Assembly: GCF_964204645.1 (NCBI RefSeq)
Contig: NC_134036.1
Coordinates: 9,775,859 to 9,839,858, forward strand
DNA length: 64,000 nucleotides
From: Tubulanus polymorphus
Taxonomy: Eukaryota; Animalia; Nemertea
Reading direction: 5' to 3'
Shown here: positions 1 through 64,000 of the stretch, piece after piece
How positions within the stretch are numbered: position 1 is the first letter of the stretch
Layout of the letters: each line of letters opens with the position of its first letter
Notes under the pieces: generated by a model
Database searches by the model: none
Seen by the model: only the letters and a program-made list of their open reading frames with translations
What the model was told of the DNA's origin: nothing
Position numbers and translations under genes: made by a program

Positions 1-458
1 TGTTTGTCTATGTCTGTCTGTCTGTCTATCTGTCTGTTTGTCTGACAGTAGAGAAGTGGATGGGAAATGGGCAACTCTATGGTTTTTAAACCATAGAGTT
101 ATGTTCGGGTTTAATCCCTCCCGCTCGCTCTACTGTCAGCCGATTAAATATTAATGTATTCTGTTTGTCTATGTCTGTCTGTCTATCTGTCTGTTTGTCT
201 GACAGTAGAGAAGTGGATGGGAAATGGGCAACTCTATGGTTTTTAAACCATAGAGTTATGTTCGGGTTTAATCCCTCCCGCTCGCTCTACTGTCAGCCGA
301 TTAAATATTAATGTATTCTGTCTGTCTATGTCTGTCTGTCAGTCTATCTGTCTGTTTGTCTGACAGTAGAGAAGTGGATGGGAAATGGGCAACTCTATGG
401 TTTTTAAACCGTAGAGTTATGTTCAGGTTTAATCCCTCCCGCTCGCTCTACTGTCAGC
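1..458. repeat. Tandem repeat, ~160-bp unit x3 (truncated by window start); unit = (TGTC)n microsatellite + ~100-bp fold-back
   Basis: Units restart at ~1, ~162 and ~319. Each has an outer inverted repeat CTGACAGTAGAG...CTCTACTGTCAG and an inner palindrome AACTCTATGGTTTTTAAACCATAGAGTT. Confidence 0.9.
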
Positions 459-804
459 GGCTGTAAACGTTTCAATAAAATCTTAATCTACTTACAACAA
501 TCCTTTCTACTTCACATCGGCATCACTTGAATTTAACTCTTGGAAATATCGCATCATCGCAGTATGTCATCTCCAGTAGGCTATGTCCTAATGAGTACAA
601 CAACAAAAATTTAGACAAAATATCGAGGTCAAGGGACTGACTAGCACAAAGCTGAAATAATTTTTGTGACAGCTTCTTTTTACAAATTGATTCACTTATG
701 GCACCTCAGACTCAAAGACAAATTTCGCTAGTCCCAGTCAGACGAATCTCGCCACCCGGCCCCCCACAGTCCCAGTCCCGAATGACAAGAATTTTTAATT
801 TCAT

Positions 805-1275
805 CACAGGCACTTGAATATGGGCTTTGACCTTGTTGGTGTGTTAAAAATGATAAAATTTATTGTAATTTACGATAAAAACACCACGAAGTGGCATCGC
901 AAATTTTCAAAAATCAATTTTGTTGCCAGTTGAAATCTTTAACGGAGCTAAAACAGTGTCAATATTTCCAAAAAATCATCTACAATTGAAATTATGGGCG
1001 TTCCTTGTATTTCAGGATTAAAATTAACACTTGGGACGTACTTCGGCAATCATCGGCAGTGTTCGGCTGTCCCGATAGTTGCGGGTAGATTTAAGCATTA
1101 CGGAGATAGGAGCGTTTCCAGCCTTTCTGTATAGTATAGTTAGACGAGGGGCACGCGTTGCATCACGGGTAACTTCATTATAAAACATGGCGGATTATCG
1201 AAGTCAGGAATAACATATCGCTGGTGAATTATTAAATATTTATCCATTATCAAAGCCCATATTCAAGTGCCTGTG
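805..1275. mobile_element. MITE / non-autonomous DNA transposon, P-element-like
   Basis: Perfect 26-bp TIR CACAGGCACTTGAATATGGGCTTTGA (805-830 / 1250-1275). 7-bp TSD ATTTCAT at 798-804 and 1276-1282. CA...TG termini with a 7-8 bp TSD fit the P superfamily; the superfamily call is inference. Confidence 0.85.
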
Positions 1276-3789
1276 ATTTCATAGGCTATTCCAATCATGT
1301 GGTCTAAGGATGACATGTAAGACAAATTGGCTTTCCTTTTGTCTCTTTCTCTGAGAAAACCACAGGACATTGGGGCCTAGGCCTACTACTATTTGCTGCT
1401 CTAATCGCTAAGTAGACTGTCTGTGCCAACTTACTCGACCGGACATTAACTGACGAACTGTTAGTGTTCCCTGCTATTTTAGGCCTACACTACTACTCGC
1501 TTTTGCCACACTCAGCGCTAGTCGGAGCTAAAAAGTGCATGCTCCGATCAGCAGTAGACTCTTCCCGGACATATATGTCGTAAAATACCCTTTGAGTAGT
1601 GTTATTACTATTTTCCGAGGATTTTAGGCCTAAACAAAGTGAAACAGCTGAGAGTTACTTCCGGGTAGCAACGCGACTAAAAGATGGAGATTAAGTTTAT
1701 TTTCGCTTGCCGGTGAAGATTAAAACGGGTAAATTCTTAGAGGAAATTAATTATAAATACTACTCACACATATTACAACTATATTGTGTTTTTACTTACT
1801 ATACATTTTCGAAATATAATCGACTGTTAAGGATCGGTATTGAACGCTCGCGCCGGCTTGCCGACTGCTTGAAGCGGCAGCCATTACAGATACACGGAAT
1901 ATTCCCAGCGGCCTTTGCGAATTTCTTAGAAAAGCACCTTGCCGCAGGTGGTTGTGGCAGGTGCGAGTTGACACTTTGTACAGCCGTGTTTCCATGCATA
2001 CGCTTATCTGGTGTTGAAGGGTTATTTTTTGTTTAAATCGAAGTAAATAATTGGAAATTTCGGTTCCGGTTCATTCAAACAATCTTCCAACTAGACTGGA
2101 CCGACAAGCGACTGATTCGGGATTGTTGGCTGCCTAATTTGATACATCTCGATTTTGGAAATAACTGTAACGAGGTACCCGCAGTGCTACTGTGGCAATC
2201 GATGATTCCACTTATGGCAGGCGTGGATCCACCAGGTTCGCTAGTAGATAGTTGGTCGTCCGTGTTCAATTTCCGCTACATTTCAATTAAATCTGAATGA
2301 ACTTTTCTCTGAAAATTTATGAAAACTATATCATTTATGATTATTTATGAATTGTTAAGTTGATAATCCCGAATGTTGACAGCATAAGCACATTTCGAGA
2401 CTACAGATTATCCAAATGTCGTGAGAGCATGGTCTTGATATCCGAAGTGTATGCTGTATGACATCGACGATGCAGCTCCGATGAGGATTGGTTTTCTCTA
2501 CCAAAGAGTGCAGTAGGTACTTGGATGCGTCGCGGTCAAGAAGACAGTGCTATGCGCATTGATATACCGTCAGTAAGAAATCGGCGCAGGTACGTGAATA
2601 TTAGGTTCGTATTTTTCTAAATCAAAACCCACCGTTAACTTTGTTTGTCTTTTCTATTGAAAAATGTACATGGAACTCATGCATGTAATAAAATGAAGGG
2701 TTTAGATTTACTCGCTGCAAAAAGAATGCATCATTGCAAAACATAATCGATTTTGTTACACTATTAACTGTTCTCAATATTATTTATTTTTCAGGAAATA
2801 TACGACTATCATCCAGGTGCTGCGGTTGAAAGGTTACGAGGGGCAGCCCGTTAAAACAAACTCATTTATGAAGATGGCTTACAATTAATTGAGAGGGGAT
2901 ATAGATTCTCAATATGCGGAGTGGGCTGCCTTATGTCGGCCTATCATACGTTTAGTATATCATCTTATATTATTGATATTATCATAACATTACGTCTTAT
3001 AAACTTAAATGTCGAAAAACTCCCAAGAAAACACAGCTTGTCTAGCCAGTGAATAGGTGGAACGAGGTTTACTCCCAAAAATCACCTAGGGACAAGAAAT
3101 TCTTCTGTATCGCGGAAAAATCGTGACTGATATGCCCAACTTTTCTAATTAATCGTGGTTGGGCTAACTAGCGTATGACAAGCACAGCCTCAGAGCAGGA
3201 TAAGTTCGTGACGACTAGGTCACGGGTTGTTAGATAACAATGGTTAGCACCATTAATGATCGTAATGTGTTTATCGTGCAGCGACCAATGAAATGTATTC
3301 CCGAGTCTACGTGTTAACGTAAGCATAATAAAATTGGAATAGTTTATGTTTCAAAGTAGAACGGTTTTGTCTGTTCCGTGTCTAGAATTATTTGTGTTAC
3401 CTCACTTTTTAAAAGGTACACTTCTGATCATTGGTATTTGATTGAGTAGGGTCTAAACCACGTTCACGTTGATTATAAATGGTGAGAATAGGCTATAGCG
3501 ATATCAATTTATTACTTCTAGGTAGAAGTGTCGATTGCTGGGATTCGAACAATGCTGTGACATAACAGAATAGGAATATTCAATATGGCGGACATTAGAC
3601 TGCAGAAAATTTCGCGTCCCTAAAAACCCAAGGTTTTACCCGTTGAAACCTCGAAAACGTAACCAGTGTTAGGAGACTGAGATATATTGTTATTAGGAAT
3701 TTGGGGTAAAAAGCTGAAACTTGGTACTAGGTCACTGGGTAATTTAATTATTACATAAATTTACACATGACAGTTCATGTGAATATTGG

Positions 3790-6099
3790 CGACTTATAAA
3801 GGAACTGCGTCATGAAGGAAATACCTCGAAACACACATCTTTAAATCCACAGACATTCATTGACCACTTCATCCAACTGAATAAGGCCAAAGCTCCTAGC
3901 CCTCACGACGCCAGCCTGGATGACCTCAGTTGTCATAGCAACATATTTACTGACCTTGACTTTCCTATCAAGGAGGAAGAGGTAAAAGCAAGCCTAACGT
4001 CCTTAAAAAACAGTAAGGCCCCTGGTTTGGATGGAATAACAAACGAGCTACTCAAATATGGTAGAGAAACAATATTGAGGCCCATTACGAAGCTCTTCAA
4101 CTTAGTGTACACAAACGGCGTTTTTCCAAAACAATGGGCGAACGGTCTTATCGTACCAATACACAAGAAGGGAGATAGAAATGACCCCGATAATTTCAGG
4201 GGGATAACACTGAATAACTGCCTAGGCAACTTGTTCTCACTAGTCATAAACAATAGATTGAAAAATTTTGTCAAAAAACATAATCTAATTGAAAAAACCA
4301 AATAAGTTTCATGCCAGGCTCCAGAACCACTGACCACATGTATGTACTGAAGCAAATGATCGATAAAAAACTGGCATCATCTAAAAACTTATACACCTGC
4401 TTCATCGATCTTCGTAAAGCCTTCGATTCAGTGTGGCATGCTGGTCTTATACATAAATTAAAGAATTATGAACTTGGAAAACACATCATGACTATTTTAC
4501 AAAGCATGAACAATAGAATGACTTGGTGTCTCAAGGTGAATGAGTATCAGATGTCAGATGTATATAAGTCTTCAATAGGTGTACAGCAGGGAAACATTTT
4601 AAGTCCGCTTCTTTTTAACCTGTATATTAATGATATTGTTAATTGTTTCGATGTTAACTGTGATCCTGTAGAAAACGGCGACAACTTACTTAGCTGTCTC
4701 TTATACGCCGATGACCTCGTGCTAGTGTCCAACCCCCCAGAAGGACTCCAGAAATGTCTTGAAAGGCTACATCTATATTGTAAAAAATTGAAACTTGAAA
4801 TCAATACTGATAAGAGCAAAGTAGTAGTGTTCAGTAAAAAAGGAAATATACCTATCAATTTGAACTTTTCACTTGGAAACTCATAGGCCTACCTCGAGTT
4901 GGTCAAAGAATACAAATACCTTGGCCTTATATTTTCATCGAATGGTAAATTCCAGAAAGTCAAAGAGAACCTTTTTGCATCTGCCAACAGGGCAATGTTG
5001 TCAATCCAGAAAATGATCGGGGTACAAAACTGTAAGCCAAACACGGCATTACACCTATTTGACACTCTTGTCAACCCAATCTTATTATACGGTTGCGAGA
5101 TATGGCTGCCCTCTACAACACTTGCCAAAAGAATAGCGAAAAACAACCAGTTCTGCCTAGAATCAACCCTCATGAAAGAAACACATATTCACAAATTGCT
5201 TACCAAGTATAGGAAATAGGAAAGCCACTAACATGGCAGTTTTAGGGGAAATGGGGAAGTACCCGCTTTACATCGAAGCCTGTATTAGAATTATCAATTT
5301 CTGGCAACATATGAAGGGCTCAAATGGTACTTTAGTAAATGTAATTTACGAAAGTGTTAAGAAACTGCCATGGAAACAAGTAGAATGGAACCACTTTATA
5401 TATATTCTACTCTCATGTATTAGCCATGAATCGTTGTACATAGAAAACTCTGACATCTCTAAATCAACAATAATAAGGTTAAGGCACATAATGCAGGAGA
5501 GGTTTAAAATATACTGGAATCATCTGATGGGAAATTCGAACAAATTAGAGTTTTTTAGATTGGTAAAAACAGGATTCCAAATGGAACCATACCTACTACT
5601 CGACATGCACAGGAACTATAGAATGGCCCTTACACGTCTCAGGCTAAGTGCCCACCCACTAATGATAGAAAGGGGGAGACATTTTAACATCCCGCGTGCA
5701 GACAGGAAGTGTTCCCTATGTGATACAGTAGAAACTGAGGTCCATTTTGTGATGGAGTGCCCAAAGTATTCAGCTCTAAGGGCCTCCCTTGTAGAAAAAT
5801 TTACAAAACTATTCCCAGACTATTGTACTCGAAATACTAATGTACAATTTATTCAGATTCTCACGTCAACTAAGTTAGCTAAAGACCTAGGTCGTTTTTG
5901 CTATGCGGGTTTCATCAAGACGACATTATAATTCCATCGATCATCTATTGTATTAACCACCTTTTACCTCTTATACATGTGGAATTTGTAAATATAAGTG
6001 CTATTAGAAGTTTTGTTATCTTGTTAATATTCTTGTCACTTATGGTCATGTAATATTGATTTAAAAGACAATAAACATTAATTGAATTGAATTGAATTG
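3790..6099 (+). mobile_element. 5'-truncated non-LTR retrotransposon (CR1/L2 group, Daphne/Crack-like) with disrupted RT ORF2
   Basis: ORF pieces 4027-4305, 4311-4886, 4899-5219 and 5233-5931 carry RT motifs (FIDLRKAFDSV, GVQQGNILSPLLFNLYIND, LLYADD) and a C-terminal RLSAHPLMIERGRH..CSLCD..HFVMEC. The 3' end is AATAAA followed by an (ATTGA)n tail at ~6070-6099. Confidence 0.9.
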
Positions 6100-6639
6100 T
6101 GAGTATGTGACGTATTAGGTAATTTACTCACGTCAGATCACGTAATCTATTTAGTGACCACACATGTTTCTGGGGAAATAATTGAGGAATTAGTTGTTCA
6201 AATAGGGTGGATTGATATTTTACGTAATACTTGGATTATTAATGAAATGCGTTCAAACTTGGTCATCAGCTGTAGTCAAAACAGACCACAGTATATAAGA
6301 GGGACATATCGAATGTAGAGGAGAACCGGGACTGACTGCCAACCCTACAGGACGAAAATACAGAAGTTATAAATAAAAATCTACAAACATCATAACTACA
6401 TATAGTTGTTAAGAGTTCCTCGATAGCAAGGACCTATCACCGGAACGCGGACAACAGGAAGATAATTACGGTAAACTCGCATAAAAGTCGCGAGGCCACT
6501 ATACATCGGTGTTTTTCCGACGTCGCAAATCGTTTAAAATATTTTAACTGATAGTGTATATCCTACATACACCCAGACATACCCGTCACGCTTGAGAGAG
6601 CACAGACCAGTTGCGTGTGTAAAGTGTAAAGGGATCAAA

Positions 6640-7289
6640 CAGGTGGTGCAACATGATGACCACATGAGAGATCTGACTAAATCCGTGGATTTTAACTAAC
6701 TAGAAGAAAAACAGTTCAAAATCAGTCGAGCTTAAAAAAGCAGGCCAGAAAATTTTTACATTAGACAAAGAGCTGAAAGAGGCAAGAAAGGATATTAAAA
6801 AACTCGAAAACCTGTGCATAGAGCTCCAGTTCACGATAAATAAAGATAAGCCACGTGACCCTCTGGAAAACACGGATGTAACTCTTGTTGTAACAAACCT
6901 TCACTACACCGAGAATGAAAACGTGACCAAAAAATGTGAAAAACCCTATGAAAAAACTCGGGCTTTGCCGAGAAGTGAAAGTGATAAAAGCTATCCGTCT
7001 AAAAAGCCGTAACCCAACATTCCCTGGTATAATTAAGTTTGCCGTACATGATAAAGAAACGAAAGTAGCAGTCTTAAGAGCGAAAAATGCACTTCTTAAA
7101 ATCCCGAATTTCGAAACAGTTTGGATTCGTAGCAGCAAGAGCCACCTTGAGAGACTCCATGAAATCAACACTCAAAGAATATTGAAAATGGTGCCTGGAG
7201 GCAACTATCTAAAAGTTGCTAGTTACGGACGACTGATTGACAAAACCCCGAAACCGAACACCGCCCCATTGACAACGAGCCCCCGATGA
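6640..7289 (+). pseudogene. Degenerate LINE ORF1-like (coiled-coil + RRM-like) fragment
   Basis: ORF 6936-7289 (IIKFAVHDKETKVAVLRAKNALLK..VWIRSSKSHLER) resembles the RRM/CTD part of invertebrate LINE ORF1 proteins. The upstream part is broken by stops and frameshifts. Confidence 0.45.
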
Positions 7290-9332
7290 GAACCAAAGCT
7301 TTCATTCCTCCTGAAAAAGACTGAAGAATATCTTTTAGCAAACTTGACAGTATGCAATTTTCCGCAACACCAGATTCCGCACCTACGCAGGTCACTAGAT
7401 CTCAGAGAATCCCAAAACGACGTAGGATACGGTCTAACAATTCCGGTCTAACCCAGATCTTAACGTTGGATCAGCAGCCGTCACTGCAAGAGACTGGTTA
7501 CCGGTCTCTATCTTCAATTAGAGACCAGTTGTGCCCATCCTCCATTTTACATTTTCGATGCATGTCAAATAAGGTCAAACATGTAAAGTTGCAAGTTATT
7601 ACCTGGTTAAGATGGCGTCTCTTCTAATCTGCTTAGCTTCGAGCGATATCAAAATTGCCCTTAACAATGGACGGCAAGACATTCATTGCTTAAGTATGAG
7701 ATAAATCCGCCTATTATTTACCTGGTACTCGGAATACAAACTAACAAGAATCGAAATCTAATGCGAGGTAAGCTCTACCGCGACCGTCACTGAATACAGA
7801 ACATTCTGAAGGAACAGGGGACATCCTTTCTATATCTACAGTTCGTGAGAAGCATTTAGTAGTGAATTTTATGTTTTAATACAGTGTTGTAAAATTACTA
7901 TATTTAGTATCTGAATAAAGTTTACAATTGTTGAACTCCTTAGTGCTTTGTGAGATTGGATATGTTTGGATCCACCTCAGCTTACTGATTTCCTGATACA
8001 GACAGCAAGTTGGGACAGTCAAATTAAGAGACTTGGTCAAGACAAGTTACTCAGATCACACTGTAAATTCGCAATATCCTCTCTTCTCATGGACCACACA
8101 ATGTCAATGTTGACTTTGCTAGAAATCGATTATAGAATTCATCACGACCAATTCTTTTTCACTGAATTCAATATTTATTGTTCACTTCTGGTACAAAATC
8201 TTGTTCAGCCCCTGACAAGAGAATAAGCAATGATACGTATTTCATTATTTTTTTTTCATTGACAAATTGGGACGATCCTGATATCGCTGATTTGAATGAT
8301 AGTGTCTTTAGAATCATAAAGACCAAGTCTCGACCAGACAGATAATCCAATCACAATTCAAATTGAAGGCTCGCTAGTGCAGTTATTCACAGAATCCAGC
8401 TCTTTAAACCTCATCAGATATACGAGCAATTATCTAAGTTTAGACAATTGCTCGTAGATCAGATCGTGAGCAATGGAGAAATAAAGTACACAACATCTTG
8501 GCGCAGCGGCGCTTGCTGATGATGATGAGTTTATCAGAATCAATGAGTTTCACCGCCTGTTATTTGGAATCTCATTTCATCACAGCTAGTGCTGATTCTT
8601 TATTCTCTTTGATTACTGCATGATGTTATCATTCTTAAATTAAAATACATATCACTTACAATTAAACCTGGATTGACTTTACAATTAATGGTTCAGAATC
8701 CATTTTTCAAACTTACCTTGACTTGATGCATTGCAATCTATTCCTTCATGTTGAGCTAATTTGACACGCATTACTTCAATTTCTTAAAACATCCTACGAG
8801 TTGTGACTCACAAAATCACCACTAAAACGCTCTAGATAATCTACAATAGATAATCAATACAGTGTTCGTTAAATAGCACTCATATTCAATGTTCACATTT
8901 TTATGAAGAAGTAAGTAAGTAGGTGAAGTTACCTCGTTGATGTCATTATTTTCACTGGATCAACTGCTGATCCGATGTCACATTAAGAACAATCAATCAA
9001 TCGCCTCGAGTGAACAAACAAGTAAATGTAAGTTTATGTATTGTTGTTTCCATCCACCAGTCCAAATTGCTGATTGACGACCAGTAGGTTTTGACGGCGC
9101 TGTCACGCAGCCATACTGAATTGAATACCGATATTTTCGGTACCACACGCTAAACAAGTGCCTGCAGAAGCGTTACCTGGCAGTTCTAACGGAATTTCTT
9201 CCTTCATTGGTATAAAAAATGACTTTAAAGAGGTCCATGGAACGTAAATCGAGACACAGTGTAGGCGGCCAAGTTACATTGTTCACGTGATGAAATACTG
9301 AAATCTGATTGGTTCCGTAAAATCTGCGGAAG

Positions 9333-12300
9333 ATGGCGGACGGGCAAAACCTGTCCCATATTGAATGGGACAGGCAACCAGTCTATCACTCATAGAAACA
9401 CCGGACGCCAGTGCTCAACACTCAGTACGTCGGCAACGATCATGAATACCCCAGCAGAACCAGTTCTTAGCGATATCCTGAGCCAAGCAAACAAAGTCCT
9501 AATCTCGAGAATAGGATTGCAGCGTTGACCAACAGTCGCGCCAATTCGATTTAACAATTCTGTGCCTAAACGTGCGTGGACTACGGTCAAACTAGATTCC
9601 CAGAACTAGAACAGTTAATATGTGAAAACGATATAATTGTACTAACTGAAACGAAATTAGACACTACCGATAAGCTATGGATCGACACATTCGCACATGA
9701 TTTGGGATATATTGTTATTCCTCACAATAGAAAGGGCCTATCCATTAGAAGATCCGGTGGCATCGCAATCCTGATGAGAAATAAACTTAAAGATTGTGTT
9801 AAAAATGTGCGTTCCAACAAAGTGAGCCTATGGGTCGAACTAGACCGAGGTAATTTTCTTAATGAAAAAAATATAGTTACATCAGCCCTGAAACAAGTGA
9901 TTATGGCGATGTTAACCTTTTTAAAGAGGTCAACTATAAATATTGTAAACAACCATATTATCATGTGTGGTGACTTCAACGCCCATACAAAAAACCTTCT
10001 AGATAACTTCCCAAACAACAATGATGATTTGATTGAAAATGAACTTCACCTCAACGAAGCACTCGATGACACGATCGACACCGTATCGCATATGAATGAT
10101 CACGGTTATTTAACTAGATATAATAGGGACCAAAGTGTGAATAATTATGGCCGAAAGCTCCTCGAATTTTGCAAAAGGTATTCTTTGTTAATTTTGTTCA
10201 TAGTAAACGCTAGGGTCGGCCACGATAGACTTATTGGCGATTTTACGTGTGTAAAGGGGATTAACCACCATACAGTTGACTATATGATCGCGTCGCCTGA
10301 TCTATTCCCAGTAATCGCACATTTTCATGTACTTGATTTTGAACGGGCCGTGTCTTATGTCTATGCTAAACATAAAACAGAAGAAAATAAAGCCAGACCA
10401 AATCGCCTTTTTCGACTGTACAAAAACTCTGTTAAAACCGACAACCAAAATTCAATAGATAAACTAAATAAACGCATTAAGAACCTTAAAAGGTCAAACC
10501 CCGGAGACTTATGGAAACTCCTAAAGAACAAAGTCCGTTTCCCCTGCCTGGCAAATATCAATGACTTGACCAACCACTTTCGCCAACTAAACTCAAAGCC
10601 GTCTTTCACAAACGAAAACATAGACGCCGACCTAGAAAATATGACAATGGATAATCTAGATAATGAACCCTTAGAATTGGTAGTTTCACATTCCGAAATC
10701 TCGAAAGCTATACGAAATTTGAAAAACAATAAAGCCCCTGGCCTTGACGATATTACTAACGTAATTCTGAGAAGTGCAGAACCTGTGTTATCCCCAATTC
10801 TTGTCGTCATATTCAATGAAATTATTACTACAGGAATCAACCCAGACAACTGGCTTTTAGGATCAATAATACCAATTTATAAAAATGAAGGATGTCCCAC
10901 ATCACCCGATAATTACAGAGGAATAACTCTACTAAGTTGCTTCGGTAAAATTTTCATCAGTATCATTGATTCCAGGCTCAGTACATTCCTAGAAATATGG
11001 TCTATTAGCCTAAACAAAGCGGGCTTCCGTAAAAACCACAGCGTAAACGGCCACATATTTACCCTGAAAAGTATAATAGATATCTCCTCTGCAAATAAGA
11101 AAAGATTATACTGCGCCTTCATAGACTACGAGACGGCTTTCGACAAAATCTGGCGTAAAGCACTATGGCAAAAATTGTTGAATACCGGTGTAAATGGTAA
11201 CATTTTAAGAATTACCCAAAATATATATGCTCATATCAAATCATGTGTACAGATGGACGGAGACAAATCTGATTTTCCCCAGTATTATTTTCTATTTACA
11301 TAAACGATCTAGAGTGTTTTATGGCTAATGAAGGCTGTAGTTTAATTAATATAGAGGGTAGCGATAACACAGTTTGGTTGATCTTGAAACTACTATTACT
11401 TCTATACGCAGACGCTACGCTAATTTTATCAGAGTCCACAGAAGGACTCCAGCACGCCTTGGACACCTAAGTAAAATATGGCAAACTTTGTTAGCTTAAA
11501 ATTAACTGTGCCAAAACAAAAATTGTTATTTTTCAGAAACGAAAATCGAGAAACCGAACTGACTTCAACTTCCACTTGGGTGAAAATAGTATTGAAATAG
11601 TAGAGGATTTCAAATATCTAGGTATTTTATTTAACTCTAATGGGTCTTTCTGCAAATTTAGAAAATCTTAACATGATAGCGCTCTCAAAGCTATGTACTT
11701 CGTCCTCAGGAAGTCGCAACAGTTAAACTTGAGCATCGATACAAGTTTATATCTTTTTGATTCTATGGTTAAACCGATCCTGTTGTATGCGTGTGAAATA
11801 TGGGGATTTGAAAACCTGAAAATTCTAGAAGCAGTTCATCTACAGTTTTGTAAATATATGTTACGCCTCAATAATTCAACACCAGGTTATATGATATATG
11901 GAGAGCTACTTAGAGTACCCTTGTGGGTGGATATAAAATCTAAAATGGCAAAATTCTGGGCAAACCTTGTTTCCGAAAATGGGGAAACCTTATCAAGCAA
12001 AATGTACCATATACTGCTCGATGCCAGTGTTTCAAAAGATATAGATTTTAAATGGTTATCATGGATGAAAGGTATACTTGAAGAATGTGGAATGGTCGAT
12101 GTTTGGCTACCCCAAAATTTCCCAAATATTCAATTCCTATTCGAATCTATTAAACTGCGACTAACCGACCAATTTACCCAACATTGGTATTCAGACTGAT
12201 TAACTTCTTCAAAAGCTGTTACATATGGTGAAATCAAAACCAACCTTTAATCACAAAGAACTAGAACCGTACATTTCATTATTACCGATGTCGTATCGTA

Positions 12301-12607
12301 TAACACTTAGTAGATTTCGATGCAGTAATCACAGCCTACCGATTGAAACAGGTAAACAGAATAACGTGCCCAAAGAAGAAAGACTTACTTAAGAAGAAGT
12401 ACTACATGTAACGCAGGATGCCATGGTGATGAAAGACATTTTCTCCAAGAATGCAACTTTTTCACGACCGATAGAAACAAACTGATCCCCTCTAAATTTT
12501 GGACAAATCTACCTACCCATAACTTGAACAAACTGTTTAATGTAAAACAAAAGAAAACACTAATCAATTTATGTAAATTCATTAAAGTCTGTACCCGTGC
12601 ATTATGA
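9333..12607 (+). mobile_element. Decayed non-LTR retrotransposon (APE + RT, CR1/L2 group)
   Basis: APE motifs CLNVRGL (~9563), LTETKL, SGGIAIL, CGDFNAH and VDYM. RT motifs NYRGITLLSCFGK and FIDYETAFDKI. YADD is decayed to YADA (~11405-11416) and the GVRQG region is deleted near 11280. C-terminal RFRCSNHSLPIETG at ~12310-12350. Confidence 0.9.
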
Positions 12608-13088
12608 GTTTTCCGGTTTGCTCAGCTACCCGTACTGACGGGGTACTCCGGTTAATGAAATTTTAACACCGGATTGCTGATCTACCCATTTTACGGGGGT
12701 ACGGTATGTTCTTTGATCTGACAGTTTCAAGTGGATAATGAGGATGATTGCTGATTTTTATCATGTGGTGTTCTTATCAAAATTCAGGAAGAAGGTGAAG
12801 GCCGTCGAAACCACAGTACCGACGATCTTCGCGAACGTGGTCCTTGCTATATATACAATACGTACTAGAAATCTCTCTCGAATTTTGATAATTTGACCAC
12901 TTGCGCGATCGAGAGTTTGATAGGCGGATCCAGCTCCGAAACAACTTGCTTGCACTACCTACCACCTGCTACGTATGGTTTGTGTACTTAGAACTACCGT
13001 AATTAATCAATGGTGCACCGCGAACAAGTCTACACACTGAGTGCCCACTGAGCACCTGGGAATCTTATGACTGACCACAGTAACACGA

Positions 13089-13912
13089 CAACTGACCAGA
13101 CGAGAAACACGCAAATATCGGAAACTAAGTAGTCGTGTAAGGTGTCAAACAGCTAGGAATATGTCACAGCGAACTTTCCAACTGACCACTAGTGACCGCA
13201 ACTGACCAGACGAGAAACACGCAAATATCGGAAACTAAGTAGTCGTGTTAGGTGTCAAACAGCTAGGAATATATCACAGCAAAGTTTCCAACTGACCACT
13301 AGTGACCGCAACTGACCAGACGAGAAACACGCGAATATCGGAAACTAAGTAGTCGTGTTAGGTGTCAAACAGCTAGGAATATATCACAGCAAAGTTTCCA
13401 ACTGACCACTAGTGACCGCAACTGACCAGACGAGAAACACGCGAATATCGGAAACTAAGTAGTCGTGTTAGGTGTCAAACAGCTAGGAATATATCACAGC
13501 AAAGTTTCCAACTGACCACTAGTGACCGCAACTGACCAGACGAGAAACACGCAAATATCGGAAACTAAGTAGGCCTAGTCGTGTTTGGTGTCAAACAGCT
13601 AGGAATATATCACAGCAAAGTTTCCAACTGACCACTAGTGACCGCAACTGACCAGACGAGAAACACGCAAATATCGGAAACTAAGTAGGCCTAGTCGTGT
13701 TTGGTGTCAAACAGCTAGGAATATATCACAGCAAAGTTTCCAACTGACCACTAGTGACCGCAACTGACCAGACGAGAAACACGCGAATATCGGAAACTAA
13801 GTAGTCGTGTTAGGTGTCAAACAGCTAGGAATATATCACTGCGAACTTTCCAACTGACCACTCTAGTGACCGCATATGACCAGTGACCACGACTGACCAG
13901 ACGAGAAACACG
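13089..13912. repeat. Tandem array, 110-bp unit x ~7.5
   Basis: CAACTGACCAGACGAGAAACACGC recurs every 110 bp (13089, 13199, 13309, 13419, 13529...). Two adjacent units share a 6-bp insertion (TAGGCCTAG). Confidence 0.95.
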
Positions 13913-14799
13913 CGCGGGGTTCGCGTTGGGTGTCAAACAGCCTGATGGTGGTTTTGCAAAAGGTAGGGCATACGAGCGATTTTTTCGGGCGATTTACAAA
14001 TTCACTGCCATCGGGCGAATTTGTAAATCGCCCTATTCTCACTATTCTCTTTTCAACCCGTTTCAATGAAGACTTTTGGATATCCTTCGATAGGGCCTAC
14101 AGTTTAAAATGGATTAAAACCCAATGTTTTGGAGGTCAACATCAGTTTAAGAAAACGAATTGATAGCCGTGGTTTGGGGATGTTTCCCATCCTGGCAGTG
14201 TGGATGATCCTATTAAGTGTGACCTACGAGCTGATATCGTAAAAAGCTTAATTATCAACCGATTTTCAAAATTTTCACCGAGCTGTAGGTTTCGTAAATC
14301 ATTCGCGGTCATTATGGTGCCAAATACGCATGCGTCGGTTGGCTACGTCATCTTAAAACTACCTCTATGGATTGCTTTTAGAATCAAGACGCACCTAACA
14401 GCGCCGCTATCCAGCGATGTCGAATCCCACACACGCCTGACAGTATGATTGACAGCGTTACTGATCGTACCAGTGTGTAGTACACCGATATAGGGCGAGC
14501 TTCCTCCTGTTAGATAATTGCTCGTAGACATACACAGTGTCGCCGTGGCTGTGCATACACTCCCCGCAGGCTTGCTTTACACGTGCACGCGGATCGACGT
14601 ATTTGTTTACAAATAAAGCAGAGCATGCGCAGTGCGAACAAAATGGTTGAAAGTTCTTGTGAAAAAAATCGGTTTGCAGTCAGAATGTGAACGTGGAGAC
14701 CGGTAACCAGTCAAACTAAAGATAAGGACCGACAACCAGTCTACAACCCGGAAGTAAAATCCAACTTTCCAGTTTAAGCCCTGAAGTTAGAATGTTAGA

Positions 14800-17700
14800 A
14801 TGTCCCTTCCAATTGGGTCAAATTTATCGGATTCTGATATTATATCAAAGCTCTACGATTTCGACGATCAGATAATCGTGGGCGATGTCAAGTTCAATTC
14901 AGAGACGCTGTCTGTTACACCTCGAGCTTTCTCTCGAGTATCAACGTTCGAAACAATTGACGTAAATGCAGTTAAGTTGAAGTCGCTGAATTCATTTGTA
15001 TTAGAAAAAGCCCAGTTGGTGAGTTTCATTTTTTTCCGGAGATAATTTGACAGTATTTTTGCCGGGTAAAAGTGCAGATCCGCAACTCTCATGTGTTCTA
15101 GGTCGGGCGACCCGAAGTTTTCGCGTTTTGAATTCGTCGAGAATGCGCACTCTCTCACTCGTCAAACAATGTAGAGTACATTTGTACATGAAGTGATAAT
15201 TCGTGAAATTTCACAAATTCAGGATTTATCCGAATTACGTTATAATCATAAAACACTGAAGAAGCCTTTACTAGGCTAACAAAGAGACTAAATACAACGA
15301 CATTAAAGGACGACCGAAAAACCAACGCTGGTTACGCGTCATATATTACTGATTACATGATTGACACAATCCACTGAATAACAAATCACTAGGCCTACTG
15401 TTCTAGCTTTAGAATGTTTCAATTAATCCAATGCAGTGATTTTATTTCTTGATATCTCCACTAGAAAGTAGAGTTTTGGCCCGGTTTATCGTTATTATCT
15501 TTAAATAGGATGCCATATTTGATGGTTTAATCTAAAGTGAAGATTTGTGAAAAGTATTTGCTGATTGTGAGGTTAATCAGTGCATAAAATGAATCCAATT
15601 TTTGTCAACTGTAGCTGGGGCTTTTAATGCTTGCCAAATTGTCTGATATCATTGTTGAAATTGACAAGAAATTGTTATTTTTCTTCCTCAAATTGAGTTG
15701 GTCATGAAATATTGTTTCAGCAAATATTTTTTTAACAAGTCGTCACAAGTCACTTTAGATGTACCCATCCAATATGGCATCTGCTTAAAAAATCGCGACA
15801 ATCTCGAGACAAAATCCAGGCTAAAAATCTATTTTCTAGTGGAGGTGTCATGAAATAAATCACTGCACTGATTTCCTAATGACATTCTGAATCTGAAACA
15901 GTGATATTTAATGTAATTGATTGAACCATTTACGAGAGGGAAAGAGACACTTTTTGATATTTTGATTATTTGATATTTCAGGCCCCAGTTCAGGATCAAC
16001 TGAGTCAGGTGGGACTGATGCCGACTGCACAACAATGGGCATCCTCCCCAGCAAGGATTTGAACCCGATAACATCACTACAGCCGCAGTAGGCCTATGAA
16101 ACCCTGTCACATAGCCTGAGTACGCAGCGTAGATGATGTCCTAGCCAAAGATATCCCATTTTATTTTAGCCCAGGTTTCTATTTTATAGTCTATCCTTCC
16201 TCGACAGGGATTTTAACTTGATGTCGTCACTACACTCAGCCACGGCACAAACCCCTGGCACACTACAGTATATTCAATTAGAGCCAGGTCCCAGACCCGT
16301 CTGTCGTTTGTAAAGGACCCGCCTGTTTTTTCAAACCAGCTTTCGTTTCAGGGACTGTGACATAAGGGACCCTCCTGTTTTTCAAAGGGGCCTGGCTTGT
16401 TAATTTCTTACTGAAAACACTGCTCTAGACTGGATTCGCAGGTATGAGCGCAGGTTTGTGGCACCTCAGATTTGTGATCAAATTGCTTGTTGTTTAATCA
16501 CTGACTTGTTCTTTTTTCCTGTAAGAACTAGGCCTATAGGCCAAAATGGAAACCCAGGCTAAAATAAAACAGGATTTCTCACGGGTCTTAGCGTCATTAG
16601 GCCTCATTTGTAGATAAAGATTTTTGAGGAAAATATCAACCGGTTTTAACTTCTAATCTTGATTTTTGATATATCACTATCATAAATCTCCTCATTTGGA
16701 ATTGGAGTTAACCGGGTTATTGTTCTTGCCACTAGTGGGAGTTGAATATGTGACAAGTTCTATGAGTGCGGTTCAGTTGGTGAGTTTAAAAGGTCATGTT
16801 TATGTAATATGTCCACCAAGGGACATTGAATATTGAAATTTTCTGTTTTTTAGCATTTCAACAAGATTAGCCTATATAGACAAAATTTCATGGTACATGT
16901 GGCAATGAGATTACAATACAGTAGGCATTATACGTTCTACTCTTGTTACACTGTTCCGATGTTAGACACTGTTGAATGGAGTATGGAAGTGTCTTCTGTT
17001 GACAATAATTGATGGGATTTGTTGACGATAATTGTACGAAATTTTTGTATCATTGCAGTTAGAAAAAAAAGGTAATATTGCCTTATCGAAAGCTTTTGAT
17101 GATCTTCGAAGATTTTGGCGGGATCAGGATAATGCAAGGTGCTTCACTGATGGACTGAAGTCTGTTAAGTGTGAAAACGACCTACAGATACTGTTAAGTA
17201 TTCACTTGTTCGGAAAGTTGAAATCATGCGCTTTAATAGCTGAAAGACACACAGGATTGGTGTGTTGCTGTGGATGTGGATCAAGTCCATCTCTTGGAAA
17301 AACCTGTATTGGTGAGTTGATTCATCATCACTAAATGCCAGGGGCGGATTCAGGAGTGTACGAGGGATGCATGCCCCCTTTTTTGGCCAAATGACCTTGG
17401 AATTTTCTCCCCAAGACTTGTTTAAATAGAGACTTGTTGCATATTTCATTCCTAATTTCAAACAGCTTTTCAAAATGCTCAGAATGCACCTAGACGCATC
17501 AAATTTTTGGCCTACTTGGGACTTTACAAAACTGGTCTGATAAGAATCAAGATGGTGACTTGCAGCCATTTTTGTAGCAGCCATTATCCTCCCATGGTGC
17601 ATCAGCATGAGAAAAATTGAGTCGATCGGACACAAGATGTCCGTCATGTGACCTTTAATTTTGTGCCCAAAAAGGTAATTTTTTCCCTGAATTTTGAGAC

Positions 17701-19369
17701 CTGTAGCTTCTGAATGGTTGGCCCTTTTCATTGAAACGCGTGATGGTTATACTTTAAGAAGGACTCTGACAGATTTTTTGATCAGTCAAGTGTGGCAGTC
17801 ATCTTAGTGTCATCACTCCTCATTTGTAAATAGAAGTAGTTTTTTTTAGGAAAATACAATAGAACTGGAGTAAGTCGGTAAATGTCCGAATTACAAAAAT
17901 TCCGATTTTGAGTAAGTCAGATTTTGGGGGTTTTCTAAGAAAAATCCGAGTTAGCTACAGATTAAGACCCTAACCCTTACAACTGAGTGACACAGGGTCA
18001 ATACGCTATTCTATAGCCAACTACTATTGTAAACATATGTGTCCGTCAAGAGAAAAATCGATCTACCGGTGTATATTACGATACGTGCCGGTGACGATCT
18101 TTTTAAAAAGAACTGAAATTAGCCGACAGACTTAGAGATTGAAAAATGCATTGCTTTGAAACTTTCAGGACATATATTCTAGCCGACTTAGTCGAATTTC
18201 CGACTTCTAGAATCCGACTTTGAGACAGATATTATCGCTCCCCGAACTCGCTTCCACCTGGCCTCACGACGCCTGATTTCATTACTGGCAAAGTGGTCGC
18301 TGATTGGAGGTCCATTTAACGGGAATTCCAACAGAAGTCTAATGTTGTTTGTTACAAGCGCTGTGATTGGCCCGACCTGATTCTGGTCGGCAAGAAACGA
18401 CTCCAATGACTCATGAGGTCAAGGGGGTTCGGGGAACAGCTTTAGCGTAGTGGGTTCGAATAACTTAGTATTTTCATATTATTGGTACCCAGGAATGAAA
18501 ACGGACCAAATTGAATTGCAAAATTGTAGCTTATGATATGTTCTATGATCGTGGTGAGTTTCAAGGTCATTGGTTGTGCACCCCTTTTCCCAAAAGAGCT
18601 GTAGTAGCTGCCCCTGTAGTAATAAATTTTAATCCTCAAGTTCTGATGATATTTTGCATTTAAAAGACTGCAGCAATTGATGCATCAAAAACGTTTGTAA
18701 AATTATCTATAAATACTTTCTTTTATTAAAATTCTATAAATATATCTTATATTGCTTTACATTTTAGGTTCTCCTGATACCTGGCGTGGTGAACTAGACA
18801 TTCTGATTAAAGATGACTTAAGTGAAATATCTGTTCTATGTGAAACAAAGCCATTCAGTGATTCACCAGAAAATAACAAAACTAACGTTGAGGTAAAACT
18901 GGCTTGTAATTTCAGCACAGCCTGCAATGAACAAGCCTCTGCACAAGCTATAACCTTTGGATTTTTAGAGAAAAATCGGCATTTTGAGCATTTGAGCTTC
19001 CCTTTTTTAAGAACTTTCCTCGTAACTGAAGATAAACTCAAACTCATTATGTATGACAGTCAGTCCGATATACTTTAATCTACTGAACAGCTGTACATAA
19101 TGCCAGTTCCCAATGGTTTGGAGGAAACTGCAGTAATAGTATGGCTCTTATTAAATTTGCACTTGCTTGCTGTACCTTTAAGCTCTAATATATTGTCAGG
19201 GTTTTCACCTTGTGGTTTTCATAGTGCAGCTAATCGAAGTGGACGAATTGGTTTTTTTGAATCAATAAAAAATTATAGCTCTGATTTCAGAGCTGTCTGT
19301 GGATTTAAATTCCCTGTTGAATGTATTGGAAAGAAACGTTCGCTATTACAGAAAAATCCGTCCAAATGA
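14800..19369 (+). pseudogene. Spliced gene/pseudogene for an uncharacterised PD-(D/E)xK nuclease-fold protein
   Basis: An exon ending 17311 (..CCCGCGSSPSLGKTCIG|GT) splices in phase to an exon starting 18768 (AG|GSPDTWRGELDILI..NVEVKL..QASAQAITFGFL..MYDSQSDIL). An in-frame TAA at 19076-19078 is followed by an in-frame continuation to 19369. The 5' ORF 14800-15045 is only tentatively linked. Confidence 0.55.
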
Positions 19370-19823
19370 TCTGTGCAACCTATTGATGCACATATACTCA
19401 GTCTCACAAAATTTTACATAAGACCTAAATTATCTATCTTATACTACTAAATACATGTAAATCAATTCCTGATATTGTGTATTAACTTCCATTTTATTTT
19501 GCACATTTATATTTCCCTTGTATTGATGGTTGACGTTTATTTATTCTTACTTCTCACAATTCTTTTAACTCCAGGCCTAGTATCTGAAAATTATGTATCA
19601 AAATCATGTAGGCAATTGAAAAGGTAACTCATAAAATTCTGCACTGCTAAAATGAAGATGGGTGCACCAGTAATTTTCAGCTATAAAGCAAGTCCAAGGC
19701 AATACTTTATTTTGAGAGGACATTTCATCAGTGACCAACAAAATTTATGCTTGTTTGGGCAACACAAAGATAAGAAAAAAGTAGGAGTCTAGGGCGAATT
19801 AAGGGATAGTGTTGGGGGTCTGG

Positions 19824-20265
19824 AGTAATAGGGATAATGGGCTTTCAGGCCAAAGGTCGAACGGTCGAGCTCGTAAAAAATGAAAAAACATAAAAATAAT
19901 AACAATTTCTACTTGAAGTACTCGCAAAACTCATAAAAATGAAAAATAAATTCTCACACGCTCGAATTTATTTTTCATTTTCATGAGTTTCACTCCTAAT
20001 TCAAGTAGAAATTGTTATTATTTTTATGTTTTTTCATTTTTTCTCACCCGCCCGTTCAACCTTTAGCCAGAAAGCCCATTATCCCTATTACTCTTAAATG
20101 TTATTCATATATATATGAATAATATTTAAATCATTGAACTTCTAAAATCAATTTTAATAAAAAATATAGTATTAAAATGGAAGCAAATAAATACTACTGC
20201 CCAACATGTAATATCGATATAGACAAGTCTCAAAAAGCAAGACACAATAAAACTATAACACATTT
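19824..20265 (+). repeat. Left TIR (442 bp); the first 269 bp form an imperfect palindrome
   Basis: Reverse complement of 36922-37363 with 4 mismatches by manual comparison. 19824-19846 is the exact reverse complement of 20070-20092. Confidence 0.97.
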
Positions 20266-20350
20266 GTTTTTAGTCCAGTTGGTTAAAGCAAAAACATTTA
20301 TCGAATTAAGGAACTCAACACATAGTGAAAAATACGTTGAATCGTTATAA
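20177..20350 (+). CDS. 57-aa chimeric ORF: pPolB N-terminal C2H2 zinc finger (TIR copy) fused to an HNH-paralogue C-terminal tail
   Basis: Manual translation: MEANKYYCPTCNIDIDKSQKARHNKTITHL-FLVQLVKAKTFIELRNSTHSEKYVESL*. It is below the ORF-track length cutoff. Expression unknown. Confidence 0.5.
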   Translation: MEANKYYCPTCNIDIDKSQKARHNKTITHLFLVQLVKAKTFIELRNSTHSEKYVESL

Positions 20351-21494
20351 ACACCTGATAATACTCAGCTATATAGTTGGTTGTATTAACTCTAGTAAAC
20401 ATATGTTACTAGCTTATATTTCAATTGTAAAGAGTTAATTAATTTCATTAATCTAAATGCTTTTATTATTGTTTTTTTCAACTTCAACACGTTGTGTATA
20501 CAGCGAACGTAGCGAATCACAAATCTCATAATTTACAAGTCTCAACACGTTTGTTCTAGATGTTTATACTAGAACATGATTCTATTTGAGCCTATATACA
20601 TTCAATGTACAGAGCCATAGAATAAATCTATAAATTCACAGCTGTTACAGTTGTTACTATAACGACGAGACATTATTACACGTCATAATTAGAAACGTGT
20701 AGAATATTCTAGAACCGGAACTAGATGGCGTGGTATAATCAACGACGTGTCATTCTAGAAATCACCCCGGAAATGGATATACGCTGTAATATTGTGCTCA
20801 GGATATTCTATCTTTCGAAACGAAATTAGGAGTTTATAGTTTACAATTATAAATCTAAATGTAAGTACTGTTTGTTGTAGTTATTAGAGCTATTAAATAT
20901 GAAACCTTTAGATATATTTAAGCGTATTTAGTATATCTTTTAGATTGCTAGAGTTACCGCTAATATCTTTTAGATTAATAAAACGTCATACACATCAAGA
21001 AGCGATAGAGAAACTCAAGATACTCTTTCTGACTGAGGAATCAACAGCAATGGATATCAAACCAATAGAAATTAACACAAGAAACATAAGAATCGCCCAA
21101 AAGATCATCGAAGAAACTATATAAGAATTTCAAAAACATTAAGACTCCAATGATTAAGTTTAACATTTGTTGATGTAGTTAAATATTTACCAGCAATTGA
21201 AAAAATGTTTGTAATTATAAATTGTATTTATAGAAATCAAATGATGTATTGGAAGAAACGACCGAACATCTTGTATAATGTATTGTGTAAATCTGATTTG
21301 TGAATTTTTATGTTCAGTCGTTTCTATTATGTTTAACGCATGTGCATTAAGCAAAACCGGCCATAAATGGCCGGCCGATTGTATTATTTAGATATCAAGG
21401 AATCGAAACTGACTTATCAAAAACAGCGAGGAATGAAAAAGGATGACGTTAGTCGGAGAAATGGAAGAGGATTCTAAAATTATTAACCAATTTA

Positions 21495-21518
21495 GTAAAA
21501 AAATACGTATAATAAATG
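21495..21518 (+). promoter_or_regulatory. A-tract + TAAATG initiator (poxvirus intermediate-like), example of class A
   Basis: GTAAAAAAATACGTATAATAAATG. A similar motif lies before the genes starting at 26173, 32590, 32949 and (as TAAAATG) 37010. Function is inferred. Confidence 0.55.
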
Positions 21519-22184
21519 GAACCAGAACAACCACAAACTATCAATATTACAAATAACACTGGCGTTATAAACATATATTACAAGAAGTGTTCTAAATGTG
21601 AATTAGATAAATTAGCTATAACAGAATTTAGTAAGCGTAAGATTAGCAAAGATGGTTTTCAAAATTGTTGTAAAACTTGTACTAAACTATACACCAAACA
21701 ATATCGAGAAGATAATAAAAAACATTATAATTATTATATGACAAAATATATGAGAGAAAGATATCAAACAGATCTTAATTTTAGATTGAAACAATGCTTT
21801 AGGACTAGAATAACACAATTATTCAAAAAAGAAACACATTCTGAAACACTATCTGATCTATTGGGTTGTTCAGATGAATTTCTCAAATCATGGATAATAT
21901 ATCAATTCGACGATAAAATGAATATAGATAATTATGGTGAATACTTTCATATTGATCACGTGTTACCAATATCTAAATTTAACATGAATGATGAATACAA
22001 TAAAAAACTTATTTGGGGTTGGAAAAATTTAAGGCCTTTAGAAAAGAAAGAAAATCAAACCAAATCTAATAAACTAGATTTACAGTTATATTTGGAACAG
22101 TTAACAAAAGCAAAGAAATTTATTGAATTATGGAACAATAATCCAAATAATGAACAATATGTTGAGTCTTTAATGAGTGGTTAA
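21516..22184 (+). CDS. HNH endonuclease with N-terminal CxxC...CxxC zinc ribbon (NCLDV/phage type)
   Basis: KCSKC..SKDGFQNCCKTC; HIDHVLPISKF...WKNLRPLEKKENQTKSNK (H-N-N). Confidence 0.85.
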   Translation: MEPEQPQTINITNNTGVINIYYKKCSKCELDKLAITEFSKRKISKDGFQNCCKTCTKLYTKQYREDNKKHYNYYMTKYMRERYQTDLNFRLKQCFRTRITQLFKKETHSETLSDLLGCSDEFLKSWIIYQFDDKMNIDNYGEYFHIDHVLPISKFNMNDEYNKKLIWGWKNLRPLEKKENQTKSNKLDLQLYLEQLTKAKKFIELWNNNPNNEQYVESLMSG

Positions 22185-22409
22185 AGAATAATATATCTCA
22201 AATAAAATATAATAAAAATTACATACCTTCAACTAGCCATTATTTCTATTTTAATTTTTAATATTTTCTTTTCAAAAAAGAATACTTTATATCACAAATA
22301 AAAAATACTAAAAAAACAATAACTAATACTAGAATTCTTTAGCTTTAACTAGCTAGTATCATTTGAAGAATACTTATAATATTTTTTTTGCTTTTTTTCT
22401 CTAATATAA

Positions 22410-23012
22410 ATGTCAAAGAAATCTAATAAGAATAGTATTGATATTGAAAAGACATTAGATGATTTGGGTATAAGTGATAATAAAGATACAGTTGCAACTA
22501 ATTGTGCTCAAGTTAATAACAATATAGATTATGAATACTATTTATATTGTAAGCATCATCTTGAATTATTAATTGCTGGCGGGAAATCTAAGGACTTCTT
22601 AGGAAAAATAATAACTTTTCAAGAACTAGACTCTATGAAACCCGATAAAGTAATTAAATATTTTAAGATTTATGAAGAGTCAAGATTAGCTAGAATAAAC
22701 GACTCTATAAGTGATGGTATTATCAAATGTTATTCTAAGTTATGTAACCGGCTAATACCAATTGATGATGAAAATAAATTATATAATGATTTGAAAAATG
22801 ACTATTTAGTTATGACTGAATTACAAAAATGGGTTGGTTATGCTTCATTTCAATTAGGATCGGTTATGACATTGATTTCTACTGGAGTTATAACATTTTC
22901 GAACATCAAACCTATGGAATATAAATCAGGTAAGAACGAAACAGATGTACTACAACCAAACGTCGAAACAGAAGATGAATCAGAACAAAAATTAACTAAA
23001 ATAAATGAGTGA
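22410..23012 (+). CDS. Hypothetical viral protein, 200 aa, hydrophobic segment near the C-terminus
   Basis: Intact ORF with TAAATG start; hydrophobic segment ASFQLGSVMTLISTGVITF. Confidence 0.75.
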   Translation: MSKKSNKNSIDIEKTLDDLGISDNKDTVATNCAQVNNNIDYEYYLYCKHHLELLIAGGKSKDFLGKIITFQELDSMKPDKVIKYFKIYEESRLARINDSISDGIIKCYSKLCNRLIPIDDENKLYNDLKNDYLVMTELQKWVGYASFQLGSVMTLISTGVITFSNIKPMEYKSGKNETDVLQPNVETEDESEQKLTKINE

Positions 23013-23361
23013 TGGAGTTAAGAAAAAGGCTAGATCCGAGAAACAAATTAAATGGGCAAGAGAATTAGGTAAAAGATCATCAGAATTAAAAAAAGCTAAG
23101 AAAAAGAAATTAACTGATATAAATGAATCTGATATTGATTCAAATAATAATCCATCTAATTCTTCTAATGCTGGAAGTAATTATAAATTATATATTACAA
23201 TTGGGTTAATCACAGTTATTATATTATCCGGTGTAATATATAAATCAAAATTCAAATCTGACGATAATGATGAACGTAAACTTCGTTACCCATGTACAGA
23301 CAATAAACCACCAGAAAATAAATCAAATGAAAATAAATCTAAAATATTATTAATGGATTAA
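23005..23361 (+). CDS. Hypothetical viral single-pass membrane protein with basic N-terminus, 118 aa
   Basis: KKKARSEKQ..KKAKKKK followed by TM-like LYITIGLITVIILSGVIY; TAAATG start. Confidence 0.75.
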   Translation: MSDGVKKKARSEKQIKWARELGKRSSELKKAKKKKLTDINESDIDSNNNPSNSSNAGSNYKLYITIGLITVIILSGVIYKSKFKSDDNDERKLRYPCTDNKPPENKSNENKSKILLMD

Positions 23362-23364
23362 AAT

Positions 23365-24453
23365 ATGATGAAAAAAGAACAATATTTAAGAGATTTATAT
23401 TATAACCCAGAAAGTGAAGTATCATATTCTAACGTTTCAGAATTATGGAATAAAATTAAATCCGATAATAGTGATATAAAATATAGTGAATTAAAATCAT
23501 GGTTACAAAATCAACCCACATATCAAATTCATAAAAAGATGGATAAAAAATATTTAACAAGAAAAGTTATGGTTTCATATATTGACCAACAATGGCAAGC
23601 TGATTTAATTGACATGAAAAACTTAGAAGAATATAACAAAGGATATTTTTGGATACTAAATGTTATAGACATATTCAGTAGATACGCATGGAGTATCCCG
23701 ATTAAAAATAAAACTGGTATAGAAGTTACAAATTCTTTCAAATTAATATTTAAAGAAGCTATCCCAGATAAAATACAATTTGATGAAGGTAAAGAATTTT
23801 ATAACAAACATTTTAAAAAACTATTAACTGATAACGATGTAGAATATTTTTCAACACATTCAGATAAAAAAGCATCTGTTATAGAAAGATTTAATAAAAC
23901 ATTGAAAACTAGAATGTGGAAATATTTCACCGCTAATGAAACATATAAATATATCGATGTGTTAGATGATTTAGTGAAAGGTTATAATAATTCTAAACAT
24001 AGTTCTATAAATATGAAACCTATACAAGCTAGAAAAGAAGAAAATTCAGAAATAGTTTGGAATAATTTATATGGAGCATTTGTTACACATGATTTTGGAG
24101 AACCTAAATTTAAAATAGGACAACACGTTAGAATTTCTAAATATCGAAAAACATTTTATAAAGGTTATACCCCTAATTTTACTGAAGAAATATTTAAAAT
24201 TAAAAAGATAATATTAACTAAACCATTTGTTTATAAATTGTTTGATTTAAAAGATGAAGAAATATTAGGTTATTTTTATGAACAAGAATTATCATTAGTA
24301 CCAAATCCAGATGAAATAGAATACAAAATAGAAAAGGTATTGAAAACAAAAACTCTTAAAGGAAAAAAGTATTCTTTGGTGAAATATAAAGGATATGATG
24401 ATAAATTTAATGAATGGATTTTATCTAGTAAAATTAAAAGAATAAATGAATAA
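23365..24453 (+). CDS. Retroviral-like (rve) DDE integrase with C-terminal chromodomain
   Basis: WQADLID, VIDIFSRYAW, QFDEGKEF and IERFNKTLK give the D-D-E triad. Chromo-like YKIEKVLKTK..LVKYKGYDDKFNEWI. ORF intact. Confidence 0.96.
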   Translation: MMKKEQYLRDLYYNPESEVSYSNVSELWNKIKSDNSDIKYSELKSWLQNQPTYQIHKKMDKKYLTRKVMVSYIDQQWQADLIDMKNLEEYNKGYFWILNVIDIFSRYAWSIPIKNKTGIEVTNSFKLIFKEAIPDKIQFDEGKEFYNKHFKKLLTDNDVEYFSTHSDKKASVIERFNKTLKTRMWKYFTANETYKYIDVLDDLVKGYNNSKHSSINMKPIQARKEENSEIVWNNLYGAFVTHDFGEPKFKIGQHVRISKYRKTFYKGYTPNFTEEIFKIKKIILTKPFVYKLFDLKDEEILGYFYEQELSLVPNPDEIEYKIEKVLKTKTLKGKKYSLVKYKGYDDKFNEWILSSKIKRINE

Positions 24454-25057
24454 AGATTTATTTATATTTGAACCACATAATATGTTAGTTACTGGAGTTA
24501 CAAATTGTGGTAAAACACATTTCATATTAGATTTGTTAGAAACTATTTATAAGAATCATTTTGTAAATATAATATTATTCTGTCCTACATATGAAATGAA
24601 TAAAACATATAATAGAGATATAGTTAAGATAAAAAAGTTTATTATATTAGACCCTAAAATAGTAAAAGAAAATTTAGATAATTGTATAAAAATTGTATTA
24701 GATATTTATAAAGGATCAAATACATTATTTATTATTGATGATTGCGCAAATTTACATGATTCTAAAATTAGAGAAAGTGAGTTATGTTATTTAGCTTTCT
24801 CTGGTAGACATTTTGGGATAACAACATGGGTTTTAAATCAGAAATATAATTCAATTGTGAAAGATTTTAGAGAGAATATAAGATTTCTAGTTTTATTCTA
24901 CAACAAAGATAGAAAATTTATGCAACAATCATTGGAAGAAAATCAAATTATATCTACTGAATTACATGATGAATATATGAATAAATTAAAGAATAATAAA
25001 GGTTCAAAATTATTACTGAGATTACAATTTCCATATGAATATAAATTTATAAAATAA
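24446..25057 (+). CDS. A32/FtsK-HerA-like DNA packaging ATPase
   Basis: Walker A GVTNCGKT, Walker B LFIIDD, arginine-finger region SGRHFGITTWVLNQ. Confidence 0.93.
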   Translation: MNKDLFIFEPHNMLVTGVTNCGKTHFILDLLETIYKNHFVNIILFCPTYEMNKTYNRDIVKIKKFIILDPKIVKENLDNCIKIVLDIYKGSNTLFIIDDCANLHDSKIRESELCYLAFSGRHFGITTWVLNQKYNSIVKDFRENIRFLVLFYNKDRKFMQQSLEENQIISTELHDEYMNKLKNNKGSKLLLRLQFPYEYKFIK

Positions 25058-25079
25058 CTATTTGTATACCTATGTATTA

Positions 25080-25158
25080 GATACCCTAATACCTGATACC
25101 CCTAATACCTGATACCCTAATACCTGATACCCTAATACCTGATACCCTATTAGATACC
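25080..25158. repeat. 15-bp minisatellite (GATACCCTAATACCT) x ~5 between the convergent gene blocks
   Basis: Directly visible between the ATPase stop (25057) and the stop of the first minus-strand ORF (25217). Confidence 0.9.
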
Positions 25159-25216
25159 TTAAATAATTTAAACCCCTTTTTTATTTTCTATTATTTTATA
25201 CAATTTTCAACCTTTA

Positions 25217-26173
25217 TTATTCGAGTTTTAGATAATCACTTTCTGAATCACTTTCACTATCAGACGCTAACAACATATTTAAATGCTCTACCGAATCTAC
25301 ACCAACATCTTTATAATTTTTTTTCACCTTTTTCACCTTTTTTACCACACCACCAATAGTTGTTTCATTGTTACGCTTATTGATCCTTTTTATCATATCA
25401 TCAAAAGTTTCTTCTTTATGTTTCATAGAATCTTTTATATCAATATGTTTATCTGTAACTATATCATCATGTGGGTGTATGGCATCATTTTCATTATCAT
25501 CTTTATTAGTGTTTGCTCCTAATATTTCATTTACAGTGTTTGATCCTAATATTTCATTAGCATCGGTTAAATCTAATTCATCTTTATTAGGTGTTGCTAA
25601 TAATAAATCTTCATATATTTTTTCACCATTTACTTTTTTATTTGAAACAAACTTTGTAACATATCTAAATGGGTGTTCTATAAATTCTCTTAAACCAACA
25701 CGTTCTATAACATTAGTAATATGTAAATTTGTATTCATATGTTTATTCCAATTTGATGGAGCGTTTGAAAATTCACCATTACAATAACCACAATAATTTC
25801 TATTTTCACTAACATCTAATATTATTTTATTATTAGATGTAGAAGGTATTACGTTATTAGATGTAGTAGGTATTACAGATGTAGTAGGTATTACGTTATT
25901 AGATGTAGTAGGTATTACGTTATTAGATGTAGTAGGTATTACAGATGTAGTAGTAGGTATTACAGATGTAGTAGTAGGTATTACATTATTATCAATTACA
26001 CTATTATTAACAACACCACTTTTATTATAATCGATTTCTATTAGTTTAGTTTTATAATTTTTAAAAATAGGATCAAATATCAAAGCTATATTACAAGGTA
26101 TTACATAATATAAACCATCATTATTTTCATGTGTATCGATGTATGGAATATGTTTATATACTTTACCTTCCAT
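25217..26173 (-). CDS. Hypothetical viral protein, 318 aa, with VIPTTS(NN) repeats and one C2H2-type zinc finger
   Basis: About 7 VIPTTS-type repeats; YCGYCNGEFSNAPSNWNKHMNTNLH; basic/acidic tail; TAAATG start. Confidence 0.8.
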   Translation of the reverse strand: MEGKVYKHIPYIDTHENNDGLYYVIPCNIALIFDPIFKNYKTKLIEIDYNKSGVVNNSVIDNNVIPTTTSVIPTTTSVIPTTSNNVIPTTSNNVIPTTSVIPTTSNNVIPSTSNNKIILDVSENRNYCGYCNGEFSNAPSNWNKHMNTNLHITNVIERVGLREFIEHPFRYVTKFVSNKKVNGEKIYEDLLLATPNKDELDLTDANEILGSNTVNEILGANTNKDDNENDAIHPHDDIVTDKHIDIKDSMKHKEETFDDMIKRINKRNNETTIGGVVKKVKKVKKNYKDVGVDSVEHLNMLLASDSESDSESDYLKLE

Positions 26174-26205
26174 TTATTATATATATTTTTATTAAAGTTA
26201 AAATT

Positions 26206-27453
26206 TTAATACATAACACTATCTAATTGTGAATTTATAATATTTAATTGTGCGTCAGATATAATATAAATATGCATTTTAAAATTTTTGATTCCCTTTT
26301 TCTTTGTCATGAATAATTGTATTCCATCTTTAGTGTTTTGTAGTTTTTTTCCAGAACCATGTAATGAATTATCTTCAGTTGTTCTAAAATCTAACCATAA
26401 TGCATATTTATTACCGGTATAATAATCAATTTGATTAATGTTACAATTTTCAAATGATTTTACTTTTTCATTCATAAAATGTTTTTTAATTTCTACCCAT
26501 TGATCTATCATTCTCATTCCTTGACAAAATATCTTATTCGCTATTCCTTCAATAGTTATTTCTACTTTTGTTATTTCAGGATTATAATAATTGTCAACAT
26601 TTATTGCGCCATTAGTATACGTTCCAATAGTAAAAAATATTAATATACCTTTAATAGATCTTCTAGGAAAGTTAATATTCTCATTTATTATTTCATCATT
26701 TGCATTAATAGTTACAGTTTTAAATTTATCAATATAATCATATAATAATGAAAATCCTTGATTGTATTGAGTTTGAATTGTTCTAGCAATATTTTCATCA
26801 GTTACTGTATCATATTCTAAACATATATTCGATAATTTATAACTCATATCTTTATTAACGCTAGATAATACAATTTCATTTACAGGAGCAAATGTTATCT
26901 CAAATATAACATCTTCTTGAATTGCGTATTTATATAAAGGTGCATTATTATTTATCAATTCAAAGTCTAATGGAATTTTATATTTGCTTCCATATATACT
27001 TTTTATTAATTTATCTACATCATTTGTTAATATTGCGCTATTAGCTTCTGATCTTAATTTATTTTGGTTTTCTGATTGGATTCCTTGAAATATCATATTA
27101 TTTCTGTTTTCTTTAGTTAACCATAAATCTTTATAGTGCATAAATAAATTATAATCATCTAATGAGAAAACTGTTTCTGGACCAATCTTTATTGTTAACT
27201 TTTTAATCAAATATCTTCCAACATTATCAACAACATAATTATTATTATTACCGATTACTTTTATATCAGCTGATAAATAAATACTGTTTGGAACGTAAAA
27301 AGTATTTTGTGTTAATCTAGGAATTCTAACGTATAAAGTTTCATCGGGATTAATATTTGAAGGGTTATGAGTAATTATATGATGTGATCTTTCTGCTTTA
27401 ATAGCATTAGATATTCTAGAAATCTTAGAAGGACTTATATAACTCCCACTCAT
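26206..27453 (-). CDS. Putative major capsid protein (double jelly-roll), 415 aa
   Basis: Size, beta-rich pattern (NPSNINPDETLYVRIP..VPNSIYLSADI..NVGRYLIKKLTIKIG..PRRSIKGILIFF..YALWLDFR) and context in a pPolB/ATPase element. The fold is inferred, not computed. Confidence 0.8.
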   Translation of the reverse strand: MSGSYISPSKISRISNAIKAERSHHIITHNPSNINPDETLYVRIPRLTQNTFYVPNSIYLSADIKVIGNNNNYVVDNVGRYLIKKLTIKIGPETVFSLDDYNLFMHYKDLWLTKENRNNMIFQGIQSENQNKLRSEANSAILTNDVDKLIKSIYGSKYKIPLDFELINNNAPLYKYAIQEDVIFEITFAPVNEIVLSSVNKDMSYKLSNICLEYDTVTDENIARTIQTQYNQGFSLLYDYIDKFKTVTINANDEIINENINFPRRSIKGILIFFTIGTYTNGAINVDNYYNPEITKVEITIEGIANKIFCQGMRMIDQWVEIKKHFMNEKVKSFENCNINQIDYYTGNKYALWLDFRTTEDNSLHGSGKKLQNTKDGIQLFMTKKKGIKNFKMHIYIISDAQLNIINSQLDSVMY

Positions 27454-27470
27454 TTATTTAACAAAAAAAT
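27451..27470 (-). promoter_or_regulatory. T-tract + TAAATG initiator (poxvirus late-like), example of class T
   Basis: The minus strand reads TTTTTTTGTTAAATAAATG at the MCP start. The same architecture occurs at 22410, 28925, 30330, 30782, 31224, 31470 and 31818. Confidence 0.6.
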
Positions 27471-27473
27471 TAA

Positions 27474-28925
27474 TTATTTATTTTTAATCATATTCACTAA
27501 CCCAAAAATAATTGCACTTACAACTGTAATTAAAAATAAAATAATATGTTCAGCAGCAAAGTTAAGAATATTACCTGCAGATTTTAAAACAAAACCAACA
27601 ATTGAAGCAATAACTCCTGGTAGTGCTGCAGCAGATTTCTTTGATAGTTCCCATAAATATTTTGCTAATTTCTTTAAACCATCTTTAACTTTATCTTATA
27701 TAGAATTATTACCTGGAGGTTTATCTGGTTTATTTGGAGTAGGAGTAGATTTTAAAGCATTTGATATAGCTAAACCTATTGTTGTAAATAACATAGTTAC
27801 AGCTGTTAGAATTGAAAGAATTGTTATTCCTTCAAACTTAAATAATAATTTTATTCTGTCTTTTAGTGATATGTCAGAATTTGGTTTTAGTATTAACTCT
27901 TTAACAACAACTTTTAATCTATTAATACAATAATCATATGATTTTAATAATAATTTCATTTTTTCTTTCTGAAATTCTATGTTATATTCTAAATCATCAA
28001 TTTCTTTTTCTAAATATGCATTTCTTTTTTTAAATTCAATTTCTTCAATAACTTTAGATTCTCTATCTAATTTTAATTGTTCTAATTCTTTTCTGGTGTC
28101 AAATAATTTATTTTCTAAAGGTTTAATTTTATTATATCTAATATGTTTTTCGCGAGCAATTTTATCAGCTTCATCTCGTATACTTATTATTTCTCTAATT
28201 GTTTTTTTAGAAAACATACTTAAAGCTTCTATTTCTTGATCTGTTGCATCAAGTAATCCATTCGGTAAAAGTTTTTCAGTTTGAACTTCAGTGTTTGATT
28301 TAAGTTTACTAGTTTTGGAAGTTATATTCTGTTCAGAAGTTGTTTCTGGTTCTAAATTATTATTGATTGTTTCAAATAATTCATTAATTCTTTGTTTAAA
28401 TACTCTTTCATTTTTAATAATTTCTTCTTGTGTTACATCTTCTATTTCATTACTATTTCTTATTCTTTTAATTCTAGATAGTAATGAGTCAGACTTAAGC
28501 AAAGTTGATTCTGCTAATATTTTGTTTTGTTTTTTATAAGAGATATCAATATAATAATCATCTTTCAAACGATAATAATATTCACCATCTAAAAACTTTA
28601 ATTCTTGTACTAAAAGTCTAGCGCCTCTGGTATTTATATTATATCCAGAATCTTTAAATACATGTTGAAAATCATACATAAATTCATTATATTCTAAATT
28701 TTGTTTTACTAAATCTGGATTTTCATTTTCAGGATTTATTCTCGATCTAGTTCTTCTATCAAATTCATCTGTTGATTGACCTTTAGAACCACTATCTGCT
28801 AAATTAGAATTATATGCTGATTCATCATCATTATCAATATTAGTTTCTGCATCATTATAATCATCATCAATATATCCTTCATTATTATTTCCCATGTCAT
28901 CCAATGGAATATCTTCTACATCCAT
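27474..28925 (-). pseudogene. Coiled-coil membrane protein (~483 aa) with one premature TAA at 27696-27698
   Basis: The frame continues past the stop as DKVKDGLKKLAKYLWELSKKSAAALPGVIASIVGFVLKSAGNILNFAAEHIILFLITVVSAIIFGLVNMIKNK*. Acidic N-terminus, long coiled coil, hydrophobic helix, Pro linker, then amphipathic and TM helices. Confidence 0.85.
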
Positions 28926-28941
28926 TTACATAATAAAAAAA

Positions 28942-30330
28942 TTAAAATTTAAAATATAATATTCCTCCGATTACAATTCCTATACAAGTTATAGCTAATT
29001 TAGTATTTTCATGGGATTTATTATCATCATTTAGTTTAATTATATCATGTTGAATTTTATCAGTTCTATTATTTTCTGATGTATTGTAATCTTTTATTTT
29101 AGAATCATTATCCAATTTAATATTTTTAGTTTTAGTTTCAGTTGATTGAATGTGTTTTTTATTTTTTTCACCTTCCATTAATTTTGGAGCAGTAATAATC
29201 TTTTTATTTATATCATTCAATCCGAATGAATTATTTATTGTTGCAGTTTTAATTAGATTATTATAACCAATTATGTTTTCCATCTTTAATACTAAATCAT
29301 TAGAAATAATTAATAGATTAGGGCCTATACAATAATTTAGTCTTACATGAGATTTATCTAAATAATTTTGATATCTTATAATGTTTTCTGGAATCGATCT
29401 ATTTTTATCATTATGTATGGAATCTTCAAATAAAACTTTAAACTGTTTTTGTGTATCGAATGATGTATTCAAATTTCCAATTATCGGTGATCTTGTTTCA
29501 ACTTGTGATCCTAGAATACAAATCAAATAAGTTCTAATAGATTGATTTATTCTTTCTATACCTGATTTAGTAAAACCTTCACTATTTTCTAAAATAAAAT
29601 AAACCCAACCATTATTGTTTTCTTGTTTTAAATTATCATAAAATTTCGGTAATTTATTGAAATTTAATGTTTCTAAATCATTTGTTTCTATTTTACCATA
29701 ACCTAATTTTTTATTATAGATATTATAAAAACTATTAGATGGTATGGGAAGTGCACAATATTCTGCAATCTTTCTAGGGCAAGGAAGTGATCTTATTGTT
29801 CCAATTTTTGTTCTAAAATCAGAATTATTTATATTTATATTAAATTCATTACAAATTTTATAAAACTTTGATAAATTGATATTATCATCTAATTCTTTGA
29901 AATACCTAGATCCTGGTAAAGCGCACTCTAATTCATTTAATATTATTCTGATTTGAAAGTATGTATGAAATCTAAATAAACTTTGAATTAGTTTATATTT
30001 AGAATTATTCAAATGATCATTCCAACTAATTCCACATCCTGTTGCTGCACAATAAACAGCAAAATTTAATTGATTCTGCCAATACTTCATATTAGATTTT
30101 AATAACCATTGTTTTTCATCTTTCAATTTTTTAAAATTAATTAAATATACATGAAATATATTTTCCATCTTTGCATTAAAATTATTAGTTTCAGTAACAT
30201 AAATTTCTAAATTAGTTAATGAATCTAAAACTTCATTTCTATATGTAATATCTTTATTAAAATCTATTGCAGGAATATTATATTTAATTGATTTATTATA
30301 TTGGAAAGCTTTTGGAAAACTATCTACCAT
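28942..30330 (-). CDS. Hypothetical viral protein, 462 aa, C-terminal membrane anchor
   Basis: Intact ORF; WQNQLNFAVYCAATGCGIS motif; terminal LAITCIGIVIGGILYFKF. Confidence 0.85.
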   Translation of the reverse strand: MVDSFPKAFQYNKSIKYNIPAIDFNKDITYRNEVLDSLTNLEIYVTETNNFNAKMENIFHVYLINFKKLKDEKQWLLKSNMKYWQNQLNFAVYCAATGCGISWNDHLNNSKYKLIQSLFRFHTYFQIRIILNELECALPGSRYFKELDDNINLSKFYKICNEFNININNSDFRTKIGTIRSLPCPRKIAEYCALPIPSNSFYNIYNKKLGYGKIETNDLETLNFNKLPKFYDNLKQENNNGWVYFILENSEGFTKSGIERINQSIRTYLICILGSQVETRSPIIGNLNTSFDTQKQFKVLFEDSIHNDKNRSIPENIIRYQNYLDKSHVRLNYCIGPNLLIISNDLVLKMENIIGYNNLIKTATINNSFGLNDINKKIITAPKLMEGEKNKKHIQSTETKTKNIKLDNDSKIKDYNTSENNRTDKIQHDIIKLNDDNKSHENTKLAITCIGIVIGGILYFKF

Positions 30331-30347
30331 TTATATAATTAAAAAAA

Positions 30348-30782
30348 TTAATAATTTATTAATTCTTTTAATAATTTATCTTGTTCTTCAACTGTTATAT
30401 GACCATTTAAACTTATTATATAATCTAGTGTGTTCTTTAATTTATTAATTTCTTTTATATTACTTTTGATTTTTTCTTTATTACTTTTTATATTTAATTT
30501 TGAACTTAAACCAGTTAAAACACTTGAACTTAATCCTAATACACCAATTGTTATAGCTAAAGGTGTTAATGGACTAAATATTGCTAGAAATGTTATTACA
30601 GAACTAATTGTAACCGAACCACTTATAATCACATAATATATAATTTTACTTTTTAAATATTTTTTCTTTTTTATCTTTAAGTCACTTTCAAATTCTAATA
30701 TTTGTTTTTCTAAATATATTTTTAATTTAGTTTTATTTATATCATGAGGAATAATATCAATACTATCAACTTTATCTTCCAT
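30348..30782 (-). CDS. Two-TM hairpin protein flanked by coiled coils, 144 aa
   Basis: IIYYVIISGSVTISSVITFLAIF-SPLTP-LAITIGVLGLSSSVLTGL; TAAATG start. Confidence 0.8.
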   Translation of the reverse strand: MEDKVDSIDIIPHDINKTKLKIYLEKQILEFESDLKIKKKKYLKSKIIYYVIISGSVTISSVITFLAIFSPLTPLAITIGVLGLSSSVLTGLSSKLNIKSNKEKIKSNIKEINKLKNTLDYIISLNGHITVEEQDKLLKELINY

Positions 30783-30801
30783 TTATTTAGAATAAAAATT
30801 A

Positions 30802-31224
30802 CTAATTAGTAAACTTATAAGCAACAAATATAACAATAACAGTTCCACCTAAAATCCATATTATTTCATATTTCTGTTGTTCTTTACTTGGGGTATAATA
30901 ATCTGATAATTTGGGTTTGTATAGATGTAATTTTTCTTTATTGGTTACTGCGTTATATAAACTCATTGCATCATCAACTGATTGAAAATCTCTATGTGAA
31001 ATCTTCTGATCATATAATTCTTTGTTAATATAATCCATATAGTTTTGTCTCTTTTCTCTATATTCTTCTGCAGCTTTATTGTATTTCTCTAACGCTAAGT
31101 TATGTCTTCTTTGTTCTCCTAATGAACTATTTTTATCAATATGTTTAAATAAATAACCACCACCAGTAAATGCTAAAGCGTTAACAATTGCCGATCCTAT
31201 AATAGTTATAATTGCAGAAGCCAT
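30802..31224 (-). CDS. Small membrane protein, 140 aa, hydrophobic N- and C-termini
   Basis: MASAIITIIGSAIVNALAFTGGGYLF ... IIWILGGTVIVIFVAY; TAAATG start. Confidence 0.8.
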   Translation of the reverse strand: MASAIITIIGSAIVNALAFTGGGYLFKHIDKNSSLGEQRRHNLALEKYNKAAEEYREKRQNYMDYINKELYDQKISHRDFQSVDDAMSLYNAVTNKEKLHLYKPKLSDYYTPSKEQQKYEIIWILGGTVIVIFVAYKFTN

Positions 31225-31248
31225 TTATTTAGCAAAAAAATTATGCAT

Positions 31249-31470
31249 TTATATGGGAGGAATATATTTTTGTTTTTCCAAATAATCAATTGTTAAATTA
31301 GATAAAGTAACCGCTAATGTTAACTTTAAAATATCATTTATATCAAATCTATCAACATTAACACTTCCCATTTTGAATACTTTTTTTAATACCATTGAAT
31401 AACCAACCGTTCCAACTGATAGTAATGCGCCATTATATAATCCAGTTATTATCCACTTATTATCACTCAT
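31249..31470 (-). CDS. Small hydrophobic protein, 73 aa
   Basis: Two hydrophobic/amphipathic stretches; TAAATG start abutting the upstream stop. Confidence 0.75.
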   Translation of the reverse strand: MSDNKWIITGLYNGALLSVGTVGYSMVLKKVFKMGSVNVDRFDINDILKLTLAVTLSNLTIDYLEKQKYIPPI

Positions 31471-31818
31471 TTATTTATCAAAAAAATTACTATCTTCAAA
31501 ATATTTAGTTATCTTAGTGATGATTATTTCAACATTTATTTCATTACTAGTTTTATGATTATCATATATTTCAATTATTATTTTTTTAATATCATCGATG
31601 ATAAAATCTTCATCTAATTCGTAAAATCTTAAAGACTCAGTAATCTTTTCTACATTAAAAGTTTCTTTATCTATTGTTGTTTCATACTCAAATGTTGTTT
31701 CATTAGAAAATGCAATATTTTTGATATGTGTAATTACATCATTAATGTTAAATTTCATTTCTTTCTCACGTTTAAAATCAAATCCAAAACATATACTCGG
31801 TCCAACAGTTATAATCAT
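31471..31818 (-). CDS. Hypothetical acidic protein, 115 aa
   Basis: Intact ORF that tiles the gene block; TAAATG start. Confidence 0.65.
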   Translation of the reverse strand: MIITVGPSICFGFDFKREKEMKFNINDVITHIKNIAFSNETTFEYETTIDKETFNVEKITESLRFYELDEDFIIDDIKKIIIEIYDNHKTSNEINVEIIITKITKYFEDSNFFDK

Positions 31819-31834
31819 TTATATAGTGAAAAAA

Positions 31835-32590
31835 TTACTCTTTACATCTTATAACTAATTCATATATCACAGGAAAGTTATTTAAATCAATTAAGTATCC
31901 ATTATGATTTCTTATTTCTAATTTAAAATTATTAAATTTAGGAATGCAAGGTTTAAAATCACATTCTGTTAAATTATAATTTATTTGAGTTCCAAATTGT
32001 TTAACATTTTTTAGCGGTAAAATATTTAGTATACTAGAACTACAAATTGTTTCTTTAGTTGCTTCGAAAGTTTTTGTAGGCTCGATTAAATTGCAATAAA
32101 TATAAAAGTGTGTAAAAGGTATTATATTTGAGCTGCCTTCTGCGTTTCCAGTAACTGTAAGTGGTTTAATTCCTAACATTTTAGCCAGTGGTTTGTTTAC
32201 CATAAATTTATGTTGTTCATTAGATATTTTTATTCTTATTTTATTAGTACTATCAATTTTATTAAATTTAATTTCAAATACAGAACTACCCCCGATTTTC
32301 AACCGAGCTCTTCTATTAATTTCCTGCGCTAATGATTCTAAATTATATAATCCTGGTTTTAAAAATATATGAAACCATTTATCTTTATTTCTCATATAAA
32401 TCATAAACCCTCTATGTTCAAAAGTTTTATCCGATATATTATAAAAAGAATTACATAAACTTATATTAACTAATTTTAAATCTACACAATTCTTAAATTC
32501 TCTATCTAATTGAACTAGTAAATTATGAGATTTATAATTTGTAAGTTTTCTAGAATCAACAAATATTCTGTATTCTTTTAATTCCACCAT
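31835..32590 (-). CDS. Putative minor capsid (penton, single jelly-roll) protein, 251 aa
   Basis: Penton-like pattern IFVDSR..LKLVNISLCNSFYNI..PGLYNLESL..LAKMLG..YIYCNLIE..LEIRNHNGYLIDLNNFPVIYELVIR. Confidence 0.8.
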   Translation of the reverse strand: MVELKEYRIFVDSRKLTNYKSHNLLVQLDREFKNCVDLKLVNISLCNSFYNISDKTFEHRGFMIYMRNKDKWFHIFLKPGLYNLESLAQEINRRARLKIGGSSVFEIKFNKIDSTNKIRIKISNEQHKFMVNKPLAKMLGIKPLTVTGNAEGSSNIIPFTHFYIYCNLIEPTKTFEATKETICSSSILNILPLKNVKQFGTQINYNLTECDFKPCIPKFNNFKLEIRNHNGYLIDLNNFPVIYELVIRCKE

Positions 32591-32607
32591 TTATTTTACA
32601 TATTTTC

Positions 32608-32949
32608 TTATTCGAAATCAATATCGTGGTGCCCTTTTTCATTCTTACCTTTGTATACGAAATAGAAATCTCCAGAACATAATTCTTTTAGATCTTCACT
32701 TGATAATCTATGAAATCTATCTGGTAAATAAGTTCTGAATTTATATTTATTTCCTTTTAATCCTTCATATTCTAAATGAATTACTAATTTATCTCCATAT
32801 TTGTTAGTAACTGTAACAATATTTGTAATTAAATATTTCTTGTGAATTGTTAATTCTGTTAACTTTTTGAATTTATAATCTACAGATTTTACATTTGTGG
32901 TATCTTTAACTCTATCTAAGAATTCACTGTGTACTTGTTTACTCTCCAT
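32608..32949 (-). CDS. Small beta-rich protein, 113 aa, possible OB-fold nucleic-acid-binding protein
   Basis: FKKLTEL..KKYLIT..TNKYGDKLVIHL..TYLPDRF..FVYKG; adjacent to pPolB. The fold is an inference. Confidence 0.65.
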   Translation of the reverse strand: MESKQVHSEFLDRVKDTTNVKSVDYKFKKLTELTIHKKYLITNIVTVTNKYGDKLVIHLEYEGLKGNKYKFRTYLPDRFHRLSSEDLKELCSGDFYFVYKGKNEKGHHDIDFE

Positions 32950-32977
32950 TTATTATACAAATTTTTATTGAAATTTA

Positions 32978-35900
32978 TTAACACGTTAGAATCCTTTTCA
33001 TAATTTCATTTTCTTTTGTTTCTTCTCTTTTGAATTTTATATATTCATCTAAATTGCAACCATAGGCGACTGTGTGGATTCCATCATCTAAAATATATCT
33101 TTTATCATCAAATGGGTTTAGACTTATCTTCTCTATCTCTTCAATAAACATTTCGTGGTACTCAGATCTTAAACATTTCATCTTATGTTTTCTAACTTCT
33201 TCATTAAATATACAATTGATGTAATCTTTGAAATGAATATTCTTTTCTACTACACTTTTAGTAATTCCTTTTAACTTTTTAGCTTCATGTTCTTTAGTTT
33301 TATATGAATACATTTTAGATCTAATACCAATGAACTCTATCATTTCTTCACCACCTAATTCATCCTTAAACTTCCCAGGAACTTTTTTATTATCATTGCT
33401 AAACAATTCATGATTTTTTGGATAGTTACTAAAATCAAAATGATGTTTTAATGATTTTAAATCATCTTTTATATTATCACTTTTTATCTTTAATATATAA
33501 CTGTCAGTATCTAGATATAATATTTCTATATTTTTTTCTCCAAAATGGGGTTGTAATATGTTATAGTAAAATTGAAACATTAATAATTTTGAAATTTCTA
33601 GAACTGATGCACCAACATAAATAGGTTTATTGAACTTCATAGAAGTTCTTCTCATTTTAACTGCTGCTAAATTTTCATCAAATATTCTGTTGCCTATAAA
33701 TTTCGGATACGATTGTAAATGTCTAATTCTTTTACCATTACTAACTAACTCAATATCACTTCTATTTCTTATGTTTTCGCAAGTCTTACCATAGAACGCA
33801 TTATTCATTAGTTTAAAGTAATCTTTTTCAAAATCAGTTTTAGCTTCAGTTCTCTGTGTAGTATTAAAATCTATATATTTTTCTAACCACTTAGATTGAT
33901 TAAATGAAATATATCTATGTACTTTTTTTAATATCATTCCTTGATTCAAATAGAATTTTAACATTCTATAATGCACAACGTAATTATATTTATCTTCTTG
34001 AGTTACCATTAACTTTTCAGTATGAATATGATTATCGGGTTTAATTCTTTTTTGATAATTTGATAATTCTTCATGTTTAACAATTTTATGTTCGGGACAA
34101 TATGCTAGATTTCTAGATTTGAATTTAATATTTTCGGGGTATTCTAAATCTACAACAAAGAAGTAACCAATATCTGAATCATCTGCAATATCTAGGATTC
34201 TTTTCTTCCAATCAAATTTATCAATTTGTAAAACTTCAGTTATTTCAAACATCCCATAAGGTTGTGGTTCCATCATTGCCCAACCATAAAGATTATTTGC
34301 ATCTATGTATAATAATTTATATCCAGGATTATCATTTACATTGAAATATCTATCACCCAATACACCTGAAACACCTCCTCTTATAGATTTTTCAAATAAT
34401 AGTAATTGATCTATATTTGTTAACAAATCCATTTTTATATCTGTAAATTTTAATCCACAATCCCATGTTAATCCTGGTGATGAATAACAATGACATGGAT
34501 CAATGTTAAAATATTTTAGGTTTACATCTCTAAACCTTTCGAATATATCAGTTAATAATAATACATCTGATTTTAAATATAAATCTACTAATTGTCCATG
34601 ATTTTCTATTTTGAAATGATTCCAAATATTCAATGTTCTATTATAAACTTCATCTTTAACATATTCATTTTTTAATTCATCATAGAATTGTTCTTTCAAT
34701 AATTCAGTTATTTTAAAATCATTATGATTTTTATAGAAAGAATATGGAATCGCTCCTTTATATCTCATTAATTTAAAATCATCATAATTTGGGTAATATT
34801 CTTTTAATATCTTTAATTCATCATCAACTAATGATTTAGATAAGTTATCTAATGAACTATTTAAAAATCTATATGAATCTATAAATCTTAAGCATCCAAA
34901 TTGGAATGATATATAATTCTCAGATGTTTTAGCTAACATTCTAAATTTATAAGTTGGTATTTTATCTTTTGATCTATTTGAATTTAATATTTCTATTTCA
35001 TTATTAATTTCTTCTATTTTATGACATAGTTGCTTAATGAATAAATGCGCGTCATATCCTGATAGATTATGAAATATAACTGGTACAAAATTAATTTTCT
35101 TAGCTTGTAAGTTACAATTCTCATGTGCAGCGCCTCTAAACTTTCCGTTCAAATGATCATGGTCTCTTACTTTTTTATCTTTATAATTAAATATCTTTTC
35201 ACAATAATAACATTTATCTGTAAACTCAAATACTTCTTTATCTTCTTCTGTCATAATTATTTCTTTATTTGTATTCAATAATTTACTAAATCTTATTTCA
35301 TATTCAATTAATAAGTCACAAAAATGATTGATAACATTTTCATTTCTATAATTATAATATTCACTTTCAATTAGTTCTGGGTAATCAGATTTTATATATA
35401 ACCCGAAAGCAGCAGCTGATTGATGAATCTTTTTAATAGTATTTGTTATTGGTGGTTCATCTGAAAAATCATTTTCATTAGAATTTAATTTCTTTCTTTT
35501 ATAATATATTTCTTTTCTATCTTGATCAGTTAATTCTTTATTTAATGATTCAAAATCTCCATATATTACAAATGGTACTTTATTTTTGTAATCATATTTT
35601 TTTGAATTCTAATATTTTATCTTTTTCATTTGGTAAAACTAATTTACAATAATCATGATTATCACATAGTTGTTTATGATTTAATAATGTACTTTCATTA
35701 CTAAATTTATGTAAACATTTTCTACATAGATATATTTTATGGTGATCATTTTCTGATTTGAAAAATAAATCTATTTGTTTAATCCAAATATAATGATTCT
35801 CATAATATAGTATATCTATAACATCGTTTGAATCATAATCTTTTGATAGGTATAAAGGTTCTAATGTATAATGTTTAATATTATTTCCTTTCGTATTTGG

Positions 35901-37010
35901 TAATTTAATTAAATCAAATACATTTATCTTTAAATTATTATCTCATTCTATTTTGGGGATGTTTTTAATTCTAACAGGATACTTATCTATCTTATAATTA
36001 TTTTCAAATTGTTTATAATGAGTTAATCTATAAGTATGTTTATTATAATCTTCAACTGGATGTAAACAACTTATTATAGCCCATAGAAAACATTTATCAT
36101 CTTCATTTTGTATATTTATTACAGCATTAGTTTTAAATGGTAGTTTAATATAACTTGATGCTTCAATATCGGGTTCTTTATAATATGATAAATTATTTTC
36201 ATCAATTGGTTTTGATTTAGTTAACTTATTATATTTTGTGTTATAAACATGTAAAGTTATAAATATTATCTCATCAAATATTAAACCAGATCCTTCAAAA
36301 TATTTTTCTTCTATTTTAGTTTTTATTTCATTATAACATTTATTTAATTTATCATCTATATGTTGTTTAGATATAATATGTTGTGAATGAGAATTTATAT
36401 TATATATTGGTTTATCTTCAGATTTTATAAACTTTACTTTAACTGATATACTAATTTTAGGATATTCAACATCTGTAATTATTTTTATTATTTCTTTCAT
36501 ATTTTCTAAATGTTTTTTATTTTCTTCTAATGTTTTACCTTTATGAAATTTAAACTCGATAGCTGCTGGACCAATATCACTTTTAAATGCTTCGGTTATC
36601 TCTATATCTTTTTTATTATCTAATGAATTAATATAATTTCTTACATCTTCCATATATGGTCTTTTATTGTTTAATTTATTTTTTATTCTTTTAATTGTCT
36701 TCTGTTTCTTATCGTTATCATTATCAAAATAATCTTCACCTAAAATATCATTATTCTTATTTCTAATATGACTTATAGATTTTAAATGTTCTTTATAATA
36801 TCTTTTATCACTGAATGATTGATTACATGTATCACATTTATATGTTTCTTTTTCATTCTTTAATTCTTCTAATTTAGTTTCTAATATATCATCCTTATAT
36901 TCTAGTTTCAATTTATTCTCTAAATGTGTTATAGTTTTATTGTGTCTTGCTTTTTGAGATTTATCTATATCGATATTACATGTTGGGCAGTAGTATTTAT
37001 TTGCTTCCAT
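32978..37010 (-). pseudogene. Protein-primed family B DNA polymerase (~1343 aa reconstructed) with one in-frame TGA and one +1 frameshift
   Basis: Exonuclease motifs YGDFES, FHNLSGYD and YLKSDV. Polymerase motifs YIDANNLYGWAM, KLMNNAFYGK and YLDTDS. EndoVII-like CYYC..VRDHDH..AHENCN insert and N-terminal C2H2 fingers. TGA at 35943-35945; the A7 run at 35597-35603 shifts the frame. Confidence 0.95.
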
Positions 37011-37363
37011 TTTAATACTATATTTTTTATTAAAATTGATTTTAGAAGTTCAATGATTTAAATATTATTCATATATATATGAATAACATTTAAGAGTAAT
37101 AGGGATAATGGGCTTTCTGGCTAAAGGTTGAACGGGCGGGTGAGTAAAAATGAAAAAACATAAAAATAATAACAATTTCTACTTGAATTAGGAGTGAAAC
37201 TCATGAAAATGAAAAATAAATTCGAGCGTGTGAGAATTTATTTTTCATTTTTATGAGTTTTGCGAGTAATTCAAGTAGAAATTGTTATTATTTTTATGTT
37301 TTTTCATTTTTTACGAGCTCGACCGTTCGACCTTTGGCCTGAAAGCCCATTATCCCTATTACT
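36922..37363 (-). repeat. Right TIR (442 bp); includes the first ~30 codons of pPolB; last 269 bp palindromic
   Basis: Reverse complement of 19824-20265; hairpin at 37095-37363. Confidence 0.97.
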
Positions 37364-37576
37364 GTCTGGATCCCTGCCTTCCTACTGAGGTTGCCCTTTC
37401 AGGACAGAGAAAATGAAAATCTGTAAATTTGACACTCATTCTCAGAAATGCAGCTTTTCACATGCATTTCTTCGAATATATCTAAAACATAGGGTCGGAC
37501 CCTGATAGAGGCCTTTGACATAGCTGCTATATCTAAGAAATACCTTTTATTTCTTTCTGGACCCCAGCCTTCGATT

Positions 37577-38410
37577 TTTAGCCCACCTAAAACTTTATTC
37601 CCAGCGGGCTATTGCTTTCACTTTTTATCCATTGTCCGCAGATGGAATATTTTCGGAAATTCTGAAGACAAATGGATTGTCTAATATATGTATCTACCCT
37701 ACTAGATACATCATCAGCCCAAAAACTGGCTCAATCAGAATGAAGCCATTTTTTTCTCATTTTTACACATTTTTTTAAGTTTTCAAGAGAAATTTTGAAT
37801 TTCATTTATATTTGTATCCCCCAAGGCTCCATCAGCACATTGTAAGAAAAATTGAGTAAATCATAAACAAGATGGCCGTCCTGTGACCTTTTTTGTTATG
37901 AGGTCAATTTTGGTCTCAATTCTGAGACCTGTAGCTTCCTAATGATTTGCCATTTTTCAGTGACCTTTGGGAAGGGATCATATAGGAGGCATATCAAACT
38001 GATTTTACGATCAGTCAATATCACGCAATTGGCAGCCATCTTTGTGTCTTTTTTTAGTCCTCATTCGTAAATGGAGGAAGGATTTTGAGGAAAATATCAA
38101 CAGCTTTTAACTCCTAGTCTTGATATTTGATTATTTTCAGCACTACCATAGGATACAACTCCTCACATGGATGGAATTGGGAACACTCAATTTTTGTTCT
38201 TGCCATCAGGGGAGTTGAATATTGAATCATACGATTTGTCTATTTATATTGTTGGTACCTATGCATATTTTGTAATCGCAATGTATTGTTGTAGCTCATG
38301 ACATGTTCTATAATTCTTAGTTTTATAATTGTGGTGAGTTTCATGGTAATTGTTTTCAGTGTATGTTCACCAGGGGGCGTTGAATATTGAAATTGTCAGA
38401 TTGTTCAGCA
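37577..38410 (+). mobile_element. Degenerate HINE/DINE-like interspersed repeat (family with TTTTAGCCCAC...GGGCTA start)
   Basis: Shares blocks (CAGCCCAAAAACTGG, CAAGATGGCCG, GGGGGCGTTGAAT) with copies at ~16600-16860, 17440-17830, 40450-41097, 47765-48850, 56830-57020 and 60210-60330. Confidence 0.65.
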
Positions 38411-39343
38411 TTTCAAATGTTATATATTAAAGCTATAGATATACCGCCATTACTAAAAATTTCATGTAGCCAAGGGTTTGTCTAATGACAGTAAAAAAGT
38501 TCATCAATCCAATGGACATTCTAAGATTTGAACAAAATATTATGAATGATTATGAAATATATCATGTGATCTCAAAACCATAAAAAAAATGTGAAAGAAC
38601 GAATTTATGATTTGTTTTTCGAAATGAAGATTATAATAAGTGTTCGCATATTAACTGAATTGGCTTATACAACATTGGCTTATACTCATGGGATATGTGC
38701 TTATACTGTACATCAATTTCTATAAAGCAAATGTATACTAAAAATTTAGCCCATCTTAGTCCCTGCGGGCTAGTGTTGTCTACTTTTCGTCCATCTGTCT
38801 TTGGGTATGGTGTCCCTGGTGAACCCTTTCATTCGCATTTAACATATAGGCCTAGAACTTATTTTATTAATCTGAACTAACTTTGATATGGCCTAGATTT
38901 AGTCCGAACTTCTGATCTTTTCAATTCTCTGTGTGGCACATTTATTAAACCTGAATCGATAATAAACTTTGATCTAGTTGTTTTGTACTGATAGACTGAA
39001 ATCCCGTGATTCCTATTTACCTGGCTGTACTGCTGTTTTCATTTTTTCTTGTTACTATATTTGCTCAAAAAATGATTTTCATGTGTTATGTATTTTGTAA
39101 ATAACCTTGCACCTAAGTTACAATATAACATGCTTATTCGCAAATACCGGATATCAGTGTTGTGTATGATTGGTCATTGTACATTCTTCGTCTGTGAGAG
39201 CTGTGACGAATACTTGCTGGAGAGCTGGCTGACGACACTGATATTAAACACTGGTGGATAGTAAAACTTGAGGATTAGGCTCTGCTTCCCCATTCGCCTC
39301 CCCCTGGCTCTCCCTACCCCCTTCCTCTAAACCAAAAAAGGAT

Positions 39344-39863
39344 TAGGCCACACAAAGAAATACCCAAGTTTCTCAAGAAAGTCGTATGCCGCCCGCGTCA
39401 TAAGAAAAGTCCCCAATAAAAATTAAAAAGTCAAATGCGCTCGCCCCACCAGAAAAGCATCAATCGTCTCTGAAAATTAAAACCCGCTCGTCCGCATAAC
39501 TGTATAATGTGCAACAGTGGTTTTTTCTGCAGGCATTCATGCTCATCCTTCACAAACCGGTAATCCACATTAATTAACTGTAACAATAATAGCGGAAGGT
39601 TCGTTTCATTTTACTTCATTCCGAGGAAGCATGTAAATAGCGAAAATTATTGTCGCAGTTTCGATTAAAGGTCGCAGTTTGATTTTAAAGGTTAAGGGAG
39701 ATTCTTGATTCTGAATGAAGTTTTTGCATTTGTTCTACTTGCATTACTAGTTTTTGTTTGTGGCGTTGGTAAAAAACTTCATTTTTGAAAAACAATTCGC
39801 CCACCCTCGTCACTTGCCAGAAAGAACCTGATGAGAAACTAGGGTTTTTCATTTTGTGGCCTA
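39344..39863. mobile_element. MITE with ~32-bp imperfect TIRs (TAGGCCAC...GTTTCTCA)
   Basis: TAGGCCACACAAAGAAATACCCAAGTTTCTCA versus TGAGAAACTAGGGTTTTTCATTTTGTGGCCTA. A related lone end lies at ~40016-40050. Confidence 0.7.
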
Positions 39864-40449
39864 GTAGAACTCACTAGTAGAAATTTGTCATGCAAATTAA
39901 GTTACTTACTGAGAGGATTTACCAGGACGATAATTGAACAGAAATTCCTGAGCGCTACCAATAATAATATTTCCATTTTATTTTATTACCTGGATTCTTA
40001 GATTTGTATCCCTATTAGGCCACACATGAAAGAATGCTTGTTTCTCATCAGTTTCATTTTCCGCTCGCTGTGGCAGATGAGTATTTCGTTAACGAACCTG
40101 GTTCAAGGTCGGTAGCGCCAGAATTTCTTTAACACAGCTGAGATGATTGCTCGTAGGGTAGGCCGACAGCTACTTTCTAGAGCAACCGACCAGCTGCGAT
40201 GCGACGGAACTGTGTGCAGGAATTCCAGCCAATCGGAGTACAAATTGTGACCGCAGGTCATAGTAGAAGTGGATAGAGATAGTAGAGTGACACAGTGACA
40301 TAAACCAAAAGTCTAATCGAGAGCAAATCATGTTTTTACAACCAACCACCAATTTAACTTTCAGATTGCGAAACTCAAGAGACAAATCGTGGAATCGGCC
40401 CTTATTTTTTTCTTTCGAAATCCAATTTATCTTCCAATCTAAATACTGG

Positions 40450-41097
40450 TTTTTTAGCCCACACGGAATCCAATTATTTTGAGAAGTTTTGAAGACGCTT
40501 CAAGGTAATGTCTTGATATTTGGTTTATACATGTATCTACCCTAGACACACCTTCAGCCCAAAAACTGGCCCGGTCAGCACTTTTTACACGTTTTTGAAG
40601 TTTTCGAGGGAAATTTTGAAGAGACGCTTCGATCAATTATCTTGATCTTTCGTATATATTTGTATCCCCCAAGGGCCCATCAGCATGAGAAAAATTGGGT
40701 CGATCGGAATCAAGATGGCTGTCCTATGACCTTTTCAACTTTTTATGTTTATGGGCCCTGAGAGGATTCAAATATATACGAAAGATCAAGGTAATTGATC
40801 AAAGCGTCTTCAAAATTTCCCTCAAAAAGTTCAAAAACATATAAAAAGTGCTGATTCTGGCAAACAACAATGGCTGCCAGTCGGCCATCTTGATTCTGAC
40901 AGGGCCAGTTTTTGGGCTGAAGATGTGTCTGGGGTAGATACATGTGTAACTCAAATATCAAGAGATTACATTGAAGCGTCTTCAAAACTTCCCAAAATAA
41001 CTGGATTCCGTCTGTTCGGACGGACGAACAAACGGACGGATGGACGAAAAGTGAACGCAATAGCCCGCTGGGGCTAAAGTCCCAAGTGGGCTAAAAA
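40450..41097. mobile_element. Two convergent (inverted) partial copies of the HINE/DINE-like family
   Basis: 40453-40680 is largely the reverse complement of 40750-41010. A (GGAC)n core and the 5' hairpin TAGCCC..GGGCTA lie at 41020-41095. Confidence 0.75.
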
Positions 41098-41185
41098 AAC
41101 GCAACGAGAAGAAAATAAATTTCTTTCATACTTTTTTCCTATATATCTTTCTGTAAGAGAACATTTCATATATAAATTCTAATGA

Positions 41186-42886
41186 AAAAATAAATCAAAA
41201 CATGCAATATTGAGACTATTCTAAAATGTCTAAAATTCAATTTTGATCAGACAATAAAATTCTTGCATGATTGTTAAGTCAGAAAATTGCTAAATTACAT
41301 GTATAACAAAAATGATCAAATTATCGGTATACAGTATGCAGATTAAAAACCATTTGGCAGAAATTTACAACATTTCTCCATTAAAACATTTTTTTGTAAT
41401 ACATATACATATGAACTACATAACGGTATTAAAAAAATAAAATTGCAGGGATTCTCTGTAACACAAAAACACGCTCAATCTAGATAATTTAGGACCTAAC
41501 ATCGGGATCAAGCGGATTCCGGATTCAAAGTAACTTTACCGGTCCATAGATTTAAGTACCGTACCGTACAAGTTTAAGCCAAACTGGATTGAGACATTTC
41601 CATGATGGTCATTCATGATGATACATTATTAGTCCAAGAGTGGGCTTACTACCAATTATTTAAAGTTTTTGTGAATAGTGTTCAACTGTATAATAATAGA
41701 CAATAAATCTGAATATAAATTCTATTGAAACAAGAGATCCACGGATCTTTATATCTCGGGCGCAATAAGTCAAATGAAAAAATTGTGGGACCTAATCAGA
41801 TGTGGGACCAATGGAGCATATCTACTAGTTATTCAGTTTCTCTGTGAGTTCAGGCCTATGTCTAATAGTCTAGAGAACAATATCCGGAGCATCAAATGAT
41901 GAGTTCAAAATGAAACAATTCATGGAATATACACTACTCCTAGTCCTAGAATGATTGGCAGTTGCTTGGAAGGCAGCCAATTTCCTGGAAACTTAAAACT
42001 AGGCCACACGTCTGAGGCAATGTTTTCACACAATGCATACTGACTACAGTACAGGGAGATTGGCTAACTGCAGGGAGCATTTATTTTACATCAATTTAAC
42101 GATGTACAACAGCCTTCAAGACGTTTTATGAAACAAAATGCTCTTTGGAATTTTCTTAAAAATTGCCACAAATTTGTCGATTTCTCTTAAATGAACACGA
42201 TATTCAAAATTCCATTTCCAACAGATTTTAGCCGCATGATCAAGGTACACGTTGCACATAAGCCTAGTAGATTGCATGACTTTGGGTCAATGTTACAACC
42301 TCATTTGTTAGCAAAAATTCGATTTTTGGACCCTTTACAACATCTCGGGCTTCGCCCGAGATAAAAATAAATCAAAACATGCAACATTGAGACTATTCTA
42401 AAATGTCTAAAATTCAATTCGATCAGACAATAAAATTCTTGCATGATTGTTAAGTCAGAAAATTGCTAAATTACATGTATAACAAAAATGATCAAATTAT
42501 CGGTATACAGTATGCAGATTAAAAACCATTTGGCAGAAATTTACAACATTTCTCCATTAAAACATTTTTTCGTAATACATATACATATAAACTACATAAC
42601 GGTATTAAAAAAATAAAATTGAAGGGATTCTCTGTTACACAAAAACACACTCAATCTAGATAATTTAGGACCTAACATCGGGATCAAGCGGATTCCGGAT
42701 TCAAAGTAACTTCACCGGTCCATAGATTTAAGTACCGTACCGTACAAGTTTAAGCCAAACTGGATTGAGACATATGGCAGTTTCCATGATGGTCATTCAT
42801 GATGGTACATTATTAGTCCAAGTGTGGGCTTACTACCAATTATTTAAAGTTTTCGACTGTATAATAATAGACAATAAATCTGAATA
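41186..42886. repeat. ~530-bp direct duplication (41186-41715 and 42363-42886) flanking a HINE
   Basis: Both copies run AAAAATAAATCAAAACATGCAA...ACAATAAATCTGAATA at high identity with small indels. They lie just downstream of the TP53BP1 stop. Confidence 0.9.
41729..42365 (-). mobile_element. Helentron-associated non-autonomous element (HINE), intact copy
   Basis: Subterminal IR TATCTCGGGCG / CGCCCGAGATA, palindrome ATCTCGGGCTTCGCCCGAGAT at one end, stem-loop AGATCCACGGATCT plus AACAAG at the other. Sits in an A/T run with no short TSD. Confidence 0.8.
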
Positions 42887-42933
42887 GCGGGACAACACAC
42901 AATGAATAATCGGTTTGAGTTATTTCGATGCCA

Positions 42934-45900
42934 TCACTGTTGATTGTGATGTTCAAAGAAAGGATGATCGTACTGTAGCCGTTTTCCCTGTATTAAACAT
43001 TGGATGGCCCATTCGATGGACACCAAGGGAATGTCCTGTATTTCCGCCCACTGTGAAGTGCTGACTGGACAAGAAGCATCTGTCGCTATCACTTCCGGTA
43101 CAGCTTCACCTGTAAAAACGAAAACACAAAAAATATCTCAATTTCAGTAAAAAGATAGAAATAGAGTAGACTCCGCCTTACTTAGTAGCATTGGATTGTA
43201 TATATCACCAAGATGACTGCATACTGAGCCAAGAATCGAAGGTTTTGCGAAATAAATTTTAGTTAATTCACTGATATTACTGATTTGAGCAGTACTGTAT
43301 AAGGGGGAGTCTAAATTGGTTCCTGTTGGCCTTAAATCTTTTTTCAAAATTCAAAATAAACTTACCTTCAGCTGGAACGATGTTTTTCGGTAACATGGTA
43401 ATCACTTCACAGCCGGCTGTTATCAAAATTGCCGTCCACGCTTCTTTCAATTGTTTATCAGCGGATGCGAAAAACACAACCAATCCACTCAGCGGTCGGG
43501 CCTTACTGATCCTAAAACAATCATTCAAATAATTCAAATCAAATCTATCAAATGTTTACTGGCAATCATGATGATACTGTTCCTTATTTGTGGGCAGTTT
43601 CAACAAACTGCTTCATCCTCAGTGATGGGTGGTAAAATGTGAACAATGCCTGGCTATGTAATAGCTCTATTGCCAGCAATTAGAGATAATTTATTATATA
43701 GTAGCAACAAGGGAAGAATCATAGTCGTAAAAGTGTATCATCATAAGAATAGGTGATAAAACTAGGAATGAGGCAAATCCTTGAATGACCCCGGCCTGAA
43801 ATTCCCTGCCACATGTGAACGGGGTTGTGGTGAATGCGTTGGACTAAAGTTGAGCCAGGGTCATAAAAATTGCCTAGATTATTGAGTGTTGTATCTTATT
43901 CATCAGAAATTGAACATCATCAAGTCTGTTAAGGAGAGTAGAAATAGATACCATTCAATAACACATTCATCTTGATCAATTCCAGCCGGCAACAAGTAGT
44001 TCTTGTACGATAACAGTTGGTTCTACAAAACAGAAAATGCCAAGTTATTACCATAGAATCTATGACGATGACTAGCCTTGGACAATCAACTGTGGAAAAG
44101 TAATTTTCAGAATTGGTTAGGCATAACGGCACAAAATTTCATTTAAGGAATTCGTTAAGATTCCTACGAAGAATTCATTTGGGATTCCCTACTAACATCA
44201 TACCAATCAACTAGGTCATGTAGAATGTAAGCTGGTATGACGATAAAGGCAAAGTTTTCAAATTTTGTTTGCTACAACTATGTTAAAGTTTAATATCCCC
44301 GAACCACATAACTTTTCCATTATCTATATGACTAACATACACAACTTTACGATTGCTTTCGATTTTGGAAAATTTCAACAACCAAATGTTAATATTTTCG
44401 CGAATACTAATAAAAATAAACGGGTTGCTCAATATCTTTATTATCGCAAGTTAAACTTACCTTTTCACAGCAATCCAAAATCCACTGGTGTGAAACCGGT
44501 GGTATACTGCTGGCTAAACAGTGAAAATACTTTATAGTTCTTTGATATGAGTCCGATATCAATAAAACCTCCGTCGCGGCCGCTATCTAAAATGGTGAAA
44601 AAAGAAAACCCCTTTAACAGTTTCTTTTCATTGTGAGATTGAATGAGATTGAATGAGCCAAAAGACAGTGGCGAAAAGCCATAATAAAGATGGCTAAAAG
44701 ACATTTATATTCTTACCATTGCTGGGTCAACCTTTTCGAGTAAAATACCGCTTCCAGTCGTGATTAACTTTCGAATAAGATCTTTGTCGAATTCTTCCGT
44801 GCCTGCTAATCAACCAATATGCGGAACGATGGTCATTTTGAAACGCATGGTACAACATGGTACAACAATGAAGAGGTTTTTGTAAGATATATTTCCAGAC
44901 AGTAATTTCATGACTCATGACTAAGCAACAACAGGAGTTCCATGAGATAAGTGTACACATACTTAAAGCAAATAAATGCTTACAGCTGGATTTGAACTAT
45001 GGCATATATAGTTGATAACTACCTTTTTCAGATTTCCCGTGTGTCAGAACAAAGGCGTAACCCATGAACAACTGGCCGCTCTTTAGCGAATTATCTGTTG
45101 CCATTTCAGCAGTACTTGTCGAGGCTGCAAAATATTTCATGCCTGAAGATCTAGCATAGTCAAATTTCAAAGATGTTTGCTTGATTATGACGTCGGTTGT
45201 CACATCTTCATCTCGTTTTGATTTTTTCACAGACGGAGTACTAGTTGCAGTTGGCTGCTTTATTTTGCGTTTTCGAGTACTTGTATTAGCAGGTTTAGTA
45301 GTCGAGGTTGCGGTTGTATCAAAATAACCAGCTGGAAGAGTTTAACACATAATGAATAAAGAAATAGTTTTGGATGACCAATATCATAGATGGCTGGCTC
45401 AGCGGACGTGGATAAGACAGAGGATTAGATAGAATCTTTTCTAGGCAAGGCATTAAGGGTCCAGAAATAATGGCTGGAGTCAAAAATGGCATAACTATAC
45501 TAACTGATTGGTCAAGACTTTGAATTAAAACGTGGCTGAAACACAACTGATGCCGGCGAATCAAACTCTCAGGTCACAACTTTTAAACGGGACCGGGTTT
45601 CACTTACCGGTAGCATCACTAGTACCTGATTTCGCTGCCTGTTTTTGACGTTTAACGAGATTCAACCGGCCACCTCGTTTACCCCTTTTTAGCGCAACAC
45701 ACGATGTGGGCGTCGTTTCCGCTTTCATAGTCTCTGTTTGAGTTGTCTCTAACTGGGGAGGCGTTTTAGTAGGAAATGGTGGTGACTTCTGGGCACTAGT
45801 AGTGGCGGGTGATGGATTTCCCGATTCAGATATTTTTGATCTACGCACGCGCTTTCCTTCTACCAGATCATCTGAAAAGTCGGAAGTCACACGTTAATCA

Positions 45901-46873
45901 AAAGCCAGTTTCCTACACAGAGGCTTGAGACGAGTAATTATGCAAGTAGACGAGGCCTTGTACTGCATAAACCTTGTTTACAGTGGCTCAGTTGCAATTT
46001 TGGATTGTTCACATCATTTGATTATACTTTTGGCAAGCGCCTTGTAAGCATTTCAAGCAACTGCATTTTTAGCTATGACTACACTAGCATTTTGTACCCG
46101 GGTTATGCATCTCCAATACGCTCGAAACACGGGTTCAATGCAGAGTTTTCCGCAAAACCCGGGTTTTAGAAACCCTTCTTGAAAAGTGGAGTGATGGATT
46201 CTATTATCCAGGTCATATTATCTGTAGAGAGGCAAATGGAAAGTGAGTACGGTATTGAATTTTTGAGAGACATACTTTGGGTGACATTATATTTTACTCA
46301 ACATGTGCGGGTCCGCTTTTGCGTTCTACACACTTCAAATAACCTGCAAATTTCTTGAGAAATTGGGTAGCTATGGTGGGGTAGGTCCAGGGATGAAACC
46401 TATTGAAGATTACATTGCTCGCTCATCCAAAATGGCCACAGCGGACATATTGAATTTCTTGTTAGAGCTCTACACACATCAAATGAAATTTCTTTTAAAC
46501 TTGGTTTGTGTAATGGGGTAAACCCATCGATGAAAGCTTGAAAATTAGCTTTCTCGCTCTTCCCATAAGGCTGCCACGGCGAACTTCTTGAATTGATAAT
46601 CTAAGTATTTAATTTATCAAAATATCTAAAATCATATTTCCTCTGTACTACATTTATTTCTGAAAAACTAGAAGTATGAATAAAATGGAAAAGCAATACA
46701 CTAACAACTATTCAAAATATATCTATATGACAGAAAATAAGGTCATAATGGACTCAGATAATGTAAGCCCAAATAATGTACCTGAGTCAAGAACAACTGG
46801 CTCATCCGAGTTACTATCTGTAGCCGACTGCAAACATGATTTTCCTGGCAATGGAGCTTCTGGTATTTCTGGA
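42934..46873 (-). CDS. TP53BP1: TP53-binding protein 1 (53BP1), 3' part: UDR/NLS region and tandem BRCT domains, 8 exons
   Basis: Phase-consistent GT-AG exons 46873-46782, 45871-45608, 45331-45023, 44802-44717, 44586-44461, 44022-43952, 43511-43366 and 43109-42934. They give DDLVEGKRVRRS, LFMGYAFVLT, RTIKYFHCLASSIPPVSHQWILDC, NQLLSYKNYLLPAG and IATDASCP..PLVSIEWAIQCLIQG, which match 53BP1 signature segments as I recall them. The first exon is the least certain. Confidence 0.9.
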
Positions 46874-47224
46874 CTATGAAATGAAAATGAAACAACATGA
46901 GAATATGAAAAATGTCACCGCGAATTCAAAATTCAGATACTATAGTTGTAAACAGTAGGAAGAATATCAAACATGACTTCTTCATAACAATGTATGCAAT
47001 GAACAGCGAAGAAATGCTAAAAACGTGTCTTTCTTTCAATGCGCTTTCCTGCTGTGTATACTGGACTAAAGGTGGTAGTTGTTAAAACTCTAAAGGTGGT
47101 AGTTGTTAAAACACTAATGCTATTAAAATGTCAATGTTCCCCTTGTCACGAAAAAAAACCCTCATTAAAAACGAGACAAGCTTCGCGGAGTCGATTGAAT
47201 TTCAGCAATAGAGAATTTCAGGAT

Positions 47225-47760
47225 ATGTCAGATGCGCGCTTGAATAACACGGCGGACTGTCCAACTTTTGGGAGCGGGCACTGGCGGATGAACGCGTTTG
47301 TTTTACCACCGTTTATTTTCGTAGAAATCATTTTGAACTTGCTGGTTATTTTGATTTTCGTGCGTTTGAAATACAACCATCGATCGGCATTTCTACTGAC
47401 TGTGTTAGCCGTTATCGATAATTTGTTCTTAGTCGCACAATTCATCCTCGAATTATTTCGTTATTTTTTGCTGTTCACGAAAGTCGGCAACGACGCCATG
47501 GCGCGTTATTGGCCATGGAACGTCAACTCGAAAATTTACATTGGCTCAGTCATATTCTACAAAGCGTCTCTGCTGTTAAGAAACTGGTTTACCGTTTTGA
47601 TACAAGTCGAGCGCCTTATAACAATTTTAATGCAGCTTAAAGCAGGGATAATAATCACAACGTCAAGTCAAAAGCTATATTTCTGACTGCATCTTTATCT
47701 GTATGTTTTGGCATGTACTACCCTGCCACGCTCACCACAACGTACAAACATGGAAACATC
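47225..47760 (+). pseudogene. Rhodopsin-family peptide GPCR fragment (FMRFamide-receptor-like), TM1-TM4 only
   Basis: TM1 ..IILNLLVILIF, TM2 LAVIDNLFL, TM3 NWFTVLIQVERLITI..LKA. Frameshift near 47670, TM4-like sequence in another frame, then cut off by the satellite at ~47765. Confidence 0.8.
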
Positions 47761-47764
47761 GATT

Positions 47765-48515
47765 TCAACGCCCCCTGGTGACCATATACGAAAACCAATG
47801 ACCTTGAAACTTACCACATTCATAGAATATGTCAGCAGCTACAATTTTGTAATTGATTGTGATAACAAAATATGCCTCGTTACGGATTTAATATGGAAAT
47901 ACTAAGTTGTTCTACTATTCAACGCCTCCTGGTGACCATATGCAAAACCCAATGACCTTGAAACTAACCACAATCATAGAACATGTCATGAACTACAACT
48001 TTCTAATTGATCATGGTAACAAAATATGCCTAGGTACCAATCTAATAAGGAAATACTAAGTTATTCTACTATTCAACACCCCCTGGTGACCATATAGAAT
48101 AACTAATATCCTTAAAACTCACCACAATCATAGATGATGTCATGAGCTACAACTTTGCAATTGGTCATGGTAACAAAATATACCTAGCTACCAATATAAT
48201 AAGGAAACACTAAGTTATTTGACTATTCATCACCCCCTGGTGACCATATAGAATAACTAATGTCCTTAAAACTCACTACAATCAGATGATGTCATGCGCT
48301 ACAACTTTGCAATTGATTGTGGTAACAAAATATGCAATGGCTCAAATATAATATACAAATACTAAGTTATTTATTATTCAACGCCCCCGGTGGCCATATA
48401 CAAAAACCAATGACCTTGAAGCTCGCCGAAATCATAGAACACGTTATGAGCTACAACTTTCCAATTGATTGTAGTAACACAATATGCTTAGGTATGAATA
48501 TAATGTGGAAAAACT
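47765..48515. repeat. Tandem array, ~154-bp unit x5 (internal repeat of the HINE/DINE-like family)
   Basis: CAACGCCCCCTGGTGACCATAT recurs at ~47766, 47920, 48074, 48228 and 48378. Monomers also occur inverted at ~18455-18620 and ~38210-38400. Confidence 0.9.
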
Positions 48516-49894
48516 TTTTCCCATCTACGAATGAGCACTGATGACACCAAGATGGCCGCCAATTGCGTCATAATTGGCTGATCAAAAATACCTGTCTCAA
48601 GTATAAATCATCCCTTTGCAAAGAATACCCATCACAAATTGCAATGAAAAATGGCAAACCAGTAGGAAGCTACAGGACTCCGAATTCTGGCCAAAATTGA
48701 CATTTTTGGGCACTAAAAAGGTCATAGGACGGCCATCTTGAGTCCGATCGACCCAATTTTTCTTAAGCTGATGGGCCCTTGGGGGTTTCAAATATATTCG
48801 AAAGATCAAGGTAATTGATCAAAGCGTCTTCAAAATTTCCCTCAAAAAGTTCAATAAAAGACCAATGGTCTTGTGGCTCACCTGACCATTAACTAATTAA
48901 TAAGCAGTTAGGTCTAAAAATGGATTAGACACTGGATGGTCTTATTGCAAGGGCCGGTGGCAAGAGAGGAAGAGGAAAATCCATATACACATTGCCTTTC
49001 AAACCTTCAAAGGAGCGATCAAAATCAAATGGCAACTCTGTTTCAATAATCATATTTATTTTCAGATAATAATATTCATATCAAAAGTAACGATAGGAGC
49101 TAGGCCTATCATCATATCAGAAGTTTTGTCTTACAATATTAGTTGAAACGTGTTTTTCCAAAACAAGAGATCCACGGATCTTTATATCTCGGGCGCAATA
49201 AGTCAAATGAAAAAATTGTGGGACCATTTAGTCGTTGAATTAATCAGATGTGGGACCAATAGAGGATATCTACCCAGCAGGCATCTGACCGATATCCGAC
49301 GTTGTCTTTTGGTTGACATTTAGTTTTGTCATGATGTTACTAGATTACAACGTGGTCGTGACGTCGTATTTTTCCAATCATTTTTTTTGTTGCATTTTGA
49401 CAAAAAAACAACCTTTAAGACGTCGTATCAACGTCATATGTCCAACACACGAGTAATATTGACAATTTGATTTTTCTTAATGAATAGCAGTGTCAAGACA
49501 GTGCTTCGCGTGCAGCTATTTAAAAAAGAACTTCAAATTAAAATTTCATGATTAAGGGATTCGAACTAACGCGCACCGCGTACATGACGTCATCAATGCG
49601 GCTCTGGTGATTTGCTTCTAACGTAATCCCGCGCCGTAGTCAATGCAGAACAGAAACAGTGTCTTGACGTTTTATTTCATTCTTTTCTGTTAATCACTTC
49701 TAGAACTTAAGGTAAGATGCCTTTAATGTTATTTAGAATGTTACATTCCAATCACAGAATAACCAGAGAAGCCAAATGAGTGTATTTTATTAGGCCTTAG
49801 ACCCACATTCATTGCCAATTTTGTTCGCCGTCCAATTTACCAATCATCGTATACTAACTAGGCCTACGTACAGTCCAGAGGCCTAATATCATTC

Positions 49895-50440
<546 letters not shown>

Positions 50441-50613
50441 AATCATTCTTCCTTGTTTCGGCTACAAATCGTAAGAATAGAAGGCTAATACTAATAGTCC
50501 TAACCCTTTACCCCAATATCCCAGGTAACATATATACAACAGACTGATTGCTGTGGTGGTTGATTACTGTTTGTCAGTGTCATGCTCTCCAACTCCAGTC
50601 TGTGGCACCACCG

Positions 50614-51051
50614 GAGGGTCTCGTATCAGAGTTTGGGGTACAGCTAAAATGATAATCCGTAAAAATCCAGTGCCAATAGTATACACAATAAGAAGGGAGC
50701 TAATGTAGCTCACATACGGCGAAGTTCATTAATAATCGGATAAATCTTGTTTGCAAAGTTGGATAATTGTGTGGATGAACCAAATAACACTAACAGCGTA
50801 ATTGTGGAAATTTAGGCTTTTCTGCGTTCAGAAAGCCCTGGATCGTCAAAATCAGTGAAGGATTTCTTGTCGAACTTAATGTTTCAAATTTTGAAATCGA
50901 CAAAAAGCTGGCGTCAAAACAATTTGGCGATCGAAGTTGAGTACATAGTGTGTGAGCGTCGTTAGCCCCCTTGTTATTTTATATATATTATTGATACTGG
51001 ATTTTACAGATTATCGTTTTAGCATTACCCTTACTCTGATACGAGCCCCTG
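50614..51051. mobile_element. Nested MITE, hAT-like ends, TSD not recognisable
   Basis: GAGGGTCTCGTATCAGAGT versus ACTCTGATACGAGCCCCTG. Confidence 0.6.
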
Positions 51052-51401
51052 TGCGCGCGACACTTTCCATCCGGTCTGTAATTTTGTGATAATCACCTTA
51101 TCCACAGGCCTACCTCATCAGAATAACTATTGCTTTCAGATTTGAATACAAATTTATTTGAAATCTGTCTTTGTTTATCGATAAATGTTAACTCGGCATT
51201 AGCGTGATGCTTAAAATGGCTCGCTGTTTTGAAACCTCGAGTGGATCAATAGAGCGCTTGCACTGGGTTTGCTCCACTCGCGGCTTTAAAATAGTGGCCC
51301 ATTATAAGTATTGTGGTTTTGTATTGGGATATGTGTACTCCCAAAATATTGCAGGAAAAAACATCTCCCAAACATTGCAGATATCGTTTATCATATAGGT
51401 T

Positions 51402-53365
51402 ATGGATAACTATAAAAGGAAATGGCGTAAACGTCGTGCAGACCTTGAGAAATTAGTCAATACTAACATTGAAGATGAGTTAATCCTGACTGATGATAAT
51501 CATTCATTAAATGAACCTTCTGAAGATCAGAATTCTGATAACGAAGTTATACCAGATGTCGATGCTCTTGGTTCAGCAGAAGAAAACAATATTTTTTATG
51601 AATCTTTTAGTGATTCTAACTCTGACAGTTCTAATAATAGTAGTGATAATGTCCTTTCATCCAGTGAATCTGAAAATAACCAAGAAGTAGAACTAAGACA
51701 TGAGCTTGCCAAGTGGGTGTGTGAAGAGAGAGTTTCTCGGGCAAGTTGTGACAGATTGCTTGCTATTCTCAGAAGACATGGCCACGATCATGAACTTCCG
51801 AAAGACGCCAGAAAATTACTACAAAGTCCTGTCAAATTATCATCTATCGAAAAGTGTGGCGGAAGTTATTTATATATTGGTTTGAAAAAGTCAATATTGA
51901 ACCTATTAGACAAGTGCAATAGGCAGTATTCTAAACGAAATTTTATTGAACTAATGTTAAATATTGATGGCTTGCCACTTTTTAAATCTGGTGGGACTCA
52001 GCTGTGGCCTATATTATGTTGTTTTTTCCCTCAGCCATCAGGCGTTAATCCTGCGGTTGTTGCTGTTTACTGTAGTTCCACGAAGCCATCCTCAGTCGAA
52101 GAATTTTTAGAGGACTTATTGGATGAATATCAGGATATCAAAATCAATGGTATTTTATATTCAGGAAAGCACTTCAGTGTTTCAATCAAAGTCTTTATAT
52201 GTGATGCCCCTGCAAGGAGTTTCATAAAATGTACAATTGGGCATACTGGGTATTATGCATGTGAAAGATGCATTGCGAAGGGTCAGAATATTGAAAGAAG
52301 GGTTGTTTTCCTCAGTGACAGACAAATGCCCTCACGTTCAGATGAGGATTTTAATACACTTGCATACATGGGTACACATCAACGAGGCGTATCACCACTT
52401 ATTGGTACTGGGATATCATGTGTTAACAATTTTTCGTTAGATTACATGCATCTAGTTTGCTTGGGAGTTGTACGGCGCGTATTGCTATTTCTAACAAAAG
52501 GACCACGGATCTGTAAACTCTCCATTCAACAGATTAAAATGGTTTCTGATGGATTGTTAGAATTGAAAGGTAGAATGCCTTCTGAATTTGCAAGACAGCC
52601 AAGAAGTCTAAGTGAATTGAAAAGGTGGAAAGCCACTGAGTTAAGACAGTTCTTGATATACACAGGTCCAGTAGTTCTTAAGAGAGTTTTGTCGCAAAAG
52701 GCTTACATACATTTTATGTCACTTTCTATTGCTATATATATAATGCTAGATGAAAATGATGAAAAACGAACTGTGTACCTAGATTATGCGCGCCAGCTTT
52801 TGGAATTCTTCGTGAGCAATTCCAAAATACATTATGGTAATTACTTCACTGTTTTCAATGTGCATATGTTAATTCATCTACATGAGGATGTTGAATATTT
52901 CGGAACGTCATTACATGCAGTTTCAGCATTTCCCTTTGAAAACTATCTACACACATTGAAGAAATTAGTTAAAATTTAAATAATCCAGCCATTCAGGTTG
53001 CAAAAAGGCTAAAGGAACAAGAGCAATCAACTGCCTCAATGAACAACGAAAAACATGTGACAGTTCATTCCAATTCTGAAAAAAATTCCTGTTTTTTATT
53101 ATATAACGGAGACATTGCATTTATCAAAGAGGTCAGAGGTCAAGCCAATTTTATATGTGATATTTTGAAGAAACAGTATACAAGGAATTTCTTCACAAAA
53201 CCCTGCGAATCAAAATTATTAGGGATTGTATACATTCTACAATTAGAAAGAATCCCCTTAAATAGGAGGAAGTTGGAAAAAACCGACTTTTTGCGCAAAA
53301 TGGTGTTTCTGCCTTACAGAGATGGACATGTTCTTATACCGCTTCTTCAAGATGTTTCGTTTTAA
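51402..53365 (+). pseudogene. EnSpm/CACTA-type DDE transposase (~654 aa) with one frameshift near 52975
   Basis: NIDGLPLFKS..LWPIL, ICDAPARSF..GHTGYYACERC, LDYMHLVCLGV, WKATELRQF and SAFPFENYL. After TAA 52977-52979 the protein continues in the -1 frame (NNPAIQVAKRLKE) into ORF 53039-53365. Confidence 0.92.
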
Positions 53366-53588
53366 CATATTCCCAGGTAGAGACTCATTTTGCTGTCTGA
53401 TTTAAGACCACTGGGTTAATTATCATTAATTGGACTGAATGCTATTAAGTAATACTAGCCCATGATGGCACTTAATAATTATTTGACAGCATTATTGTGA
53501 TATTATTGCTCGTGGATAGGTATAGGCTAGTAATTAATCTACAATTTTTTGCAGTATTCATTGCTAGTTTCATTAGTCAGTCTGAAGA

Positions 53589-56500
53589 ATGGATAGACAA
53601 TGGGCACGAGTAGTATGGAAAGAGAACGATACCGAATATGAAGATACAGTACCGCATTGTTGGATTAACGAAGGCCGACTCAAATGGCCACCTGGAGTAG
53701 ATGCCTCGAAGTCCCTGTCGTACATGGTGCCACCTGGTACTAATTGGCACTCATTTGATTTAATTAAAGTAAAGCGTGTTTCAGGTAGGCCTATGTGAAG
53801 AATTTTTAAGTCCATGCATGATACTACAGTAATTTTTGCTTGATACCTTTAGTTTGAAAATGTGTACTTACCTCTGAATTTATGTCTTGATTCTAGATTT
53901 AAACACGAATTATGGGAATTTTTTGAATACATATTTTTTATGAACCTTCTTATCATATCATTCAGATCATAAAAATGTGTTGATACTTTTCTATTTCAGT
54001 TGATCGTAACGCATGTAATAACTGCACTGATACAGAGGTTACTACTGAGGAGGAAGAAAAAACAAATTCTGGGCGAGTTTCAAAAAAGAGGAAGATGACA
54101 GATTTTTTATCAGGTTAATTTTTAATCCATTTTTAGTGCAGCTTTTGCATTCTCTTATCATCTCAGTTAAATTTTGCTTGAATATTGGTATCCCAAAATA
54201 TCATCGTAAGAAAAATTGTGCTGATTATGTTTTGGGTTTGCAGTGGTCCTAAGTTTCCAGAAAATCTATCATTTTTGGGCATTGATATATAATTCCATAT
54301 AGAATTAAATTGTTCCCGGCATTAAAATACTACCATTCATCAAAGCCTATGTTTTCCAGTTTTTACAACTCTTTGTTGTCTTATATAGCATTCAATGTGT
54401 TTATTCAATTGTGCAGCCTCCTAATTCATACTTTTTACAATTAGATTTAGATACAGATGTTGATGAGGAAACCATGGATGATCATAGCAGTGAAAGTCAG
54501 CTAAAAAGTTTGAAGGGTATATCCATCATTATTAAAGTTGGCCAGAGTTTTTTTTAGGTTTTAACTATGGACTCAAACTATTAAGTTTTTATCTATTTAA
54601 GGATACAAGCCATTACCATTAGTTCCAAAAAAGGTTTCATCATATAATCTTCAGCACACCATTACAAAAGATGCACTGACGCAGAATTGTCGCAATTCAT
54701 CAAAAATATCGACAAAGCCTGATAAATTAAACACACCTGAGCGGGATACCATTTCCCCTGCACGATTTTCATCTAATGTCTCACAAGATTCGTATTTGCC
54801 CAGTCATTCTAACTTCTGTTTACCCGATGCGATAGTTCCTTCACATAATTCTGGTCGTTTGCGTACTAAATCGATGGATTCTCATTCACCCTACGCGATA
54901 GTTCGTTCACATTCTCCTGATCGTTTGCGTACCAAATCGATGTCACGTTTCGATTCTCATTCACCCGATGCGATAGTTCGTTCACATTCTCCTGATCGTT
55001 TGCGTACCAAATCGATGTCACGTTTCGATTCTCATTCACCCGATGCGATAGTTCGTTCACATTCTCCTGATCGTTTGCGTACCAAATCGATGTCACGTTT
55101 CGATTCTCATTCACCCGATGCGATAGTTCGTTCACATTCTCCTGATCGTTTGCGTACCAAATCGATGTCACGTTTCGATTCTCATTCACCCGATGCGATA
55201 GTTCGTTCACATTCTCCTGATCGTTTGCGTACCAAATCGATGTCACGTTTCGATTCTCATTCACCCGATGCGATAGTTCGTTCACATTCTCCTGATCGTT
55301 TGCGTACCAAATCGATGTCACGTTTCGATTCTCATTCACCCGATGCGATAGTTCGTTCACATTCTCCTGATCGTTTGCGTACCGAATCGATGTCACGTTT
55401 CGATTCTCATTCACCCGATGCGATAGTTCGTTCACATTCTCCTGATCGTTTGCGTACCAAATCGATGTCACGTTTCGATTCTCATTCACCCGATGCGATA
55501 GTTCGTTCACATTCTCCTGATCGTTTGCGTACCAAATCGATGTCACGTTTCGATTCTCATTCACCCGATGCGATAGTTCGTTCACATTCTCCTGATCGTT
55601 TGCGTGCCAAATCGTTCCGATTCTTGTCCACCTGATTCTTGTTTGTATTACCGTGATCGGTCGCATAATAAATTAGAGCAACATTCCGATTCTACTTCAT
55701 CAGATGAGATTGTGCGTTCATTTTATCCGGATCAACGCCAATTTTCAAGGAGTTCCTCCGGTCATAAGAGGCCATCTTCTGCTCAATTGACATTGCAGTC
55801 AACAATGGATGGATTGAGAAATACAGGATTTCCTTTAACGGAGGAAAGTAAGTAATAACATGCTGCATTAATGTTATCCTCTTAGTCTCCATTTACTTCA
55901 TATAATCTTGTTACAAAATTAGGTGTTCACATCTTCAACAAAGATTTATAACATTTCAGTCAGATATTAAATATTAATTTTTTCCAGGATTCCAAAAGAA
56001 GGTACTCTTTGTCCTGTCGGACATAGCGAAAAATGTGAAGGAGCTTTCAAGGCAGAAAGATATCCAGGATCTCGATTTAGATTGTATAAGTGGATATAAG
56101 GAGTTCATGGATATGGAGAATTATATTGCTAATGATGAGCAGAGACTACTTTTGGTATGTACCAGGCCACAATGTATTCTATCAGTTAAAACCATGATCT
56201 CGAAGTTATTTAGAACAAAATTATTCTCAGGTCAACAAGAAACAGCCCACAAATTAACTGTGATGTATCCTCCAAAATAAAAACTCCAATCAATTTTATA
56301 TTTTCATAGATGTTAATATTTTTCTTTATTCTTAAGGTACAACGATTACAGAGGATTGGTGGTGAAAGTGTCAATGAGAGTGTTTTGAGAGCCATGCAAA
56401 GGTGATATATCCATTCTTCAAAAGACATTGACAGTAACTAAAACACAGTGAAATTGAAATTACAATTGGGATACACATACCAGTTCCCTATTGAATGCTG

Positions 56501-57861
56501 TCCTTATACTGTTTGAGCTCATATTATACCACGTTTCTTGACCAAATTCCAAATTTGTTGAAAAAATCATTTAATAAATATCACTCTTGGATACCGCTTC
56601 TTGTACCTATTTAAAGAATTTTGGGCTTTGTTTTTTCTGTAATATAAAACTGATAGTATTTTATGGTGTCATAGTATGTGTATGATTTATGCCACAATGT
56701 GTTTTTTTGTTTTGTTTTAAAGAATTATGACGAATGAAGTCATGGCAAAATTTAATATGAAGGGAACAAGAGGAAAGGTCGCTTTTGAAAACACAAATAT
56801 TTGCAGAGCAATCAGAGGTACTTAACCAACTCCATTTTAGGACTATAGCGTTTACTTTTTCGTCCGTCTGTCTGTAGATGGAGTCCAGTTATTTTTGCAA
56901 ATTTTGAAGCCCAAAAATAACTGGCCCGTTTAGATTCAAATTGTTTGACTAGCGCTTATTGATATATGCCAAAATCTACATCTTTTTACACATTATTGAA
57001 GTTTTCGAGAACACATTTTGAAGAAGTTTTACAATACTAGGGTTTGTAGCTTCTTGTTTATTTGTTTATATTAAAATTTTGTTTAGGGCGCAAAGAAGGG
57101 TCCGTCTAAACTAGTAGTCAGTTTTCTTATGATTCAACTGTAATATGGAGTGGAACCTCATTATAACGAACTCGGATATAACAAATATAGAATTTCGTCC
57201 CAAGCAAGACAATTTGATTGATTTCATACTGGAAATAACGAACAGATTTTCTGGTTCCTTGAAGTTCGCTGTAAAGAGGTTCCACTGTATTTGGAATTTT
57301 ATTTCACAAATAAAACGACTAAGGTCGAAAAGTATTTTTTGAGGACAATTTCTATAATCTTGACTTCGATTTTGAAATATTGTTAGCACTGTTAGACACG
57401 GGTTTTTTTGGGCTGATTGCCTTATAGTTTTCTCACCACCAGGGGCGTTAATATTGAGAAATAACAAGTTTGTGATTTAGACCGGTAGTTATTTACATTT
57501 TGTGACCATAATGAATTGAAAAATTGTAAAGTTGTACTTTGCTGATGGTTTTTCATTCATAGTGGAAAATATGCATATTTTGCAATGACAATGTTGTTTC
57601 TTATGACATGATCTCTCTATCATAATTAAGAACCCCCACTTGTCAATTATTATTACTTCATCAGTTGAATATGTCAAAGTCTAGAGTTTGATAAGAATTT
57701 TGCTAATACGTGTAATTTTTTCTCATGTTTCAGAATGCGTTATGAAAAGATTCGATACTTCAGAAGCGGCCGTAATGAAATGTATTGGGAATACCCTGAA
57801 GTATGCACCCGATCGCAAGGGCGGTGGGGGACGGAAACAACCGATCAATCGAGATGAATAA
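53589..57861 (+). CDS. Transposon second gene, DUF4806/BEN-like C-terminal domain, 8 exons, frameshift near 55615
   Basis: Exons ~53589-53784, 54000-54113, 54445-54516, 54602-55847, 55988-56154, 56337-56401, 56723-56817 and 57734-57861. N-terminal VPHCWI..WPP; C-terminal IGGESV..IMTNEVMAKFNMKGTRGKVAF..LKYAPDRKGGGGRK. Confidence 0.75.
54878..55612 (+). repeat. Coding minisatellite, 75-bp unit x ~10 (DSHSPDAIVRSHSPDRLRTKSMSRF)
   Basis: Near-identical units, visible in the DNA and in ORF 54796-55635. Confidence 0.97.
57148..57287. mobile_element. Tc1/mariner (pogo/Tigger-like) MITE in an intron of the transposon second gene
   Basis: AGTGGAACCTCATTATAACGAAC ... GTTCGCTGTAAAGAGGTTCCACTG followed by TA. 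Confidence 0.7.
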
Positions 57862-60800
57862 ATTGATGAACTGTTATATTAAAGGATGCTTTTGGATGAT
57901 TTTAATTTCATTCATTTAAAGATCACTTTCCAATCGGGTGAATGAGAATCGGATCTTGATGTAATTTGATCATTCATGTACATGTATTTGATGTATTTCT
58001 TGTATGTTTGTTTTTTAGCTCCGCTGTGACGGAAGGTCAGTCGTTGTCCATTTTAATGTTTTTACTGTTATTAATACTAAGGTCCTAAAGTTTCCCCTCA
58101 CTTTTTGGATGAAGTTGACCAACACAGCGGAGCTATTCCAATCAAAAGGCTACTTGTATTCATAAACATTCTGTTTTTCGCACGTATACAACACATTCAT
58201 CCGATTGTGTTAATGTTTATTGTATATGTAGCCCACCAGGATGTCAAGAGCAAGTGGGTCGATTTTAATCAAGATAGCCATCTTGTGACCCTTTTTTATG
58301 TTGAAAATAGGTAATTTTTTTATCTCAATTCCAAGATTTGTAGCTTGTTAACTGTTTTCTTAAATGAATCAAAATTTGATATGGTGTAAAGAGAGATGGG
58401 TTCATTTAGATTTGTAATGGGTTTTCATATCAGTTAAGCATAACACATTTGGGGCCATCTTAAATTTCAGCACTTGTTATGCCTATAGGAAAAGTATGTA
58501 TGGACAAAAATGTTAATAGTCTATAAATTTAAAAGGTCCTCATGTTTCTATAATTGTGTGGCATCCGACATTTTAGAAAATTTCTTCCGTTTTTCCAATA
58601 TTTTTTGTACACTTCCCGGAGAAGTGATTCATCGAACAGGATGGTGTACCTAGGCACACCGAGGGACCCCCACCCTCTGCAATTCTATATTGCTTGAAAT
58701 GTTTTTTGGAAAGAGATACCTTTCTGGAGTTGCGATATACCCCCTCCCCATCTATTTAAGTATTTTCTGGATTCAAAATTTCAATCAAGAAATTTCCGAA
58801 TTACGATGGATTTAGCCAAAATCATCAAAAATATTTTCTGGAAATTTCAGGCATTCGTTTTAGCAGTAATGTCGGATCACACCAAAAATTATTGAAAAGA
58901 AAATCTTTATTGTCATGTATTGTTATTATTGTCAAATTGACATTCTCACTGTTTGTTTTGTTGATGATAATATAATTAAGTTACCAATTGTATATTAAAC
59001 TTAATCTCTTGAGTGGTTAATTATTAAGGCAAGAAACACTAGCTGACCATTCAAATTGTGTGTATAATTCTTACGTTCCATATATTTGAATGGGGAGGTT
59101 GGCTTTTGAATGTATACATTTAATTTGAGTGGTCATTTAATTTTACAAAAGGATTTTTTGATTTTCTACCCTTCGTTCAAATCATGACCAACTGACGACC
59201 TAAATCTGACCTGATAACGACATAAATCCGACGTTATTTTAACCAACGTTGTCACAACGTTTGTTATTGACATTAAGAAGACTTCCATTTTCAACCTGTT
59301 TCCCAACCAAAAACCAACGTCAGAGATGTTAAGTTTTGACGTCTTTACAACGTTATACAGACGTTGAAATGCCCACTGGGCTACTAGTTATTCAGTTTCT
59401 CTGTGAGTTCACCAAACAAATGAAATAGGCCTATGTCTAATAGTCTAGAGAACAAGATCTGGAGCATCAACGATGTGTTCAAAATGAAACAATTCATGGA
59501 ATATACACTACTCCTTAAACAGTCGCTAGAATGATTGGCAGTTGTTTGGAAGGCAGCCAATTTCCTGGAAACTTAAAACTAGGCCACGCGTCTGAGGCAC
59601 GTTTTCACACAATGCATACTGACTACAGTACAGCGAGATCAGCTAACTGCAGGGAGCATTTATTTTACATCAATTTAACGATGTACAACAGCCTTCAAGA
59701 CGATTTATGAAACAAAGTGCTCCTTGGAATTTTCTTAAAAATCGCCACAAATTGGTCGATTTCTCTTAAATGAACGCGACATTCAAAATTCCATTTCCAA
59801 CAGATTTTAGCCGCATGATCAAGGTACATGTTGCACATGAGCATAGTAGATTGCATGATTTTGGGTCAAAGTTACAACCTCATTTGTTAGCAAAAATTCG
59901 ATTTTTGGACCCATTACAACATCTCGGGCTTTGCCCGAGATAAAAACAACGGCAATTTGCTTCGATTTTGGTATATTTTCGATTATTTCACAAAAACGCG
60001 AGTTCAGAATTATATGAAATTTTCAGAACGTAAAATAGATACTATATGACATCTCCGTTGAAAAAATCAGATTTCAGGACCATGTAGATAAAAAGTGTGC
60101 CACCCGTTTTACTGAAATTTTTCGCGATAGGCAAATGAATTGGAAGCATGACGTCATCAGCTAGTGATAGCAAAAGCGAACCATAGGTTCGCTGAAAATG
60201 TGTAAAAAGTGTTGATTTTGGCGAACAACAATGCCTGCCAGTCGGCCATCTTGAATCAGACAGGGCCAGTTTTTGGGCTGAAGTGTCTAGGTTAGATATG
60301 TATAAACCAAATATCAAGACATTACCTTGAACTCTTTATTCGTATTATGGTTTTTGAAGATGTAAGGTAATTCAAAAATCAGAATTCGGTTAGTAGCTAA
60401 GATGATTTATATTTTGTTCAAGTGATTCTTGTCTTAGATTTTAGAATGATTTTCAATTTATAGCACTTAGTACTTTCTTTTAGATGGCCTAAAACTTCGC
60501 GTGATTGTAATGTAACTCACCATTCTAACCGCTGATTCTTCCTACACTTTATTCTATAGAATTATTTGTAGGACGGGAGAAAAATGTAGGTTTGAATGAT
60601 GGAAGTTCTGGAAGCTAAACTATTCAGTGTCTGTTCCTGCTTTCGTTTTTGGCTATTTAGAAAGATAATTGACGTACCCCCAAAATGGGGAAAACAGGAA
60701 GGTGGGAATGATCCAACGACTGACAATCAAACTAGACCTATAGGCTAGAAATAGAATGCAATATTTGTGACGGTAATAACTTTTCTTGACAGTAGAATCT

Positions 60801-63800
60801 TTTTCTCAATGTAAATTAAAAAAAGATAGTTTTCCTTTAATGAGAAACGAGGCATATATTTTGTTTAGCCTTACATATATTGTCGAACAATTGATAGACT
60901 TAATACCTAAAACGCACTACGTTCACATTCAGTACCTAAGAACAGCTGCAAAAACGTGAGAATAGCGCCAGGAACAAGTGACGAGATCACGAGTTATTCC
61001 ATTTGAAGAGCAGTATGAATTGTTTTTGGCAATATTCATAAGAACTATTAACTGTTTTGAAGAGCAGCGAGCTAGTTACTGTTTCTGAAGTCTCATCTCG
61101 CTTGTGTTATCATCTCGCTAGTGTAACTTATTGACTGTACGACTTCAGCCTTGTTAATTGGCATCTACGATCGAAACATTAGAATCAGTAGTTCTAGTCG
61201 AACAGCTGTTCTTTACTTATGTTTTGAATATGAATAGACTTTATACCTAAAACGCAGTACAATTACCATGTTATAGATTCCTTATTCAGACTCAGCGAAA
61301 AACGATCGGTATTCAAACTTAAGAAAAACCTATGAACGCGTATAAAAGAATTACATGTAAACTTCGATGGAAAGAAAAACATGTTTTTAAAGCTTTCAAA
61401 ACAGTGCGGAATACATTTTCATCTTTGCGTTTTCTACATCTAGGCTTTGTTCGGTTAAACGCACTATTACACAATTTTCTGACACCGATTCCCTTTTTTT
61501 CGTCACGTGCGTCGCAAAACAGACACAGAACGTATCTCATTTACAGAATTCAAAACTAAGATTTTGAGTTGGTTATGCGATTCTGCAATTGTGTTGTATG
61601 ATTGTGCAATATCAGTTCCATCAATATCTGAATGGATATCAACCGGTTAATTGGATTTTCCATGCGAAGAAACCAGGGTTTTAAAGTCAGATTTAGCGTT
61701 GTTTGACAGTTTAGACATAACACTGTAAACATTTATTAGATTATTCACCTCATAGATCTGGTGATCATGGGCGCAAAGTTGATGTAGGTGATAACGAAGG
61801 TGATAACGTCGAGATAATAAACAAAATATGACCAAGAGCTGATTCTTGTGGCACTCCGCAACTTGAGGCTGGCTGGGTGAGCCCGATACCTCGACTGTGG
61901 CGATTTGCTTAGGTCCTCGAGCAAACAGCGGTCGATGTTTCAAAACCGTCGCAAGCGTCAATACAGATAATGAAATATATGTTCATGATTCGTGTTTGCC
62001 TTGTGCCTTTTGACGAATAGAGACATACAAAACACAAAATTGAAAAATTGAACGATTTGACAGCATCAATCATATATTTTGCTTATTCTCAATGTAAATA
62101 TATAATTCTCCACTCTGCATTCATTGGCTCACGTTTTAGTTAAATCGCTTTGACGTTGCTAATCAAGATTGAAATTCTACTGAGTGTTTCGTAAAAAATC
62201 TATCTTATCCATGTTGGAAAATGTAGGTATTCAACAACTTTTTTGCTAAAACGACTGAATCTATCATTTTGCCAAGGCTGGAGACGTACAGTCAATGGGT
62301 AATAATGGCGAGATGAGGGACTTCAAATATGCTGTCTAGCTCGGTGCTCTTCAAACTGTTAGCAGTTCCGATCTAGGCTCCTTAGAACACTTCACAGTTC
62401 TCTTCAAATGTAATGTCTCTTGTTCCCTTCACCTGCTCAGCGAAATTTATATTCCCATTTTGGTGACTACTTCTAAAGCAACTACATTTCTTGGTTGCGC
62501 AACTCCGAAGGCTGAAATACACAGAAAATTTGCGACACCAGGAACAAGGTAGTAAATAACGGTTAATTAGTTCGTTGTCAATGTCTGAGAATGTAGGAAT
62601 GTAAGTAAACTCGGGTACGATTTCCTAATTCGGACATTACAGAAGCTGTGTACATATTCATTATTCATGTCATGCTATAGAGTTCAGCGTTAGTAAAATC
62701 CGTAACAGAACAAACAGTTCAATTATTTCATATCTATATCATGATATATACGCTGTTTCGTCCGAAGTTTTCGAATGAACACATCTAATGATGTTTCGAA
62801 GAAACATCTAGACTTCAAATCTGAATTTTAACATCGGATACGAACTACTTCGTACTCAAGCGTCAACACGTGGGACCGGGCCGAGAATTTAAAACAAATG
62901 ATGTGGCCGCTTGAAGTAAATGGAGTCAGTTGAAATCTACATTTTTTAGCAAAACCCTTTTTGGCATTTCAATCTCGGTTATTTTAACATATTTTTCGTC
63001 ACTCTAATAAATTCACATCAATAATCAGTCTTCCTGGATTTCCGGTCTCTTTATCTTACTATGCCAAGCGATGGCTCTCACTAGGAAAAACATGTGAGTC
63101 ATTTCAGATGAACTATTTCCTAACACTGCGAGCGATGCTATTGATGACAGCGTCATTCGTGCCGGCATCAACTGACGTGGGGTCATGCACGACAACGCGG
63201 GCTAACAATGGTAAGTCCCAATGCACTGGTACTGACAATCATACGCCTTAGTAATGGGGTACCCGAAGTACTACCGTGGCAATCTAGGATTCCACATATG
63301 GCAGGCAAAGATCCGTGAAGTCCGCTATATAGTTGCTCGTCCACTCTCAATTTCCTTCTACATTGCAATGAAATCTGACCTTTACTCGTAAATGAATCAA
63401 TTGTTTATGAAGACTATCCAAATCTGTTAAGAAGAATGAAAGTATTGTATATTGAGTATACAATAGTGAGGTGAGTCCTGTGAAAGTATATGGATCCGGA
63501 ATATGCAACAAACAACTTACTGCTCGTCACGCCATCTGGTGGGATAGCTGGTTTTGCGGGTACCCCATTATTTTCAATACGTCATGTTAATGATGTTGAT
63601 TCAGTAATCGCAATGTTATATGCCAGTTGTTTTTTTTTCAATTGCAGGGTGCAATTGAATGTATCTTTGGTTTGGCAGGTTTTTCTGTCTGTAAGTTTTT
63701 TTTCTAATGTCGTAGTTTTCTTAGCCAAGTCAATACATTGTTTAATATGTCAAAGTTGAGTCATTCACATGACATGTTCTAATAGTTTCTTTCTTCATCT

Positions 63801-63876
63801 CCACTTCGCCTATTTGGATTTAAATGCAAGAGTGGAATTTCAAAGAAAAGAGATCGTCATCTTTTTTTGTCATCAG

Positions 63877-63996
63877 GTCGTCGAAACTCCGTTGGATGTT
63901 TTAAAGACGGCCCAAAAAGAGATCTTACATTGTTCGCGATGAACGGGGACAGAAACATGACTATCGAGAAATGCATTGGTATGTGTATGGACAGAG
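63877..63996 (+). CDS. Exon encoding the N-terminal half of a WSC domain
   Basis: Polypyrimidine-CAG acceptor, 120-bp phase-1/1 exon RRNSVGCFKDGPKRDL..NMTIEKCIGMCMDR, GTAA donor at the window edge. Confidence 0.8.
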
Positions 63997-64000
63997 GTAA

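Follow-up and report, generated by a model that had tools for sequence, protein, structure and literature searches.

The window, the entire 64,000-nt stretch of DNA analysed here, carries a 17.5-kb integrated virus-like element at 19824..37363 (21–28% GC). Its termini, 19824 and 37363, coincide with 442-nt inverted repeats that are 99% identical (4 mismatches), the left at 19824..20265 (plus strand, beginning AG) and the right at 36922..37363 (minus strand), and both flanks bear the same 6-bp target-site duplication, GTCTGG (19818..19823 and 37364..37369), 6-bp duplications being a trait of the Polinton/Maverick family. Nucleotides 1–269 of the left repeat fold as a single long imperfect hairpin (DNA fold −98.3 kcal/mol, a value with no shuffled baseline), and this repeat carries a copy of the start and first codons of the gene for pPolB, the protein-primed type B DNA polymerase; the right repeat, also with a hairpin, contains the pPolB promoter and start. 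The insertion is polymorphic, and the empty site (joint 19817–37364) is present in runs X1 and X6; the family is multicopy, with tens of germline copies. pPolB, an rve integrase, an A32-type packaging ATPase, a double jelly-roll capsid and terminal repeats with a 6-bp duplication are all present, and the element is an integrated, multicopy Polinton-type DNA virus.

Genes start at TAAATG unless stated otherwise and are assigned to an A-run or a T-run class by their upstream sequence. On the plus strand lie a 222-aa HNH-nuclease-like ORF (21516..22184; A-run) with no Pfam match of its own, whose homolog in relative L012 matches HNH weakly (E 0.0055); a conserved 200-aa ORF (22410..23012; T-run); a 118-aa ORF with one hydrophobic segment (23005..23361; A-run); the rve integrase with a C-terminal chromodomain (23365..24453; start TAAAATATG; Pfam rve E 7.9e-9, above cut-off, and Chromo E 8.2e-5); and the packaging ATPase (24446..25057; A-run; Pfam Pox_A32 E 1.5e-10). 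The minus strand encodes a 318-aa ORF containing Thr/Ser repeats plus a putative zinc finger (25217..26173; A-run) and the double jelly-roll major capsid protein (26206..27453; T-run; AlphaFold pLDDT 84), followed by a coiled-coil/membrane-anchored ORF (27474..28925, lower end approximate; T-run) that ends prematurely in this copy at a stop at 27696–27698, with 73 more open codons beyond, and has a 485-aa homolog in L001. Next come a conserved 462-aa protein with a C-terminal hydrophobic segment and 43 homologs (28942..30330; T-run), whose model (pLDDT 77) has no BFVD or PDB match at E ≤ 0.001 (best Z 3.7); a 144-aa two-helix membrane protein (30348..30782; T-run; SLATT_fungal E 0.003, below cut-off); conserved ORFs of 140 aa with hydrophobic ends (30802..31224; T-run) and 73 aa (31249..31470; T-run); a 115-aa ORF (31471..31818; T-run); a probable minor capsid protein (penton) of 251 aa, with weak matches to Pfam DUF5901 (E 0.0018) and, by profile, PBCV-1 P1v1 (E 0.69) (31835..32590; A-run); and a 113-aa ORF (32608..32949; A-run). 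pPolB itself (32978..37010; minus strand; start TTAAAATG; A-run; Pfam DNA_pol_B_2 E 7.3e-16) carries zinc fingers at its N terminus and an insert resembling endonuclease VII (Pfam Endonuclease_7 E 6.3e-5). This copy of the gene is broken: a stop lies at 35943–35945, and the reading frame changes somewhere between about 35611 and 35594.

We confirmed that TAA immediately precedes the ATG of 14 of 16 genes, at every start named in the original prediction, with pPolB (at 37010) and the integrase (at 23365) as the two exceptions; in both of them TAAA lies no more than 6 nt from the ATG. The accompanying claims also held: 11 of 15 intergenic gaps, counting overlaps, are ≤32 nt, the other four being 159–242 nt, and Pfam finds no RNA polymerase subunit among the element's 17 ORFs, which encode no recognisable transcriptional polymerase or transcription factor. 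TAAATG is much rarer by chance, occurring at 37 of 637 other ATGs within the element (5.8%) and at 8.4% of first ATGs after a stop in all six frames, while TAA makes up 9.6% of trinucleotides in the same upstream stretches; binomial P values for 14 of 16 under these rates are 5e-16, 8e-14 and 6e-13, respectively. The motif might still be a by-product of AT richness, of stop–start packing (translational coupling) or of translation-start context, given the element's low GC content and tightly packed genes. One start, 31470, does use the upstream gene's stop (gap 0), as was claimed, but it is the only one among the 14 TAA triplets. A Kozak context has a purine at −3, where 14 of the 16 genes have a T, so a translation-context reading fits badly.

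The start signal is bipartite, consisting of an A- or T-run, a fixed T, eight bases and TAAATG. All 14 TAAATG starts have a T nine bases further upstream, compared with 15 of the 37 TAAATG sites elsewhere in the element (P = 6e-5); across 13 related loci T occupies −9 at 48 of the 54 ORF starts and at 20 of the 76 remaining sites. Eight genes have a T-run upstream and seven an A-run, and the T-runs stop 6–8 nt ahead of TAAAT in all eight. Vaccinia intermediate and late promoters likewise place TAAAT(G) over the start codon with a T- or A-rich upstream part at a fixed distance: late promoters have a T-rich stretch with a conserved T at the tenth base upstream and intermediate promoters are A-rich upstream (PMC11980589), with a spacer of about 5–7 bp (PMC5294985). 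By the present count the element's T at −9 lies one base off the vaccinia figure. Unlike the vaccinia promoters, the signal described here sits on 17.5 kb of integrated DNA without a polymerase, and its promoter role is putative. By sequence, the signal has both parts of a poxvirus post-replicative promoter in their full arrangement.

Trans-splicing occurs in several invertebrate phyla, and a T-run close upstream of eight starts in tightly packed genes could instead be the pyrimidine tract of a splice acceptor that resolves polycistronic nuclear transcripts. We consider this scarcely credible, as none of the eight T-run genes has an AG between the T-run and the ATG and seven genes have an A-run in its place.

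The motif follows ancestry rather than base composition. Among relatives whose capsids are ≥50% identical, TAAATG occurs at 34 of 44 homologous starts across 13 loci (41 of 51 across 15 loci before removal of two near-copies), whereas those at 37–49% identity have it at 0 of 28 starts in 7 loci (0 of 38 in 9 loci); since neither genes sharing a locus nor loci sharing a clade are independent of one another, this contrast counts as one or two evolutionary events. In a GC-matched comparison the figures are 14 of 18 versus 0 of 10. TAAATG is retained in relatives of up to 44% GC: L004–L006 (36–44% GC) have it at 7 of 9 starts versus 10 of 374 other ATGs, and the sister group, at 29–38% GC, at 0 of 10. 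Two AT-rich contigs from Polinton-like viruses (PLVs) carry it at 1 of 16 ORFs. In a quick tree of capsid homologs plus one bivalve protein, 16 of 17 TAAATG-labelled capsids fall in one clade (SH-aLRT 98), supporting retention of the motif in a single capsid clade regardless of GC content, as far as the sampled sequences go. Divergently transcribed gene pairs in L007–L009 also keep the motif. Together with the T at −9, the clade and GC-range comparisons largely refute the by-product explanation, which we hold to be very improbable.

In another reading the element is an autonomous nuclear virus or transposon and the motif is its own core promoter or initiator, from which host RNA polymerase II, perhaps helped by a factor that the element encodes, makes leaderless mRNAs. 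The element does integrate in the nucleus in many copies, several genes have AATAAA close to their ends, and the sister group carries another motif near its starts: in L017 and L021, 15 of 15 starts have TATA no more than 22 nt away, suggesting that such motifs might be lineage-specific inventions. Against this, a TATA-like box at −3 would place the RNA polymerase II transcription start past the ATG, and the match to poxvirus promoters spans initiator, spacing and two upstream classes. AATAAA lies inside several A-run promoters and downstream of the 26173 gene and could serve as a nuclear poly(A) signal, but it is undepleted in coding strands (70 vs 68.8 in the window; 142 vs 145 in the clade). 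TTTTTNT is depleted there about threefold (window, 3 vs 9.2; clade, 14 vs 41.4), which speaks for pox-type transcription, although the depletion is weaker but present in controls (ratios 0.57 and 0.62) and extends to A-runs. We regard autonomous nuclear expression as unlikely.

A cytoplasmic RNA polymerase of pox type probably reads the element's promoters in trans, as part of a virophage-like lifestyle; a helper-type promoter ahead of the genes and the lack of an RNA polymerase of its own are both virophage-type traits. The two-part signal would serve as an intermediate/late promoter of poxvirus type, and the RNA polymerase would come from a cytoplasmic pox-type virus co-infecting the host. 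Transcription would begin in the AAA, with slippage producing 5′ poly(A) leaders, and A-run genes (pPolB, ATPase and probable penton) would be expressed ahead of T-run genes (those for the major capsid and membrane proteins). The element would then replicate by its own pPolB, package in its own capsid and integrate by its own rve integrase, integrated copies staying silent until helper infection. To reach tens of germline copies the element needs access to the nucleus, for which a purely cytoplasmic cycle alone does not account; the model also leaves unexplained the route by which helper machinery would get to a provirus in the nucleus.

The original prediction of transcription by a pox-like virus stood as regards the motif, which is real, has the poxvirus layout, is conserved in its clade irrespective of GC content and is missing from AT-rich relatives and from two AT-rich PLVs; the identity of the supplier is less secure, and it could be a pox-type machinery from outside the poxviruses. 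The pox-related polymerase of yeast linear elements uses a TAAAN initiator with poly(A) slippage (PMC6211774), and the pGKL initiator resembles the element's TAAAT(G) at the start codon, so the motif marks pox-type machinery rather than Poxviridae. The supplier might thus be an uncharacterised Pokkesviricetes-like virus or a polymerase-encoding sibling linear element, as with yeast pGKL2. This alternative shares its mechanism with transcription by a pox-type virus, and we weighed it as a sibling element with no virus helper. In that form it is quite improbable: neither the element nor 23 ORFs of relatives encode a polymerase subunit, the largest protein of unknown function (462 aa) has no fold match to polymerases, and the upstream layout fits poxvirus late/intermediate promoters rather than the yeast UCS (PMC6211774).

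Among known systems, Mavericks/Polintons (Polintoviricetes; adintoviruses, Starrett et al., PMC8502044) share with the element its size, inverted repeats, 6-bp duplication, pPolB, rve integrase, A32 ATPase, capsid fold and integration in animal genomes. In contrast to them, it has several membrane-type ORFs, a poxvirus-type layout at nearly every gene and no cysteine protease: Pfam finds no protease family at E ≤ 0.05 among the 17 ORFs, including the adenovirus-type cysteine protease of group 1/2 Mavericks, and the 462-aa protein has no fold match. The word 'promoter' is absent from the main text of PMC8502044. Mavirus and the EMALEs of Cafeteria also combine rve integration and pPolB with a helper-type late promoter and no RNA polymerase. 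EMALE types differ in promoter motif, reactivation being confined to the type that bears the CroV late motif, and in mavirus-like elements a match to the helper promoter predicts reactivation (PMC10945749). The present element differs in residing in an animal rather than a protist and in using TAAATG rather than the CroV TCTA motif. Foldseek ranks PBCV-1 (E 2.7e-16) and iridovirus (SGIV, E 6.4e-16) capsids above that of mavirus (rank 38, E 7e-12, TM 0.54); by this ranking and the lack of a Pfam protease match, the element does not have the virophage-type (Maveriviricetes/Virophaviricetes) capsid and maturation protease.

PLVs present in entomopoxvirus occlusion bodies (Barth et al. 2024, PMC11296320) are likewise Polinton-like and proposed parasites of an invertebrate poxvirus, to which co-sequencing from the occlusion bodies ties them. 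Compared by description, they differ in being about 12 kb long and all having a cysteine protease, with rve integrase reported in none; 'promoter', 'TAAAT' and 'transcription' are absent from that main text. Gezel-14T (PgVV), a PLV, relies on a large DNA virus for transcription and bears its promoter, but its promoter motif is the mimiviral early AAAATTGA and its recombinase is of the tyrosine type (10.1101/2022.07.28.501842). Aquintovirus-like animal elements, noted outside the Maverick groups in octocorals, hydrozoans and bivalves (10.64898/2026.06.19.733378), are similar to ours by description.

To our knowledge, most animal Polintons have no established virions or helpers, and whether they are autonomous nuclear or helper-dependent is an open question; the literature searched yielded no report linking Polinton gene starts to poxvirus-type promoters. 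One Polinton clade wired for poxvirus-type transcription is a sequence-level, cheaply testable prediction that would extend the virophage model from protists to the animal germline, predict a pox-type virus in a host where none was seen in this analysis, and offer promoter motifs as a means of pairing Polintons with helper viruses. More tentatively, this clade of animal Polinton-type viruses may be germline parasites of an undiscovered invertebrate poxvirus lineage, with an intermediate-then-late programme copied from the helper and a related branch that has turned to a different large DNA virus, asfarvirus-like or other, and its TATA-type initiator; we think this possible, though less probable than not being so. 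If it were true, endogenous Polinton promoters would record the large viruses infecting each animal, and the elements could restrain these viruses as a brake that is inherited and inducible; the antiviral role originally suggested is speculation.

Counting against the pox-type reading, no helper virus or pox-like sequence turned up in the window or in any related locus retrieved. The 23 ORFs scanned from relatives include no pox polymerase subunit; they encode a deoxynucleoside kinase, none of whose 22 homologs bears a poxvirus name, together with a Bcl-2 homolog and a weak VLTF3-like match.

We examined the start of each gene in the Polinton-type element at 19824–37363 and found TAAATG at 14 of 16, as the original prediction had claimed; under each of three null rates (5.8%, 8.4% and 9.6%) the binomial P value is below 1e-12. 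The TAA doubles as the stop codon of the upstream gene in just 1 of the 14 cases, also as claimed, and stop–start coupling was therefore rejected as the cause. Translation starts usually favour a purine at −3, a preference that is reversed by the T present at this position in all 14 starts, indicating that TAAATG is no translation context and leading us to reject a Kozak explanation.

To control for base composition, we used 43 related loci from a metagenome scan, scoring starts that line up with the point where a homologous gene of the element begins; the resulting counts are non-independent events. Loci with capsid identity of at least 50% carry TAAATG at 41/51 starts (15 loci; 34/44 without the near-copies L008 and L013), the misses including integrase starts, internal ATGs chosen by the scoring rule, and locus L014, whereas at 37–49% identity the count is 0/38 (9 loci; 0/28 without L018 and L026). 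AT richness was rejected as the source because the contrast persists between GC-matched relatives, with 14/18 starts in eight loci of 30–44% GC (at least 50% identity) versus 0/10 in four loci of 29–38% GC (37–49% identity). Elsewhere TAAATG was scored at 0/2 starts in L030, 0/1 in L032 and 1/16 in two AT-rich PLV contigs, and L022, L023, L027, L029, L031 and L033–L043 had no scorable start. In a tree of 78 capsids built by a quick maximum-likelihood method, 16 of 17 TAAATG-labelled rows fell in one clade (SH-aLRT 98), and the motif is kept across capsids that share no more than 50–55% identity. L014 carries the TAAATG label in the tree, yet its capsid start reads TAAATGAATG and it scored 0/2. 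Outside the clade, L028 (29% capsid identity, 44% GC) has TAAATG at 2/2 scored starts and 3/3 long ORFs, which would mean that the motif either arose twice or is ancestral and has been lost in other lineages. Scans of viral contigs with the capsid, a capsid alignment, pPolB and the integrase returned no relatives, the ATPase alignment retrieved only two distant PLVs, and two short fragments from a scan of prokaryote genomes were left out of scoring. A member of the TAAATG clade, capsid P0046 is listed in a Bartonella assembly, where it is probably host DNA; a capsid from the bivalve Mactra antiquata (39%) falls outside the clade. One cargo gene, a deoxynucleoside kinase at L001:10343–10981, also has a TAAATG start.

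The motif has a second, upstream part that divides the genes into two classes. In eight genes (22410 and the block 27453–31818), 5–7 T end 6–8 nt before TAAAT; in seven (21516, 23005, the ATPase at 24446, 26173, 32590, 32949 and pPolB at 37010), an A-run ends 9–10 nt before it. A T lies exactly nine bases upstream at 14/14 TAAATG starts versus 15/37 other TAAATG sites in the element, and at 48/54 ORF starts versus 20/76 other sites in 13 related loci. As described in PMC11980589, TAAAT(G) of the vaccinia late promoter overlaps the start codon, with T conserved at the tenth base upstream among other Ts, and the intermediate promoter has TAAA preceded by an A/AT-rich stretch and then T; PMC5294985 puts the late-promoter spacer at about 5–7 bp. 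The element's motif matches these vaccinia promoters closely, its fixed T being one base off by our count. A trans-splice acceptor was rejected as the role of the T-run, as the interval from T-run to ATG lacks AG in all eight T-run genes. Searching viral contigs for the T-run promoter pattern gave four matches, all in phage-like contigs unrelated to the element.

The relatives with 37–49% capsid identity show a different motif: TATA, often TATAG, lies at most 22 nt before the ATG at 15/15 scored starts of L017 and L021 (47–49% GC) against a background of 6–7% (P < 1e-8 each). This motif resembles the late TATA initiator of ASFV, but AT-rich PLVs are likewise TATA-rich upstream. Its presence suggests that start-proximal promoter types are lineage-specific, as in the EMALE types described in PMC10945749, and a switch of helper possibly separates this group from the TAAATG clade. 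TATA near the ATG also occurs in L016, L018–L020 and L024, all outside the TAAATG clade; in the group it often follows TTCT and sits too near the ATG for a Pol II TATA box. L017 carries two cargo ORFs, one encoding a Bcl-2 homolog (E = 2e-18) and the other weakly VLTF3-like (2448–2858 and 6543–7049); the latter fails to align with the element's 144-aa ORF.

Coding strands contain fewer copies of the poxvirus early terminator TTTTTNT than expected (3 versus 9.2 in the window, 14 versus 41.4 in the clade); controls gave 7 versus 12.3 and 11 versus 17.8, and A-runs are somewhat depleted as well. AATAAA is undepleted in the clade (70 versus 68.8 and 142 versus 145), is depleted in the TATA group (14 versus 22.3), and is present near some gene ends. 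The combined pattern leans towards cytoplasmic transcription and is not decisive.

The TAAATG feature is real and well supported, with a clade-level control, and from it we infer a mechanism. The motif probably acts as a promoter for post-replicative transcription of the pox type, with the machinery provided in trans by a large DNA virus of the cytoplasm. This reading does not explain how such machinery would reactivate a provirus in the nucleus. Intermediate-like promoters would drive the element's polymerase and ATPase, and late-like promoters its capsid and membrane proteins, followed by replication, packaging and integration. The predicted transcription by a pox-like virus is favoured by the two-part motif and its conservation in the clade. 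Neither the window nor 23 scanned ORFs of relatives yielded a helper gene. There are precedents for such a lifestyle: mavirus-like elements reactivate only if they bear the late motif of the helper (PMC10945749), Gezel-14T carries the early motif of its helper (10.1101/2022.07.28.501842), and co-sequencing from entomopoxvirus occlusion bodies yielded PLVs (PMC11296320). Yeast linear elements also use a TAAAN initiator (PMC6211774), so the supplier need not belong to Poxviridae.

Its gene content makes the element a Polinton, broadly defined. Among its 17 ORFs, Pfam searches recognised an rve integrase that carries a chromodomain, an ATPase of the A32 type and a protein-primed polymerase B containing an insert similar to endonuclease VII, and found no protease, transcription factor or RNA polymerase, the last agreeing with the original prediction. 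The 415-aa ORF has a predicted double jelly-roll fold nearest to PBCV-1 and iridovirus capsids, and the 251-aa ORF is a weak penton candidate; the 462-aa ORF has 43 homologs and its predicted structure no fold match, which is not evidence of a new fold. The element differs from group 1 and 2 Mavericks in that no protease was found and from virophages in the kind of capsid, and may belong among the animal elements outside Maverick groups mentioned in 10.64898/2026.06.19.733378. In the open full texts searched, none of the matches listed ties poxvirus promoters to the gene starts of Polintons; those retrieved for TAAATG and promoter comprised four poxvirus studies and one on wheat. PMC11296320, PMC8502044, both 2026 PLV preprints and the egovirus preprint never use the word 'promoter' in their main texts, and the link was not met in passages of PMC11788076, 10.1101/2025.10.09.676808, 10.1101/2025.04.19.649669 and PMC13359090. 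The helper-promoter virophage lifestyle is known; here it would take a pox-type form in an animal germline.

The element forms an island of 21–29% GC in an animal-type background of 33–46%, bounded by 442-nt inverted repeats that are 99% alike (first bases AG, last CT) and flanked on both sides by a duplicated GTCTGG. LINEs in the flanks mark the host as an animal, probably an invertebrate. In the window copy, pPolB is interrupted by a stop at 35943–35945 and shifts frame near 35600; the gene starting at 28925 also ends early, and reads from other copies mostly differ at these damaged sites. In X6, an independent DNA run under the same species label (about 12% read), depth was about 100–800 in element bins versus about 12 in the left flank, 44,381 of 74,420 aligned reads were just 90–95% alike to the element, and 12 reads, together with one contig in the compared data set X1, contained the empty insertion site. 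Together these results show that the element family comprises roughly tens of diverged copies and that the window insertion is polymorphic. Runs X7, X8 (RNA by guess) and X9 had no reads on the element and are uninformative on expression.

Each terminal repeat opens with an imperfect hairpin of 269 nt whose stem is AT-rich (19824–20092 and 37095–37363), and strand-switch joints in reads at these hairpins might reflect flipped palindrome forms. The vaccinia early consensus AAAAnTGAAAA occurs eight times in the window versus 1.7 expected; the six copies in the element all lie in the hairpins (19876–20041 and 37146–37311), two of them facing pPolB from about 240–300 nt upstream. Being copies of one palindromic unit, they may have arisen by chance. 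Inside the left repeat, about 1.2 kb (20266–21515) lacks any ATG-started ORF of at least 60 aa and varies among copies; it may be a cargo slot that has decayed or whose content varies. Short tandem repeats (CCCTAATACCTGATAC-like) at 25070–25160 mark the convergence of both transcription blocks, beside a T-rich and AATAAA-rich stretch. The host flanks contain decayed LINEs with RVT_1, an ORF that we take to be transposase-like (no Pfam match) and a 75-bp tandem array, jointly at 3748–5931, 9570–12199, 51399–53365 and 54727–55701.
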